The notes below the pieces were generated by a model. The model saw nothing but the letters and a program-made list of their open reading frames with translations. It was not told the origin of the DNA and did not search any database. From an uncultured virus (IMG/VR IMGVR_UViG_3300013382_000010) (taxonomy: Duplodnaviria > Heunggongvirae > Uroviricota > Caudoviricetes), in the IMG/VR virus record IMGVR_UViG_3300013382_000010: a DNA stretch of 64,000 nt. One strand, given 5' to 3'. This document shows, in pieces, positions 1 through 64,000 of this stretch (positions are counted from its first letter, which is position 1; each line of letters opens with the position of its first letter). The translations under genes were made by a program, and so were the position numbers.

Positions 1-82
1 TGGTACATTCATGTATTCTATGAAAGCTAACGGTTATGTGTCTGTAAATCCTGAGGGATATGATACATATAACTTTATGGGT
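1..82 (+). CDS. Major capsid protein, exon A (5' partial, continues from upstream of the window)
   Basis: Frame 2 reads GTFMYSMKANGYVSVNPEGYDTYNFMG and splices in frame to 1295, giving ...YNFMG|NQLSFVLDRALTEEFGDKGY..., which resembles the C-terminal region of Crassvirales major capsid proteins. Confidence 0.85.
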
Positions 83-1294
83 AAACAAAATTGCTCCTCA
101 GTTTGGAAACAAGCTGCGTAAAAATTTATTTAAGTGCTGGAACTTCCTTAGAGACTATTAAACTACAATATAACAAACGTTATATGAATGTTTAAAAATT
201 AATAGTATTGGATAATCAGCAGCCAAGATTCTATTTTTTAAAGTAGAATACGGTTCAACGACTAGTAAGTCCTAGTTTATTTAGGCATAGATAATAACAT
301 ATTTATTATCGAAATAATAAACATCTTATGGAAAGTGAGTTACGGTATATTGTATACATCACGATAAATCTATGTAATGGAAAATTCTACATAGGAGTGC
401 ATAGAACAAATCCAAAAGTATTTGATGGATATATAGGATGTGGCACTTATAATAATCATCCTACTAATGATACAGCATTTTGTAATGCAGTTAAAAAATA
501 TGGCTATTCTAATTTCAGAAGAACTACTATTAAAGTATTTCCAGATTCTGAAGAAGGTAAAGAATAGGCATACGCTTTAGAAAAGATTTTGGTAAATGAA
601 ACTTTGATTAGAAGTAAGTATGTGTATAATGAATGTTTAGGAGGAGTTTGTAACAGAACTCCTGATTCTTATAGAAAAGTATATATGTTTGATTTAAAAG
701 GCAACTATCTTAGAAGTTTTAAATGTTGCTAGGATGCTGCAATATATTTAAATGTATCAGATATATATTCTGCTACTAAAGCAATTCGGAATTGCTGTTT
801 AGGGACTAGCAAATCCAGTTTTGATTATTATTGGAGCTATACTAAAAAATTCGATTATAAAGGAACTAAGAATCTTACTCCAATAGCACAATACACATAT
901 TCTGGAAAATTTCTAAAGCATTTTGATTCTATTACTGAAGCTGAAAACGAGTTACATTGTTGTACAATACACTAGGCAGCTACAAAACATATGTTAGCAG
1001 CCGGTTACTAGTGGAGATACTTTACTGGAGATACTAGAGATATACCTCCATTAATATCTAACTCTATTAAAAATAAAGTAGTTCCAGTAATTATGTATGA
1101 TAAGTAGGGAAATGTGCTTGGAGAATATCCGTCTATTAACGAGTGTGTTAATAGTAATCCGCAATATAATTTTACTAATTCTCAAATACAAAGAGTTTGT
1201 AAACATATTATTAAATCACATAAAGGATTTGTATTTAAATATAAAGATGAAGATATAGTCTTATCTGATTAGAAATAATCAGCTAAAATAAATG
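83..1294 (+). mobile_element. Group I intron 1 in the major capsid gene
   Basis: Exon ends in U82 and intron ends in G1294. P1: exon GGGU pairs with intron GCUC; the adjacent AAUU can pair with the 3' exon AAUU (P10). Core elements: P AAGTGCTGGAA (~132), Q AATCAGCAGCC (~214), R GTTCAACGACTA (~253), S AGATATAGTC (1251-1260). Removal restores the frame. Confidence 0.9.
328..1278 (+). CDS. Intron-encoded GIY-YIG homing endonuclease with NUMOD1-like repeats (316 aa, TAG read through)
   Basis: YIVYITINLCNGKFYIGVH and FDGYIGCG; repeated VYMFDLKGNYL / IAQYTYSGKFL / VIMYDKQGNVL segments. Open to TAA 1276-1278 when TAG is read through. Confidence 0.9.
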
Positions 1295-1524
1295 AATTAG
1301 CTTTCTTTTGTGCTTGATAGAGCACTTACAGAGGAGTTTGGTGATAAGGGTTACGGTATCATCGTAGACCTTTCTTCAGATTCCGCTTCAGGTACTCCTG
1401 CTGTTGGTATGTTTACTGTCGATAACAAGCAGTTCATGCAGAACACCATTAACGGTGTAGGCGGCAGCAAGAGTGGCGATGTAGCTACTCGTGTAGCAGG
1501 TAGCGTAAAGGTTATCATGGGAAT
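1295..1524 (+). CDS. Major capsid protein, exon B
   Basis: N(TAG)LSFVLDRALTEEFGDKGYGIIVDLSSDSASGTPAVGMFTV...GVGG...VAGSVKVIMG. Less AT-rich than the flanking introns. Confidence 0.88.
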
Positions 1525-2819
1525 AAACTAATCTGCATTGTTCCCTTAAAATTCTTTTAAATGCTGGAAAACTAAATGATAAATTTAACAATCAGCAGCC
1601 AATATTTAAAACAAAGCCTTAAGGATTGTTTTTTATAAGGTTCAACGACTAGGTGGTAATACCGTAAGTAATATTTAATAATATTAACTGAAATGGAGAA
1701 TGACTTAAAATATATCGTTTACTGTACAGTAAATTAGGTGAACGATAAAATTTATATCGGAGTGCATAAGACTGATATAACAAAGTTTGATGGTTATATT
1801 GGATGTGGGGTTTATATAAATAGACCTGCAACTTATGAACGTAGTAAAACAGTATTTTAGTTAGCTGTAAAAAAATATGGTGTAAAAAGTTTCAAAAGAT
1901 ATACTATAGCAACATTTGATAATGAGGATGAAGCATATTTAATGGAATAGTCTATAGTTAATAAAGATTTTCTAAAACGTACAGATGTTTATAATACTGC
2001 ATTAGGAGGCTCTAATGGAGCATATCTTCTCACTTGTAGAAAAGTTTATCAATATACAATTAATGGTACTTTTCTCAGAGAATATTCTTCAGTTAAAGAA
2101 GCTGCAATATCAGTAAATAGACATAGTACTAGTATTGAAAGAGCTATAGAATTTAAATCTAAATGTTCAAATTATTTCTGGACAGATATTAAATATGACA
2201 AGTTAGATTTATCTAAAATGAAACAATATGTTGGACAACATACAATTCCAGTATATCAATATTCATCCACTGGAGAATACGAATGTTGTTACGAGTCTAT
2301 TGAAAAATGTGCAGAAGCATTAAATATAAATTCTTCAAATATAAGTACAGCTATTAAATTAGCTTCTAAATATAATAACAAATATTTCAGTACTGTATTT
2401 AAAGAGACTTTTATAAAAGCTAACAATAAGAGAATACAAACAACAGAAATTCATCAATATGATTTAGATGGTAATTATATTGCTTCTTATTCAGGACAAC
2501 CTGAAGCTAAAAAGAAATTAAATATTAAATCTGATATTTATAAAGCAATACGATTACATAGAACTGCAGGAAATTTCTAGTGGTCTTTTGAAAAATTACC
2601 TCAGATAGCTCCCTATAAAGCTAAAACTGGTAGGAAAAGAAGAGTAGGCAAATATACAAAAGACTGGAAACTGATTAAAGAATATGAATCTAAATCAGAA
2701 GCTATGTTAGAAAATGGTAGAGGACTAGCTCATGTATTAGACGGACGTGATGAGTTTCATAAAGGTTTTCGATATAAATTCTTAAGTTAATGATATAGTC
2801 TGTTGAGTAATTAACTCAG
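1525..2819 (+). mobile_element. Group I intron 2 in the major capsid gene
   Basis: P1: exon GGGAAU pairs with intron GUUCCC (U.G at the splice site); CUGC can pair with 3' exon GCAG (P10). Core: ATGCTGGAAA (1561), AATCAGCAGCC (~1590), GTTCAACGACTA (~1640), TGATATAGTC (2791-2800); terminal G2819. Splicing gives ATG GGA AT|A GCA GGT (MGIAG). Confidence 0.9.
1693..2790 (+). CDS. Intron-encoded GIY-YIG homing endonuclease with NUMOD1-like repeats (365 aa, TAG read through)
   Basis: MENDLKYIVYCTVN(TAG)VNDKIYIGVHK and FDGYIGCG; repeats VYQYTINGTFL, VYQYSSTGEY, IHQYDLDGNYI. Ends at TAA 2788-2790. Confidence 0.9.
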
Positions 2820-2874
2820 AGCAGGTGTAGCTGTATTTAATCCTTATCGTAGTTATATTCTGCGTTAGGCTTAA
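2820..2874 (+). CDS. Major capsid protein, final exon
   Basis: AGVAVFNPYRSYILR(TAG)A then TAA. AVFNPYRS resembles the C-terminus of crAss-like capsid proteins; followed by a terminator hairpin. Confidence 0.88.
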
Positions 2875-2884
2875 GTAAGATAAT

Positions 2885-2936
2885 AATAAGTAAGTGGATA
2901 GTAGTATAGCTATCTGCTTACTTATTTATGTTTTTT
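2885..2936 (+). terminator. Rho-independent terminator after the capsid gene
   Basis: AATAAGTAAGTGGATAG ... CTATCTGCTTACTTATT stem followed by a T-rich tract. Confidence 0.8.
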
Positions 2937-2955
2937 CAATATGAATTAATGATTT

Positions 2956-3795
2956 ATGGCTTAGACAATTTTATTAAGAAGTGTTTGGGGTAAAGTGGGA
3001 ATGATATACACTATCAACCCATGCCCAGATAAAATAACAGGTAGATTCTGTAAATGGGTAAAGCCTGTAGATTCTAAGGGAGATATGATTCTTACAGATA
3101 AGGACAGAAATAGTGAGGACTATCCATACTTTATTCCTGAAAATAAGGAGTTCAAAGTATCTGATGGTACTACTTTTGATCTGTCCGACCCATTTCAGCT
3201 TGCTGAATGGGAATCAATTAAGAATGCTCCTATAATTGCATCTAGTAGATATGAGAAAGATGCAAACGGTAATTATAAGATTGATGGCAATATTAAAGAT
3301 ACAAGCAGTCATCCTAGAAATGGTGTTGCTGAATTGTATGTAGATATTCCTGGTGTAGAAACAGCTGCTAGAGTTAGTAAGCAGAAACTTGTCTTCGAAG
3401 CTAGTAAGTTGATATTTGACGATCCTAAGGGAGCTGAGGGTAGACTTCGTATTACTCGTATTCTTGGTAAACACATGAAGAATGCTCCAGAATCAGATGT
3501 TACAGAATATCTGCTTGATTTGGCTAAACGTAATCCAAATAAGATTATTTCTCTTTACAATTCTAATGATTCTCAACTTAGACTTCTGTTTATTGATGCT
3601 AAGGAAAATAGAGTAATCATTTCTAAGAATGGTATATTTATGTATGGAGACACTCTTCTAGGAGCTACTGATGATGCTGTAATTACTTGGATGAAAGATC
3701 CAAAGAACAACAAGTTGCTTCAACTTATGATGGAAGAAACCTATCCGGATATGTATCCTACAGAATCTAAAGATACTACTGCTAAAAAGAAATAA
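2956..3795 (+). CDS. Conserved crAss-like protein downstream of the capsid gene (279 aa)
   Basis: ATG GCT TAG ACA ATT... is in frame with supplied ORF 2995-3795; the only TAG is codon 3. Function inferred from position only. Confidence 0.75.
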
Positions 3796-3805
3796 TTTAT
3801 AAACT

Positions 3806-4924
3806 ATGACAGCAAAACAAGTATTTGAAGCTGTTTTAATGGAGCTTAATAAACAAAATGCTCCAAGCATTGATCTGGAAACTTTTAATTATTTCTTTAA
3901 TAAAGCTATTAACTAGTTTATAAATAAACAGTTTAATGTTGGTGTAGATACTGACCAACAACGTACTGACGATATAAGAGTATTGAAGACTTCTGCTATC
4001 TTAAAACCCGTAAAAACACCTGCAGATTTATCTAAGGTAATAACAAAGCTGTTGGGTAAAACTGATGGTGATAACGGAACTAAGGGAGATGCAGAAGTAG
4101 TCAGCTCTGACTCTGTATATGGAGCTACTTATGAATTTAACTTACCTGCAGATTATTTACATTTACTGAATTGTATCTGTATCTATCAGGTAAAGAAAAG
4201 AATAAATTGTCCGTATAATGTAGGAGATATTGTAAGGAAGGGAGCTATTAAATGTAATGCCGATACTTGGCCGCTTATTATAGACAATCTCTATATGAGA
4301 CCTACTTATAAGAGACCTTATTATTACATTAATAATTTAAATACTTCACCTAAAAATCCTACTAATCCTTTTAAAGAGGATAGTAATTCTGGCTCATCAA
4401 TACAATATAGTGGAACTGATGTCGCTACTTCTCAATATGTAGAAACAGGTCCTAGTTATGGTGATGGCAAGAATGAGATAAGTGGAACAACTTATAAGAA
4501 TACATAGGATGCTTCTGCAGCAGCGTCAGGCAATCCTTTAAATAGAAAATACAAGATTTCTATTGATAACGCAGATAGTGATGATGATACTGTAGTAAAA
4601 ACTGCAGGTCATCGTTACGGCAATTCTTCAAATGTACGTTTGGAGATCAGATATGGCCAAGATTCCTCAGTATTTAATTTGATTGGTATAAGTATCGACT
4701 ACATTAAAGCACCTCAATTCATAAGACTGACTTAGGAATAGCTTGATTTAAATGAAGATACTTCACAAGTAATAGAATTTCCAGATTATATATGCCAAGA
4801 GATAATAAACGAGCTGACTAAAATAGTCATGGAGAACGCTAGTGATCCTAGACTGCAAACTAATCCTGCTATAAGCTAGTCTATTGCTGCTCCAGCTCAA
4901 GCATAGACATCAACTAAAAAATAA
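3806..4924 (+). CDS. Putative head-tail ring/adaptor protein (372 aa)
   Basis: MTAKQVFEAVLMELNKQNAPSIDLETFNYFFNKAIN...LPADYLHLLNC...RPYYY...EFPDYICQEIINELTKIVMENASDPRLQT, resembling crAss ring proteins. Joined across TAGs; ends at TAA. Confidence 0.75.
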
Positions 4925-4931
4925 TTAAATT

Positions 4932-6143
4932 ATGTCAACATTTAATTTTGAAACTACTACTATTATTAATAGTATTACCGCTCCTGGATTTGCAGGTAAA
5001 ACTGCACATAGTGGGGCTACTACTATTAAAGATCATCCAAGATTCTGGGTCGATGCAGAAGATACTTTTAACCCTGTATTGAGAATTGCCAGAGGTGGCA
5101 GATTTGCAAGACAGAATATTAGTTCTATAGTAAAGAGAGCTTGGGAAGATCCTGAGTATTTCCAAGTAACTTTTGATATGACTAAGGCTACAGCTAAGCT
5201 CTCTGACCAAGTTACTAGTCTTCTTGGTAGACTTGTAATTAAGGTAGAATTGCAAGGCTCTAATGATGTTATCTATTCAGATGCATATAGCCGTCACATC
5301 AAGCCTTTCTATATTGAGTTCCCTGTAAGTGCTTCAGATAAAGGCAAAGAATCAGATCTTGCTAAGAAAGTTGCTAGAATTGCTAACAAGTACGGCAATC
5401 TCGTCTACGGTGACTTGCAGCTGAATGTCAACACTGACGGCACTAAAGTAGTTGTTACTGGTACTGATGAATATCAGAGAGTTGTAGAAGCCTCTTTGGA
5501 GATCTACAATGAGGCTCATCAGACATTTGATTGCTGCGCTGCTTTCGGTGACTACGAATATGATTCAGATGGTGTACTTGTAAATCAGGGTAAGCCGGGT
5601 GTTGGTACTTATCGTCAGTTGGTCAAGGATCTTGTTCTTCCTACTGAAGCTCATAGAGAGTGGGCTAATCCATTTGAGGATGAAGCTCCTATTCTTGGCG
5701 GCCACTACAATGAGTATACTATTACTCTTTGTGTTGAGAGACCAGGTCTTGGAGGCTTGAGTGCTGTCGGTCAGCAGGTTGTTTCTACTACTATGCACAC
5801 TTTCTTCGTACTTGATGATGGTAGCACCGATGCCAAAGTAAATCCTTCTCTTGCTTTCGAGGCTTTATTAGTACAACTTTCTAATGGTATTGAAGGTATG
5901 GCTACCACTGCAGACAAAGATTATGATGATGTTGCTGTAGACAAGGATAAACTCGAAGATTCTTATAACGATTCAGCTGCTATTAAGAATGTATAGACTG
6001 AAGCACAGGGTAAGAATCTTACAGATTCAGAGTCTATTGTAACTCCTAAGGGCCTTAAGAATGGTAAGAGACAACCAGCTTCTGCTACTACTGGCGGTTC
6101 AACCGGTGGCAGTGGTTCAGATTCTGGCACAACCTAGCCTTAA
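4932..6143 (+). CDS. Putative auxiliary capsid / structural protein (403 aa)
   Basis: MSTFNFETTTIINS N-terminus; codon usage like the capsid exon; extends past TAG 5994 to TAA 6141-6143, then a terminator. Confidence 0.7.
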
Positions 6144-6164
6144 TATTTTTTATAATATCTAATT

Positions 6165-6213
6165 AATAGGTGTTAGCTAACTAATGAATAGTTAGTTAGC
6201 ACCTATTTTTTTT
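6165..6213 (+). terminator. Rho-independent terminator
   Basis: AATAGGTGTTAGCTAACTA ... TAGTTAGTTAGCACCTATT stem followed by a T tract. Confidence 0.85.
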
Positions 6214-6226
6214 AAGTGTAGTTTTT

Positions 6227-6919
6227 ATGGGAATGATAAATAGATTGGCTTCTGCTGTTTACAATGATATTGTAGGAGGATTGCGTGGTTATCATGAAAA
6301 CCATTCTATAAGTCTTGAACAGCTTGAAGACGACATTATATAGACAAGAATTTCTGTAATAAAGGAATATGCTTTAAAAGGTATATTGCCTATTAAAGAT
6401 TTATTAGAAGCAATAAATTGTATTCCAGTAGATTGTGAAGATTTGGATAGATGTCACTGTAATTCTGAATATGTAGGTAAACCTTAGATGCATTTCTGTA
6501 TACCACAACTAATGATGGATTGCTTTGGTTCAGATACAATAGATTACATAGGTTCTACAGATAGATAGAATCCTTTTATTGTATACCAATCTATGACTAC
6601 TACTTAGATATATTCTAAGTATAGAAGAAGAGCTAAGAATAAACCTTTTGTATATCTAGACACAACTCCAAATGATTAGGGATGGTTAGATGGTTATATA
6701 TTTAATGCTCCATATTTAAAAGAAATTTCTGTAGTTGCAGTATTTAAAGATCCTAGAGACCTAGAAAACTTTAAATGCTGTCCTGATGATGTATCTAGTA
6801 AAAGATTTAGTTTTATTGATGAAGAGGTAAGAAAGCGAGTAACTACTTAGTATGTACAATATTACAGATAGTTAGCTATGCCTATTATACCTAATAAACA
6901 AGAATATTCTGCAAGCTAA
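6227..6919 (+). CDS. Putative tail ring protein (230 aa; absent from the supplied ORF track)
   Basis: MGMINRLASAVYNDIVGGLRGYHENHSISLEQLEDDII...IDYIGSTD...ISVVAVFKDPRDL. Open only with TAG read-through; TAATG overlap with the next gene. Confidence 0.75.
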
Positions 6920-7617
6920 TGGAATTATTTGATTTTCACTATGCACAAGTTCTAGCCAATTAGTATTATAATGTAGATATGGAACCTGAAGATTTTGAAG
7001 AATTAGGTTTAATCGCATTTGAGAGAATTGGAAATAAGAGAACTAAATTACATAGAAGCTGTTTAACAGTATCTAAAGATAATACTGCAGAATTGCCAGA
7101 AAACTGTGATAATATTAAAGCTATAACATATAATTTTGAAGATGCCAGATTCGTATCACCTATCTATGATTATGGAGATATAGATTCTATCGTTACTGAG
7201 AATTATATTGAATATGGTAAACAATTAACCAGTCCAGATTATATATCTGGAAGGTATGTTAAGTACACACAAAGTGGTAATACTTTATATTTAAAAGATA
7301 ATTGTACAGGATAGACTTTAAATATCTTGTATGAAGAGAATATATTAGATGATAGTGGATTGCCTAAGATTACTTCAGAAGAAGCCTTAGCTATTGCTAC
7401 CTACGTAGCCAGTGTTCAGCTTTTTAAGAAAGGATTAGCGACTAATAATTCAGGGCTCGTACAGATGTCTCAAGTCTTAGATTAGAAAGCTGCTAGATAT
7501 ATTGATTAGGCAAGAATACCTGAAAGTATATCTGATAATGAAATGAATGAAATTTTGGACGCCAAAACAAGTTCTGATAGGAAGTTGTATGGTAAGTCTT
7601 ACAAACCAATAAAATGA
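6919..7617 (+). CDS. Putative tail ring/tubular protein (232 aa)
   Basis: MELFDFHYAQVLANQYYNVDMEPEDFEELGLIAFERIGNK...GLPKITSEEALAIATY...YGKSYKPIK; TAATG and ATGA overlaps at its ends. Confidence 0.72.
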
Positions 7618-8843
7618 TGGATGATTATGATTTGTTATCTTTTGGACAGATAAAAAAACTTGTACGAAGAGAGATAGGTTAGGAACGATTTAAAATAGAA
7701 CCAAAGCGGTAGAAGAAGATAAAGATTGTTTAGAGGAAACCTGTCGAATAGGAATTTGTAGACTTTATGTAGCAGACAGATAAGAAGTTTGCTTTTAATT
7801 CTAAAGAGTTATTCTATGGATATAAGAAACCGGTAACTAAATAGGATTTACAATCTTTAGGTTATTATATAAAAGGGGTTGAGAAAGAAGAATGTCTTGG
7901 AGAAGTATTTGCAGAATTTGTAATATTTCTTATTAAAGAAGTTATAGTAAATAATCTTACTTTGGCTGTCCCTGCTATAGGAGCTTATTGTACTTTACAC
8001 ACAAAACCTATAGAAGGAGAAGATTTTAAAAAATACAGACAGTAGGGTAAGTTTTTGGACATAAACTTCTTAGTATCTGATTTTAAAGCATATAAAATAG
8101 TTTTAACCAGATACCGCAGCAGAGATTCATCTATATTTTTTGACACTGATATAGCTTTAGACCCGGGACTTTAGAAAGAATTGTCAGAACAGATCAATAG
8201 TGGTAAACAATACTATGATTCTATTCCGAAGAAATTTGACGATTATATTTCTGAGTTTTGGTACTTATATCCAAAAGCAAGTTTGAAGTTTCTAAAATCA
8301 TTTATACGCTTTGGGTGGGTACAAATTTTTCATCATGCCAAAAGATTTAGAGATGTTTTTATATAGACAAAAAACCATTATATTTATATAGGAAATATTG
8401 AAACTCTTTCAGGATTTAAACCTGAAACATATTATCGTAGGCTAATGCGTAAGAAACTTGAAAAATTATTTATAACTAAGAATATTAAATGGGATGGATA
8501 TTACTATTTTTGCATTTCTCAATAGGAATATAAATATTATTTCAAGCCTACAGAAAATATGAAGAAGCTGAGAAGATATAATTCCTGCAGAGCTAATACA
8601 ACTAAATATTTCTTTTTTGATAACCCTAAAGTTCTATTTAAACATCCAGATATGGCCTATGCATTTTATAAATATAGATATATGGTTAGAGCAAAAGCTC
8701 CTCAAGACTTTGGTAATCATAGATATATAAGACCATATCTGCCTATATAGAATGTTGAAAATTATGAGTTTGTAGGGGCTAAAACATTGAAAAATCTTAT
8801 GGAACACAAATATAAAATATTATGTCTAAGAAAGCAACGGTAA
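7614..8843 (+). CDS. Basic, Lys/Tyr-rich conserved protein, possibly IHF-like DNA-binding (409 aa)
   Basis: One frame joins supplied ORFs 8181 and 8559 across TAGs; ATGA start overlap. The function is inferred from gene position in crAss-like genomes and is weak. Confidence 0.55.
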
Positions 8844-11800
8844 ATGGTTTTACTGGCGGATTATCTATAGATTTGAATCCGCTTACTAATACTAAAGAAG
8901 TATTATCTGATGCAGTAAATGCTACTTTAGTTACGGGTAATGGAGATGAAATGATATTGTAGAATGATATGGGTAATATTCCTTTAGGCTCAATTCCTGA
9001 AGGATATGTTCCTGTAGGGTGTAAGGAGTATGGTGGAATTGCTTATATTGCTTTATATAATCCTAAAACTAAGAAATGTTAGTTAGGTACCTATCCTTCA
9101 CCTGAAAGTTATACTGAGAAAAATAATTCTAATGGGTCATTTAAACAAAACCCTTTTGATATATTGTCAGGAACCCCTATAGTACCTATAGATAATATAA
9201 ATTATTCTAGCGATATTTATATAACTAAAAATTGTATAGATAATATTACTTATGGTAGTAATGTAGAGATAACTATTAATAATTTCGTAGATTATGTTAA
9301 TATGTCTTCTGGAGACATGAAGATGTGGGATTATAAATGGTAGAAAATACTTTCTAACTCTCAGAAAGAAGATGTTTCTGAGAAGTCGGCTACTATAAAT
9401 GGAAATAATTGTACATTTGTATTAAATAATAGAGGAAATACAGGATAGCTAATTCTACATTTACACAAAAGACATATAAATAAAATACTTAATACTGTTA
9501 ATTTTATACGTTAGTCTGATGTATCTAAATTAAAGAATTTGACAGACGAAGAAACTTAGGTTTTCAAAAATATTCCTAAAAATGGTGGAGTATTTATATT
9601 TAATTCTACTTATTATTGGGACTGTCCTGACGGTATTGGAAGTAATTGTGGGGCAATATCTAATGTAATTAATGGAATTAAATATGTTATATCTACAAAT
9701 TCTGGAGATACAGAAGTTTATTATGATCATACTACTTCTAAGGATAGGGAAAAGGATGGAGATACAGGTTATTGGAAGCGTTCTGTTCAAACATATTGTT
9801 ATATAAAGTCATTTTAGCCTTCAGAGATATTTAATATAAAAATATATCCTAGGACTTACAATAGAGATTAGACTGAATTGGAAGATTCTATCAGTATAGC
9901 TGCAAATGCTTGTGATAATCCTGATATTTATTTGAATACTTGGAATTATAAAGTATATAACAATCAATTAGTTCTTACTTGGGGATTCTATGACATCAGT
10001 CTCTATAAGTAGGGTATTAGTAATATAGTAATGAAGTTTTATGATATATATACTAATACAATAGACCATGTAAAAACTATAGAAAAGCGATCTACATACA
10101 ATGGTTCTTTCGTTAATTCTGTAACAGGATTGTAGCCGAATACAATATACTTTGTGATAATTTCTTTTACAGCACAAAACTCTTAGTATGAAGAATATAG
10201 GTGGGTAAATACTTCTTCTCTATATAATTCATGCACTTTAAAAGATTTTGGAGATATTTCTATTGTTCCTTACAATCTTATAAATATTCCTTTAGATTTA
10301 TCCGAAACTTCTGATAGTTTTTAGACTGTGGATTCTTAGAAGACGGGTACTTTATTATCTTCAAATACTCAAACTAAAGCCTTTAGCATGGTTGTAAATA
10401 ATACTATAAGTAATTATTACAATATGAAAGGCATTACTGAAAATAATAATAATAATAACATATTTACTATAAATCCGGAGAACTTAGAAGAAGCTGCTTT
10501 ATATACTTTCTCAAAATCTAAGGTAAGTAGTTCTCAAACTTCTTTTGAACCTAAAGTTATAGGAAATTAGGATACTTCTTTTGTAAAAGAAAATCAAGCA
10601 ATATTTAAAGAAGGCTCTCTTAATGCAATATGTACATCTGCAAAAACTGATGCAACGTTAAAAAAGCTGGGTTATACAGATACTTATTTAAAAGTTAGTT
10701 TTTAGTGTAGCCAGGCTGCGTCTGCATCAAGTAAACTTTATACAGGAGCAATTACCTTTAATAAATATTTTAGACCATTTGTATTAGACCCACTGGAAGT
10801 TTCTAAGAATCTTAGAGAAAAGTTAAAATCTAATTATTACGCTTTTGGATATGAAATAGATTCCGACTACCTACCAAAATATTACTACATGACTTAGGTA
10901 GCCTGTAAAAATGATGATGAAGGGGGATTACCTTCTGATAACTTATGGTATAGACAATATGTTGTTGATAGGACTAATATAGATACTGGGTATTATATTA
11001 ATTCCAATGGTAATAAAGATTTCAAACTATACGATAACAATGGAACTTTAATGGATGATAACTACTAGGATACTTATGTTGAATTAGACGATTCTGCAGC
11101 TACTCATACAGATGTTGGTGCTATTTATAATTATTTGACAGAAGAAACTATTACAGGTGCTACCTCAGACATAGGGACCTCACAAGTTATTAATAATTTT
11201 GTACAAGGATATGGGAGCAGCTTGAATAATTCCATATATGGTGAATTGGCGGATAATGATTTTGATAATAATAAAAACAATTGGTGGAATGGTTCTTATA
11301 CTCCTATCGTGTTAGGAAATAAATATGGTCATAATACAAAAGCTAGGGCTAACTTAACAATAGGTAGAAATGCAGATAACTCTTTCAAAGATACTGTTGA
11401 TTAGTTTACTATATTACAGACTATAATGTCCAACAATACTAAAGCTGCCAATAAATTTATCCCTACATTCTGCTTCTGGGGGAGTGCATATTTAACTGAC
11501 TTTGTTCAAAAAGATACTAAGGGAAATTATTCATTAAGGTCTTAGAGAACTCATGATTATCAACATAATGGAGTAGATGTTCCTGGATATGAAGGTAATT
11601 CTAATACCGATTCCGGTATAGCTATTACTTATATGCCGGAAGAGAAGGGGGGACATAAATATTTCTTTGGTTCCTGCTTTAAGAGCTTATTTCCATTCTG
11701 GTTAGATTCTCAAGGAGTATACAGCAGTTTAAATTATGGGCAATCTATACAGATAGATTCAGATTGGCAGAATCCAGATTAGATGAGAGCTAAGGATATA

Positions 11801-12814
11801 TCTCCAATTATCAAAACTTTACTAAGCACCTTTAAGAATTATTATGTGTATACTAAGTCTACATATACAGTTGATAATGCAAATATAACTATAGCAGATA
11901 CATAGAATATATGTTATAGTGATAATATAAACAATACTCTCACAATTTCAGATTTTGCATTAAATATCCCATAGAGTATATTACAGATAGGAGATGTAAA
12001 TTATGATTCTTAGGTAACTTCTATTTTAAATACTCGTTGTGATGAATCTAAAATATATAATATAGATAAATCTGTTAATTCTACTAAAGCAGTTCTAACT
12101 TCTACTGCACAATATTCTGTAAGACTGATATAGCAAAAAGTAGATTATCAATATTCTATAAATCCTTTACAAGAAATACTTTCCAGCATAAATGATGTAT
12201 CTAATATATCCTATCCTGTATTGTTAGAACCTATAAGTTCTCCAAATACTGATACCAATATAAATGGAAATATTAAAGCCAAGGAAACTGATACGGCTAA
12301 TAAGGATAAGTATCTTTATAAAAAGAATGCTTGTAGAATTATTACAGATATATATAGAAATGATGAAGAGAGTATGTTAGATGTTAATAGTTACTATACT
12401 TTATCTGGAGATACTCCTCAAGAGCATCCTTTTGATCTTTATGATGTACTATTACCTATAAGAATAAATATTGATTCTTCTACAGAATATAGCACCCTAA
12501 TTCTTAATAATGGAAATAATACTAATAAAAATTATTGGGTAGTGCCGAATAATGTTACAGGTGAAGCTGAAGGGGCAAATGTATCTTCTTTAAGATCGCT
12601 ACCTAAAACTAATACTTATAAAAGTTCTGGAGCTTTATGTGCACCAACTCAAATGGCATATAAACATAATAGGACTGATTCTGCATACTGTACTGCTACT
12701 TATTGTAATATTCCTATAAATGTGGGAATTTATGCAAAATTCTTTAATTATGATGTAAATAAGGCAATGCCTAATGCTACAGCATAGTATCAGATTTCTA
12801 GTTACAGACCATGA
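8822..12814 (+). CDS. Large tail protein with a stabilisation/muzzle-like N-terminus (~1330 aa)
   Basis: MSKKATVNGFTGGLSIDLNPLTN...NATLVTGNGDEMILQNDMGN...GYVPVGCKEYGGIAYI...GTYPSP. Supplied fragments 10388, 11135 and 12221 share the frame; ends at TGA overlapping the next ATG. Confidence 0.72.
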
Positions 12815-15800
12815 TAGAACTAACTACTACAAAAAACGAACTAAATATAGATGCACAATGTACTTATACTGTTAATATAGTATAGACAGCGGGCAATGGA
12901 ACATTGAGTTATACGTATAATCCTTTACATAATTTAGAAATATTACAAAATGGGGAATATACTCTTAGTGATATGGATACCACTAAATTAAATTTTGATT
13001 TACTACATCCATTATAGATGGAATTGTAGAAATCCTACGACAATTCCATTAATATTATTTTTATTGATAATAAAAATGTTCCTAGATTAATTAATTCAAG
13101 ATTAGTTGTAAAAGATAATAACACCTATGTATTACCAAATAGATTGTCCAATACCGAAAATATTTATAGTGGATACAATGACCAGAAGTTTGAAATTCAG
13201 ACTTCATTAACTAAGACTTTTGATAGTGTATGTACTTGTAAGTATGTTGGATTTATAACAAATGGTAGATTGGCTTGTGGAAACTATCATTTTTATATTT
13301 CCTACATAGATGGTGATGGTAATTCTACTAACACTGTCGTAGAAACAGGATTAATATCGGTATTCTTAGGTAATGACGGAGATCCTTTTTCTGTACATGG
13401 TGGTATAAGAGATACTAATAGCTATAAGGGAATTTAGTTACAGTTTGATAATTTAAATACTGCATATAATCAGTTGTAGATTATCTATTCAAGAGATACT
13501 TCTGATGATATGTAGAACTATGTTACTAAGTATTATAGAATTAATAAAAAGTTTTAGTATGATTTTGAGAATACTGTAATCAGCATTACTGGATATGAAA
13601 ATACTTCTAGTATTACTTAGGAAGAGTTTAACATTACTTAGAAATAGTTTTTAACAGCTAAAACAGAGGCTTAGGTAAATAATAGACTATTTTTAGGAAA
13701 TGTTTCATAGAATATAAATTACGATCCTGAATTAAGAACTGCTGCTATCCAAATATTACCATATCTCTATGTATGTGATAAAAATACTATTATTGGAGAT
13801 ATTAGTACCTCTTATTTAAATAAATAGATAGAGACTTCTGTAGAAAATTCATTCACTGGAGAATATTATAATTCTAAAAATATATATTATAATCTGGGGT
13901 ATGCTAATAAGGAGATTTATAGACTTGGAGTTATATTTATTTATAAAAATGGAGAAAACTCTTCTGTCTATAACATAAGAGGGGGACAAATCCCTACATA
14001 TGCAACTCTCCCTTCAGAAGGTCCTAAAGGATTTACAGAAATAAAATGGAAATCTAGCGATGATGTTACTTGGAATAGTAATGATTCAGTATAGTTATAT
14101 GACTTTTCTTCTGATTAGTATATTAATAAAACTACTGGAGAAAATACTGCTGGAGTTGTATATTTAAACAATACTAAAACTCCGAAATTCTGGCCTCTAT
14201 ATAGTATTGGAGTATATGTTCCAGAAGATGTTATGAATTATTTAAAGGCTTCAAATATTATAGGGCTTAAGTTTGTGAGATAGAAGCGAATGCCTTTAAG
14301 ACTGTGCCAGGCTTACACAATTCCAGTGGATGATGGTTCCAATCTTCCATTAATACATAGTGGTAAAAATAAATATGTAATAGAATCTTTCCTTACTTAG
14401 AATGGAACTACGTCTAGAAAGGTAAATAATAATTATTCTAACAGATTATATTCTACTACATATAATAATAAAGAAATAGGTGCCATATGTCCTGACTATA
14501 TAGTTAAAATGCCTTTCTTTAATCAGTTATTTACCGGAACTAAGTTTACATTTAGTACTTCTACATAGTAGAATGGAGAAGGTTATTTAACATCAGAAAC
14601 TTCAGCATCTAGAAATTATAAAGTATCCTCTCACGAATATATATAGCGTACTTCGTATATATAGGATGTATACGTTGTAGGGCTACAAGATAGTCAACCT
14701 ACCGCCGCAGCTAATAATTATATTTACAGAGCAAAAGCGGGAGACGCTTCAGAAGCTTACAGATATAGATTGATTGGAGATCTACAAAAATAGAATGATA
14801 ATGGAACATTATCCGCTAAAGATTTACAGAATGATTGTAGACTTGTTAGGGGATTGTTTTCTCCCTACTTAGGATTAAATAGTTCGGAATTAGATATTGA
14901 TACTTACTACGATATATATTATCCGGGATTTTCGGAGACTAATATAATTAACTATATGTCTGTAAGGATTTAGGACAATTCAGAATATTATCCTATTAGT
15001 GATAATATAGATATACAAACTCTTAATTACTATAATCATAATCTTTATAGAGGGGATAATTATATTTGTAACTTCACTTGGAGAGTAAATCGTAATTTCT
15101 CTGATTCTTCAGCACCTACTAACGATATTATCGTTGAAGAGAATACATGGATAGATCATTTTAAACCTTCTGACAATTTACCAAAAGATAAGTATGGAGG
15201 TAAAACTGAATTTGAATATATAAACAGAGGAGACATAAATGCTGTTAAACTTGGAAGTTGGATTACTATTAAAGTAGAATCTAATTATAATCTCAATTTA
15301 AGAAGTATTGATGAATCTAATACTACAGAAGTTGCTCTATATGGACATGGTAGAGGGTTCTATCCAGTAACCAAAATGTCTGCTGATGGAGGATTTAAAA
15401 TACCGGATAGTCAGCAATTAAATGATGGTTATAATGTAGTATTTGGAGCTAGGGTATACAATAAATATCCAGATGTTCCATATGTTCAGAATATCTTTAC
15501 TAATAGAATTTATTATTCTAATATTTATCCATATAATTCTATAAATAATGGATATAGAGTATTCAGCACTGTCAATTTCAGAGATTATAACTTTGAACTA
15601 GGTTCTATTACTAAAATATTAGAATGGTATGGAGATTTAATATGCGTGTTGGAACATGGTATTGTATATATTCCAGTTCAAGAAAAATCTATTGCAGCTG
15701 ATGGTACTGACATACATATTAATTACAATAAAATACTTCCTGATAAGGGATTAGTTCTTACTTCTGACATAGGTTCTAAATGGTAGGATAGCATTGTTAA

Positions 15801-17346
15801 AACGCCTTATGGAATTTATGGTGTAGATACTGTTGCTAAGAAGATTTGGTAGATTACTGGAAGTGGTAATAGCTCTAAAGTAAATATTATATCTGATTTT
15901 AAAGTAGAACAATTCTTAAATAGAAATATTGATTTAGGAGAAACAGATAATATTCCTGTCTTGGGAATAAGAAATGTTCATTCTCACTGGAATCAGTATA
16001 AACAAGAAGTAATGTTTACTTTCTATGATTGGTCAGAACTCTATCAACAGTTAGGTATTACAGAAGATACTACTGAATTGCCAGAATTGCCTACAATATC
16101 TTCGACAGATCCAACTCAAACCAGTGTTGAGAAAATTACTCCTAAACGCTATTAGTGGAATTTAGCTTATAATATAATGTCTAGTAGTGATGGAGGAATA
16201 TTTACTACTTTCTATACATGGATGCCTTCTTATGTATTTAATATTGATAAATGTATGTATTCTTTAAATGAAGATGCTACAGAATATTCTGTATTGAATT
16301 ATATAGGAAAACAATTTAAAGAAGATGTTGGCAAATTAAATGATTGGAAATTAACTAATTATTTAGAGAATACTGATTACGTTTAGACTTTAAATAATGT
16401 ATGGAAACATGGAGAAACAAATATTCGTCTGAATGAATCTAAACCACTACCCACTCATTGGTATGGAATGCAACATCCATTTGAATTTGAATTTATTGTA
16501 AGAGATGATCCTTCTGTTTAGAAGATTTGGAATAATCTTTATATAATATCTAATTTTGCAGAACCAGAATCGTTTAGTTTTAGTATAATTGGTGATGGAT
16601 ATGAATTTAAGAAAGATAAATTAAATATGTATTATCGTCAAGAAGCTACTAAGAATTTATGGCATAATATGGGAAGTAAAATTACTTACGACAAAGATTA
16701 CACTTCAATAACTCCAGACTGGAATAATACTATATTAAATAATTATATAGATCCAGAAAGACCAAATCAAGTAGTAGGAGTTCCTAAATCTACATATTTC
16801 CCATTATACTATAAGAGAGCTAATTTATTACATAATCTAGATGCTGTAATGTTAGATAGTTATCATAGTCCTATATTTGATTGGAAATATCTATCAGGTA
16901 GTGAAATATTCCACAATTCTAGAGAAAATAATTATGGAATCACTACACATATTAAATGTTCTCCAAGACATAAATATGGTATATTAAAATCTAATTCAGA
17001 ATATCTTGAAGATAAATGGGTAATACAAATTCCTAAAATTAATTTGGTATAGAAAAATGAATCAGATTGGAAGAATCTTCCACCTTTAGTTATTGATTAC
17101 ATACCAAATGATTTATCTACTAAAGATATTTCTGAAGATGTGCTACCAGAACAATATAAGGATTCAAAAGTACCTTCCGTAGGTACAGATCCCTACTGGC
17201 CACATAGATTAGATTTAGATAAATGGTCATATACTAAATATATGCCACTTAGAGATAAATGGATTAAAATTAGAGTTAGGTATAGTGGTAAATAGTTAGC
17301 TATTATTTCTGCTATACGAACTGTTTATACTGAGAGCTTTGCATAA
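12811..17346 (+). CDS. Tail stabilisation / muzzle protein (~1511 aa)
   Basis: YNPLHNL...NVPRLINSRL...NRLFLGNV...NRIYYSN...YGIYGVDTVAKKIW...RDKWIKIRVRYSG. Fragments 13144, 15376, 15961, 16177 and 16627 are all in frame; TAATG overlap with the next gene. Confidence 0.75.
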
Positions 17347-19385
17347 TGAGTAGTTTAGCTGGAATAGATTTATCTAGTTTAGGATCAAGTATTTCTAAAT
17401 TAGGTAATAATGTATTTAAAGGAGCTTTAAAAAACCCTTCATTAGCATCTACTGCATTAGATGTTGTTGGAGGGTTTATTCCCGAAAAATCTGAATATAG
17501 TGGTACCTATGGAGATATTACCAAAGCTGCTGACAGTGTCTATGATACTGCTTCCGATGTGATAGCTGCAGTCCCTGGATGGGGGACTGTAGCATCTCTA
17601 GGAATGAAAGGTTTAGGAGTTCTAAACAAAGGTATTAGTGCTATTGGAGGTGGTACTGATGGTATGACTACAACCGATAGTGTTTTAGGTAGTAATTGGT
17701 TAGGATGGACTCCAGTAGGAATGCTTAATGGATTTGGAGGGAAAAGGTCTCACACTTAGGAATAGGGTCAATCTGAAAGAGATACTATGGCTTCTGTAGG
17801 AGGTTCTTATATGGGGTCTGTAGGAGATTGGCAAGATTCTCTTAAATATAGTAATAAGAAATATGGTTTATTCTCTAGTGGTGCTAGAAAGAAAGCCAAT
17901 AGAAAGATAGATGATGCTAATAATAAGATGAATTTAATGACAGGTATTAGTAATACTGCCTAGACTTAGATGGAATTAGCCAATAATATGGCAGATACAA
18001 ATAATATGAGATATTAGATGTAGTTACAGGGAGGATATGATCCTACTACAAGATTGGGTAGAAAAGGATTAAAAATAGAATACATTAAAAGAGCTAAGAG
18101 AATAGCTAATAAAGTAAAAGATAAGTAGTCTGATGTAGTAAAACATCAATCTGGAGGAACTATTGACGAACCTTTCTTTATTCCAACAGATTGGGAACCT
18201 CAAGATACTTTATCTAAATTTTAGAAAGGCGGCTCTATAAATATTATACCTGAAGGTGCTCTCCATGCTAGATTACATCATATGGAAGATGCTAAAGATC
18301 TTACTAAAAAGGGAATCCCTGTAGTAGACAATAAAGGAGTTCAACAAGCTGAAATTGAACGTAACGAAATAATCTTTAGAAAGGAAGTTACTGATAAAAT
18401 AGAGCAACTTGCCAAAGAAGGTACTGATGATGCTGCTATAGAATGTGGTAAATTACTAGCTAAAGAGATTGTAGAGAATACAGACGATAAAACTGGATTA
18501 GTTCCTACATTATTCGAGAAGAAATAGGATGGAGGAATAGTAAACCCTTCCAATACTCAGAACTTCTTAAATTAGCTTAACACTGCATGGAGCTAGCAGT
18601 TGGGCAATGTAAATACTAATTTACCCTCACAGAAAGATTTACAAGGTCTATAGAATACTTTAGATACATAGGCTTAGAAACAAGCAGAAAAAAATCTTAG
18701 AACTAAATCTATGGTAGGTACAGCTGTTTAGGGAGTTATAAATGCTATAGGTGAAGGAGAACAACAAAAAGCCTTAAATGAAGCTGCAGAATAGTAGCAA
18801 AAAGATGCAGCTATTCAAGGTACTGGAGATATGAATGGTAATGAGAAAATGTATCAGCAACTATAGCAAAATACTCTTCCTAAAGTTCCTACTGCAGAAA
18901 AGGGAATTAAAGTTCCCTACGAAGAATGGGTTAAAGATGTAAATCCTAAATTTCTAAGTCCTCTATATGATTTAAAATCGGCTTATGAATATAATCCAGA
19001 ATTGGCGAATAAATGGAAACAAGCTGTTAATTCAGATAATCCTGATAAATATTTAAATCTTGTAGAGAAAAACGCTGATGGAGAAGAAACTTATCCTTAT
19101 CATTTACCTTCTGTAATGCAATTATCTGATGGTGATTACATATTCTTAAAATTAGGTAAAGAAGATTAGAATAAAGAATTGTAGGGAGAATTAAATTTTT
19201 ATAATACCGATAAAGATTTCAAGAAGCTCTATCAGTTAGAGTTTGATAAAGACACTAACAGGTATTTCTATAGAAAGAGGTAGAAGTCTTCTAAAAATAA
19301 AATCGGAGGTATTTTAAAAGTAATTAGTGATTATGACGATTCTAAATTAGATAAGTTAGAATCAATATTAAAAGTAATAGACTAA
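17346..19385 (+). CDS. Putative virion cargo/ejection protein (679 aa)
   Basis: Gly/Ala-rich hydrophobic N-terminal third; several KxQxGG motifs; read through TAGs to TAA 19383-19385. Confidence 0.7.
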
Positions 19386-19954
19386 TGGAAGAAATAAATA
19401 TTAAACTTGGAGATAAAGAATTTAAGGTTAAAAAAGCAGAAACAGAAGAAGAAAAAAGGAAAGGTTTAATGAATGTTGAATCTTTACCTGAAGATAGTGG
19501 AATGCTATTCTGCTGGGACAAGCCTCAAAAAGTAAGTATGTGGATGCACAATACTAAAATTCCATTGGATATTATTTTTATAAATGAGGATTAGGAAGTT
19601 TCTGCTGTAAAACAAGGTAAGCCAGATGATGATACTCTACTTAGTTAGGATGATACATTATATGTTGTAGAACTTAATAAAGATAGTGGAGTTAAGGTTG
19701 GAGATACTTTAGATTTAGAAGATGAAGATGGCCCTGTAATGAAAGTCTTAGCTCCTGATGGATCTACTTAGATGGAATTGTGGGGAGGAGAAAGAATTGT
19801 CTCTAGAAGAGAAACTAAGATTTTAATAAAGAAAGCTATTAAAGCATATCAGTCTTAGAGTGATAATGATTATAGAACTTTAGGAAAGTATATGTTTAAA
19901 GTATTGAATAAACAAGATAATAGAAAACCAGAATATGTAACGAAAAAAGACTAA
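19385..19954 (+). CDS. DUF192-domain protein with C-terminal extension (189 aa)
   Basis: AETEEEKRKGLM...GMLF...MWMHNTKIPLDIIFI...YVVELN...GVKVGD is the DUF192 signature; extends past TAG to TAA 19952-19954. Confidence 0.85.
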
Positions 19955-20066
19955 ATTTAATATCCCATTTTTTTAAATAATTTATTTATATCGTCAATAA
20001 CTATGAAAAGGTATATTGGATTTAGTTGTAAATTTAATATTAAATTTTTAAAAAACGTAATTAATT

Positions 20067-20369
20067 ATGAATTTGTAGTTTAGAAAATTTCAAGATGGCG
20101 GTCAAGTAACTCCAGATTAGAGTGCTGACCAGTCTCAACAAGAACAAGCCGCTCCCCAAGAAGGAGGTCAGCAAGATCCTATGGCACAATTGATTCAAGC
20201 TGCTGCTCAGGCAGTTTAGAGTCAAGATTGTCAAACAGCTATGCAAGTTTGTCAAGTACTTGTTCAGATGGCTCAACAAGGTAGTGAAGCTCCTCAAGAA
20301 GGTACTGCTGATTAGGGAGAGCCTGTGTACAGAGCAGGTGGTAAACTTCTTAGACGTATTACTTTGTAA
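20067..20369 (+). CDS. Small Gln-rich putative cargo protein (100 aa; absent from the supplied ORF track)
   Basis: MNLQFRKFQDGGQVTPDQSADQSQQEQAAPQEGGQQDPMAQLIQAAAQAVQSQDCQTAMQVCQVLVQMAQQG...PVYRAGGKLLRRITL; followed by a terminator-like hairpin. Confidence 0.8.
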
Positions 20370-20383
20370 TATATTTAAATGTA

Positions 20384-20420
20384 CAGGGAGCATATCTATT
20401 TTGATATACTCCCTTTTATT
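20384..20420 (+). terminator. Probable rho-independent terminator
   Basis: AGGGAG-CATATC ... GATATA-CTCCCT stem followed by TTTATT. Confidence 0.65.
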
Positions 20421-20428
20421 GTTTATAT

Positions 20429-23400
20429 ATGATGGAAAATAATAACACTACATAGACTACATCTACTCAAACTGCTTAGAAGCCTTCTGTTCCAGAAGTA
20501 TCTAAGACTATAGATGTTAATGGAATAAGTCTTGATAGAAGTGCTGTACTAGACCAACTTAACGGACAGTACAATAGCTTCTTCAATACTTATAAGAATA
20601 TGTGGAGTAAAAAGCAGTAGAAGCAAATATTAGCTCAAAGAGATGCTTTATTCTCCAATATACAAAATGGAAATATAAATAAAATAGGTAATAATACTGT
20701 AGATGTAACCAATATGGAAAATTCCGGCATTGATCCCACAATGAACGGTGCTGGACAGATTAATGTTGGATATATATCTAAAGTAGGTAATTGGATGGCT
20801 AATAAATATAAGCAAGAACATCCTGAAAAGAAATTTGATGCTACTACTTTAGATACTCTGTATAAGAACTACTTTTATGGGGGTTCTGATGATGGTGATA
20901 CTCAAGCATGGTTAGATTTAGACCCTGCCGATGCTAAAGGAAAAAGAGGTACTTCCGGTAGAATTGCTGCTTTAAATGGTTGGCTGAATAGTCTCAATTT
21001 AGATGATTACTCTTCGGCAGATTCTGCTTTAGGAAGTATGGATTCTGTAAAATCCAGACTTACTAGACTTAGAACTGCTTTATCAGATGGAGTGCTTAAT
21101 AACGAAGATTACATGGCAGCTAATTCTTTAGGTTTTAATCTTAGAAAATATCTGACTGATGAATCTTCTGATGATTTAGCTACAAAATTAGCTGCACAAG
21201 CAGCCGGCAAGGCTGGTACAACAGGTGGGGCAGCCGGCAATACAGCAGGTTCTACAACAGGCGGTACAACAGGTGGTACAACAGGTGGTACAACTGAGGG
21301 TTCGGAAACTCCAAAAAGATCTGCTGCAGAAGAAGCAGTATTTGGAACTACTAAAGATGAAGATAAACAAGTAGCTTTAAATCTAGCCGATAGATACCTT
21401 AATATATTTAAATAGAATAAAGGTAGGTATGGACAAGGATTTGCAGCTTCACCATTAGGAGAAGTTCGTATAAAGACTAATGGAGTTTATGATCCTAATA
21501 GATCTTTAGGAGTGACTCTAGCTATGTTAAAGAGCTATGGATTTAATAATATAAATAGCTATCTTAACTATGTAGGTAGAAATGTATTTAGAAGAGGTTT
21601 TGGAGAATATCTTTCTAATTATAGAAATAAGAGAGTAGATTTAAATAGATATTTTAAGTCTACGGGCAGAAAACTCGTTGGAAATGCTCCTACTTATGGA
21701 CAGCTTTATTCAACAGCTATGGCTAGTTATGTTAGACAGCTTAAAGCTGCTGCAGCTGCAGGTAAGTCTACAGAACCAATTTATAATTATAAAGGTAATT
21801 AGGTTATTGTAGTACCAGAAAGTTTAAATGAGCAGACTGGTAATTTAGTATTATACGATATAGATAAAGGACTGTTCTATAATGAGAATCTTGGTAATAC
21901 TAATATCAAAACATCTAATGGAGGATCTTTGATGATGACTTATATGATGACAAAGTATCCTTCAATATATAATTAGGACCAACCTTAGACTACTACAGCT
22001 CCAGACGTACAGGGCGAAGGAGAATAGACTACTACTACCAACACTGATTCTGCAGAAGATCGAGATACTGATTCTGACGACAATACAGTATCTTCTGAAA
22101 AATATGGTGGTATTCTTAAAGCATATTTCGGCACTGCAATAGATTATGGTGGTGAATCTGCTGATCCAATACAGCCAACATTACCCGTGCCTCCTTCTAA
22201 GACATAGATTGCAGCTAAAAGAGCATCGAATGCTGAAAAATTAAAAGCATTAAAACTACAATAGGCTAGGAACAAAACAACTATTTCTAAAAATGGCGAT
22301 TTGAATCTAAGTGCTTCAGACAAATTGAGGGCAGCCGCACTGGCTCAAGATATTATAAGTGCAGGAGCTGCTTATGGTGTGGGTCCCTACGGTACAACCG
22401 TTTCAGCAATTACAGGTTTAACTGGAGCAGCTACTGATGCAGCTGCAGATTGGATGGATGATTCTATGACTACTGGAGAAAGACTCGCAAATTTAGGAGT
22501 AAACTTGGGTCTTACAGCTGTAGGATTAATTCCTGGAGTTAAAACAGTTACTACTGCGGGAAAACTTGGGAAATTTGCTATTAAATCTATACCAATACTG
22601 CTAGCTGTAAAAGCTGCTCCAGAAATGATTACGTCTTTCAAAAAAGCTGCAGATGGTAAAGATCTTACAGAAACTGATTATAAAAATATTGTATATGGCT
22701 TAAGAATGATTGCCGGCGGGTTTAAAGTTGGAGGACAAGCATATTCTAGTAGACGATTTAAGGCAGAGCGTAACGCTCAACCAACTACCCGTACCATGCA
22801 AGAAATATCTGTTAAAAATAATGGATAGGACGTAAAAGTAAGAGTTACTCCCCAACAGCTTAAGGATATTAACAAAGCTAAAATTCAGTCAGAAGCTAAT
22901 GCTAGATTGCAACAAGCCTTAGCCGATAATGGGGTTAAAGAATCAGGAAACTATAAAGTAAATGATGGGTTATTCCCTGAAAACACTTCCTTAAATCCTT
23001 TTAAAAATAGTAAATCTAAGATTTAGGGTAAAGAAGTAACTGAATAGATAAATACAAATGGGTTGGTAAGTGATGCTGCCATTGTAAATAGAGCAATGAA
23101 TATAAAACATCCTTGGATGGCCAAACATCTTAGAACCAACTATGATGTTTACGTTAACGGTAAATCTCCAATACGTTTATTCGATATGCCTTCAGTTAGA
23201 CTATTCGCAGTCAGACAACCTACTTATAACAGAGCTACAGCTATGGAAGATGCTAGAAATGCAAGAAATGCTGATATTCAGACAGGTAATTCTTAGCCTT
23301 CTCCACAACCTGCTCCACAACCTGCTCCACAACCTGCTCCACAACCTGCTCCGTAGCCTTCTCCGTAGCCTTCTCCGTAGCCTTCTCCGGAACCTGCTCC

Positions 23401-25540
23401 AGTAGGAGGTAGTGGTACTTCAACAGGAAGTGGTACCTCTTCTGCAGGAAGTTAGCCCGCTCCACAGCCTTAGCCTACTCCACAGCCTTCTCCAACAGGA
23501 GGTTCTTCAAGTACTGGAACATAGCCTTCCAGCGGAACTTTACTCAAAGATGTATAGAGTATATTCGATTTTAAAAATAAAGCTATACGCGGAGATAGGT
23601 TAGAATAGTTTGTAAGTAATAATAAGTAGGCTTTTGATAATCTTTCTAAAACAGATAAAAAAATCATAAGCGATATTATTACTATGGAACAGGGTGCTTT
23701 TAAAGGTAGTTCTTATGACGAAGTTGTCAGAAAATAGTTATTGGATATAATAACTAAAATGACAGCTCCCGAAAATAATGCTCAAGCCTTAGCTGCTAAT
23801 AAGAGTGTTCTAAGTTCTATTAGATACAGACACGGTGGTATTCTTAAAGCTCAAAATGGCACTCAATTTACACCACAAGTATTTGGCAAAGATAAAAATA
23901 GAACTTCTTATGGAGGTATAACTAATACTAATAATAATACTTCGTATTACTCTAATGTATTTACTCCTTATAGTAATTATCTTATTGATGAGTTAAAATA
24001 GTATGGCAAGGATGATACTTACGGTAACTGGCTTAATAATATGCAGGTTCAGCACCATGGTTTATATCAATCTGCCGGAGGTGCTGGAGGAAATTTCTTA
24101 AATACTGCTTATAATAATAATGCTGCTGCTACTAGACAGTATCAATCAGCTTACGATACAGATTCTTTATCTAAGAATCCTACTGCTCATGGATTTAATA
24201 CTAGAGGTATAGCTTCGGCTTCTTAGGCCGGCAGATATTCTAATGTAGGATATTCTAAACGTAATGGACAAGATTCTTTAAATACTGCTTGGACACCTGA
24301 TGGTTCGTATAGTGGACAGACTGATGATAGAAGAATCTTAGGAAGATTAGGCGATTTTACTGATCAACAACTTACTGATTGGAATAATAAATTAAAGACT
24401 GTTGGTTGGGAATAGTATTTAGACCCTACTACTAATTACTATATGTTAAGGAGATTAAACACTCCTACTGGTACTTAGGAAGACAAGTCTACTAAAGTCG
24501 ATGGAGCAAATCCTGATGGAATGAAAAAATCTACTGTTCTATAGGATATTGTTGGAGTTATAGATAAATCTAAACCTGCAATACTTGGAGCAATTAAAGC
24601 CGGATGGGATAATAGATTTAATACTAAGCAGATGAATGAAGCTCTTAGTCATATGAATCCAGTACTGTATAATACTTGGGATTTTAATAGAAAAATCTAT
24701 GGTGATTATGCTACTAGAAACGAATATGACAGAGCGGGAGCAAATGCATAGTTACAAGCCGACAGAGTTGCAGCCAATACAGCTGATAGTTATCTAGGAG
24801 CAGCTACTCAAATGCAAGGTGTTTCACAAGCCAATGATAATAGAATTAAAGGCAGACTTGCTGATAACGATATGATTAGAAAGACTTATGAAGCCGCTTT
24901 GTAGGAGAATAAAGCTAATATCGAAAGACATTCTCAGAATGCTAATTAGAATAGACTTAATCTTAACAATAATGAGCGTGAGAGACTGTAGACAGTACTT
25001 ACTACTAATAAGATGAATCACGATAACTGGGCTAGGTGGTATGATAAGTATGTATCATATCCTGCGGAAGAAGATTAGGTTAACAAGAAAGCATTGCAAT
25101 AGAAGATAGATATACAAGATCTTGTACTAAATTCTAATGCAGGTTTGGCCAACACTTTAAAAAATATTAAGGCTAAATGGCAACCTAAGTATGATGCTGC
25201 TACAACAGATGCCTAGAGGTTGTAGATTCAAAACGATATGTAGAAAGAATTAGATGCAGCTACTCTTGATTCTTAGAAAAGATAGCTCTGGAATCTAGCT
25301 CAACTTAGAGGTTTGCATTATGATTATACTCCTATATGGGAAGCAGGTGATTCTAACTACAATACAGCTACACCTACCTATTATAAAGATGGGGGTGCCG
25401 CATTGACTATAGCCAGAATACGCGAAAAGAATAAAGATAAGGATAGGCTTGCTAAAAAATGGTAGAAGTCTATAGATAACTTTTGGAATCAATTTAGTAA
25501 ATTAAAATAGGCAGATTATTCTAAAATTGTATTTAAATGA
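20429..25540 (+). CDS. Large putative cargo/ejection protein (~1703 aa)
   Basis: Supplied fragments 20714, 21512, 22301, 23063, 23741 and 24041 share one frame; hydrophobic Gly-rich segment near 22350-22620; GGTT and PQPx linkers; ATGA overlap at the end. Confidence 0.75.
21219..21297 (+). repeat. 12-bp tandem repeat encoding a (TTGG)n linker
   Basis: ACAACAGGTGGT / ACAACAGGCGGT units. Confidence 0.75.
23294..23400 (+). repeat. 12-bp tandem repeat encoding (PQPA/PQPS)n
   Basis: CCACAACCTGCT x4 followed by CCGTAGCCTTCT x3. Confidence 0.9.
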
Positions 25541-27411
25541 ATATAAATTTTAAAAAGTTCTAGAATGGGGGTTCAATAGCCCCCTTTCTAGCCTCTTATA
25601 CACCAGTACAAGTAAATGCAACAGCAGCTGACCCTGCTTTATCTTTATTTGATAATACTGGCAATTCTACAGCAACTGCTGCTAAAAGTTCTGATAGTAT
25701 TGACATGAAAGATACTATGGAACTATTAAAAAGTATGAGAGGTTTAGATACTGATGTATCTTTAGTTAGCACTACCCTAGCTTAGTAGGCTAAAAGAGAT
25801 GCATTGTTTGGTACAGGAGATCCTGTATTACAATATTATAAGAATATAGATTTAATAAATAAAGTTATTGAATCTAAAGAAGAATATAAAGATGCTTACG
25901 ATCAGGCTAAAGCTCAAGGAGCTTTGTCTGAAGCTGCTATTTCATCTGACGGTAGGGTGGTAGTTAAAACTTAGAAAGGATATAATTTAGTTACTCCTAG
26001 ACAAGCCTTAGCCTTATAGGCACAAGGGGTAGCTGCTATATAGAAGAACTCAGATTTACTTAAAGCTCGTAGACACGACCCTTCTTTAGCTTTATAGAAT
26101 GAAGTGTTATCTATAGTTCAAAACAGTGTATCATTTACAACTGTTAAGAAGACTGTAGATTCTATTGTAAAATAGTTAGGCAAATCTACTGTTACACAAG
26201 AAGGCTATAGTGCTAGAGAAGGTAACTAGATTCAAGCCGGTATTGCAGCTATTAAAAATGCTGGAGTAGGCCCTATGGATGGAGTTTATAAGGTAACTTA
26301 TAAAAATGAAACTCAAGAAAAATAGGCTCAAATGGCTTTGGATGCTGTATATAGAAATCTAAATGATACTTAGAAAGCCTATCTATAGTTAAATTCTGGA
26401 GGTACTCCAGAAGGAGTTTATGGCCTGTTAAAAGAAATGATATTAAGCCAAACTTCTTCCTTGCAGGAAGTTAGGTCTAAATATCTTAAGCCTACTAATA
26501 CTTCAACTGGTAGTGGTTCTTCTAAAGGAAGTAGTGCTTAGAATTCTTTAGGAGATGTCAAGATGGATCCGGCTGTCCAATTTGCTTTAGGATATGGTAC
26601 TAAAGAGAAAGTACCTATTATGGGTAAGGGACAGGTAGGTATAGATGTTACTGCTAATTCTATTGCTATGTAGGATGCTCAAGGCAATCCTCAAGATATG
26701 CTTACTTTAGGACAATTAGTTAGTGGTCGTCTTGGAGGTATGTTTGTAAAACGAGCTTCTATGGACGGTGCTATGTTATCTCCAGATTCTCTTAACAAAG
26801 TTGTAGTAGATGGAGGTAGAGTTTATTCTACAGAATTACCAGTAGATAGGCAGGCTTTAGCTAAAGGTATTGTCAGACCAGACTTTGGATTACTTAACAA
26901 AATAGAACAAGCTAATAGCTAGTTAGGTAATCTTGGCAGAATACCACAAGATCAATTAACTCCTGCTTAGAAGACTTAGATTAATAAAGTATATCAACGT
27001 AATGGTATTGCAGCTAAATACGATGTAAATGGTAATCTTACTTCTGAGTATAGAAGATTTGCTGTAGTGAATGGTACTGCTACAGAAAGAGCTTTCCAAG
27101 GAGGGTAGCCTAACTTTACAATAGAAGCAGCTGAAGCTGATGATCAAGCTAGAAGTAATTATGTAGATAATATCAAACAACTTACTCAAAACAAAGACTT
27201 TAAGTTGGATAACGGTTGGTTCGGAACATTTGGTACTGAAAAAGTATATAAAGGTACTATCTTTATTCCTATGAGTAGTAATTTTGTAGATTACTATACA
27301 GGTAGTGGTATAAAGATGTCTGCCAATCAGTTTGACTAGATATAGCAACTTCAAAATCATAAAGATTAGTTATTAAGTAGGTATAATAATCCTGGTAATT
27401 TATCACAATGA
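25537..27411 (+). CDS. Putative cargo protein (624 aa)
   Basis: Begins MNINFKKF(TAG)NGGSIAPF; includes supplied fragment 26698; ATGA overlaps at both ends. Confidence 0.72.
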
Positions 27412-30400
27412 TTCAGTAGAAAGAAAATGATATGTTGCTCAATGTTCTTGAAAATCCGTCATTTAGTATTGCGGATTTTCAAGATATTGGGCTTGATGTA
27501 AATAATACTTCTTTACAATCTAAAGATGTATATAAGAACAGTCAACAGGTTACTAGCAATCCTGCTGTACAAGATAATAACGGAAACTTAGATACTGCTA
27601 AATTAGATGCAATTTATAATACAGCTACTGCAGTTTACAATACTATGGCTCAACAGGGTTACGATAAAACTCAAGATGTAAAGACATAGTATAGTAAATA
27701 TGATATATTTGCACCTGATGATTAGGTAGACTGGGCACCTCAGTTTAATATTAATACTCATGAAGTAAACCCTGATAGGACTACTTATTCTACAGTAAGG
27801 TTTGGTGAGCAAGGTGAGAGAACTAAAACTCCACAAGAAATAGCTCAATCTCAAAAAGTATATAATCCGGCTACAGGAGAATGGGAGGCATCTCCAGAAG
27901 AATCATTCTTTGGTAATTTTAAAGATGTAAGGGCCTTAGCTTAGTACGATGAAGATGTTGATATTAATGGTAAGACTAAAGGGCAGACAGGATTTGATGC
28001 TGATAATATAGCACATCATGCCGGAGAACTAAAGATAAATCCGGATACTGGTACATATTATTATGAAGACCTTAATGGTAGAAATATTAGTGGTAGATAG
28101 CTTTTACATATATCTGACGTTCTTACTAATGAAGACAGCCCAATAAATGCTATTGACTTCTTAGATAGCGATGATATTCATAAATCTGCTGTAGGTTCTT
28201 TTGTAAAGAATGCTGCTTTAGTAGGTAGTATGTTTTTACCTTATGTAGGACCAGTAGTTACTGGTGCTACTATAGTACAACAAGCTGCTTCTTTTGGAGC
28301 TACCTTAGGTAAGATACTTACTTCTTCTGACAATGCTGCTATGAATTATTTATAGGGTATGTCAGAAGCTACCAATTTCTCTAGAACTAGATCTGAATAT
28401 GCTTCATAGAATATGTGGTCTCTGGAGAATTTATTTGGAATGATTGGAGATACTGTAGCCCAACTTAAGCAGTAGAGAATGTTGTTTGAACAACTTCCTA
28501 AACTTGTGGGAATGGATGGTAGAGTTCTTTCTGCTAAAGGCTAGCAAGCTATGTAGGACGAACTTCTAGCTAAATACAATAAATCTGGAGTTTTGGATAA
28601 AGCCATTCAAGACAAGTTTAAAATGCCTATGAATGAGCTTTATAAAACCAATCCTGCAGAGTTCATGAATGCTACTGAGTAGGTAAGATTAATTAATAAT
28701 CTCAAAGCTGCATAGTCAATAGAGAATTATGTAAAGGATTATTATAATGTTGGTGGAGTTTTGTCTAAGGCTTATATGACAATGCTTACTGTTAATGACA
28801 CCTATCAAGAAGCTAAAAATGCCGGAGCATCCGATTCTTTAGCTGCACTTACTACTATGGGATATGCTGCTGCTGAGTATGCTTTATTAAGTACAGGATT
28901 AGGTGAATGGATTTTGCCAGAACTTAGAGCTTCTAGAATGTAGAACAAAGCTATTGTAAAAGCTCTAACTAAAGATACTGTATAGGCTTTCGAATAGGCT
29001 AATGCTAAAGCTGTAACTCCAGAACTCAAACGTAGTTTATGGGCCAAGACAATTAACTTTGGTAAAAAGCTATTTAATGCTGATTATGCAGTAGGTAGAT
29101 AGGGAACTTTGGGTAAAACTATTGCTTCTACTGCAGCTTCTGCCTTAGGTGAAGGTACTGAAGAAGTAAGTGAAGATGTACTTCAAGACTTTGTAAAGAG
29201 AACGTACAATTTCTATAATGAAATTAATGGCTCCTCTTCAAGAATGCATACCGAAAATTGGAAAGACCAATACTTAATGGATTTCTTGGGAGGTGCTTTA
29301 GGTGGTGGTATAGCTAATGTATCTATTAATTTTAAAACTAATAGAGAAGCTAGTAATATGACTACCGAAAAAGCTGCTCAACAACTTGTGTATATGAGTA
29401 GAAATAAAGAGCAGCTTAATGATTTCTATAAGGTATTGGATAAAACAGATATTGGCAATAAATATCTGTCTGCCACTAAAACTGTAACTGATTCTAATGG
29501 GAATGTTATAGGTTATGAACAAGGTACTAAAGACGATAATCAAGATAAGGCCATTAAAGATTTAGTACGTCAGAATTTGGATTTAATACAAACTACTTTA
29601 AGTGTTGATGGAGCAGATTTAGATGATAAATCTTTATTTGATGCTAATACTTTAAAAGATTTACGTTGGCAGTATCTATATAATAGTACTTCTACCGCAA
29701 ATCTTATACAATCATTTAATACTTTGGCTACTAGAGCTTTAAGAATTCATTCTGATATTGCAACTTTGAATCAGAAATTACCAGACCAAGAATATAAAAA
29801 AGATGACCCACAATACCAAGATATACAAAAAGCTATACAATCTAAACAGCAAGAACTTACAGATGTTTAGAATCAAATTAAAGATTTAAGAGAAGGTAAA
29901 AAGTCTGCCTTGTTTATGGCACAGGCTATACTTGAAACTACTCCTTATGTATTACAAGGATTTGATAAAGCTGCTACATTCCAAGGATTTGCTGAAACTA
30001 ATAGTGGAAAGAAATATGAAGATATTTCAGACGATGAATTAAATAGTTTAAAAACTAAATATCAAGATTATATTAATGGGCCTAAAAAAGAATATGTAGC
30101 ACAAGCTACTAATCAGTATTTATATGCTACAAGACTATTTAGTAATAAGTTACAAGAAGTTTCGGATACTTACACACGGTTAGTTGATGAAGGGTAGAAA
30201 GAGTTAACACAACTATCTGATACAGTTAACGCTCTAACCGAATTATAGAATTTATCATAGGAAGATCCCGATAAGTTTTTGGAAGTATCTTAGAAAGTCT
30301 AGGATCGTATTAAAAACTCTGTTGCTTTATCTAAAGAAGACTTAGATAGGTTAGATGCTTTAGCAAAAGCTAATGATAATTATAATGCTGAAGAGACTTC

Positions 30401-33400
30401 ATCTAATCCAAGCGAACAGGCTTTAAATCTTGGGGAAGAACCTTTATTTGGGGAGGAACCTTTATTTGGGGAAGAACAACCTTCAACATCTCCCGATACT
30501 TCTAAAACAGCTACTATAAGTGATGTTGATTCAGCCCTAACTAGCAAAATAACAGATACGGATACTATAGATAATTCTACTTATGCAGAAGCTGTTTAGC
30601 GCATTCTCAGCGATGCTTATAGTAGGAATTTAGAGGAAACTGTTAACAGATTAACTTCTATAGGTTCTATACCAGCAGATTTAAAATAGAATCTAGTTAA
30701 GGTTATATCTAAAACTAAAGATTTTATTGTCGGAAGACTCAGTAATCTTAGTTAGGATATGGCTTAGACTGGTAATTGGAATCTCAGCAATGAAGTTAAT
30801 AGTAAAAATAAAGAGTTTGTAGACAACTTGGATAAGTTGTAGAAAATTGTAGACAACTTATCCTATACTCCAGTAATGGATATTTTAGACAGTTATAACT
30901 CTGCTATAAATGGAAGTCCTATTAAAATATCAGAAGTATTTGAAAAATTAAAAGCTCTTGAGAGTTAGAGTAGTTCTGATGTATCCCAATTCTTACTAAA
31001 TGATGATTTATCTAAACAGCTGAATCAGGCATCTGTTATACTGGATTAGGTACAATCAATAGTTAGTGGTGCTAGAACTGATGATGCTGCTTTAACTATG
31101 GTTGATGAGAATACCCTATAGCCTAAAGATAATATTTGGGGTATTAATAAGACCTTAAATGATATAGCTAAAGCTAGTAAAGATGATTCTTGGAAAGATC
31201 TACCTGCTATTAGTGGATCTGTGGCTGATGCTATATATACTGATATACATTCCATTAAGGTAAGATTGGATTATTATAAAACTCTTTACGGAATAAATAG
31301 AGGATAGAAATTAAATTCTTAGAGTAGAATATCTGTTAATTCATCATATTTAAATTATAAGAGAGTTAAACAACTTTCTGATATAGTTCCAGACGATTGG
31401 GATAAGTCTGATTTAGACACCATATTGCCAACATTAGTTACATTAGAAGCTAATTATAATTCTGGTAATTTAAATCTTGATAAAGATACATAGATTAAAT
31501 TAAAGAAAGAATCCATATAGTTAGAAGATGCTATTTATGAATTTTTCTAGAAGAATAAAGATAAAGATTTCTCAGAACTGTTTAACGAGAAGTCTTATAA
31601 ACTTCTTACTGAAAAGTACACCTTGTTAAATGAATCTACTACAGATATTGATAGTAATTCATTTATGGGATGGTTGGCAGCAAAAGCTTCTATTAAAACT
31701 TCATCCTTCTTAAAAGGATTGTATGGAATTAATGATACTAAAATAGTTCCTCTAGATCCATAGATTTAGGCTATATAGTTAAGTGTAGCAAATATTATTA
31801 ATGGAAATACTATAAGTAAGTTTGTTCAGGCTGCTAAAGATGCAACAAGGAAATATATAGATAATTTATCCGTTTCTGAGAGATATGAGTATTTTAAATA
31901 GTTATATCCTAATAATACTACTGTAGCAGCAATATTATCTACTGAGAGAGGTAAACAATTATTCTATACATTCTCTTCTTTTGCTCCACAGTATTCTAAT
32001 ATAACTTTAGTAGAAGGACAAGCAGGAGCAGGAAAATCCTCAGCAGTACTTAAACTTACTTCAGAATTTATATAGAAATATTATCCAGATGCTCTAAAGA
32101 ATGCCTGGACAGCAAATACAAGTGAAGATACTGCTACTAAACTTAGAGATAACCTAGGAATTAAGGATGGTAAAGTGTTTAGTAGAGAATCTTTACTAAA
32201 AACCGTATTAACGGATTATACTACTCCAGATATTAATGCTGATGGTACTATAAATACTTCTAAAGATACCAAACCTAGGATAATTTTTGATGATAGTGGA
32301 TTACATCATAATTATACTCTAAATGATAATACTACGGAAGTTCCTAAAGTTATATTTATAGACGAAATAGGTAGATATACTTGGGATGAGGTAGATGCTT
32401 TAAATGATTGGGCTGCTAAAAATAATGTATCTATTATAACTGCAGGAGACTTGCATCAGTCTCAGACTGTTTATGACATAGCTTTAAAAAATATAAATGG
32501 ATGGTCTAATTATAAAAATGATATTTAGAATGAAATAGCTAGCAATAATTTAATACATCCTAAATCCAAAACTTTGGTAGATAGTATTAAAACTGATACT
32601 TCAGCTATTTTGTCTATACAAAGCAATGCTTTCCTACATACTCCAAAATTAGGATCTTCTCTCAGAACTGCAAACAGTCAGCAAGATGCAAATCAACAAG
32701 TTGTTGACAGTGTTCTTGATAACATAGATTCTTATAACAAAGAATTAACTTTACATTATTGGGAATCTGATACAGAACTTCGAGGAACCAAAGTAGTTGT
32801 CGATGATGTCAAGAGTGTTGAGGAATCCTTAATTAAGATGATTGCTAAATTAGGTAAAGATGAAAAGATTGGCTATGTATATAATGATACTAAATCAAAA
32901 TTATACCAATTAATTAATTCCACACCTAAATACAAGGATCATATTGAATTTTATAAAGGTAATTCAGCACAAGGATCTGAAGGAAGATATTGGATAATAG
33001 AACCTAATACCAAAGCATCTGAGTATCCTCTAATGTAGGACATATACACCAGTATTACTAGAGCTTAGGAAGGAAGTGTATTAGTATTTGCACATACTTA
33101 TGGAGGTCCTAATGTAAAACTTATATAGAGTGTACAAGATAAAGAATCACAAGTACTATCGTTCAGTGATTCTGATAAAGCTAGGTACACTAGACGTTAC
33201 TTAGACATAAGTAATGCTGCTTTACAATCTTTCACAGATACTGCTTTACCTAAATATCAAGAAAGAACGAATAATTCTTCAACTAATACTAAATCAACTT
33301 CAACTAAAGCTGGTGGAGTGGGTAATGGTAATGGTACTGGAACAAGTGGTCAAGGAACAACTGGTAATGGTGGAACACAAGGTGGAACACAAGGTGGAAG

Positions 33401-36400
33401 TACTTCTGCTCAAAACCCTGCTCCTGCCCCTACACCAAAACCAAGTAATCCTAAAGAATATGTTACTTCTATGGCTAATTATAAGGATAAATATGGAGTA
33501 GATTGGAAAGTTCTTTTAGATGGATTGGCCGAATATACAGCTGAAAAAGCAGCAAATGGGCATATTATCATTTCTTTCCCTAGTCCGATGTAGGTTTAGT
33601 GGGGAGTTATGATTGGTTCTTTAAATGGATTAGACATAGATCCCGTATCTAAAGAAACAACTGCTATAGGATTACGACATCCTAAAGATGATAAACCTTA
33701 TATTCCTTAGGATTCTGATTTTGATGCATTTTTAGCTCAATAGGTATAGAATTTAGGTATTCAACCTACTACTTAGCCAACTCCAGAACCAGAACCAACT
33801 CCAGAACCAGAACCATAGTCACAGCCGTAGCCCGCACCGCAACCTTCTTCTAAACCAAAAAAGAAACGGCCTATAACTTCTAAAGTAGAATGGAGTGAAT
33901 TAGACCCAAATGCTTATACTGTAGATACATCTTCAGAAGATACTAAAATTACATTTAACAATAGTGTAAAAATTTCTAAAGCATGGTCAAACTAGTATAT
34001 TAATGGAGGCAATTATTCAAAATTGTATAGTATTTCTATAACTCCAAGTAACTTAGTTAAAGCGACCTTTACAAAAGGCTCCAAATATACTACTAAATAT
34101 ACAGATGCTACTCTTGGCGATATTTCTAGTTTGGAACCTGAATTACAATCTTTTATAAATAATATATTAAATTCTAAACAATATCCTGCAGAATAGGGAC
34201 TATCTGATGATGATGCTCAAAAGCAGGAATTGCATAAAGCTGATTCTGAAGACAATAATATCTAGGAAATAATTGATTAGGCAGAAAATTAGTCAGTATC
34301 CGGAAATAACAGTGCTGTTCGAGATTTCTTCTTCATGGATTCTAGTAAAACTTTTGAAGTTGGTTGGGTTAAAGATAATTCTGGAATTTATAAACCATCT
34401 TCTTCAAATGAGAAGACGTATAATAGAATTGATGGATTCAATGGATTATTTAATGCTAATGGTACTTGGAAGAGTGTATATAAATTTAATGATAAAGGAA
34501 ATGATACTCTACAAAAGAGACAAGAAAAGGCTATTAAATTAATAGGACAGCTACGCCAATTCGCCTTTAATATCAATAATAAGTAGCAGTTAGTTAAGGT
34601 AATAGCTGACGCTCTTAAATTAGAAAAGAGTAATCCTTATGTTACATTTGCTATAAAATCTGGAGATGTGGTTTCTGTCGATGGAGACAGTAATGGACAT
34701 CATATAGCTCAGAAAAGCAACTTTAACAAATTCGATAAGGATTCTGAGGAAAAAACTCTATACAGCAATAATTCCGAAAAAGTATATAATCGTAACTTAG
34801 TTATGATTATAGGTAATGGTGGATAGGATGTATTAGAAATTCCATTACTTAAATTAAATTCTCCTCAAACTAAAATACAGAGTTTGGGCGATAATTTTAA
34901 GGAATTGTATATCAATACTTTAAACGCCTGTAATGGAGATGAGCGACAGGCTTTAATCAAAATAGCAGCAAATCCTCTTATAAGAGACCATTAGGATATA
35001 GTAGACTGGATTAAGATATATACTAATACCAACAATGTTAGGACTATATATTATTAGAATGATCCTGACTGGACATTAGGAAAATTCTCCAATCTTGGGC
35101 CTCAGTATAATGCTGACAGAGGACTAGGTTTTTATGATGCTAACTAGAGTTTACAACAAACTAGAGATTTAACACCTTTAGAATCTATACAACGCCCTGA
35201 TATAATAGTATCTGACGTACTTTCTTATATTAGTAATAGAGGTAAAACAGATGATGGTGTAACTTTAGTATCAAATCCTGGACACTTATTTGTATTATAT
35301 TCTTCAAATCCTAACTACAATACTACAGAAAAACTTGTAAATAGGTATGTACAATGGAAAACTTAGAAAGCAAAAGGTGAACCTTATATTCCAGATGTTC
35401 ATATTAAATATATATCTACTCCTAAAGTATCTATCGACAACTATTTGGACAGCATTGTTAATATTACTATTAAAGGGTAGAAAGGAGTACCTATTTTAGG
35501 TAATGACAAAACTTCTTACCTAGTATTGAAGAGTATTTTCTTAGACAAAGGAGGTAATCCAATAAATGATGCCGGAATTAAAAATTTAATTGAAAAAGGT
35601 TGGGGAACTAAGGCTGCAGATAGTGTATATAATTTCCTTCTTACTAAAATATAGGAACTAAACACACTTCCCCTACCGCAGTTAATGAAGCGACTAAATT
35701 AGGTTGAAGACTGGAGTAAACCGAACCTAAATTAGGTTGAAGACTAGAGTAAACCGAACGGACTTCCCGGAGGATTTGGTTATTCTGGAAAGAGTTTATC
35801 AACTTAGTTTATGTCAGTAATAAGACAGTTAATTGCTCCAGTAACAATAAAGGAAGATAGCTAGGGTAATTTCACAACAAAACCTGAAGTCAATACTGAT
35901 TGTAGAGAATTATTTGTTAACTTATTTGATAAATCAAAGCAACAGCTTTACTTCCAATCTAGACTTTAGAATTCACAAACTGCCAATGTAGGAAATACCT
36001 TATTTAAGAGAGTACAAACTGATCCTAATAATAGGTTTAGAATTAAATATGATGGAGGTATATAGAATTTAAAAACATAGTTTAATATATATGGAGATTT
36101 AGGTTCTAATGCATTTATTACAGACGATTCTTTTGGGGACTGGTTACATACTATTGCTGGTAGAATCGAACGGAGTAAGAAGGGAATAGAAAGTGATTTT
36201 GGAATATATATGGACGGACATTCTAATATTGCAAATTCCAAAAATACTGCTACACCTTCTTGGAATAGTTATTCTTAGAGTATATTGAATGTCTTAGACA
36301 GCAGCTTTAAAAAAGGAATTGTTCCAGATTCACCTAATAGTTCTCTCACTGATGCTTAGATTTGGTCTATTAAAGAGGAGTTACGTAAAGGTAATAAAGA

Positions 36401-37115
36401 TCTACTAATATTTACAAGTGGTAATAAAGCTACTCCTATAGTATTTGATACTGGAGGTCTCAATTTGTAGTTTATTTAGAATGGAGAACCTACTTATAGA
36501 CTACCTATAACTAGTAATGATTCAAACTTCGATGCTATAGATGGTATTACTAAAAAACACTATACAGTATATTTTAATTCAAGTACTGGTGAAATACGTA
36601 TAGTAGATCCTTCAAGCATTCAGAAAAAACCTGCTCCACAAACTACTCAGTAGAAACCTTCTTAGAAGAAATCTACTAAGGAATAGAAGCCGTAGCAGCA
36701 ACCTACTCAAGAATTCAACAAAGAATTTTTATTAAACGATAATACTTTATCGGCATATAAATTATTATTAGAGAATGTATTAGGTAATGTCGGAGGAAAA
36801 GTCAGAAGTTTTAAAGAATTTGTTAGTTCAGCTTCAAATAAGAGTGATATATCTGAATGGAATACTTGGTTATAGGACAAAGGAGGTATAAGAGCACTTT
36901 AGAGGTTTATTATAAATACTTTAACAGTTGCTAAAACCACTAATCCTGGATTAATTACTGAAGAAGATAAAACTACTAAATATAACTTGGATAATGTGTC
37001 TCTTGAAGGCGACTACAAGGAAAAAGATAAATCTTTAGCTAAACAAATTCTTTCAAGTATATTGGAATATGAGAACAAAAATATATCTTGTTCAATCGGA
37101 ACTGTTAAACATTAA
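27408..37115 (+). CDS. Giant virion-module protein with an SF1 helicase-like P-loop domain (~3235 aa)
   Basis: Fragments 27432, 28761, 29109, 29910, 32175, 32574, 33318 and 34335 share one frame. Motifs: LVEGQAGAGKSS (~32007-32042), VIFIDEIG, AGDLHQ, SAQGSE, YTSITRAQ. Confidence 0.78.
30430..30477 (+). repeat. 18-bp tandem repeat (GEEPLF), about 2.7 copies
   Basis: TTGGGGAAGAACCTTTAT TTGGGGAGGAACCTTTAT TTGGGGAAGAAC. Confidence 0.9.
35694..35759 (+). repeat. 33-bp tandem duplication
   Basis: CTAAATTAGGTTGAAGACT(G/A)GAGTAAACCGAAC twice, one mismatch. Confidence 0.95.
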
Positions 37116-37120
37116 GTAAT

Positions 37121-40100
37121 ATGAATATATGTAAATATTCACGTGATTCATTCCAAGAGGATTTCGAGAATAATCTCGAACCTCTTTGGAGTGATTCTCT
37201 TGTAATTAAAGATGCTGCCGGCAATGAGGTAGCCATAACAGATAATATAAGAAGAAATTATATAAATAGATTGATAGATTATTTAGGAGGTTCTTACAAT
37301 ATTAAAGGTAATTTTTCAGATGCAGTAGAAGCTATACAAGAATCTATGGAGAATTACCTCGATGAACCTCTCCAACTGCCTGAAGAAGATATAGAAGCAG
37401 CTTTAAATCGTCACAGCATTACTTCGAGAGACTAGTTAAATGAAGATAGTTCTTCAACTAAATTGGAAAAAGATGATGAAAGAACTGCTTATAAAAATTC
37501 ATTCAAGAATATTTATCTAACTAAATATTTTGGAAAATGTATTCCTGCATAGAATTACTGTACAAAACAGGCAATTAAAGCTATTGTAGACAGTTGTATT
37601 ATTTCTCCAGAATATGATGATTCTGGAAATATTATAGCCAGACATATAGTAGTCGATGACAAATAGTTAAATAGAAATATCAGAAATATTTAGGAACAGT
37701 TATATCAAAACATACTTAAATATTTAAGAACTAGATTTTCTAAGAATATTGAAAAGGTAAACAGTTTACCTCAATCCTTATATTCTCAAGATTAGTCTGT
37801 ATATACTGGAGGATTTGAGAGATTGAATGAAGAATTTGGAGATGTACTAAATCCAGATTCTTTTAACAGTTCTTATTTGGACAATTTGTTTGTAACCTAT
37901 AGTACAGCAGTTGGCCTTAGTAAATAGATTACTAAAACTGAAATAGATGGATATACCTCATGGGTAATGTTAACTAACTTTGATTCAGTACTTAGAGGAA
38001 ATTTGGGAAGTTCTATATTTATAAATAGTACATTACCTGCTTTTAACCCAGAATCTGCTACAGGAAATCTTGATAGAGTTAAATATTCTCTCACCAAGGC
38101 TAAAGCTTCAAACATGAATAAATCATGGAGAACTTCTGAGGATATAGATGTTTCTGACGAGATTAGTAACGTAGTACAAGTATTGATAAATAATATTCCA
38201 TTTAAAGGAAGTGATAGAAATATTAGGTTTAATGAATTTGGATATATTATAGGAAAATTAAAAGACTTATCTTATCATATAAATCCCACTGCTAATTAGG
38301 TAGAATTTAATGATGATTTATATGTGAAAGATATATTAAATGGTGAATATATTAAAATATCTGACAGAACTAGGAATCTAGTTGAAGGTGACACTTTCTT
38401 TAAAATATTAAATAGTATATAGACTTCTGCACAAGAGTATATTCCAGCAATATTTGAAATATTAAGCAATGACGACTTACGAGGAAAATTAAAAGAATTG
38501 ATTCAGGCAGATTACCAACTATCAGACTTTGATGTAAATCTAATTAAGTCACTTTATGATGGATTGTTTAATCCTGATAGTAAAACCTCATTACTATATG
38601 CTAATGATGTAAGTGGTTACGATGCATAGAATTATATGGGTTATATTACTCAGGCTTGTGATGGAATTTCAAATGCTAGATATATTCAATATTTTAGAGA
38701 CAGTGATGGAAATATTTATGCCCGAAATTTATATGACCAAACACTTGATGGTATCCAATCAGATATTGAAAATAATATATTAATATCTAATTCTAGAGAT
38801 ATTAAGCCTTTTGATTTTGAACATTTCCACGAATTTTCGGTTGAAACTAAAAAAGATGAAGATGGCAATGAATCGATAGTTTCTATAAGATTTAGAATTA
38901 ATGGTAACAAAGAGTATATAGTATATCCTAATAATAATAATGAAATAGTTACTAATGATGGAGTACGAACCTCTTTAGACAAAGCTGACTTTGATGATGT
39001 AAAGAATATCGTACAGGAAGTATTACATTAGAATTTTGACACTAACGATGAATATTATAAATCATTATTAATAGCATATAATTAGCAGGAAGGAACAGCT
39101 TTATAGGACTTGCTTACTCTTTCCGGAAATGCTGTATTAAATCTTTATATATCAAATAAACTATTAATAGATTCTGATAAGAATCCAATTTATAATACTA
39201 GAGAGATACATGATGTTTTAAAGAATATATATGGAGAAATATCTAGAGGTAAACTTACCTCAAAAGCACCTAAGTATAATAAAAGTTTAGGTTAGATATA
39301 TCTAACTTCTCAATACGACTATCCAATACTAAGTAAGTTAGCTTTAGCTAAAGCATTATATACTGGTAGAATAACCTCTTCACAAGTACGAGATGGTAGT
39401 GGTAATGCACTTCCAAGCACTTCACTATCCCGTCTTTTAGGAAATATTCTACAACAATATTACACTAAAGGACTTGCTGTGGATTCTGTTGTGAATAATG
39501 TAGCTCTATTCAAACCAGGAGTTTTACAAGGAGTATTTTAGGCTAAAGAGTTTAATAATAAATAGTAGAATACTTCTACAGCTCATACAGAATTTAATGC
39601 TGCTGAAATAGAATAGTCATAGTTATTTTATGATTTCTTACTAGGATTACAACCCAAAATAAATAGTAGAACTCCTATAGGTGATGGTAAAATAGGTATA
39701 TTACCTTCAGTCAATTCGGATAAATCTAATATAGGGAGAATTATTGTAGATTTAAATAGAATACTTATAAATGGTTAGTCCCTATATAAATGTTTGGTAG
39801 ACACCTTTGGTAATGTACGTGAAAATGCTGAGGAAGTATTAGATTAGTTTATCTATGATGAACTGGGAAACAATAATGGTGTATATACAAAAATTATTGC
39901 AAATATCAATGCAAAATGGGATAAAACCTAGTAGGCTATAAATGAATATCTTACTCAATTTAATAGTCCTTATAGTAATATTGCTGGAGAACGTACAGGC
40001 AGTATTATGGATAAATTGAATTAGGTTTATATTAAAAGTGACCGTACTATACAGAAACCCGCTGCTTTTCTTAATGATGTTACTCGTTGGTGGAATAATA

Positions 40101-43100
40101 AACATCCTAATGATATTATAGAATTGACCGAACATTCTACTTATGAGGTAGATAAATCTTCTGGAATATTATTACAAAATATTCTGTTAAATACTATGAA
40201 AAGCAGATTGAGCAGCACTACTTCAATACATTCCTTCTTTAACCGGTAGAATGGAAAACTTTTAAGAGATTTATTAAAAGATAACTTTGATGGCGGTGGG
40301 AAAATATATATAGGACTTGTCGATTTATCAAGTGGTAACAAAATAGTGGTACATAATATAAATGATTTATATTTAAATCTCAATAAAATTAATACTGCTT
40401 TTAAGTCTACTCTAACTACATCTTCATCTTTAGATGACATATTGAATACTTTAGGAGGCAATATTACATTAAATCCTCTTATAAGTATATATAATAAATT
40501 GAATTATATATTCTCTTAGGAATGGATGATTTCTAATGTAGGTGGGCATTTCAACCACCCTGCTAAAGCTTCTATAGATACAACTTTATTTAGAACTGTT
40601 CCTCTTTCTGCATCAGAGTTGTCGGAGTTGGACAATCTTACGAAGGTTAATAAATAGAATAATATTCGACTGGCATAGTTATATAGACAGTATGGATATG
40701 ATGATAATGCTTTTAAAGAAGCGGTTATAGATAAAGTACGTAAAGTAAATTCTAAATTTGGAAATACTAGAAAAGCCTTTGGAGAAGATGCTGTTAATAA
40801 ATTCTTATAGAAAAGGCATGATGCAGAAATTTTGGATGAAGCTGGTAGATTTAATTCTCAGACAAAACGTAATGTATCATACACTGCTGCTATGCATCCT
40901 TACCAACTTAAAAGTTTACAAGGAACACCAGATGTTGCTAATGTTGTAGTTATGAAACAGCCCTCCACAAAAGTATATACAGTAAATGGTGACTATACCG
41001 ATGCGTATGTATCAGATGGTGGTATGTTCATAAATCCTTGGATGGCTTATTGGGAAAATGGTGCGCTAGGTTCTGAAAAAGTAGGTATAAATAAGAAATA
41101 GTATATACATTTCTACAAACAGGATACTGGTACTGGCGGTATGGTAAAAACCGCCGGATATGCTATGACTAATGAGCTTATGAGGCTGTCTCCATGGTAG
41201 CGAAGAATGACTAGAATGATGGCAGATAGAGCTTGGAGAGATGAACAGGGTAATACAATATTTTTAGATGTAACTAAAGATTATAATAATAATAAAATTC
41301 TGTTACAAAATAATAATGATATTCAAGGTTCTTTCTTTATTAAAGTTGGAGATGATTATTACAAATTCTTACAATTAAACTATAAAGGGAAGGGACGTTA
41401 TACTAGAACTCTTTAGAAAATAGATCTAGAAACTCTAACTGGTAAAGAAACTAAAGAATATGATTTAGAAGGCAAGGTAGTTACTGACACAAATGCCGGA
41501 ACAGTAATTGATTCTAATTACAAGTTATGGCAAATGCTTGGAGGATATGAATGTTACGAACAGAAATCTGGAATGAATAGACTAACTCATTCTGAATATA
41601 GTATTAAAGCAGTTGCTGATATTGCTAATAGAGTTGGTATAAAAAAAGTTCCTGAGGGAACTACTGTACGCACACAATCTGATTTATATCAGGTTATGAA
41701 ACATTCGGATTTTCATTACGTCTGTGACGAAGGTAGTGTAAAACATGGAGAAGCAGGAGTTGAAGACCTTACACCATATCTAAACGGAAGTAAGCCTATA
41801 GAAGACTTCAAGCCTAACTTTATGCATGTTCCTATGGAACAATCTGGTATTCAGTTGGATAAGGAGCATAATGCTGACTAGGAATCTTTATCTATATTTA
41901 CTTAGGTTATTAGTGCTTGTGCGGCTAGAGGATATACAGCAGATAAAGCTCAGAACTTATATAAATCTTTAGCAGCTTTAGCTTATAATGCTACAAAAGA
42001 ATATCAAGAAGTTTTTGATTAGTTCTTGGAAAATCCCAATGTGTATAGAGATAGCTTTTAGGAAACTATTGCAAATCTATGTGCTAAAGCCTTAATGAAT
42101 GAAAAGAATACTTCTGATGTATTGAATTATGTTGTAAGCAATCTTATTAATTTAGCTAAACAAGGAGAAAGATTTAAATTTAAGGACAGTATTCCATTCA
42201 GCGATAATTCTATATATAATAAATTAATATCTACTATAGGCTCTACACTCACTAAATCAGCTATTAAAGTTAAATTGCCTGGACTGTTAGCAGTGTTGTG
42301 TCCAAGTAGTGGAATTGTTAAACTTTATGGAGATAGGTTGCTTAGTTCTTATAAGCCTGGAGAATTAGAAGCTCTACAAGTAGAAAAGAATAATAACCCT
42401 AATTGGACTATTACTGATGGGACGATTACTCCTACACAGTTATCTAGAACATATACTCTTACTGTAAATCCCGGACATGAAGAAAGCATTAGTAATGTTT
42501 TAGGTATTACTCCTACTTCTAATACTATAGACTTTACTTTATATACTCCAGTTGAAAGAGAAAAACTGAAATAGTTAATTGCTCAAGGAGATATAACTAG
42601 TATTGTAGAAAATGTAATGGTGGGTAGGGATTTATCTGCTTATGATGTTTTCTTTAAAGGTACAGATGCTGATGGAAATACTTAGCAATATTCTTTATAC
42701 GATTGTGATGTAATTAAATAGAGATTTGCAGATAAAGAATCTGTAAGTGATGAAAATTTGCAATATTTATTAAATGTGTTATCTCCTTCATCCTAGGCAT
42801 ACGATGTTGGAGATAATGCTGTTACAATAAATGGGCATGATATTACAATAGATAGAAGTTCCATACAAGTTAAACCTTATGAATTAGTAATACCTAAAGT
42901 ATTTGCTACCAACTTTGGATTAGATTTTGATACTGATTTACACGCAATATTGCAAGATCCACAATACTTTACTAAAAGATTAGCATCTAAGATAGCGGAT
43001 ACTATTGATGATTCTTATTATAGTGTAGCATTTACAAGTCTTGGAGGAGATCCTGTATATGTATTAGATAGAAATAAAGCCAAATCCTCTGATAATTTTA

Positions 43101-43735
43101 AAAGAATAGATGTAAACACTGCAGTAGATAAGGACGGTAATGTAGACATACTAGATGACAACTTTAATAAAGTATTAACACTATCTAAAAATTAGAACGA
43201 TATTGAATAGGATCCAGATTTACATTAGGATGAAGTATGGCAATACGTTGATGGCTAGGGCCTTACACATAATGTAATAGTTACTGATGATTTAGCTTAT
43301 TATGCTAATAATACTAAATGTAATGGAATTAAAGTTGGAGAAAAGAATTATGATGATTCTACTGAAGATTTATTAAAGAATTCCAAAAATAAAACTGTAT
43401 AGAATTGGTATTGGACTATTGCTAAGAGTGGAAGTATTACAGCAAAGAGTACATTTAAAGACAGTGTACGTGCTTTTAATGCCTTGCTTCATAATGTTAC
43501 AAAAGAAGGATATACCAGTAATAACTTACGTAATAGTTCTATAATAAGCAATCTTGCAGATTAGGGAACAGAAATCTGGGAATCTTTCAAGAAATCATTA
43601 GATGTTGTTGCTGCTCGTATTCCTGCTCAATCACTACAGTCAGTAATGGCAATGAAAGTAGCAGGATTTATTGATAGTGACGTTAATACAGCATATGTAA
43701 GTACCTTGCAGACTTATTTATAGGGTTCCGACTAT
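37121..43735 (+). CDS. Virion-packaged DNA-dependent RNA polymerase (two-barrel type), exon 1
   Basis: All supplied fragments from 37121 to 42950 share one frame; contains SDGG, GIQLDKEH and AARIPAQSLQS, and ends in LQGSDY. Splicing completes GSDY|DID, the catalytic DxDxD motif. About 3274 aa in total. Confidence 0.88.
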
Positions 43736-44783
43736 AAATAAATATTGTAGTCTTTAAATTTCGTGAACTGCGGGAAATTCCTTAGAGCTTATTTATACTA
43801 AAATATATTAGAAATAATTATATTGGTCATAATTAACTGTTATGAGTATAGTAAAAAGTAAATAAGATTGGACAATCCGCAACTAAGTACCTTAATTTAA
43901 ATTGAATTTATTAATGTGCTAATGCTATTTAAAATATAAATTTAATTATAAAAAGGTAAAAGCTCATCGACTATCCCTTTATGGGAGTAGCTGGAAGCAT
44001 TTTACTTTAAAAAATAAATAATAGTAACAAATAAATTATAAAGTAAAATGGTTAAAAAAATTTCTAAAAAACTTAGTAAAGCACAAAAACAATTACTTAT
44101 TGCATTAGTAATTGGAGATGGTACTATAACTAACCATCCTGATTATAAAATTGCACATAGTAGTAAACAATTATTTTATATAAAATGGAAAATAGCTCTT
44201 TTGGATAAATATAATATACAACATGGAGGCTTAAAATTATACGAAAGTAAAGCTGGTTTTAATAAAGGACAGATGGTTCCGACAGTAAGATTAAAAACAA
44301 ATATGACTATTAAGGCCCTGCGTAGAAGTATCTATACCCCAAAGAAAACTATTACAAGACGTTTATTAAATTGGCTAAATCCATTAGGTATAGCAATTTG
44401 GTATATGGATGATGGGTTTATAAATATAAATAATTCCGTACAAAGGTCTTCTGTGTAGCATACAATAAAAATATCTACTTATGTAGACCTACCTACCTGT
44501 ACTACTATTATAAAATATTTTAAAGATATTTGGAATATAAATTTTAGACCATTTAAAGAAAAGTCTAAATGGTTTTCGATAGCTACCGCTACAGAAAATG
44601 ATTGTAAAAATTTTATTTCTGTAATAAAACCATATATTATTCCTGAATTTTTATATAAAATAAGAACTAATTTTACTAAAGAAAAATTTATAGAATATCA
44701 ACAAAGTTGTCCGGCGAAGTGCGAAACATTCTAACAAGAATGATGATATAGTCAGTTTTGTATTGAAAGATACAATGTAAACG
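43736..44783 (+). mobile_element. Group I intron in the RNA polymerase catalytic motif
   Basis: P1: exon GACUAU pairs with intron GUAGUC; AAUAUU can pair with 3' exon GAUAUU (P10). Core: GAACTGCGGGAA (~43766), AATCCGCAACTAAG (~43874), GCTCATCGACTA (~43962), TGATATAGTC (~44744); terminal G44783. Confidence 0.92.
44048..44734 (+). CDS. Intron-encoded LAGLIDADG homing endonuclease (228 aa)
   Basis: Two motifs, LLIALVIGDG and IAIWYMDDG; one TAG at 44456 read through to TAA 44732-44734. Confidence 0.9.
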
Positions 44784-47700
44784 GATATTGACGCTGTATC
44801 ATTAGCTATGTATGCTTTCGATAAACAAGGAAAGTTTGTATAGTGGTCTCCTTACTTTAATCTAAGTAGTGCAGATACTTTACAAGCTTCTTTGCAATTA
44901 CCTTTCCCTACGGGAAAGATTTTAACTTCTACAGATGTAAGATTTGATTAGAGAAATCCAAATAATATTATGTACTATATTAGTACCTCTAATAATCCAG
45001 ATGATTCTAAACCTTTTGTATTATATAGAGGATAGGATGGAAGTCCTAAAATAAAATATAATTTAGATAATCCTACTAATATATTAACATTGGCCGGATT
45101 CCTAGATTATATAAATAACTATGGATTTGTCTTTAATAGTGGTGGCTTGTCAGAAAAAACATATGGACAAGTTGCGGATTTATTGCTTCCTATAATTAAT
45201 AACCATAATAATTATATAAATACAGTTAGAGATAGCCGTACTAAAGAAGATATGATAAAAAATAGTATATAGTAGGCGATCTTTGATATTGTATTGGATC
45301 CTAAAAACTAGCGTGAAGCACAAACCTCTGTAGATACTGCTACTAAATTAGCCAAAAGTGTTGCTAATGGTAAGATAGAAGATATAGCATCTCCAGAAAA
45401 TGAGGAATCTATAAGAAATACTCCGGGAGCATTCACTACTAATATTTATGGATTTACTTCAAATCAAGTAGGTAAAAAAGCAATTGGTATTGCTGCAGCT
45501 ACTGGATTAAAAGCCTATTTTACATTAACACAATACTGTAATAATCTTCTTAAACAGGGGAATGAGAATGCTTTAAAAAGACTTAGATTTGATGTAGAAA
45601 TTGGAGGTGAGGAATATCATACACTCTCTAACATATATACAGATAAACCAAATTCTTTTGCAGAAGAATTAATAAATCTTGCTAAAAATGACTAGGATTT
45701 TGCTCTACAAATATCTGTAATGGAATCTCTTTCTACCGATAATGCTAAAGAGCTTTGTCTGTCTAAGTTAAATTGTACTACAGATACTATGGGATTGTGG
45801 CTATATGGATTAGCTATAGGTATGGATTTTAAAGATATTGCTAAAATTATGATGTCTCCAACAGCCTTCTCATTAGCTAATACTATGAGAGGTAATGTAT
45901 TTAATGGAGATACTGCTGTATCTATTAATAGGTTAGGTAGCTATGTTAATGACGGCCCATAGAGTTCTACAGCTCAGAAAATTATTAAGAAAATTATTGG
46001 CGTAAAATACGATTTTTCAAAACCTTTATACGAAAATTTTAAAAATCATCTTGGTACTCAAGAGGACAGTGAAGATACTGATACTGAAATACTAAATCTA
46101 CTTCAAGCTGATTTAAATAGTGTATCTGCTTCAGATGGTAAGGGAATTACTCATTAGGAATATTTGGATTATGCAAAAGGTGTAGATGAAATAGTGTAGT
46201 GGTTGCGGTTGTATAGAGAAGTAAATAACAATCATAGGGTATATGAAGATTTTATGCAGTTAGCTAAAGGAGCTTCTGAAATGTTACAATTAAGTCAAAT
46301 ATTACATCTAAATCAGGGACTATTTAATTCTGATACAGATATTTTAGCTTTTATAGATAAATTCTCAAACCTCATAAATGATAGAAGGTATCAAAATAAT
46401 CCCAAAGAGATTATTCCTAAAGAATCCAAAGTTACAATAGATTTACATCAATTTGTAACTAATCCTAAATATAGAAATGATATTATTAACGCCTATGAAG
46501 ATGTAAAAGTCTCTTTCAATATATTAGATGTATTGGCTAATATGCCTACATATTTCCAATATTTAAAGACATTGGATTTGCAGCACGCTATGAACTATAA
46601 TATTTCTAGTAAATATAGAGCAATGACCGATATTGGCAAGAGAGCTGTGAATTATGTAGGAGCACATAGTGCTAAAGATGTTCAAAAGGTATATAAAAGA
46701 GTATCTAACTATATAGATATTTACACTGCTGCTAAATGGATGCTTGAATCTGATTATAATCCTGCCTAGTATGGTGATCATGGTATTAATATATACTTAC
46801 CTATAGGAGCATATTATTATATTCAAGATGTATCGAATAATAATATTATTACAAAGCGTAGAGTGACAAAAGGAGAACGTGAAGATATTTTTGGAGAGAA
46901 ACATATAGTTAACTCTTTGCACGGTATGCCAGTAAATTTAGGTACTGCTAATGGTAGAGCTTCTTTTAAACATTGGATGGAATCTACTGTAATACCTAAT
47001 TTACAAAAAGGTAGAAATGGTAAAAGAGGAGCTAATAATAAATATATTACAAACCCCAATTCTCCATTAAGATCTAATCTATTTATATAGAGATTAGGAG
47101 TAAATCAATTCACTAAAACTCCTATGGGAAATCCTATATTAGGATATGCTTTGGATATTAATATGTCTCCAAGAACTGACCATGAAATTGAACTTTTATA
47201 TCTATATAAACAACAATTTAATAAGTTAAAAACTTATGGAGAATATAGTAAATATTATACAGGTACACATAGTTACGATTTAACAGAATTATTCTTCCTA
47301 TATAATTTATGTACTTATCAAAATAAACTTGGTGAAAATACTCTGACAACGATATTTTAGGATAGTAGGGATTGGGGAATTATAGGAGACTATTATAAAT
47401 ATATCAATACAATGGATCGTTCTAGAGACGTTATAGCTCCAGAAATTTCTGACATTGTTCAATATATAGCTCCTATAGCCAATAAATACAGTACTAAATT
47501 AAAAAACTTCCTAAGTGTTGATTCTATAACAGGAGATGTTGTTGTGATGACTAGAAAAACCAAGGCGGATATTGAAGTAGAGTAGGAATATACTGATCCA
47601 AATGCTAAAATAGATCCATTTAGGGTAACACCTTTAACTAGAGATGTAAATTATCCTACTTTGGAATCCTTGAATAAAGTAATAAATATTCCAATACTTG

Positions 47701-47993
47701 ATAAATCCGAAGACTCCGATGTTAAACTTAAGAATATTCCTAAGAGTAATTAGTCGTATGAGGATGAATCAGGTAACGTGATTGATATACGTAATATAAA
47801 GATAGAACATACTAACGGAAGTATTCTTAAGATTTTTGTTAATGATAAATAGGTAAAAATACCAAATGAATATTTGAAGTATTTTACCCATATCCCAACA
47901 AAGCTATAGTATTTTGGAAAATTGCCAAAAGCGGTAAATGATTATGGAACATTAGTCGATGATATAGTAACATTAATATCAAGAGTATGTTAA
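44784..47993 (+). CDS. Virion RNA polymerase, exon 2
   Basis: Begins DIDAVSL; includes VGKKAIGIAA and STDNAKEL; fragments 45090 to 47124 are in frame; ends ...ISRVC at TAA. Confidence 0.88.
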
Positions 47994-49081
47994 ATTGTAT
48001 TAACCCTGAGTTAAATCAGAAAGTTCATGACTTACAAAAAAAGTCTGGACTTTCTGATTTTCCATTACGCAGTTAGATAAGACATTATCTTACAAATCAT
48101 AATGGTAGATTACCTGAATTAGATGAATTAAAAGGAGCTAATTCTGAGCCTTACTTATACAAGGATTTAAATCTGCCTAAAGGAGGAAGTGCTGATATAA
48201 AAACTTTGCTTGAAAAAACAGGTGCTCAAACTTTCTCAGATGCTATTATTAGTCTAAATAATACTTATAGAGATTTAGAAATTGAAGGTCATGAGTTAAA
48301 TAATGACACATATTACCTAAAAGTTAGACATAGGCCAACAGTAGATAGTAGTATGTTAGGAGTATTTGATGATGCTCAAGTATCTCCAAATGTGAATGTT
48401 GTAGATGACCATACATTAATTGTACAAACTGTAAATAAATTGGCAAGTTTATATGGAATAACTATACATAGAGTAAAAGAGGATAAATTACCGCAAGGTT
48501 CTAAGAAAGGAACTGTTAGAGGATATATTTAGAATGGGGAAGTATATATTGTAGAAGGTAATAATGGAGTAGATACCAAATTACATGAAATGATGCACTT
48601 AATATTGGGCAGTGTAAAATTTCAGAACCCATCTTTATATTATAATTTAGTTGCTATGGCTCCTCAATTTTCTGGTTTTAAAGAATGGGCCAGAAACTAC
48701 GTAAGTACATATGGAAAAGATACCTTAAATGATTTATCTGAAGAATTTATGGTAAGCAAAATTGCCAACTATTTAAGCGGTTAGAGTAACGATACTCAAT
48801 TAGCCTCTATGATTAATAATAATCCAGAAATGTGGTATTAGACTATGTACCATATGAATAGATTACTAGATTCAGTGTTTATGGGAGGGGCTTCTGTTAA
48901 AGCAATTCCTGCCAGTAATCTATATAACTATACGTTTAGGCAAGTGGCTAATATGGTTAATTCTGCAGTAATGTAGAATAAATATTATGGCAGTCTAGAT
49001 GATGCTTAGACACACCGTATAGAAATGAATCTTAAAAAGCACTATATGCAAAATGATAGATTGCTAATGAAATGTGAATAA
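47987..49081 (+). CDS. Zincin-like metallopeptidase-domain protein (364 aa)
   Basis: VRGYIQNGEVYI...LHEMMH (48581-48598) plus a downstream LSEEF candidate third ligand. Confidence 0.8.
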
Positions 49082-49092
49082 ATATTTTAAAT

Positions 49093-52000
49093 ATGTTAAC
49101 TTGTAAATATACTTTATTAGATAAAGACAAATAGTCTATAATTGGAGAATTTGACACAGAGGCACAATTAGACGACTTTTTAATAAAATAGGATGAATGT
49201 AATAATAATAATCAGAATATATCAGATATAGTATTTTCTAGAAGTGCTCCAAATTTGAAAGCTCAACAAATTCTTGAAGAATAGGCAGTTATCTCTAAAG
49301 AACTTGAAGAGAAAAGATTGTTATGGAGTAAAGCTATAAAAAATGCTGTAGATGATGATTCTGAAATTATCCTTATGGCAGATCCTCCATATATTGGTGT
49401 TACTAAATTCTTAGATGGTAGAAGAAATAATGAGGGAGATCTACTTACTCCTGAATTTATTAGTGAGAATTATTGGGGGAATAGAAAATCCCATTGGACA
49501 TCATAGATTCCTGCAGGTTAGAGTATTAAAGATATGTTTAATGCTCAAGAAATTAAACTTCTAGCCGACGGAAATACTGACGAAGAGAGATATTAGAATT
49601 TCTTACAGAGTAGAACGTCTAATGGAACATATCAACCCCTAACTCAGCAGGAAGCAGATAATTTTTAGAAGACTATTTTAAAGAAATGGGCATTTATAAA
49701 TACAAGAGGTACTGCTATACACTTTGTAATGTAGCAATATTTCAGTCCGTTAATAGGTGCTGACGGTAAACCACTTACTAAAAATGGTAGAGTTTTTAGA
49801 GTGTTTGACTTGACAAATTCTCCACAAACTTTAAGTGGCGTCAATTTTCCATCTATTACTGATTATATAAATCGGAAAATTAGTACTGATTTGAAATCTT
49901 AGATGGGCAGAAAATTTAGTCCGGATCTAATTACTCCAGAATTACTTTAGAATGCTCTAAATTTTGCAGAACAGTTCCACGAGCATATTAAAAAAGTGTT
50001 AGGACAAACTGAAGATTTGGATTTTTTCCCTGAGTTCAAAATAACTGGAGATTTACATACTACTCAAGGCCCTCCAAAATTGATGGGTATTATCGACTTA
50101 TTGGTATTGGATAATAAAGGAGTAGCTCATATTTTCGACTATAAATGTTCTGATAAGAAATACTCCGATTTTAGTGAGGCGAAGAAAAGAGGATTCTATT
50201 ATCAGCAGGCTATATATAACAGACTGTTAAATCAACATGGCCTAAATACCTATAACAACAATATTAGAATTGTGCCTATTGCTTTAGATAATTTTAGAGG
50301 TGAGAATATAGAATACACTTTATCGGATCCAGATAAAGTTGACTTTACTTTTGACAATAAGCTCTATTATCCACCTCAGATGTCTGTAAATATCAGACCT
50401 GATATTACTTCTGTAAACTCTAAAGGTGAATCTAGAATACTTGATAATATAGATGAGTTTTTACCAGAATCTACTGTTACTAATATAGCCTCTGATAAAG
50501 CTGTAGAATTTGTAACCACCATGATGGGTAGATTCTTTCCCGACTATTCTGGAGGTAAAGAGATAAATGAAGATCTTATTGAGCAGGAAATAAAAGATGC
50601 TGGAGGTTTTGAAAGAGATTCTGAAGGTAAATATTCTTTTGAAGTATCTGCATATAAGAAATTATCTTTTGACGATCCTAAGAAACTGTTAGATGCGGTT
50701 ATAAAAGAGAGAAAGTATCAATAGTTACGTAAATCTCAGTTAGCTTCAACTACAATATCTGCTTTAGAGTATGCCCAAAAGAATAACACCAAAGATATAC
50801 AAGATATTATTAAAAATATTGATACTAGATTCATTTAGGATAAGAATGCTTATCAGGGATGGTTTAGAAATTATCTGTAGAAATATTGTAATTCTGATTG
50901 GCAAATATTGTCTAGTGAGAGTGCCAGATTCTTTGGATTAATATTACTTAGAAATACTGTTAATAATTAGATAGATGTTATTAAATTGTCTGCATCTAGC
51001 CTTAAACGTATTAGAAATATAGATAAAAGTAATAAGAATGTAAATATCGACAGAGCTTTTGAAGACGATATTACTGAAAATCAGAATACTAATTCTAGAA
51101 TATTACAAGATGCTGAAGGTAATAGAGAATTAATTGAAACTATGTTATTCTTAAATACCGTACCGGCATTATTTAGTGGTGCTTATAATAATGGAGTGGT
51201 TGGTAATATAGAAGTAATAAATCCATTTAGAGGTGAAGGTATAGCTGCTTCTAATGAAGAGCTACTTTATTCTTTAAATAAACTATCTCAACACGCTGAG
51301 TGGACTGAAGCTAATAATATTGCTAATGGTAATATAAAGTTTGGAAGTAAGTGGTAGCTATTTAGAAACGAACTTCAAACCGCTTTAAATAATAGTATTG
51401 GATTTTAGCTTTCTAACACTGAATATTTCCAACAGGCTTAGAATGATATACAGACTACTGTTACTGGAGATAACAATAAAGATGCGAAAATTAATATATT
51501 GCTTAGAGTAATTAAAGGTCTCGAAGATGCTTATAATATTAATCAGCTTTCAGCCAACTAGTTGAACAGTGAAACTAATTTATCTCCAGCATATAGACTG
51601 TATTATGATTCTCTAATTACTTTGGGAGAATTGAGAGGTCTTAATTTCAGACAGCAATTAAAAGAATCTGCTAAATGGATTGAGAATGGATTGAGTAACA
51701 TATTAGCTAATGGTATTGGTGGTATTTATGTTGATAACCCTGGTAACTTAATTTCTGAAACTCTTAACAGTATTACAAAACTACATACTCAAGCTCTTCA
51801 AAATAATAGATAGGATATGGTTGGCCCTACAGCTAAAATCAGGGATCTAACTGAAAGACTTAAAAAAGAGAAGAACTTTGGATATATTACATCATTAGTA
51901 TAGAATGATATTGATTTATATAAAAATATGTATGAGACTACAGCTAATGGTGATCTAAGATTTGTAAATGTAAATAAGTTATCAGGAGTTGAAAAAGAAT

Positions 52001-54186
52001 ATTTGCAATATGCTTTACGATTGATAAACAGAGATAGGTATCCTAATTATACAGAAGCATCTTTAGATTCTATGGAATAGAATGATGATATTGATTATTA
52101 TAGAGTTCCATTATGTAGAGCAGAATCTAGAGCTAATTAGAGAGATGCGGGATTGAAAGAAAAACGTAACCCTGATACTGGTGAAATGGAATCTTATTCC
52201 AGTAGTTTATGGCAATCTTTTGTAGATACTTTAAAAGCATTTTCCTTTAAGAATGCCTTTAAGGAAATGTAGGAGAAGATTAATGGAATATTTACAGAAG
52301 ACGATACTGCTTACAATAATGCTGCCAAACTGTTTGATTTAACTACATCGTTTGATAGAAATGAGCCAAATGCTTCTGGAAACTTATAGGATAGATTGGA
52401 TAATATAGCTACTAAAGGTACAGGATATTTTGAATAGAATCTTGAAACTCTTACATTAAAACATGTATTTGCCTATTCTACTAAAAAGAGAATTAATGAA
52501 ATTATGCCTACAGTAAAAGCCGGTATGGCATTTCTTATTAATATGGGAAATACTCAGAACACTAATTTTACTAATGACTTGGAATATTATGAAAACTATA
52601 TTAGAAATAAGATAAAAGGCCAGCCTTTGGAAAATGACCCTATATTAGGTAACTCTAAAGGAGCGTAGGGGGTTAAAGCTACCGCTGCTAAAATAAGAAG
52701 TGCAGCAAGTTTCTTAGCTTTAGGTTTGAATCCAATTCAGTGGTTTTATCAGAGATTGTAGGGTATATGGACTGATATAGCTTTAATTATCCGTAAACCT
52801 GATGGAAATCCTGCATTTACTTTTAAAAACATGGTAGATGCATATAAGACTGTAAATAAGGACTTATTCCACTATTCCGATAAACCTACTAAATGTCAAC
52901 TTATTAATGAATTGTATGGAATAAATGATATGGATATGAATCAGTATGCAGATAAATTACGTACTGATAAACATGGATTATTCCATATAAATGAACTTGC
53001 TTTTAAATTTACTTCTAGGCCTGACTTCTATAACAGAATGACTATTATATTAGCGTAGATGAAAGAGTAGGGAGTATGGGATGCTTTAGAGGTAAAGGAT
53101 AACAAGCTAGTATATAATTGGAAGAAAGATAAAAGATTTAGTGCTTATGCTAATAATGAAACTTCTAATCCAGACTATATTAAATAGAAGAGTTTATATT
53201 TAGCAATAGCTTAGCAATTTGTAGCTGAAGGTGTATAGAACCCTGATGGGTCTTTATTTGAAATAGGACAACCTCTACCATACGCCTACACCAATAGAGA
53301 AATGGAATCTATGAAATCTTTATGTGATACAATCTATGGATATTATTCACATGAAAAGAAATCTATGATACATTCTACTTTCTTGGGAAGTTTGTTTATG
53401 CAAATGAGAACCTATTGGTCAGGTAAGAAAAATCAGTATATGTTAAAAGGCGGTGTAAGATTAAGAGGCCATTGGGAACAATTAAAAGATTCTGATGGAA
53501 ATCTACTATATTATCAGACTGATGCCGATGGTAATTTAGATAGAGATGTTCCTCCAGTACCTAAAGAACAAGTTAAAAACTAGTAGATGTTAATACCATT
53601 TACTTAGTGGAAAGGTCAGTGGGAAGAAGGAATTGTGCAAACTTTTGCAAATACTTTAAGAGCTTTACATAGAGATGATGCCGTAGATTGGTATAATCCT
53701 TATACTTGGGTATACGGATATAATAAATATCTAGATACTCTAGATCCTTCTATGAGAGCTACTTACAGACAAAATTTAAGATAGCTATGGGTAGATTTAA
53801 TAGGAACTCTGTTATTAGGCTCTCTTATAGGAGGTATTTTATCAGAAAAAGATAAAGATCTTATTAAAGAAGCTAAAGATAGTGGAGACCTTACAGATGC
53901 CATGCTTGCTTCTATATCACATATAGGTGTACGGTCTTGGGTAAATTCTGCAGCTGATTTTAATGCTTTAAATAATGTAATTAGCCCAGCTTTGGATTGG
54001 AAACCTTATTGTTTTCAATCTATAGGTAACTTAGCCCAAAGAACTTTTAATACTTTTACAGGTGATTAGTCTGCTTATAACAATATTATAAATTCATTCT
54101 CAGCAACTAAAGCCATTCAACCAGTATTTACTTATATTGCTCCAGATGGTGGGTATATATTCCCACAAGACGAAGATCAACAATAA
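49093..54186 (+). CDS. Large virion-module protein with a PD-(D/E)XK nuclease domain (~1697 aa)
   Basis: RGTAIH...PEF...GIIDLLV...IFDYKCS...YYQQAIY. Fragments 49318 to 53302 are in frame; ends at TAA before the terminator. Confidence 0.8.
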
Positions 54187-54236
54187 AAAAAATAGCCCAC
54201 AGTAGTCATTAAGATTACTGTGGGCTTTATTTTTAT
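54187..54236. terminator. Bidirectional terminator between the convergent modules
   Basis: A-tract, AGCCCACAGTAGTC ... GATTACTGTGGGCT stem, T-tract. Confidence 0.9.
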
Positions 54237-54283
54237 AAAAAAAAATAGGGGAAGAAAACCTGATTTCTCAGATTCTCTCCCCC
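54237..54283 (-). terminator. Second terminator for the minus-strand operon
   Basis: A-tract followed by an imperfect GGGGAAGAA ... TTCTCTCCCC stem, giving a U-tail on the minus strand. Confidence 0.65.
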
Positions 54284-54298
54284 AAACAGTTTAACAAT

Positions 54299-54982
54299 TT
54301 AAATATCCATTACTAATGGACTATATTTATAGTCATATTTATTATCTACAATACTTACGCAAGCTGTATTTATTCCATCATAATTGACTATATTATGATT
54401 ACAGCTATGCAGATGCCCAAAGAAATGATATTTAGGCGCAATACCTTCTACTCTCCTTTTATCTAATATTTCTTTTAATTCTCGATTTCCCAAATGTTCT
54501 TTGTCCCCCAATAATACATCACTTTCTCTATAAGCAGCATCGTGAGTAAGTAATATGTCACAATTCTTAGACATCTTATTAAAATCTCCTAACTCTTTTT
54601 CAGGACTATACATAAATGCCCAATTTCCAAATATATGACAGTCTGGAGAACCAAATATTACATATGTTTTACCTTCTGAATTTGTATATTCAGCAGATTC
54701 ATTACATAAATATGTAATATTAGTACCACTAAGTATATTCTTTAATTTTTTGGCACTATTTTCAAAATATATGTCATGATTTCCTCCTACAAGATATATA
54801 TTCTTTACATCAATATCTTTACACCAAGGTATAAAATATTCTCTTACCCAATTAAATACTTTTTCATAATTAAATTGTATTTCTAGTGGAACTATATCCC
54901 CACATATAAATAAGCAATCTAAATTTGTATATTCTATAGGAATCAAATTTCCATGTAAATCACTTAATGCACATATCTTCAT
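54299..54982 (-). CDS. Calcineurin-like metallophosphoesterase
   Basis: SDLHG, CGD, GNHD, LLTH and FGHLH motifs. Confidence 0.92.
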   Translation of the reverse strand: MKICALSDLHGNLIPIEYTNLDCLFICGDIVPLEIQFNYEKVFNWVREYFIPWCKDIDVKNIYLVGGNHDIYFENSAKKLKNILSGTNITYLCNESAEYTNSEGKTYVIFGSPDCHIFGNWAFMYSPEKELGDFNKMSKNCDILLTHDAAYRESDVLLGDKEHLGNRELKEILDKRRVEGIAPKYHFFGHLHSCNHNIVNYDGINTACVSIVDNKYDYKYSPLVMDI

Positions 54983-55034
54983 ATACTATATATTACATAG
55001 TTTTTATCAGTATCAACAAAGAGAGCTGAATCTT

Positions 55035-55256
55035 TTAATCTTTCAACAGCTTTGACTTATATTCTAAATATTTAGTTAAGAAATTAATAGCATCTAGCTC
55101 ACCTCTAGTTAAAGAAATAACTCTTTCGCCAATTGTAATATCCCAACCCTCTCCATTAGTCCATTCAGTAACTTCGATAATTTTATCTTCATCATTACAA
55201 AGGTAGTCATAAATCTTTAAATTATCGTAAACAGATTTTCTATTCTTTATTTCCAT
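55035..55256 (-). CDS. Hypothetical protein
   Basis: 73-aa ORF within the operon; IEVTEWTNGEGWDI. Confidence 0.75.
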   Translation of the reverse strand: MEIKNRKSVYDNLKIYDYLCNDEDKIIEVTEWTNGEGWDITIGERVISLTRGELDAINFLTKYLEYKSKLLKD

Positions 55257-55261
55257 AATTT

Positions 55262-56341
55262 TTAAAATCCTAATTTAGAAGATTTTTTTGCAGAGAAGTC
55301 ATTGTCTTCAGTATTATAAATTTCAGCTAATGTCATAGGCTTATTAAATTCTGGACGAAGTTTGTGTACCTTATCTGCAGTGAGTTTATTAAATATATAC
55401 TTTAATTTTAATCTACCTTTACGAAGTAATGCTTTATCAATATTAGATTCATCTGTATTATAAGTACATATAAATTTGAGATTTAAAGCATCTCCTAAAA
55501 TACCATCACTCAGATTAAGTAATGCAGATATAGCTGAGTTACCCCCTAAATCTCTACTCTTAAGAAGAGTATCACAGTCTTCCAATACTAATACTGAATT
55601 AGCTCCTTTCTTTATTAAGAATGTCATAAATGCCGTAGAATCTATATTCATTAAAGTATCAGCCGTAAGTAATATAAATTGCTGTTTACAATCATGGATG
55701 AGCTTCTTGATTATAGTCGTCTTACCGGTTCCACATGGGCCACTAAACAACATTAGTCCAGAAGATTCACTATCACAAAACTCTACCATCTTATCATAAG
55801 GTAGATCGTCATTATAATTATCGAGAGATATATTTAGATTATGTTTTACAGTTAATACCGTACTGTCAAACAATCCTTTAGTATTCTGAGTAATATAAGT
55901 AAATTCAGCATCTTTATTATTACTATCCTCAATAGGCTTTATAAAAGATTCTAGAATAGTGGGCTTGGTAGCAGAATATACAATTAACTCTTTAGAGTAT
56001 TCACTAATGTAATATACTAATACAAGGACTTCTTTATAAATATAAAGAATTGCATCACTACCATTAGCACTTATAAAAGTCCTACTAAATTCTGCATTCT
56101 TGTTCAATTCTTTAATAAAGAAATTTAAATCGATAAACTTATAATCAGTTAGAGATTTAATAAATAATCTCTCTACGAAAGAATCTATTTCTATTTTACC
56201 GTCTTTATCTATAAACAAACTCCATACTTGATATGGCTTTCCGAACATTAATTGATAAAGATAATCATATTTATCGTCTAAGCACCAATCTTTCAAAATG
56301 GAGGTTATAGCCCCTTCGTATTTAGTTATATTACTTTCCAT
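55262..56341 (-). CDS. AAA+ ATPase
   Basis: GPCGTGKT, LVLEDCD, LLNLSDG, TYN and IDKALLRKGRL (second region of homology). Confidence 0.92.
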   Translation of the reverse strand: MESNITKYEGAITSILKDWCLDDKYDYLYQLMFGKPYQVWSLFIDKDGKIEIDSFVERLFIKSLTDYKFIDLNFFIKELNKNAEFSRTFISANGSDAILYIYKEVLVLVYYISEYSKELIVYSATKPTILESFIKPIEDSNNKDAEFTYITQNTKGLFDSTVLTVKHNLNISLDNYNDDLPYDKMVEFCDSESSGLMLFSGPCGTGKTTIIKKLIHDCKQQFILLTADTLMNIDSTAFMTFLIKKGANSVLVLEDCDTLLKSRDLGGNSAISALLNLSDGILGDALNLKFICTYNTDESNIDKALLRKGRLKLKYIFNKLTADKVHKLRPEFNKPMTLAEIYNTEDNDFSAKKSSKLGF

Positions 56342-56573
56342 TAGTCAATTCAATTTCTTTATTTAAATACCATGCAGCTTTCTTCAAATCTTCTGTACCA
56401 TTTTTATAATGACTTCTCCATAAATATTTAAAAGCATTTAGGTGACAAAATGTTTTAACATTATCATCTCCGAAAGCTGCTTTCATAGCATCTATACATT
56501 CTATCCCACCTTGATTGTAATGAGTGGGATGGTTCACATTGTCAGTTGTTTTTTCAGTTGCTTTTGCTACCAT
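56331..56573 (-). CDS. DUF3310 protein (T7 gp1.7-like nucleotide kinase family)
   Basis: DNVNHPTHYNQGGIECID...NAFKYLWR..KNGTEDLKKAAWYL. Confidence 0.9.
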   Translation of the reverse strand: MVAKATEKTTDNVNHPTHYNQGGIECIDAMKAAFGDDNVKTFCHLNAFKYLWRSHYKNGTEDLKKAAWYLNKEIELTNGK

Positions 56574-56836
56574 ATATTACCACCTTTTATATAAATTCTA
56601 TCTTTAGAGTAATACTCATATTTCTCGTTAGTAATAGTATCTACTACTGTTAATACATATCCATTAGGCACTCTTGAGATATAAGATTTAAATGAATTGG
56701 TTGGATTATGAAATACCATTTCATTTTTCTCACCATAAGTTTCATATATTAAATTATATCTATTTAAGTGCCTATAGGGATGTGTATTAGTACAGTTAAT
56801 ACATACTAAAGATAGCAGTATTATTATATATTTCAA
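56567..56836 (-). CDS. Hypothetical protein with a signal/lipoprotein-like N-terminus
   Basis: MKYIIILLSLVCINC N-terminus; ends at TAG. Confidence 0.65.
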   Translation of the reverse strand: MKYIIILLSLVCINCTNTHPYRHLNRYNLIYETYGEKNEMVFHNPTNSFKSYISRVPNGYVLTVVDTITNEKYEYYSKDRIYIKGGNIW

Positions 56837-56848
56837 TCTTAAAATATA

Positions 56849-57241
56849 TTAATCTATAAAACAATATACTCCTTTTATATCAGAATATTCTGCATTATTA
56901 TGAATATCGTATAGAAATTTAATGTAATCTCTTACAGCTTCTAAGTCTTCAAGATATTCCTTCTTATCAACTATATCCTGAACATCTGGAGATTTAACTT
57001 CTTTTGCAGTGTTAATATATAATTGAGCATTGTTTATCTGCCCTTGCAAATCGTTTAGTATGGAATTAAAAGTGTATTCAGTAATTTCTTTCTTTTCCCC
57101 TTCAGAAGAATAAAAGTTACCTGCTTCATATACTGTTTGATATATATCAGAATTTCTAGATATACTATCAAATAGAATAAAGATAGGTTCTTTCATATCC
57201 CTCTTCTTTACCTTAAAATATATATTTAAATAGCTACTCAT
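56849..57241 (-). CDS. Hypothetical protein
   Basis: 130-aa ORF tiling the operon. Confidence 0.75.
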   Translation of the reverse strand: MSSYLNIYFKVKKRDMKEPIFILFDSISRNSDIYQTVYEAGNFYSSEGEKKEITEYTFNSILNDLQGQINNAQLYINTAKEVKSPDVQDIVDKKEYLEDLEAVRDYIKFLYDIHNNAEYSDIKGVYCFID

Positions 57242-57244
57242 AAT

Positions 57245-58108
57245 TTATACAAAATATTCTTTAGGACAACCATGTTCTTCAAGGAACTTATTTATCTGTT
57301 CCTTTACCATTCTCATTACTATCTTGCAATTAGGATGTGCCACACCATACTTATCATACAGCCTAAGGTCAAGAATATCTTTCCATTCCTTTATGGTATA
57401 GGTATATATAACCTTAGTAGCTGTATCCAATGGTAGAACGCCTCTTGCATTCTCAGGCTTAAAGCCGTTTTCAAGCATACCTTTATAAGAAGCATAAGCA
57501 TTCTCCATGTAGTTTAAGTAATCATCCTGTTTCTTTTCATCAGTATCACTCCACCACCATGGCTTACATATATCCAAACCATCTTTTGATGAACAGTATC
57601 TTGTAGACCTCTCAGCAATGTTGTTAGGAGACTTACGATTCAATTCCCTTGAAGTTGCAATCTGAGTGGTAATGCAGAAGGTCATGCGAAGACTCTTGAA
57701 ATATTCAGGATTCTTTTCACACTGCTTTAAGAACTCAGGAGCATCCATAGTGACCACAGAACCCTCTTGTAAATTATCTATAGCGTCTCCTACATTCCCA
57801 AACATATATTCTTGCATATTACAAGAGACACAGCCCCAATCCTTGAACACGTTGGAGGATATTGTGAAAGTTATGGACTCCTGTTCTATCTTGGACAACC
57901 TTGATAAGTCCAAATATACAGAACCATGCCTAAGCATACTAAGATGGCCTTTATTTATAAGACCTTGCACAAGTTTATTATCTTGCTCTAGAGTATGGGG
58001 TTTATCCTCCCCACCATAACATACCCTCGCACATCTTGCTATATGTTGATTAGAGGTTACTTTACTTTCATCAAAAAATTCAACTTTCGGTTCTATTAAT
58101 TTTAGCAT
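57245..58108 (-). CDS. thyX: FAD-dependent thymidylate synthase
   Basis: IARCARVCY, GHLSMLRH, SRELNR...ERSTRYC, ARGVLP, LR...AHP. Confidence 0.88.
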   Translation of the reverse strand: MLKLIEPKVEFFDESKVTSNQHIARCARVCYGGEDKPHTLEQDNKLVQGLINKGHLSMLRHGSVYLDLSRLSKIEQESITFTISSNVFKDWGCVSCNMQEYMFGNVGDAIDNLQEGSVVTMDAPEFLKQCEKNPEYFKSLRMTFCITTQIATSRELNRKSPNNIAERSTRYCSSKDGLDICKPWWWSDTDEKKQDDYLNYMENAYASYKGMLENGFKPENARGVLPLDTATKVIYTYTIKEWKDILDLRLYDKYGVAHPNCKIVMRMVKEQINKFLEEHGCPKEYFV

Positions 58109-58307
58109 TTTCTAATAATTTTTTACCTTTTTCAGTTAATCTAAATGTTGTATTGGAATTTGTAATACTATCTATATCATTTAGTATATCCATGATGGCA
58201 TTACCATCTCCTATTGGTATAAACTTTCCTATATCAAGGTCTCCGCATTCTACATATATTCCATTATCAAAGAAATGAAATACGGCTGTTGTGTTTTCTC
58301 CTGTCAT
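58080..58307 (-). CDS. Hypothetical protein
   Basis: 75-aa ORF overlapping both neighbours. Confidence 0.65.
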   Translation of the reverse strand: MTGENTTAVFHFFDNGIYVECGDLDIGKFIPIGDGNAIMDILNDIDSITNSNTTFRLTEKGKKLLENAKINRTES

Positions 58308-59374
58308 TCTTTTTCTAGTATTACTTCTGTAAACATTTGATTCTTAAGTTTGTACCAAGTATTTGCCTTAATACGTTCACCATCAACATACTCTGTTTTC
58401 ACATACTTGGGAACTCTTTGTTTCATCATGTCGTCCCATGCCCATTCTGTAAGTGTAATCCAAGAACCAACTTCTGCTTTTACAACGGATTTGTCTCCTG
58501 CACACATGATTATAGAATCTTTACCAGTGCTGACAATCTTAGTAGAGTCACCACTCGAATTGATTATAGCACGGTTACCACTCGAACAAACATGAGCACA
58601 GTAACCTGTGGAACTAATCCGGGCGAAATAACCACTTGAACCAATTTGAACATAGTAGTCACTCGAACTAATTTGAGCGTAGTCACCTTCGGAAAGAATT
58701 TTAGCAAAATCACCGCTAGAACTGACCTGAGCAAAATTCCCACTAGAACCAATATTGGCAGAATTACCACTAGAACTAATTTTGGCATAGTCTCTGTCTG
58801 AACTAATCCAGGCATGGTCATCACTCGAACTAATCCTAACATAGAAACTACTATTATCGTTTGGGCCAGTTGTTTTTTCCGTCTTAGATTGTGAAGTAAT
58901 ATTCTTTAGCCATTTAATACATATTTTGATAATGTCAGAAAGTTTTAGCTCAACCTTAATTTTAATACGAGAAGAACAAACTTTTGTTGAGTTATCTCCT
59001 CTATCAATTTTACCAGATTGCTCAACCTCGGCAAAGCGGGAGTTGACTATATCATAATAGTTAAAAACTTCCCAAGGTGATCCACACGCGTGAAAACCAC
59101 GGCTGCAACATTTAATATCACCATCCACCTCGTATTCTTTACCAACTTCGTACTGAAAGCCCCGACACTGCATATTTTTATCGAAGCCTTTGTAGGACTT
59201 TATTACTCTATCTTCTTTCATATTCCCAATATTTAACCTAAAAATAAAATTATCACATTCATTTACATCATCTGACATTGCTATCTCATCCCAACACCTA
59301 CCTTTGTCTTGGTAAATGCAAGATCTGCTACAATGTTCCCTTATATCTATATTCTTTTCGTCAACCATAATCAA
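58304..59374 (-). CDS. Phage protein with a YKGF...GFHAC domain and 9-aa SSG repeats (probable beta-solenoid)
   Basis: SYKGFDKNMQCRGFQYEVGKEY...GFHAC; repeats such as SSGNSANIG/SSGNFAQVS/SSGDFAKIL; ends VDGERIKANTWYKL. Confidence 0.8.
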   Translation of the reverse strand: MIMVDEKNIDIREHCSRSCIYQDKGRCWDEIAMSDDVNECDNFIFRLNIGNMKEDRVIKSYKGFDKNMQCRGFQYEVGKEYEVDGDIKCCSRGFHACGSPWEVFNYYDIVNSRFAEVEQSGKIDRGDNSTKVCSSRIKIKVELKLSDIIKICIKWLKNITSQSKTEKTTGPNDNSSFYVRISSSDDHAWISSDRDYAKISSSGNSANIGSSGNFAQVSSSGDFAKILSEGDYAQISSSDYYVQIGSSGYFARISSTGYCAHVCSSGNRAIINSSGDSTKIVSTGKDSIIMCAGDKSVVKAEVGSWITLTEWAWDDMMKQRVPKYVKTEYVDGERIKANTWYKLKNQMFTEVILEKE

Positions 59375-60057
59375 TCTTCCTTATAGTCATTAAAAGTGCC
59401 TATGAGTTTGGCGGTATCTTTGTTGTAGGGAAGTATCTCGCTATACCATCCACCAATACAGTAGTAAGATTTATCATCAGCATAGCCGAATATTTCAGGG
59501 CGCCAAGCATCCCCATTATATCTTGCTACCACCTTTTCATAAGGCTCAAACTTAGGCTTAGTAGGCTTGTTAGGAATTATCTCTAAGGTCTCCATGCTGA
59601 ACTTGCTATTAAAGGTTTCCTCAACTTCCTTGATATATTCCCTCGCCTCTTCTGGACTGACTTTTTCGTACCAGTCTTCTACACTTTCTTTAGTAACTTC
59701 TGGGGCAATAAATACTCCATCTGCTCTATTGTATCGCATATATTTTGCTTCAAAACAAGTGTAGGAATCATCTGAGAACTTATCAAAGAAACAAAACATA
59801 TTTCCATCACTTTTGAGTATGTCACCTCTTTTCCATGCGAACTTTGACCAGTCGCACATTTCCTTAGAGGGGAATAACATGAGGTCTCCACCCCTGCTGT
59901 ATCTACCATCTCCGTAAAAGTTACGCTTTTCCTCTGCATTAATTTTCACAAAAATGATTCCATCATTATCTATATGGTCAAAAGTAACATATCCCCAAAT
60001 AGGAGTATAGAGCTTGGTGCCTTGTGACTTGTTTTTAAGAATTTCCGCTATGTTCAT
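59371..60057 (-). CDS. Hypothetical phage protein
   Basis: MNIAEILKNKSQGTKLYTPIWG...LFPSKEMCDWSKF...LPYNKDTAKLIGT. Confidence 0.78.
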   Translation of the reverse strand: MNIAEILKNKSQGTKLYTPIWGYVTFDHIDNDGIIFVKINAEEKRNFYGDGRYSRGGDLMLFPSKEMCDWSKFAWKRGDILKSDGNMFCFFDKFSDDSYTCFEAKYMRYNRADGVFIAPEVTKESVEDWYEKVSPEEAREYIKEVEETFNSKFSMETLEIIPNKPTKPKFEPYEKVVARYNGDAWRPEIFGYADDKSYYCIGGWYSEILPYNKDTAKLIGTFNDYKED

Positions 60058-60078
60058 AATTTTAATGGTATTGAAAGT

Positions 60079-60320
60079 TTATACATTTAAAGTATATTTA
60101 GTAATCCAGTCACCACACTGTTCACATGTACCCAAATCCTCATAATTTCCTTGAGATTCTATCAAGTTTATTAGAGTTTGTTGTAAAGTACCTATATCAG
60201 ATATTTTATCAACAGCTTTTTTAATAGCTGCTTTTATATCTTCTATAGGTAATTCAACAGATTCTTTACCATCTATAGTTAAAGAATCACATATACATCC
60301 TGAAATACTTACTAATTTCA
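60079..60320 (-). CDS. Hypothetical protein with a C-terminal CxxC
   Basis: Probable start MKLVSISG; ISGCICDS and CEQCGD. The start codon is uncertain. Confidence 0.65.
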
Positions 60321-60620
60321 TATTTGATCTGATAACCATCCTTCGCTGTCCTTACATGTATGAAATTCACAATAAGGGCATCCCCATTCTACTGATAAAC
60401 AACACATATCAATATCTTTTTTATTAGGCAATCCATCAAATAATTTATTCATTTCTTCTTCTGGAAATACCCATTTAGAGTTAAAATATATGTCTAAATT
60501 CTCAGAATCCATTATCTGAACATCTCCATCTAAAACATTATTAAAGAACTCTTTTATATATTCTAGATTCTTAGGATCTGTTGAATATACCCTGAGTGTA
60601 TTCTCGCAAATGTTAGCCAT
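60318..60620 (-). CDS. Hypothetical protein (possibly DUF1281/YubB ferredoxin-like)
   Basis: MANICENTL...FNSKW..P...EWG pattern; start placed at the second Met. Confidence 0.55.
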   Translation of the reverse strand: MANICENTLRVYSTDPKNLEYIKEFFNNVLDGDVQIMDSENLDIYFNSKWVFPEEEMNKLFDGLPNKKDIDMCCLSVEWGCPYCEFHTCKDSEGWLSDQI

Positions 60621-61242
60621 TATTTTCAATTTTAGAATTTATAATATCTAATATCTGATTCCAAGATATTGGATAATAATTATTATTATCTACTCCTACA
60701 TCATATTGATAAGGAAATGTCATATTTAGTCTAGATGTATCTTTATTTTCATTATTTTGATTACTATGGACATGCCCATACAGTTGTATTACAGCATGAT
60801 TGGGTTCTCTGTACGTTCCCCCATAGCACAAGAATGGATAGTGATTTAAATATACATATCTTCCGTCGATATTAAGAAGTAATTGAGAAGCTACTCCTTC
60901 AAATAAATCAAATGTCTGGTGCCCTGGATACCGCAGATCGTCATGGTTACCTACAATCAAATAGATATGCCCATTTAGACTATTAATTATTTCTTTCCAT
61001 CTACCATTAGTAGCAAATGCAAAATCCCCTAAATGGAATACTATATCTTCAGGTTTTACTACTTTATTCCAATTTTCTATCAGAGCATTATCCATTTCTT
61101 CTACAGTATTCCACGGACGATTACAGAATTTAATTATATTTCTATGACCAAAATGGGTATCAGAGGTAAACCAAATATTTACCTCTGAAGTGCTTAATTT
61201 TAAAGGTTTAATATATTCCATTACAACAGATATTTTATCCAA
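60613..61242 (-). CDS. Calcineurin-like metallophosphoesterase
   Basis: FTSDTHFGH, HLGDF, GNHD, NHYP, YGHVH and DVGVD motifs. Confidence 0.92.
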   Translation of the reverse strand: MDKISVVMEYIKPLKLSTSEVNIWFTSDTHFGHRNIIKFCNRPWNTVEEMDNALIENWNKVVKPEDIVFHLGDFAFATNGRWKEIINSLNGHIYLIVGNHDDLRYPGHQTFDLFEGVASQLLLNIDGRYVYLNHYPFLCYGGTYREPNHAVIQLYGHVHSNQNNENKDTSRLNMTFPYQYDVGVDNNNYYPISWNQILDIINSKIENNG

Positions 61243-61580
61243 GCATAATGCTTTCTGTGATTTATATAATCGGAGTTTTCCTCATTAGTATATGCTTCTT
61301 GTTCTAATGACAAACTTCTATAAACTCTTTTAAAGTAACTCCTACCGGGTTTAGAAAAATTCTTAGTCAATGAAGGTATAAAGAATTTTATAATAAATTC
61401 TAACCCATAAATTAAGAAGAAACCGATTATAAGAGTTTCTTTATACTGCTCCCAATGAATAGCTTCGTGATTAATATCTTCTCCACTAAGAGTAGAATCT
61501 TTTTTAATGAAGATAAATGGGCCAATTGTTAAAGCCTTAAAACCAGATGGTGGTAGAATTTTATTTACAATGATTTTCAT
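61221..61580 (-). CDS. Membrane-associated protein with an HExxH motif
   Basis: NHEAIHWEQ, a hydrophobic stretch, and EQEAY. Confidence 0.7.
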   Translation of the reverse strand: MKIIVNKILPPSGFKALTIGPFIFIKKDSTLSGEDINHEAIHWEQYKETLIIGFFLIYGLEFIIKFFIPSLTKNFSKPGRSYFKRVYRSLSLEQEAYTNEENSDYINHRKHYAWIKYLL

Positions 61581-61596
61581 ATATATAAAATTTAAG

Positions 61597-61872
61597 TTAA
61601 TCTTCTATTACGTCTAAGTTATCTTCTGTCCAATTAGAGCATTCTTTTATAAGATATTCAGAATATTCCTTATTCGGTAAAACCTTTCTTTGAAGATAAC
61701 TCTTAAATTCACTTATTAATTCTATTGGTGTTAGATGAGAATATATATATCCTTCTTTTAGATTTACATATTCTTCATCTAATTTATCATAATCTGTTAA
61801 TACATTATCAACAGATTTACTTAAAGTTTGTGAACATAGAACACAAACTGGCTTTCTTATAATATTATTCAT
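61597..61872 (-). CDS. Hypothetical protein
   Basis: Start placed at ATG 61872, overlapping the end of the upstream gene. Confidence 0.7.
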   Translation of the reverse strand: MNNIIRKPVCVLCSQTLSKSVDNVLTDYDKLDEEYVNLKEGYIYSHLTPIELISEFKSYLQRKVLPNKEYSEYLIKECSNWTEDNLDVIED

Positions 61873-62371
61873 TGTAAGCAAGTATTCTATAATCTTGATA
61901 ATTAGGAGCAATTTTCAAAAGTGCTTTACAATAAGTTCTTATCTTATACACTAATTGATCGTAACTTCCCATTTCGTGAACTTTTGGATTAAATTTGCAG
62001 TAATATTCTTTATTTGTTGCCAATTCCATATAAGAATCTAGTACTGAATTTATATAATAAGGAAATGATATATTTAACAGATCTTCTGGATGCCATAATA
62101 TATCATATAGAGTATTGGGTTCGACTATTAAAGCTGAAGTTCTATCTTTACAATGCTTGGCCATTTTAATTAGAGTATCTTCAATTCTCGTATGAAACCA
62201 AACTTTATACCTATAAGACTTTTCACCTATTGTGGCACTATCAATATCTGGAAAATATTTAGATACTTCTTTTTTAGTACCAAACTCCATAAATTCTCCA
62301 CCTTCGCTAAGACACACTCCAGTAGTCTCAAATACTCTAGGATTTTTATCTATTATATATAAATGTAACAT
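61865..62371 (-). CDS. Hypothetical protein
   Basis: 168-aa ORF tiling the operon. Confidence 0.7.
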   Translation of the reverse strand: MLHLYIIDKNPRVFETTGVCLSEGGEFMEFGTKKEVSKYFPDIDSATIGEKSYRYKVWFHTRIEDTLIKMAKHCKDRTSALIVEPNTLYDILWHPEDLLNISFPYYINSVLDSYMELATNKEYYCKFNPKVHEMGSYDQLVYKIRTYCKALLKIAPNYQDYRILAYNE

Positions 62372-62375
62372 AATT

Positions 62376-63398
62376 TTATTTATTTATAGCTAAATATGAA
62401 TTATTACTTATATCAATAATTTTAGAATTTTCGTAAAATTCTTCCAAATTTTTGGCATTACAGTAACTCATTGCAGATTGTAGATAATCTTTCATATTAT
62501 CAGTCCACTGCTTTAAAGTATACTTTATTGGAAGATATTTAGCAATTCCTTCTGCAGTATGTTTCTTTTCACCAAAGAGGTCAATCTGACCCTGCTTCGA
62601 AGCCATACCATAGAATTTATGATAAATATCCCCATCTAGACATCTAGTATGTTTATATTTACCATCAGAAGTTTTATAATATATTTCATCTTTATTAGAT
62701 TCATAGCATTGAGAAAACAGACTTCCTATCATTACATAATTTGCCCCTAAAGCCAGTGCTTTAATTACATCGGAATAATTTCTAATTCCTCCATCAGCAA
62801 TTATTTTAATTTTATTTTTATTCTCTTTGGCATTCCAATTATATCTATAAAGAGTAGCATTATGAATTAGAGATGCCATAGGACAATGTATACCTGTGTT
62901 AGAAGAAGTAATGCATCCACTTCCACCACCTATTCCTAGTCTTATATAATCTACAGATCCCCATTTTACAATAGTATCAAGTAGATTTGGATTGGCAATA
63001 TTTCCTGTCATTATAACAAGTTTTGGATATTTCTCCTTTTTAGCATTAATGCAGTCATATAGATACATCATATGGCCATTAGCTACATCTACACAAACTT
63101 TACTAATTTTTGGAAATTCTGTTTCATTAAACTCTTCCAAAGACATTGCTACCCAATACCCTTTATTCATATACTTTATACGTACATCGTAAGGTATATT
63201 TCTTGGAAGGATAGGTGTAATATTGTTATTTATATAATCATTAAGATTCTCTTCCAATACTATACAACTCATAGGAGCTGTAAATATAGGTAAAGATTTA
63301 ATATTAAAATCAGTTAAATAAGGGTAACATTCTTCTCTATGATGAATATTAGAAAAATTTCTTGGAATTATTGAAACGTCATTATAACTTAAATACAT
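62376..63398 (-). CDS. IMP dehydrogenase / GMP reductase family protein (no CBS domains)
   Basis: PIFTAPM, VDVANGH, GNIA, GIGGGSGCIT, IADGGI, FYGMAS and AEG motifs. Confidence 0.92.
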   Translation of the reverse strand: MYLSYNDVSIIPRNFSNIHHREECYPYLTDFNIKSLPIFTAPMSCIVLEENLNDYINNNITPILPRNIPYDVRIKYMNKGYWVAMSLEEFNETEFPKISKVCVDVANGHMMYLYDCINAKKEKYPKLVIMTGNIANPNLLDTIVKWGSVDYIRLGIGGGSGCITSSNTGIHCPMASLIHNATLYRYNWNAKENKNKIKIIADGGIRNYSDVIKALALGANYVMIGSLFSQCYESNKDEIYYKTSDGKYKHTRCLDGDIYHKFYGMASKQGQIDLFGEKKHTAEGIAKYLPIKYTLKQWTDNMKDYLQSAMSYCNAKNLEEFYENSKIIDISNNSYLAINK

Positions 63399-63417
63399 AA
63401 TTATTGATGGATAAAAA

Positions 63418-63511
63418 ATTGATTTTAAGATACTTATTAATAAAAATTCAAGATTTAAATTTGATTATTGATAAAATACTTGTAATTAAAAATAAATATC
63501 TTAAAATCAAT
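63418..63511. repeat. Intergenic 21-bp inverted repeat with a 52-bp spacer
   Basis: ATTGATTTTAAGATACTTATT (63418-63438) and AATAAATATCTTAAAATCAAT (63491-63511), one mismatch. Confidence 0.85.
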
Positions 63512-63523
63512 CTTATAAATTAT

Positions 63524-64000
63524 TTAATTATATTCTATAAAATCAATTAATAACACTTTGTTATTAGAAGATAAATCATCTATATGAGATTGTAAAAACT
63601 TACGATTATAATGTTTAGCATAAAACTTAGTACCTAATAAATAAAGATACCAAGGAGCCGAAACACTTGCATGATGTTCTATAACTTCTGTTATGGTATT
63701 AGAATATTTTTTTATATCCCAATCCCAATAACATATAGCACAATCTATATTTAGATGATTCTCATCTTTTAATTTTGTTATAAAATCTGTAAATTTCTTA
63801 GTATACTCTTTCGTATTATCTACTTTATACCTCTCATCAAATATAAATCTATAATAAACATCTTTTTTCTTAAAGAGTTTAAACAGATCCGTACAGTCAT
63901 AGAGATACCCATAATCTATTCTATTATGACATAAATGCCATTGATTATCTATTAATCTTAGTCTTATATCAAAATATCTAACTCCCAAAGAATATTGTTC
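63524..64000 (-). CDS. PI-PLC X-domain-like phosphodiesterase (5' partial)
   Basis: EQYSLGVRYFDIRLR...WHLCH; frame is open to the window edge. Confidence 0.7.
   Translation of the reverse strand, partial: EQYSLGVRYFDIRLRLIDNQWHLCHNRIDYGYLYDCTDLFKLFKKKDVYYRFIFDERYKVDNTKEYTKKFTDFITKLKDENHLNIDCAICYWDWDIKKYSNTITEVIEHHASVSAPWYLYLLGTKFYAKHYNRKFLQSHIDDLSSNNKVLLIDFIEYN

Follow-up and report, generated by a model that had tools for sequence, protein, structure and literature searches.

Several phages store proteins in the capsid and expel them ahead of or together with the DNA. The ejectosomes of T7 (gp14/15/16), P22 and N4 resemble in this respect the system proposed below, but their members are held together non-covalently. 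N4 carries a giant virion RNA polymerase and two ejection proteins, according to the accessible parts of its descriptions (PMC13434306; Bayfield section 11). No head-to-tail covalent link is described for these ejectosomes, and in the accessible text of PMC13434306 the words disulfide, cysteine and covalent have 0 occurrences.

A covalent link is in print for Cyanopodophage A4 (Anabaena phage A-4L). In its cryo-EM structure, as given in the accessible part of the paper (PNAS 2025, PMC12002296), a disulfide joins gp27 Cys1715 to gp26 Cys5, both being capsid-packed pre-ejectosome proteins. According to the A-4L record, the only Cys of gp27 (1717 aa) is at position -3 (..NPCQF*) and that of gp26 (1114 aa) at position 5 (MSKHC). 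The C-terminal Cys of the upstream product is tied to Cys5 of the downstream one, a signature like that of the window, i.e., the 64-kb stretch of viral DNA analyzed here, and the local motifs ..NPC.. and MSK.C recur at crassvirus junctions. The original prediction of a disulfide chain at this locus was aware of no described system; in this point it was overtaken by the single-link version in the accessible part of PMC12002296. A4 is T7-like; as described there, a single bond connects two proteins of its pentameric ring, and no RNA polymerase, helicase or nuclease takes part. The window would have three such links in a row, and the rule holds throughout a phage order other than that of A4. BLASTP of A4 gp26-gp29 against the proteins of the window, phi14:2, crAss001 and cr1_1 gave no similarity (best E 0.35-0.98; 0.39 for gp26/gp27 against crassvirus chain proteins); the A4 pair is therefore to be taken as an analogue rather than as a proven homologue.

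In cultured crassviruses, gp47, gp49 and gp50 were detected in crAss001 virions by mass spectrometry, and the virion has inter-subunit disulfides in the tail and the portal vertex (PMC10172136, accessible part); phi14:2 gp65-67 are virion-packed, also by mass spectrometry (Drobysheva preprint, accessible part). These blocks, as presented in the same portions of Bayfield and the Drobysheva preprint, include a DxDxD polymerase and a zincin-bearing protein, as does the window. They have three members versus the window's four, and the domain order differs: phi14:2, unlike the window, has the polymerase as its central member and the zincin as a fused part of the final protein. Ten window proteins compared with crAss001 gp44-gp50 by BLASTP gave no hit at E<=1e-3. 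The crAss001 atlas (PMC10172136) did not resolve the cargo proteins, and its accessible text mentions no cargo disulfide or cysteine; a search of the accessible texts of the Drobysheva preprint and of PMC7886860 for cargo Cys or disulfides was empty. No description of either in Crassvirales was found in the accessible texts searched.

In some crass-like phages the cargo block exists in "polyprotein" forms (Drobysheva preprint, accessible part). Fused blocks are found in crAss002 gp33 and in Suoliviridae giants of 4.3-4.9 thousand residues. They hold the same modules in one molecule, and the window's chain would be a split counterpart re-joined post-translationally. In the fused forms a peptide bond, which reduction cannot open, takes the place of the proposed disulfide, with no Cys at the joint.

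Gene layout and terminal cysteines of the window

With translation table 11, the longest ORF between 30 and 54 kb of the window was 242 aa. The giant frames appeared when TAG was read as Gln, while reading TGA as Trp did not open them; thus, the six terminal Cys are visible in the reported places only if TAG is a sense codon. No tRNA was found in the 64-kb window and hence no suppressor tRNA. The features were as follows.

20429..27411, + strand, two Cys-free proteins upstream of the chain, 1703 aa and 624 aa (ORFs)
27408..37115, + strand, chain member 1, helicase-like giant (3235 aa, ORF with TAG as Gln, 3 Cys)
37121..43735, + strand, chain member 2, exon 1 of the virion RNA polymerase (ORF, profile alignment)
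43736..44783, + strand, probable group I intron with approximate boundaries, encoding a LAGLIDADG homing endonuclease ORF (44048-44734)
44784..47993, + strand, chain member 2, exon 2 of the RNA polymerase (frame continues the catalytic motif)
47987..49081, + strand, chain member 3, HExxH (zincin-like) protein (364 aa)
49093..54186, + strand, chain member 4, PD-(D/E)XK nuclease giant (1697 aa)

The original prediction placed six terminal Cys at the three junctions of a four-protein chain with Cys-free outer ends. All six are present as claimed, given TAG as a sense codon, and the statement on the outer ends holds as well. The helicase-like giant starts with MIQQKEND..., without Cys, and ends in NISCSIGTVKH*, with Cys at -8 (codon 37089-37091). 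The RNA polymerase starts with MNICKY (Cys4, codon 37130-37132) and ends in ISRVC*, where Cys is the final residue (codon 47988-47990). The HExxH protein has 2 Cys in all, Cys4 (47996-47998) and Cys363 (49073-49075; position -2). The nuclease giant starts with MLTCKY (Cys4, codon 49102-49104) and has no Cys near its C-terminus (...PQDEDQQ*). As in the A4 type, the upstream Cys lies within the last few residues in the polymerase (-1) and the HExxH protein (-2), and the downstream Cys at about 3-6 (Cys4 in the polymerase, HExxH protein and nuclease). The Cys of the helicase giant (-8/-9) precedes a strand-like tail, unlike the -1 to -3 positions elsewhere, and the helicase/polymerase junction may therefore work differently. 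The interior Cys remaining in the window's chain proteins number 25. The Cys-free 1703-aa and 624-aa proteins are candidates for further cargo outside the chain; orthologous proteins of about 600-630 aa in 5 relatives had 0 or 1 Cys.

PHROGs assigned no family to any of 7 window proteins, and in Pfam the polymerase pieces, the HExxH protein and the two Cys-free upstream proteins had no match. The helicase-like giant gave a borderline match to Pfam AAA_30 at residues 1530-1688 (27.1 bits vs. the cut-off of 27, E=4e-6); AAA_30 also matched the orthologous giants of three relatives, above the cut-off in two of them. This borderline sequence match suggests a helicase-like P-loop NTPase and does not in itself imply the activity. 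The nuclease giant matched PDDEXK_1 (23.2 bits vs. the cut-off of 22, E=7.6e-5), the core consensus ..G.IDLLV.D..G.....DYK being conserved in the nuclease alignment.

Regarding the polymerase, which had been predicted as one gene, the terminal Cys stood and the single ORF did not: the gene consists of ORFs 37121-43741 and 44808-47993. Exon 1 stops within the catalytic DxDxD motif (..LQGSDY), and exon 2 picks up at DIDAVSL... The motif GSD.D[IV]D was found in 9/9 continuous homologs, and GSDFD[VI]DK in crAss001 gp50 and phi14:2 gp66. On the profile of the nine continuous homologs, the exon 1 ORF covers positions 1-2071 and exon 2 positions 2080-3066; the same profile found none of phi14:2 gp66, crAss001 gp50 and cr1_1 gp076 at E<=1. 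DFDTD at residue 1935 was rejected as the catalytic motif. The internal, intron-facing ends of the two ORFs have no Cys.

The intron ORF matched LAGLIDADG_2 in Pfam (E=1.8e-20). A 99.5%-identical relative lacks window bases 44054-44705, which is a presence/absence polymorphism of the endonuclease; its remaining insert matched the full Rfam model Intron_gpI with 28.5 bits (E=2.3e-5), below the gathering score of 50. Rfam gave no match on window positions 43000-45500. In cr116_1, the upstream intron read-through ends in Cys by happenstance, with no facing partner.

H200, E201, H204, C4 and C363 of the HExxH protein are kept without exception by 24 homologs, the most distant at 34% identity. Its AF2 model gives pLDDT <50 for residues 1-4 and 54 for the last block. 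With model residues ~140-300, the best rows of VIA-align were HExxH peptidases, at weak scores below the Z of 8 that the tool regards as decisive: PprI (Z 5.3, rmsd 3.0, 86 aligned) and PPEP-2 (Z 5.0, rmsd 3.9, 124 aligned). Foldseek of the model against the PDB found nothing at E<=1e-3, and tblastn of the protein against named phages gave 3 weak records.

The Cys might regulate the enzymes, as a zinc cysteine switch on the HExxH protease, or mark N-terminal processing or lipidation. Cysteine-switch latency occurs in matrix metalloproteases, and the only two Cys of the HExxH protein are on modeled flexible tails that could reach the active site. At the same time, terminal Cys are also present on the helicase-like, polymerase and nuclease proteins, none of which has HExxH, and phi14:2 gp65, annotated as zincin-bearing, has an N-terminal Cys only; we consider a regulatory role very improbable. 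A lipoprotein lipobox was rejected, as the Cys at 3-5 is not preceded by a signal peptide.

Terminal cysteines in relatives and named crassviruses

The sample comprised 31 clusters (zincin <70% identical), drawn from 80 loci that represent the best 80 of 146 relatives, and junction Cys were counted on raw first-ATG ORF calls. A single-protein scan of viral contigs yielded one close relative only. The tabulation of terminal Cys against background that was suggested with the original prediction came out in its favor: in the 31 divergent relatives (best 80 of 146), 122/124 junction-facing termini had Cys, vs. 10/126 (residues 2-6) and 6/126 (last 4 residues) in control ORFs of the same loci. By terminus, among the same best 80 of 146, Cys was found in 31/31 clusters at the polymerase C-terminus, 30/31 at the zincin N-terminus, 30/31 at the zincin C-terminus and 31/31 at the nuclease N-terminus. 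Both misses are explained: in one, a GTG start reads MDNC; in the other, ..EEFCS* comes after an in-frame stop.

The terminal Cys is the sole invariant column of the polymerase C-terminal alignment (27 sequences, mean column identity of 16%), Cys4 is among 2 invariant columns of the polymerase N-terminal alignment, and C4 is invariant in 24 nuclease sequences. Orthologues of the helicase giant in 5/5 further lineages start with M..KEND.L.N, have their first Cys beyond residue 336, and carry Cys at -8 or -9. Interior Cys of the chain proteins in the 31 relatives (best 80 of 146) make up 0.36% (518/143,303), as compared with 1.64% in the 126 control ORFs; such depletion is expected if stray thiols are harmful. 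The frequency of 0.36% predicts ~1.8% for a 5-residue stretch.

These counts bear on whether the pattern is a matter of chance or a by-product of start/stop overlap or of a junction DNA motif. The last Cys codon of the window polymerase does overlap the next ATG (GTATGTTAA), and the -7 overlap recurs in 5/31 clusters (best 80 of 146 relatives). Against this, the junctions are spaced anywhere between -10 and +88 nt, Cys can occupy -1 to -3 at the C-terminus and 3 to 5 at the N-terminus, both Cys codons are in use (TGT 109, TGC 13), and the rule persists with the partner gene on the other strand. The variable spacing, position and codon indicate selection on protein, not DNA. The rate of 122/124, compared with ~2% expected and 5-8% in controls, excludes chance; for the window's six termini, simple arithmetic with the control rates gives a probability of roughly 1e-7. 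Chance and start/stop overlap are thus refuted by spacing range, rate and codon use, and the probability left to this explanation as a whole is practically negligible.

The terminal-Cys rule was obeyed by ten named crassviruses. The giant cargo proteins phi14:2 gp67-gp66-gp65, crAss001 gp47-gp50-gp49 and DAC15 61-63-62 follow it. The three phi14:2 proteins contain 4 Cys in 5,398 residues, all terminal: the last residue of gp67, positions 3 and 2179 of 2180 in gp66, and position 3 in gp65. In crAss001, gp47 has a single Cys in 2341 aa, at -3, and is encoded on the opposite strand from gp50 and gp49; gp50 has Cys5 and Cys at -9, and gp49 a single Cys in 1349 aa, at 5. Three named records fit only after re-reading of the annotation: crAss002 gp33, for which the rule requires Met33 as the start, IAS gp055/gp056, where the break sits in an N-rich stretch, and cr116_1 24128/24130, which are two exons.

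N- and C-terminal Cys came in the same number in each lineage seen, with a ratio of 1:1 in Suoliviridae, 2:2 in phi14:2, crAss001, DAC15, IAS virus and cr116_1, and 3:3 in the window, with one pair more in the type of locus L063. Each lineage has one protein with C-terminal Cys only and one with N-terminal Cys only. No N-terminal Cys is present on the helicase giant in 6/6 lineages, of which the window is one, and the nuclease lacks a C-terminal Cys in 30/31 clusters (Cys in the last 10 residues of 1/31; best 80 of 146 relatives). One cluster, of 9 loci, has a nuclease Cys at -9 that is unpaired.

Insertions and fusions keep this arithmetic. An extra 333-aa protein in L063 and three further loci has exactly 2 Cys, at positions 6 and -2, and a fusion of 1352-1394 aa in another six loci (L075-80) has exactly 2 Cys, at position 3 and the final residue. 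By homology map, cr1_1 gp076 is a fusion of a gp47-like protein and the polymerase; its Cys are only at 4026 and 4548 of 4551, and the joint has none. The fused crAss002 gp33 is Cys-free between 2140 and 3119, and no Cys pair is present at intron breaks. Head-to-tail pairing in a linear chain, as originally proposed, is strongly backed by these comparisons (invariance, equal N/C numbers, insertions and fusions). Of the expected covariation with gene adjacency, one part stood: the pairs track protein termini. Strict adjacency proved unneeded, because in crAss001, DAC15, IAS virus and cr116_1 the chain begins with a protein encoded on the opposite strand and the rule still holds.

Which thiols pair cannot be read from sequence, and the terminal Cys might form N-N and C-C homodimers or pair with the portal, inner capsid or similar partners; crAss001 has disulfides between other virion proteins (PMC10172136, accessible part). 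Such pairing would leave unexplained the equal N- and C-terminal numbers, the one C-only and one N-only protein per lineage, and the loss of both Cys upon fusion. The A4 pairing is heterotypic, C-terminus to N-terminus (PMC12002296, accessible part), and we regard homodimers or other partners as rather improbable.

The ends might also dock without a disulfide, the Cys binding a shared metal ion or contributing to a non-covalent docking motif. The topology and covariation evidence fits this equally, the residue before the C-terminal Cys is often acidic (..KEYC, ..EECE, ..KQECK, ..KECLE), and docking of this kind is compatible with an anoxic habitat and a reducing cytoplasm. Nevertheless, one Cys per end, i.e., two thiols per junction, makes a poor metal site, no further invariant ligand is found near the termini, and the interior Cys depletion is better accounted for by thiol chemistry. 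In A4, where the junction has been solved, it is a disulfide (PMC12002296, accessible part). Metal binding or non-covalent docking in place of a disulfide is unlikely, though it keeps a real minority chance.

Proposed chain of cargo proteins and its meaning

These sequence patterns are most likely explained by ejected cargo proteins chained head to tail through redox-cleavable disulfides, an explanation to which we assign a probability of about two in three. The disulfide chemistry is plausible by analogy with A4, which has the same signature, and from the interior Cys depletion. The four proteins would be translated separately and tied head to tail afterwards, the C-terminal Cys of one to the Cys at 3-5 of the next, in the order of helicase-like giant, RNA polymerase, HExxH protein and nuclease giant (~8,560 residues in total). 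The bond would most likely be an intermolecular disulfide, formed after end docking and cargo packing in the capsid. Such a tether would fix a one-to-one stoichiometry and would let one member bring the others into the particle. At infection, each protein would pull the next through the narrow tail, and the reducing host cytoplasm would then release the enzymes.

The position of the window proteins in a late TAG-recoded virion module suggests that they are capsid-packed and ejected; the bond itself in crassviruses, its timing, ordered ejection and reductive release are what we infer from the comparisons above. Synthesis of the chain proteins takes place in a reducing cytoplasm, and most of these phages inhabit the anoxic gut, so that the oxidant and the time of bond formation must be assumed. 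The disulfides of purified crAss001 virions could have formed in air.

A wider reading treats the crassvirus cargo as a post-translational polyprotein; for all its parts jointly, we see the odds as even. In this reading, the ejected enzymes, including the virion RNA polymerase, would form a disulfide-strung thread of 5,000-8,500 residues, which would set stoichiometry, packaging and the order of delivery through the tail and would disassemble in the host cytoplasm. Peptide-bond fusions and disulfide links would interchange freely in evolution, and the terminal-Cys rule would therefore mark true protein ends. An A4-like device may be widespread among short-tailed phages.

For annotation, a facing Cys pair serves as a rule for a true protein boundary. 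The rule exposes intron breaks (43741/44808 in the window, 24128/24130 in cr116_1) and a doubtful start codon (crAss002 gp33). The crassvirus junctions and the A4 gp27-gp26 bond would connect two phage groups by a common solution. Crassviruses are the most abundant human gut viruses, and they have to pass ~1 megadalton of cargo, with the infection-starting polymerase among it, through a narrow tail. A conserved tether would open this question of cargo delivery to a concrete and inexpensive test in three cultured phages, phi14:2, crAss001 and DAC15.

Recoded genes of the proposed chain and the split polymerase gene

Under the standard bacterial code, the longest open reading frame at 30–54 kb of the window was at most 242 aa. 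Reading TAG as a sense codon opened twenty long frames on the plus strand, which was not the case when TGA was read as Trp; the genes on the minus strand past 54.3 kb required no recoding. Reassignment of TAG to Gln has been reported for crAss-like phages in the Yutin 2021 survey (PMC7886860). TAG was read through in 20/20 long plus-strand ORFs (late, virion; 1–54186), up to 83 times per gene, and in none of the minus-strand ORFs (54299–64000); thus, the recoding appears to be restricted to one transcription direction. No tRNA genes of any kind were found within the 64-kb window. ORFs 328–1278 and 1693–2790 formed a paralogous pair with near-identical N-termini (ME.[ED]L.YIVY...N...K.YIGVH), presumably resembling the GIY-YIG endonuclease motif.

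Genes of the proposed chain and its surroundings in the window
20429–25540, plus strand, protein upstream of the chain, 1703 aa, zero Cys
25537–27411, plus strand, protein upstream of the chain, 624 aa, zero Cys
27408–37115, plus strand, helicase-like giant, 3235 aa, 3 Cys; AAA_30, 27.1 bits (cut-off 27)
37121–43741 and 44808–47993, plus strand, polymerase in two ORFs, 2206 and 1061 aa, 13 and 5 Cys
43736–44783 (approximate limits), plus strand, group I-like intron inserted in the polymerase gene, with LAGLIDADG endonuclease ORF 44048–44734 inside
47987–49081, plus strand, HExxH protein, 364 aa, 2 Cys
49093–54186, plus strand, nuclease giant, 1697 aa, 8 Cys; PDDEXK_1, 23.2 bits (cut-off 22)

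The helicase and nuclease labels are putative and rest on borderline Pfam matches; Pfam gave no match for the polymerase ORFs or the 364-aa HExxH protein. The predicted polymerase was named after the DxDxD motif that it has in common with crAss001 gp50 and phi14:2 gp66 (GSDFD[VI]DK). The HExxH protein is zincin-like by its motif, and its best fold matches were weak (PprI, Z 5.3; PPEP-2, Z 5.0). The AF2 model of this protein had a mean pLDDT of 75, with low-confidence tails at residues 1–4 and over the final few residues; these would be compatible with exposed tethers and are uninformative on partners. The Cys-free 1703-aa protein contained long Pro-Gln/Ala-Pro linker runs (20429–25540), and in five relatives, orthologous proteins of ~600–630 aa had 0 or 1 Cys. 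The 1703-aa and 624-aa proteins are possibly further ejected cargo kept thiol-free.

The original prediction treated the polymerase as a single gene. A profile of nine continuous homologs (2997–3312 aa) aligned its positions 1–2071 to the first ORF and its positions 2080–3066 to the second; the gene is therefore split, and the noted termini, MNICKY and ISRVC, were retained. The break falls inside the catalytic DxDxD motif: exon 1 ends with LQGSDY and the second frame resumes with DIDAVSL, where continuous homologs read LQGSD.D[IV]D.VSL. The LAGLIDADG endonuclease was recognized with E=1.8e-20. Its segment (652 nt) was absent from the close relative L001, the flanks being 99.5% identical to the window, and the remaining insert of L001 (6376–6792, ~400 nt) gave a full-length, sub-threshold match to the Rfam group I intron model (28.5 bits, E=2.3e-5). 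The internal ORF ends of the split gene carry no Cys, as expected if these ends are not protein termini. Another endonuclease-bearing insert was found in the same motif of cr116_1, belonging to a different family, one residue further (between GSDFD and VD; L097 15567–16406), indicating that this insertion site has been hit repeatedly.

Terminal cysteines in the window and its relatives

The cysteines noted at the three junctions were all located in the window ORFs with TAG read as Gln. The helicase giant ends with NISCSIGTVKH, with Cys at −8 (negative positions are counted from the C-terminus), the polymerase starts with MNICKY and ends with ISRVC, the HExxH protein starts with MLNC and ends with KCE, with no other Cys in 364 aa, and the nuclease starts with MLTCKY. 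The outer ends of the chain were confirmed to lack Cys. Cys4 and Cys363 of the HExxH protein were invariant in 24/24 database homologs, down to 34% identity, as were H200, E201, and H204.

A profile scan of viral contigs yielded 146 relatives, and the best 80 of these 146 loci were dereplicated into 31 clusters, with the HExxH protein <70% identical; the counts rest on raw first-ATG ORF calls. Among these clusters, 31/31 had Cys within the last 4 residues of the protein upstream of the HExxH protein. For the HExxH protein itself, 30/31 had Cys in residues 2–6 and 30/31 within the last 4; for the nuclease, 31/31 had it in residues 2–6 and only 1/31 in the last 10 residues. Against this, Cys occurred in residues 2–6 of 10/126 and in the last 4 of 6/126 other ORFs from the same loci. 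Interior Cys made up 0.36% of residues in the chain proteins versus 1.64% in the 126 control ORFs. One of the two HExxH-protein misses has a GTG start and reads MDNC; the other, in the standard-code relative L009, has an in-frame TAA (~10490), after which the frame runs to the usual EEFCS end. The gene may be broken, the assembly may be in error, or the stop may be read through locally. Nuclease Cys at −9 was found in one cluster of 9 loci (end ILKCINQSLQED, L035 ~15760–15798), with no obvious partner downstream; it could represent an additional link or be coincidental.

An alignment of the last 200 residues of 27 polymerases, with 16% mean column identity, had a single invariant column, the terminal Cys. 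The N-terminal alignment of the polymerase had two invariant columns, Cys4 being one of them, and in the nuclease alignment Cys4 was likewise invariant. Junction spacing among clusters varied from −10 to +88 nt, Cys was placed at −1, −2, or −3 at the C-terminus and at 3, 4, or 5 at the N-terminus, and both Cys codons were used, which indicates a signal at the protein level.

In the 7 loci with the upstream gene in view and in 5 separately fetched giants (three common to both sets), a Cys at −8 or −9 of the helicase giant preceded a strand-like tail; the helicase–polymerase junction may differ from the others. The polymerase started with M-x(1-3)-C in 10/11 raw calls, the eleventh being an upstream ATG ahead of MIKC. 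The N-terminus of the helicase giant was without Cys in 6/6 lineages, window included, so that the proposed chain would be free at the N-terminus of its first member and at the C-terminus of its last. A short motif, M..KEND.L.N, was kept at this N-terminus in 6/6 lineages despite strong divergence (window 27408–27470; L086–L090); this motif may act as the leading end of the proposed chain or as its docking signal.

Inserted and fused members and named crassviruses

One clade encodes an additional protein of 333 aa, located between polymerase and HExxH protein; its only two Cys are found at position 6 and −2, and the neighboring members retained their own terminal Cys. In another clade, the HExxH domain lay within a 1352–1394-aa protein, also with exactly two Cys, residue 3 and the last residue. 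Joints of fused members were without Cys: cr1_1 gp076, comprising a gp47-like part and the polymerase according to BLASTP, had its sole Cys at 4026 and 4548 of 4551, and crAss002 gp33 had zero Cys between 2140 and 3119. Judged by sequence, the Cys rule tracks protein ends, not domains or DNA.

Terminal Cys were checked in ten named crassvirus records.

Cysteines of chain members in named records
phi14:2 gp67, 1797 aa, 1 Cys, the last residue
phi14:2 gp66 (polymerase), 2180 aa, 2 Cys, residues 3 and 2179
phi14:2 gp65, 1421 aa, 1 Cys, residue 3
crAss001 gp47, opposite strand, 1 Cys, −3
crAss001 gp50, Cys5, Cys1334, and Cys at −9
crAss001 gp49, 1 Cys, position 5
DAC15, IAS virus, and cr116_1, layout as in crAss001
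Four Suoliviridae records, two-member chains: a giant of 4.3–4.9 thousand residues, Cys at −2 to −4, followed by a second protein, Cys at 3–5

The first member lacked N-terminal Cys in all 8 records with that end in view (the giants' N-termini of cr118_1 and cr50_1 lay beyond the fetched stretch), and the last member lacked C-terminal Cys in 10/10. The gp055/gp056 break of IAS virus falls in a stretch rich in ambiguous bases. The rule also casts doubt on public annotations. crAss002 gp33 obeys it only with Met33 (MSC) as the start, which is probably the true one (L083 8163–8262). CDS 24128 and 24130 of cr116_1 (L097 8043–18908) represent a single polymerase gene in two exons, split between GSDFD and VD, with an endonuclease-like CDS between them; the Cys ending 24128 is thus intronic read-through and a coincidence.

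Proposed disulfide tether

The simplest reading of these sequences is that each C-terminal thiol would pair with the N-terminal thiol of the following protein, since N- and C-terminal Cys are equal in number, every lineage has one C-only and one N-only member, inserted members bring extra Cys pairs and fusions have none, and other Cys are scarce. One such link has been published for cyanophage A4 (Anabaena phage A-4L), reported in 2025 as a cryo-EM disulfide between gp27 Cys1715 and gp26 Cys5 (PMC12002296). According to the A-4L genome record, each of these two proteins contains just one Cys, at −3 of gp27 (1717 aa) and at position 5 of gp26 (1114 aa), which is the terminal signature of the crassvirus chains. 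BLASTP detected no sequence similarity of either protein to those of the window, phi14:2, crAss001, or cr1_1.

The crAss001 atlas places gp47, gp49, and gp50 in virions and describes disulfides in parts of the particle other than the cargo (PMC10172136). Its authors expect that the cargo is partly unfolded when it traverses the tail and that the order depends on how the proteins pack and interact with one another (PMC10172136). Because of the Cys pattern, the A4 signature, and the virion content and disulfides of crAss001, we favor a disulfide tether, with a probability of about two in three. For Crassvirales, neither terminal cysteines nor disulfides of the cargo were described in the literature searched by full text or in the searched text of the crAss001 atlas (including part of its supplement), the phi14:2 polymerase preprint, the Yutin 2021 survey, and the 2026 N4 paper.

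The tether would be formed after docking and packaging and would maintain one-to-one stoichiometry; each cargo protein would pull the next one through the tail, and the links would be opened by the reducing cytoplasm. A single link was already known from A4. New here is the proposed crassvirus chain, which would be multi-link, conserved across the order, and inclusive of the virion polymerase.
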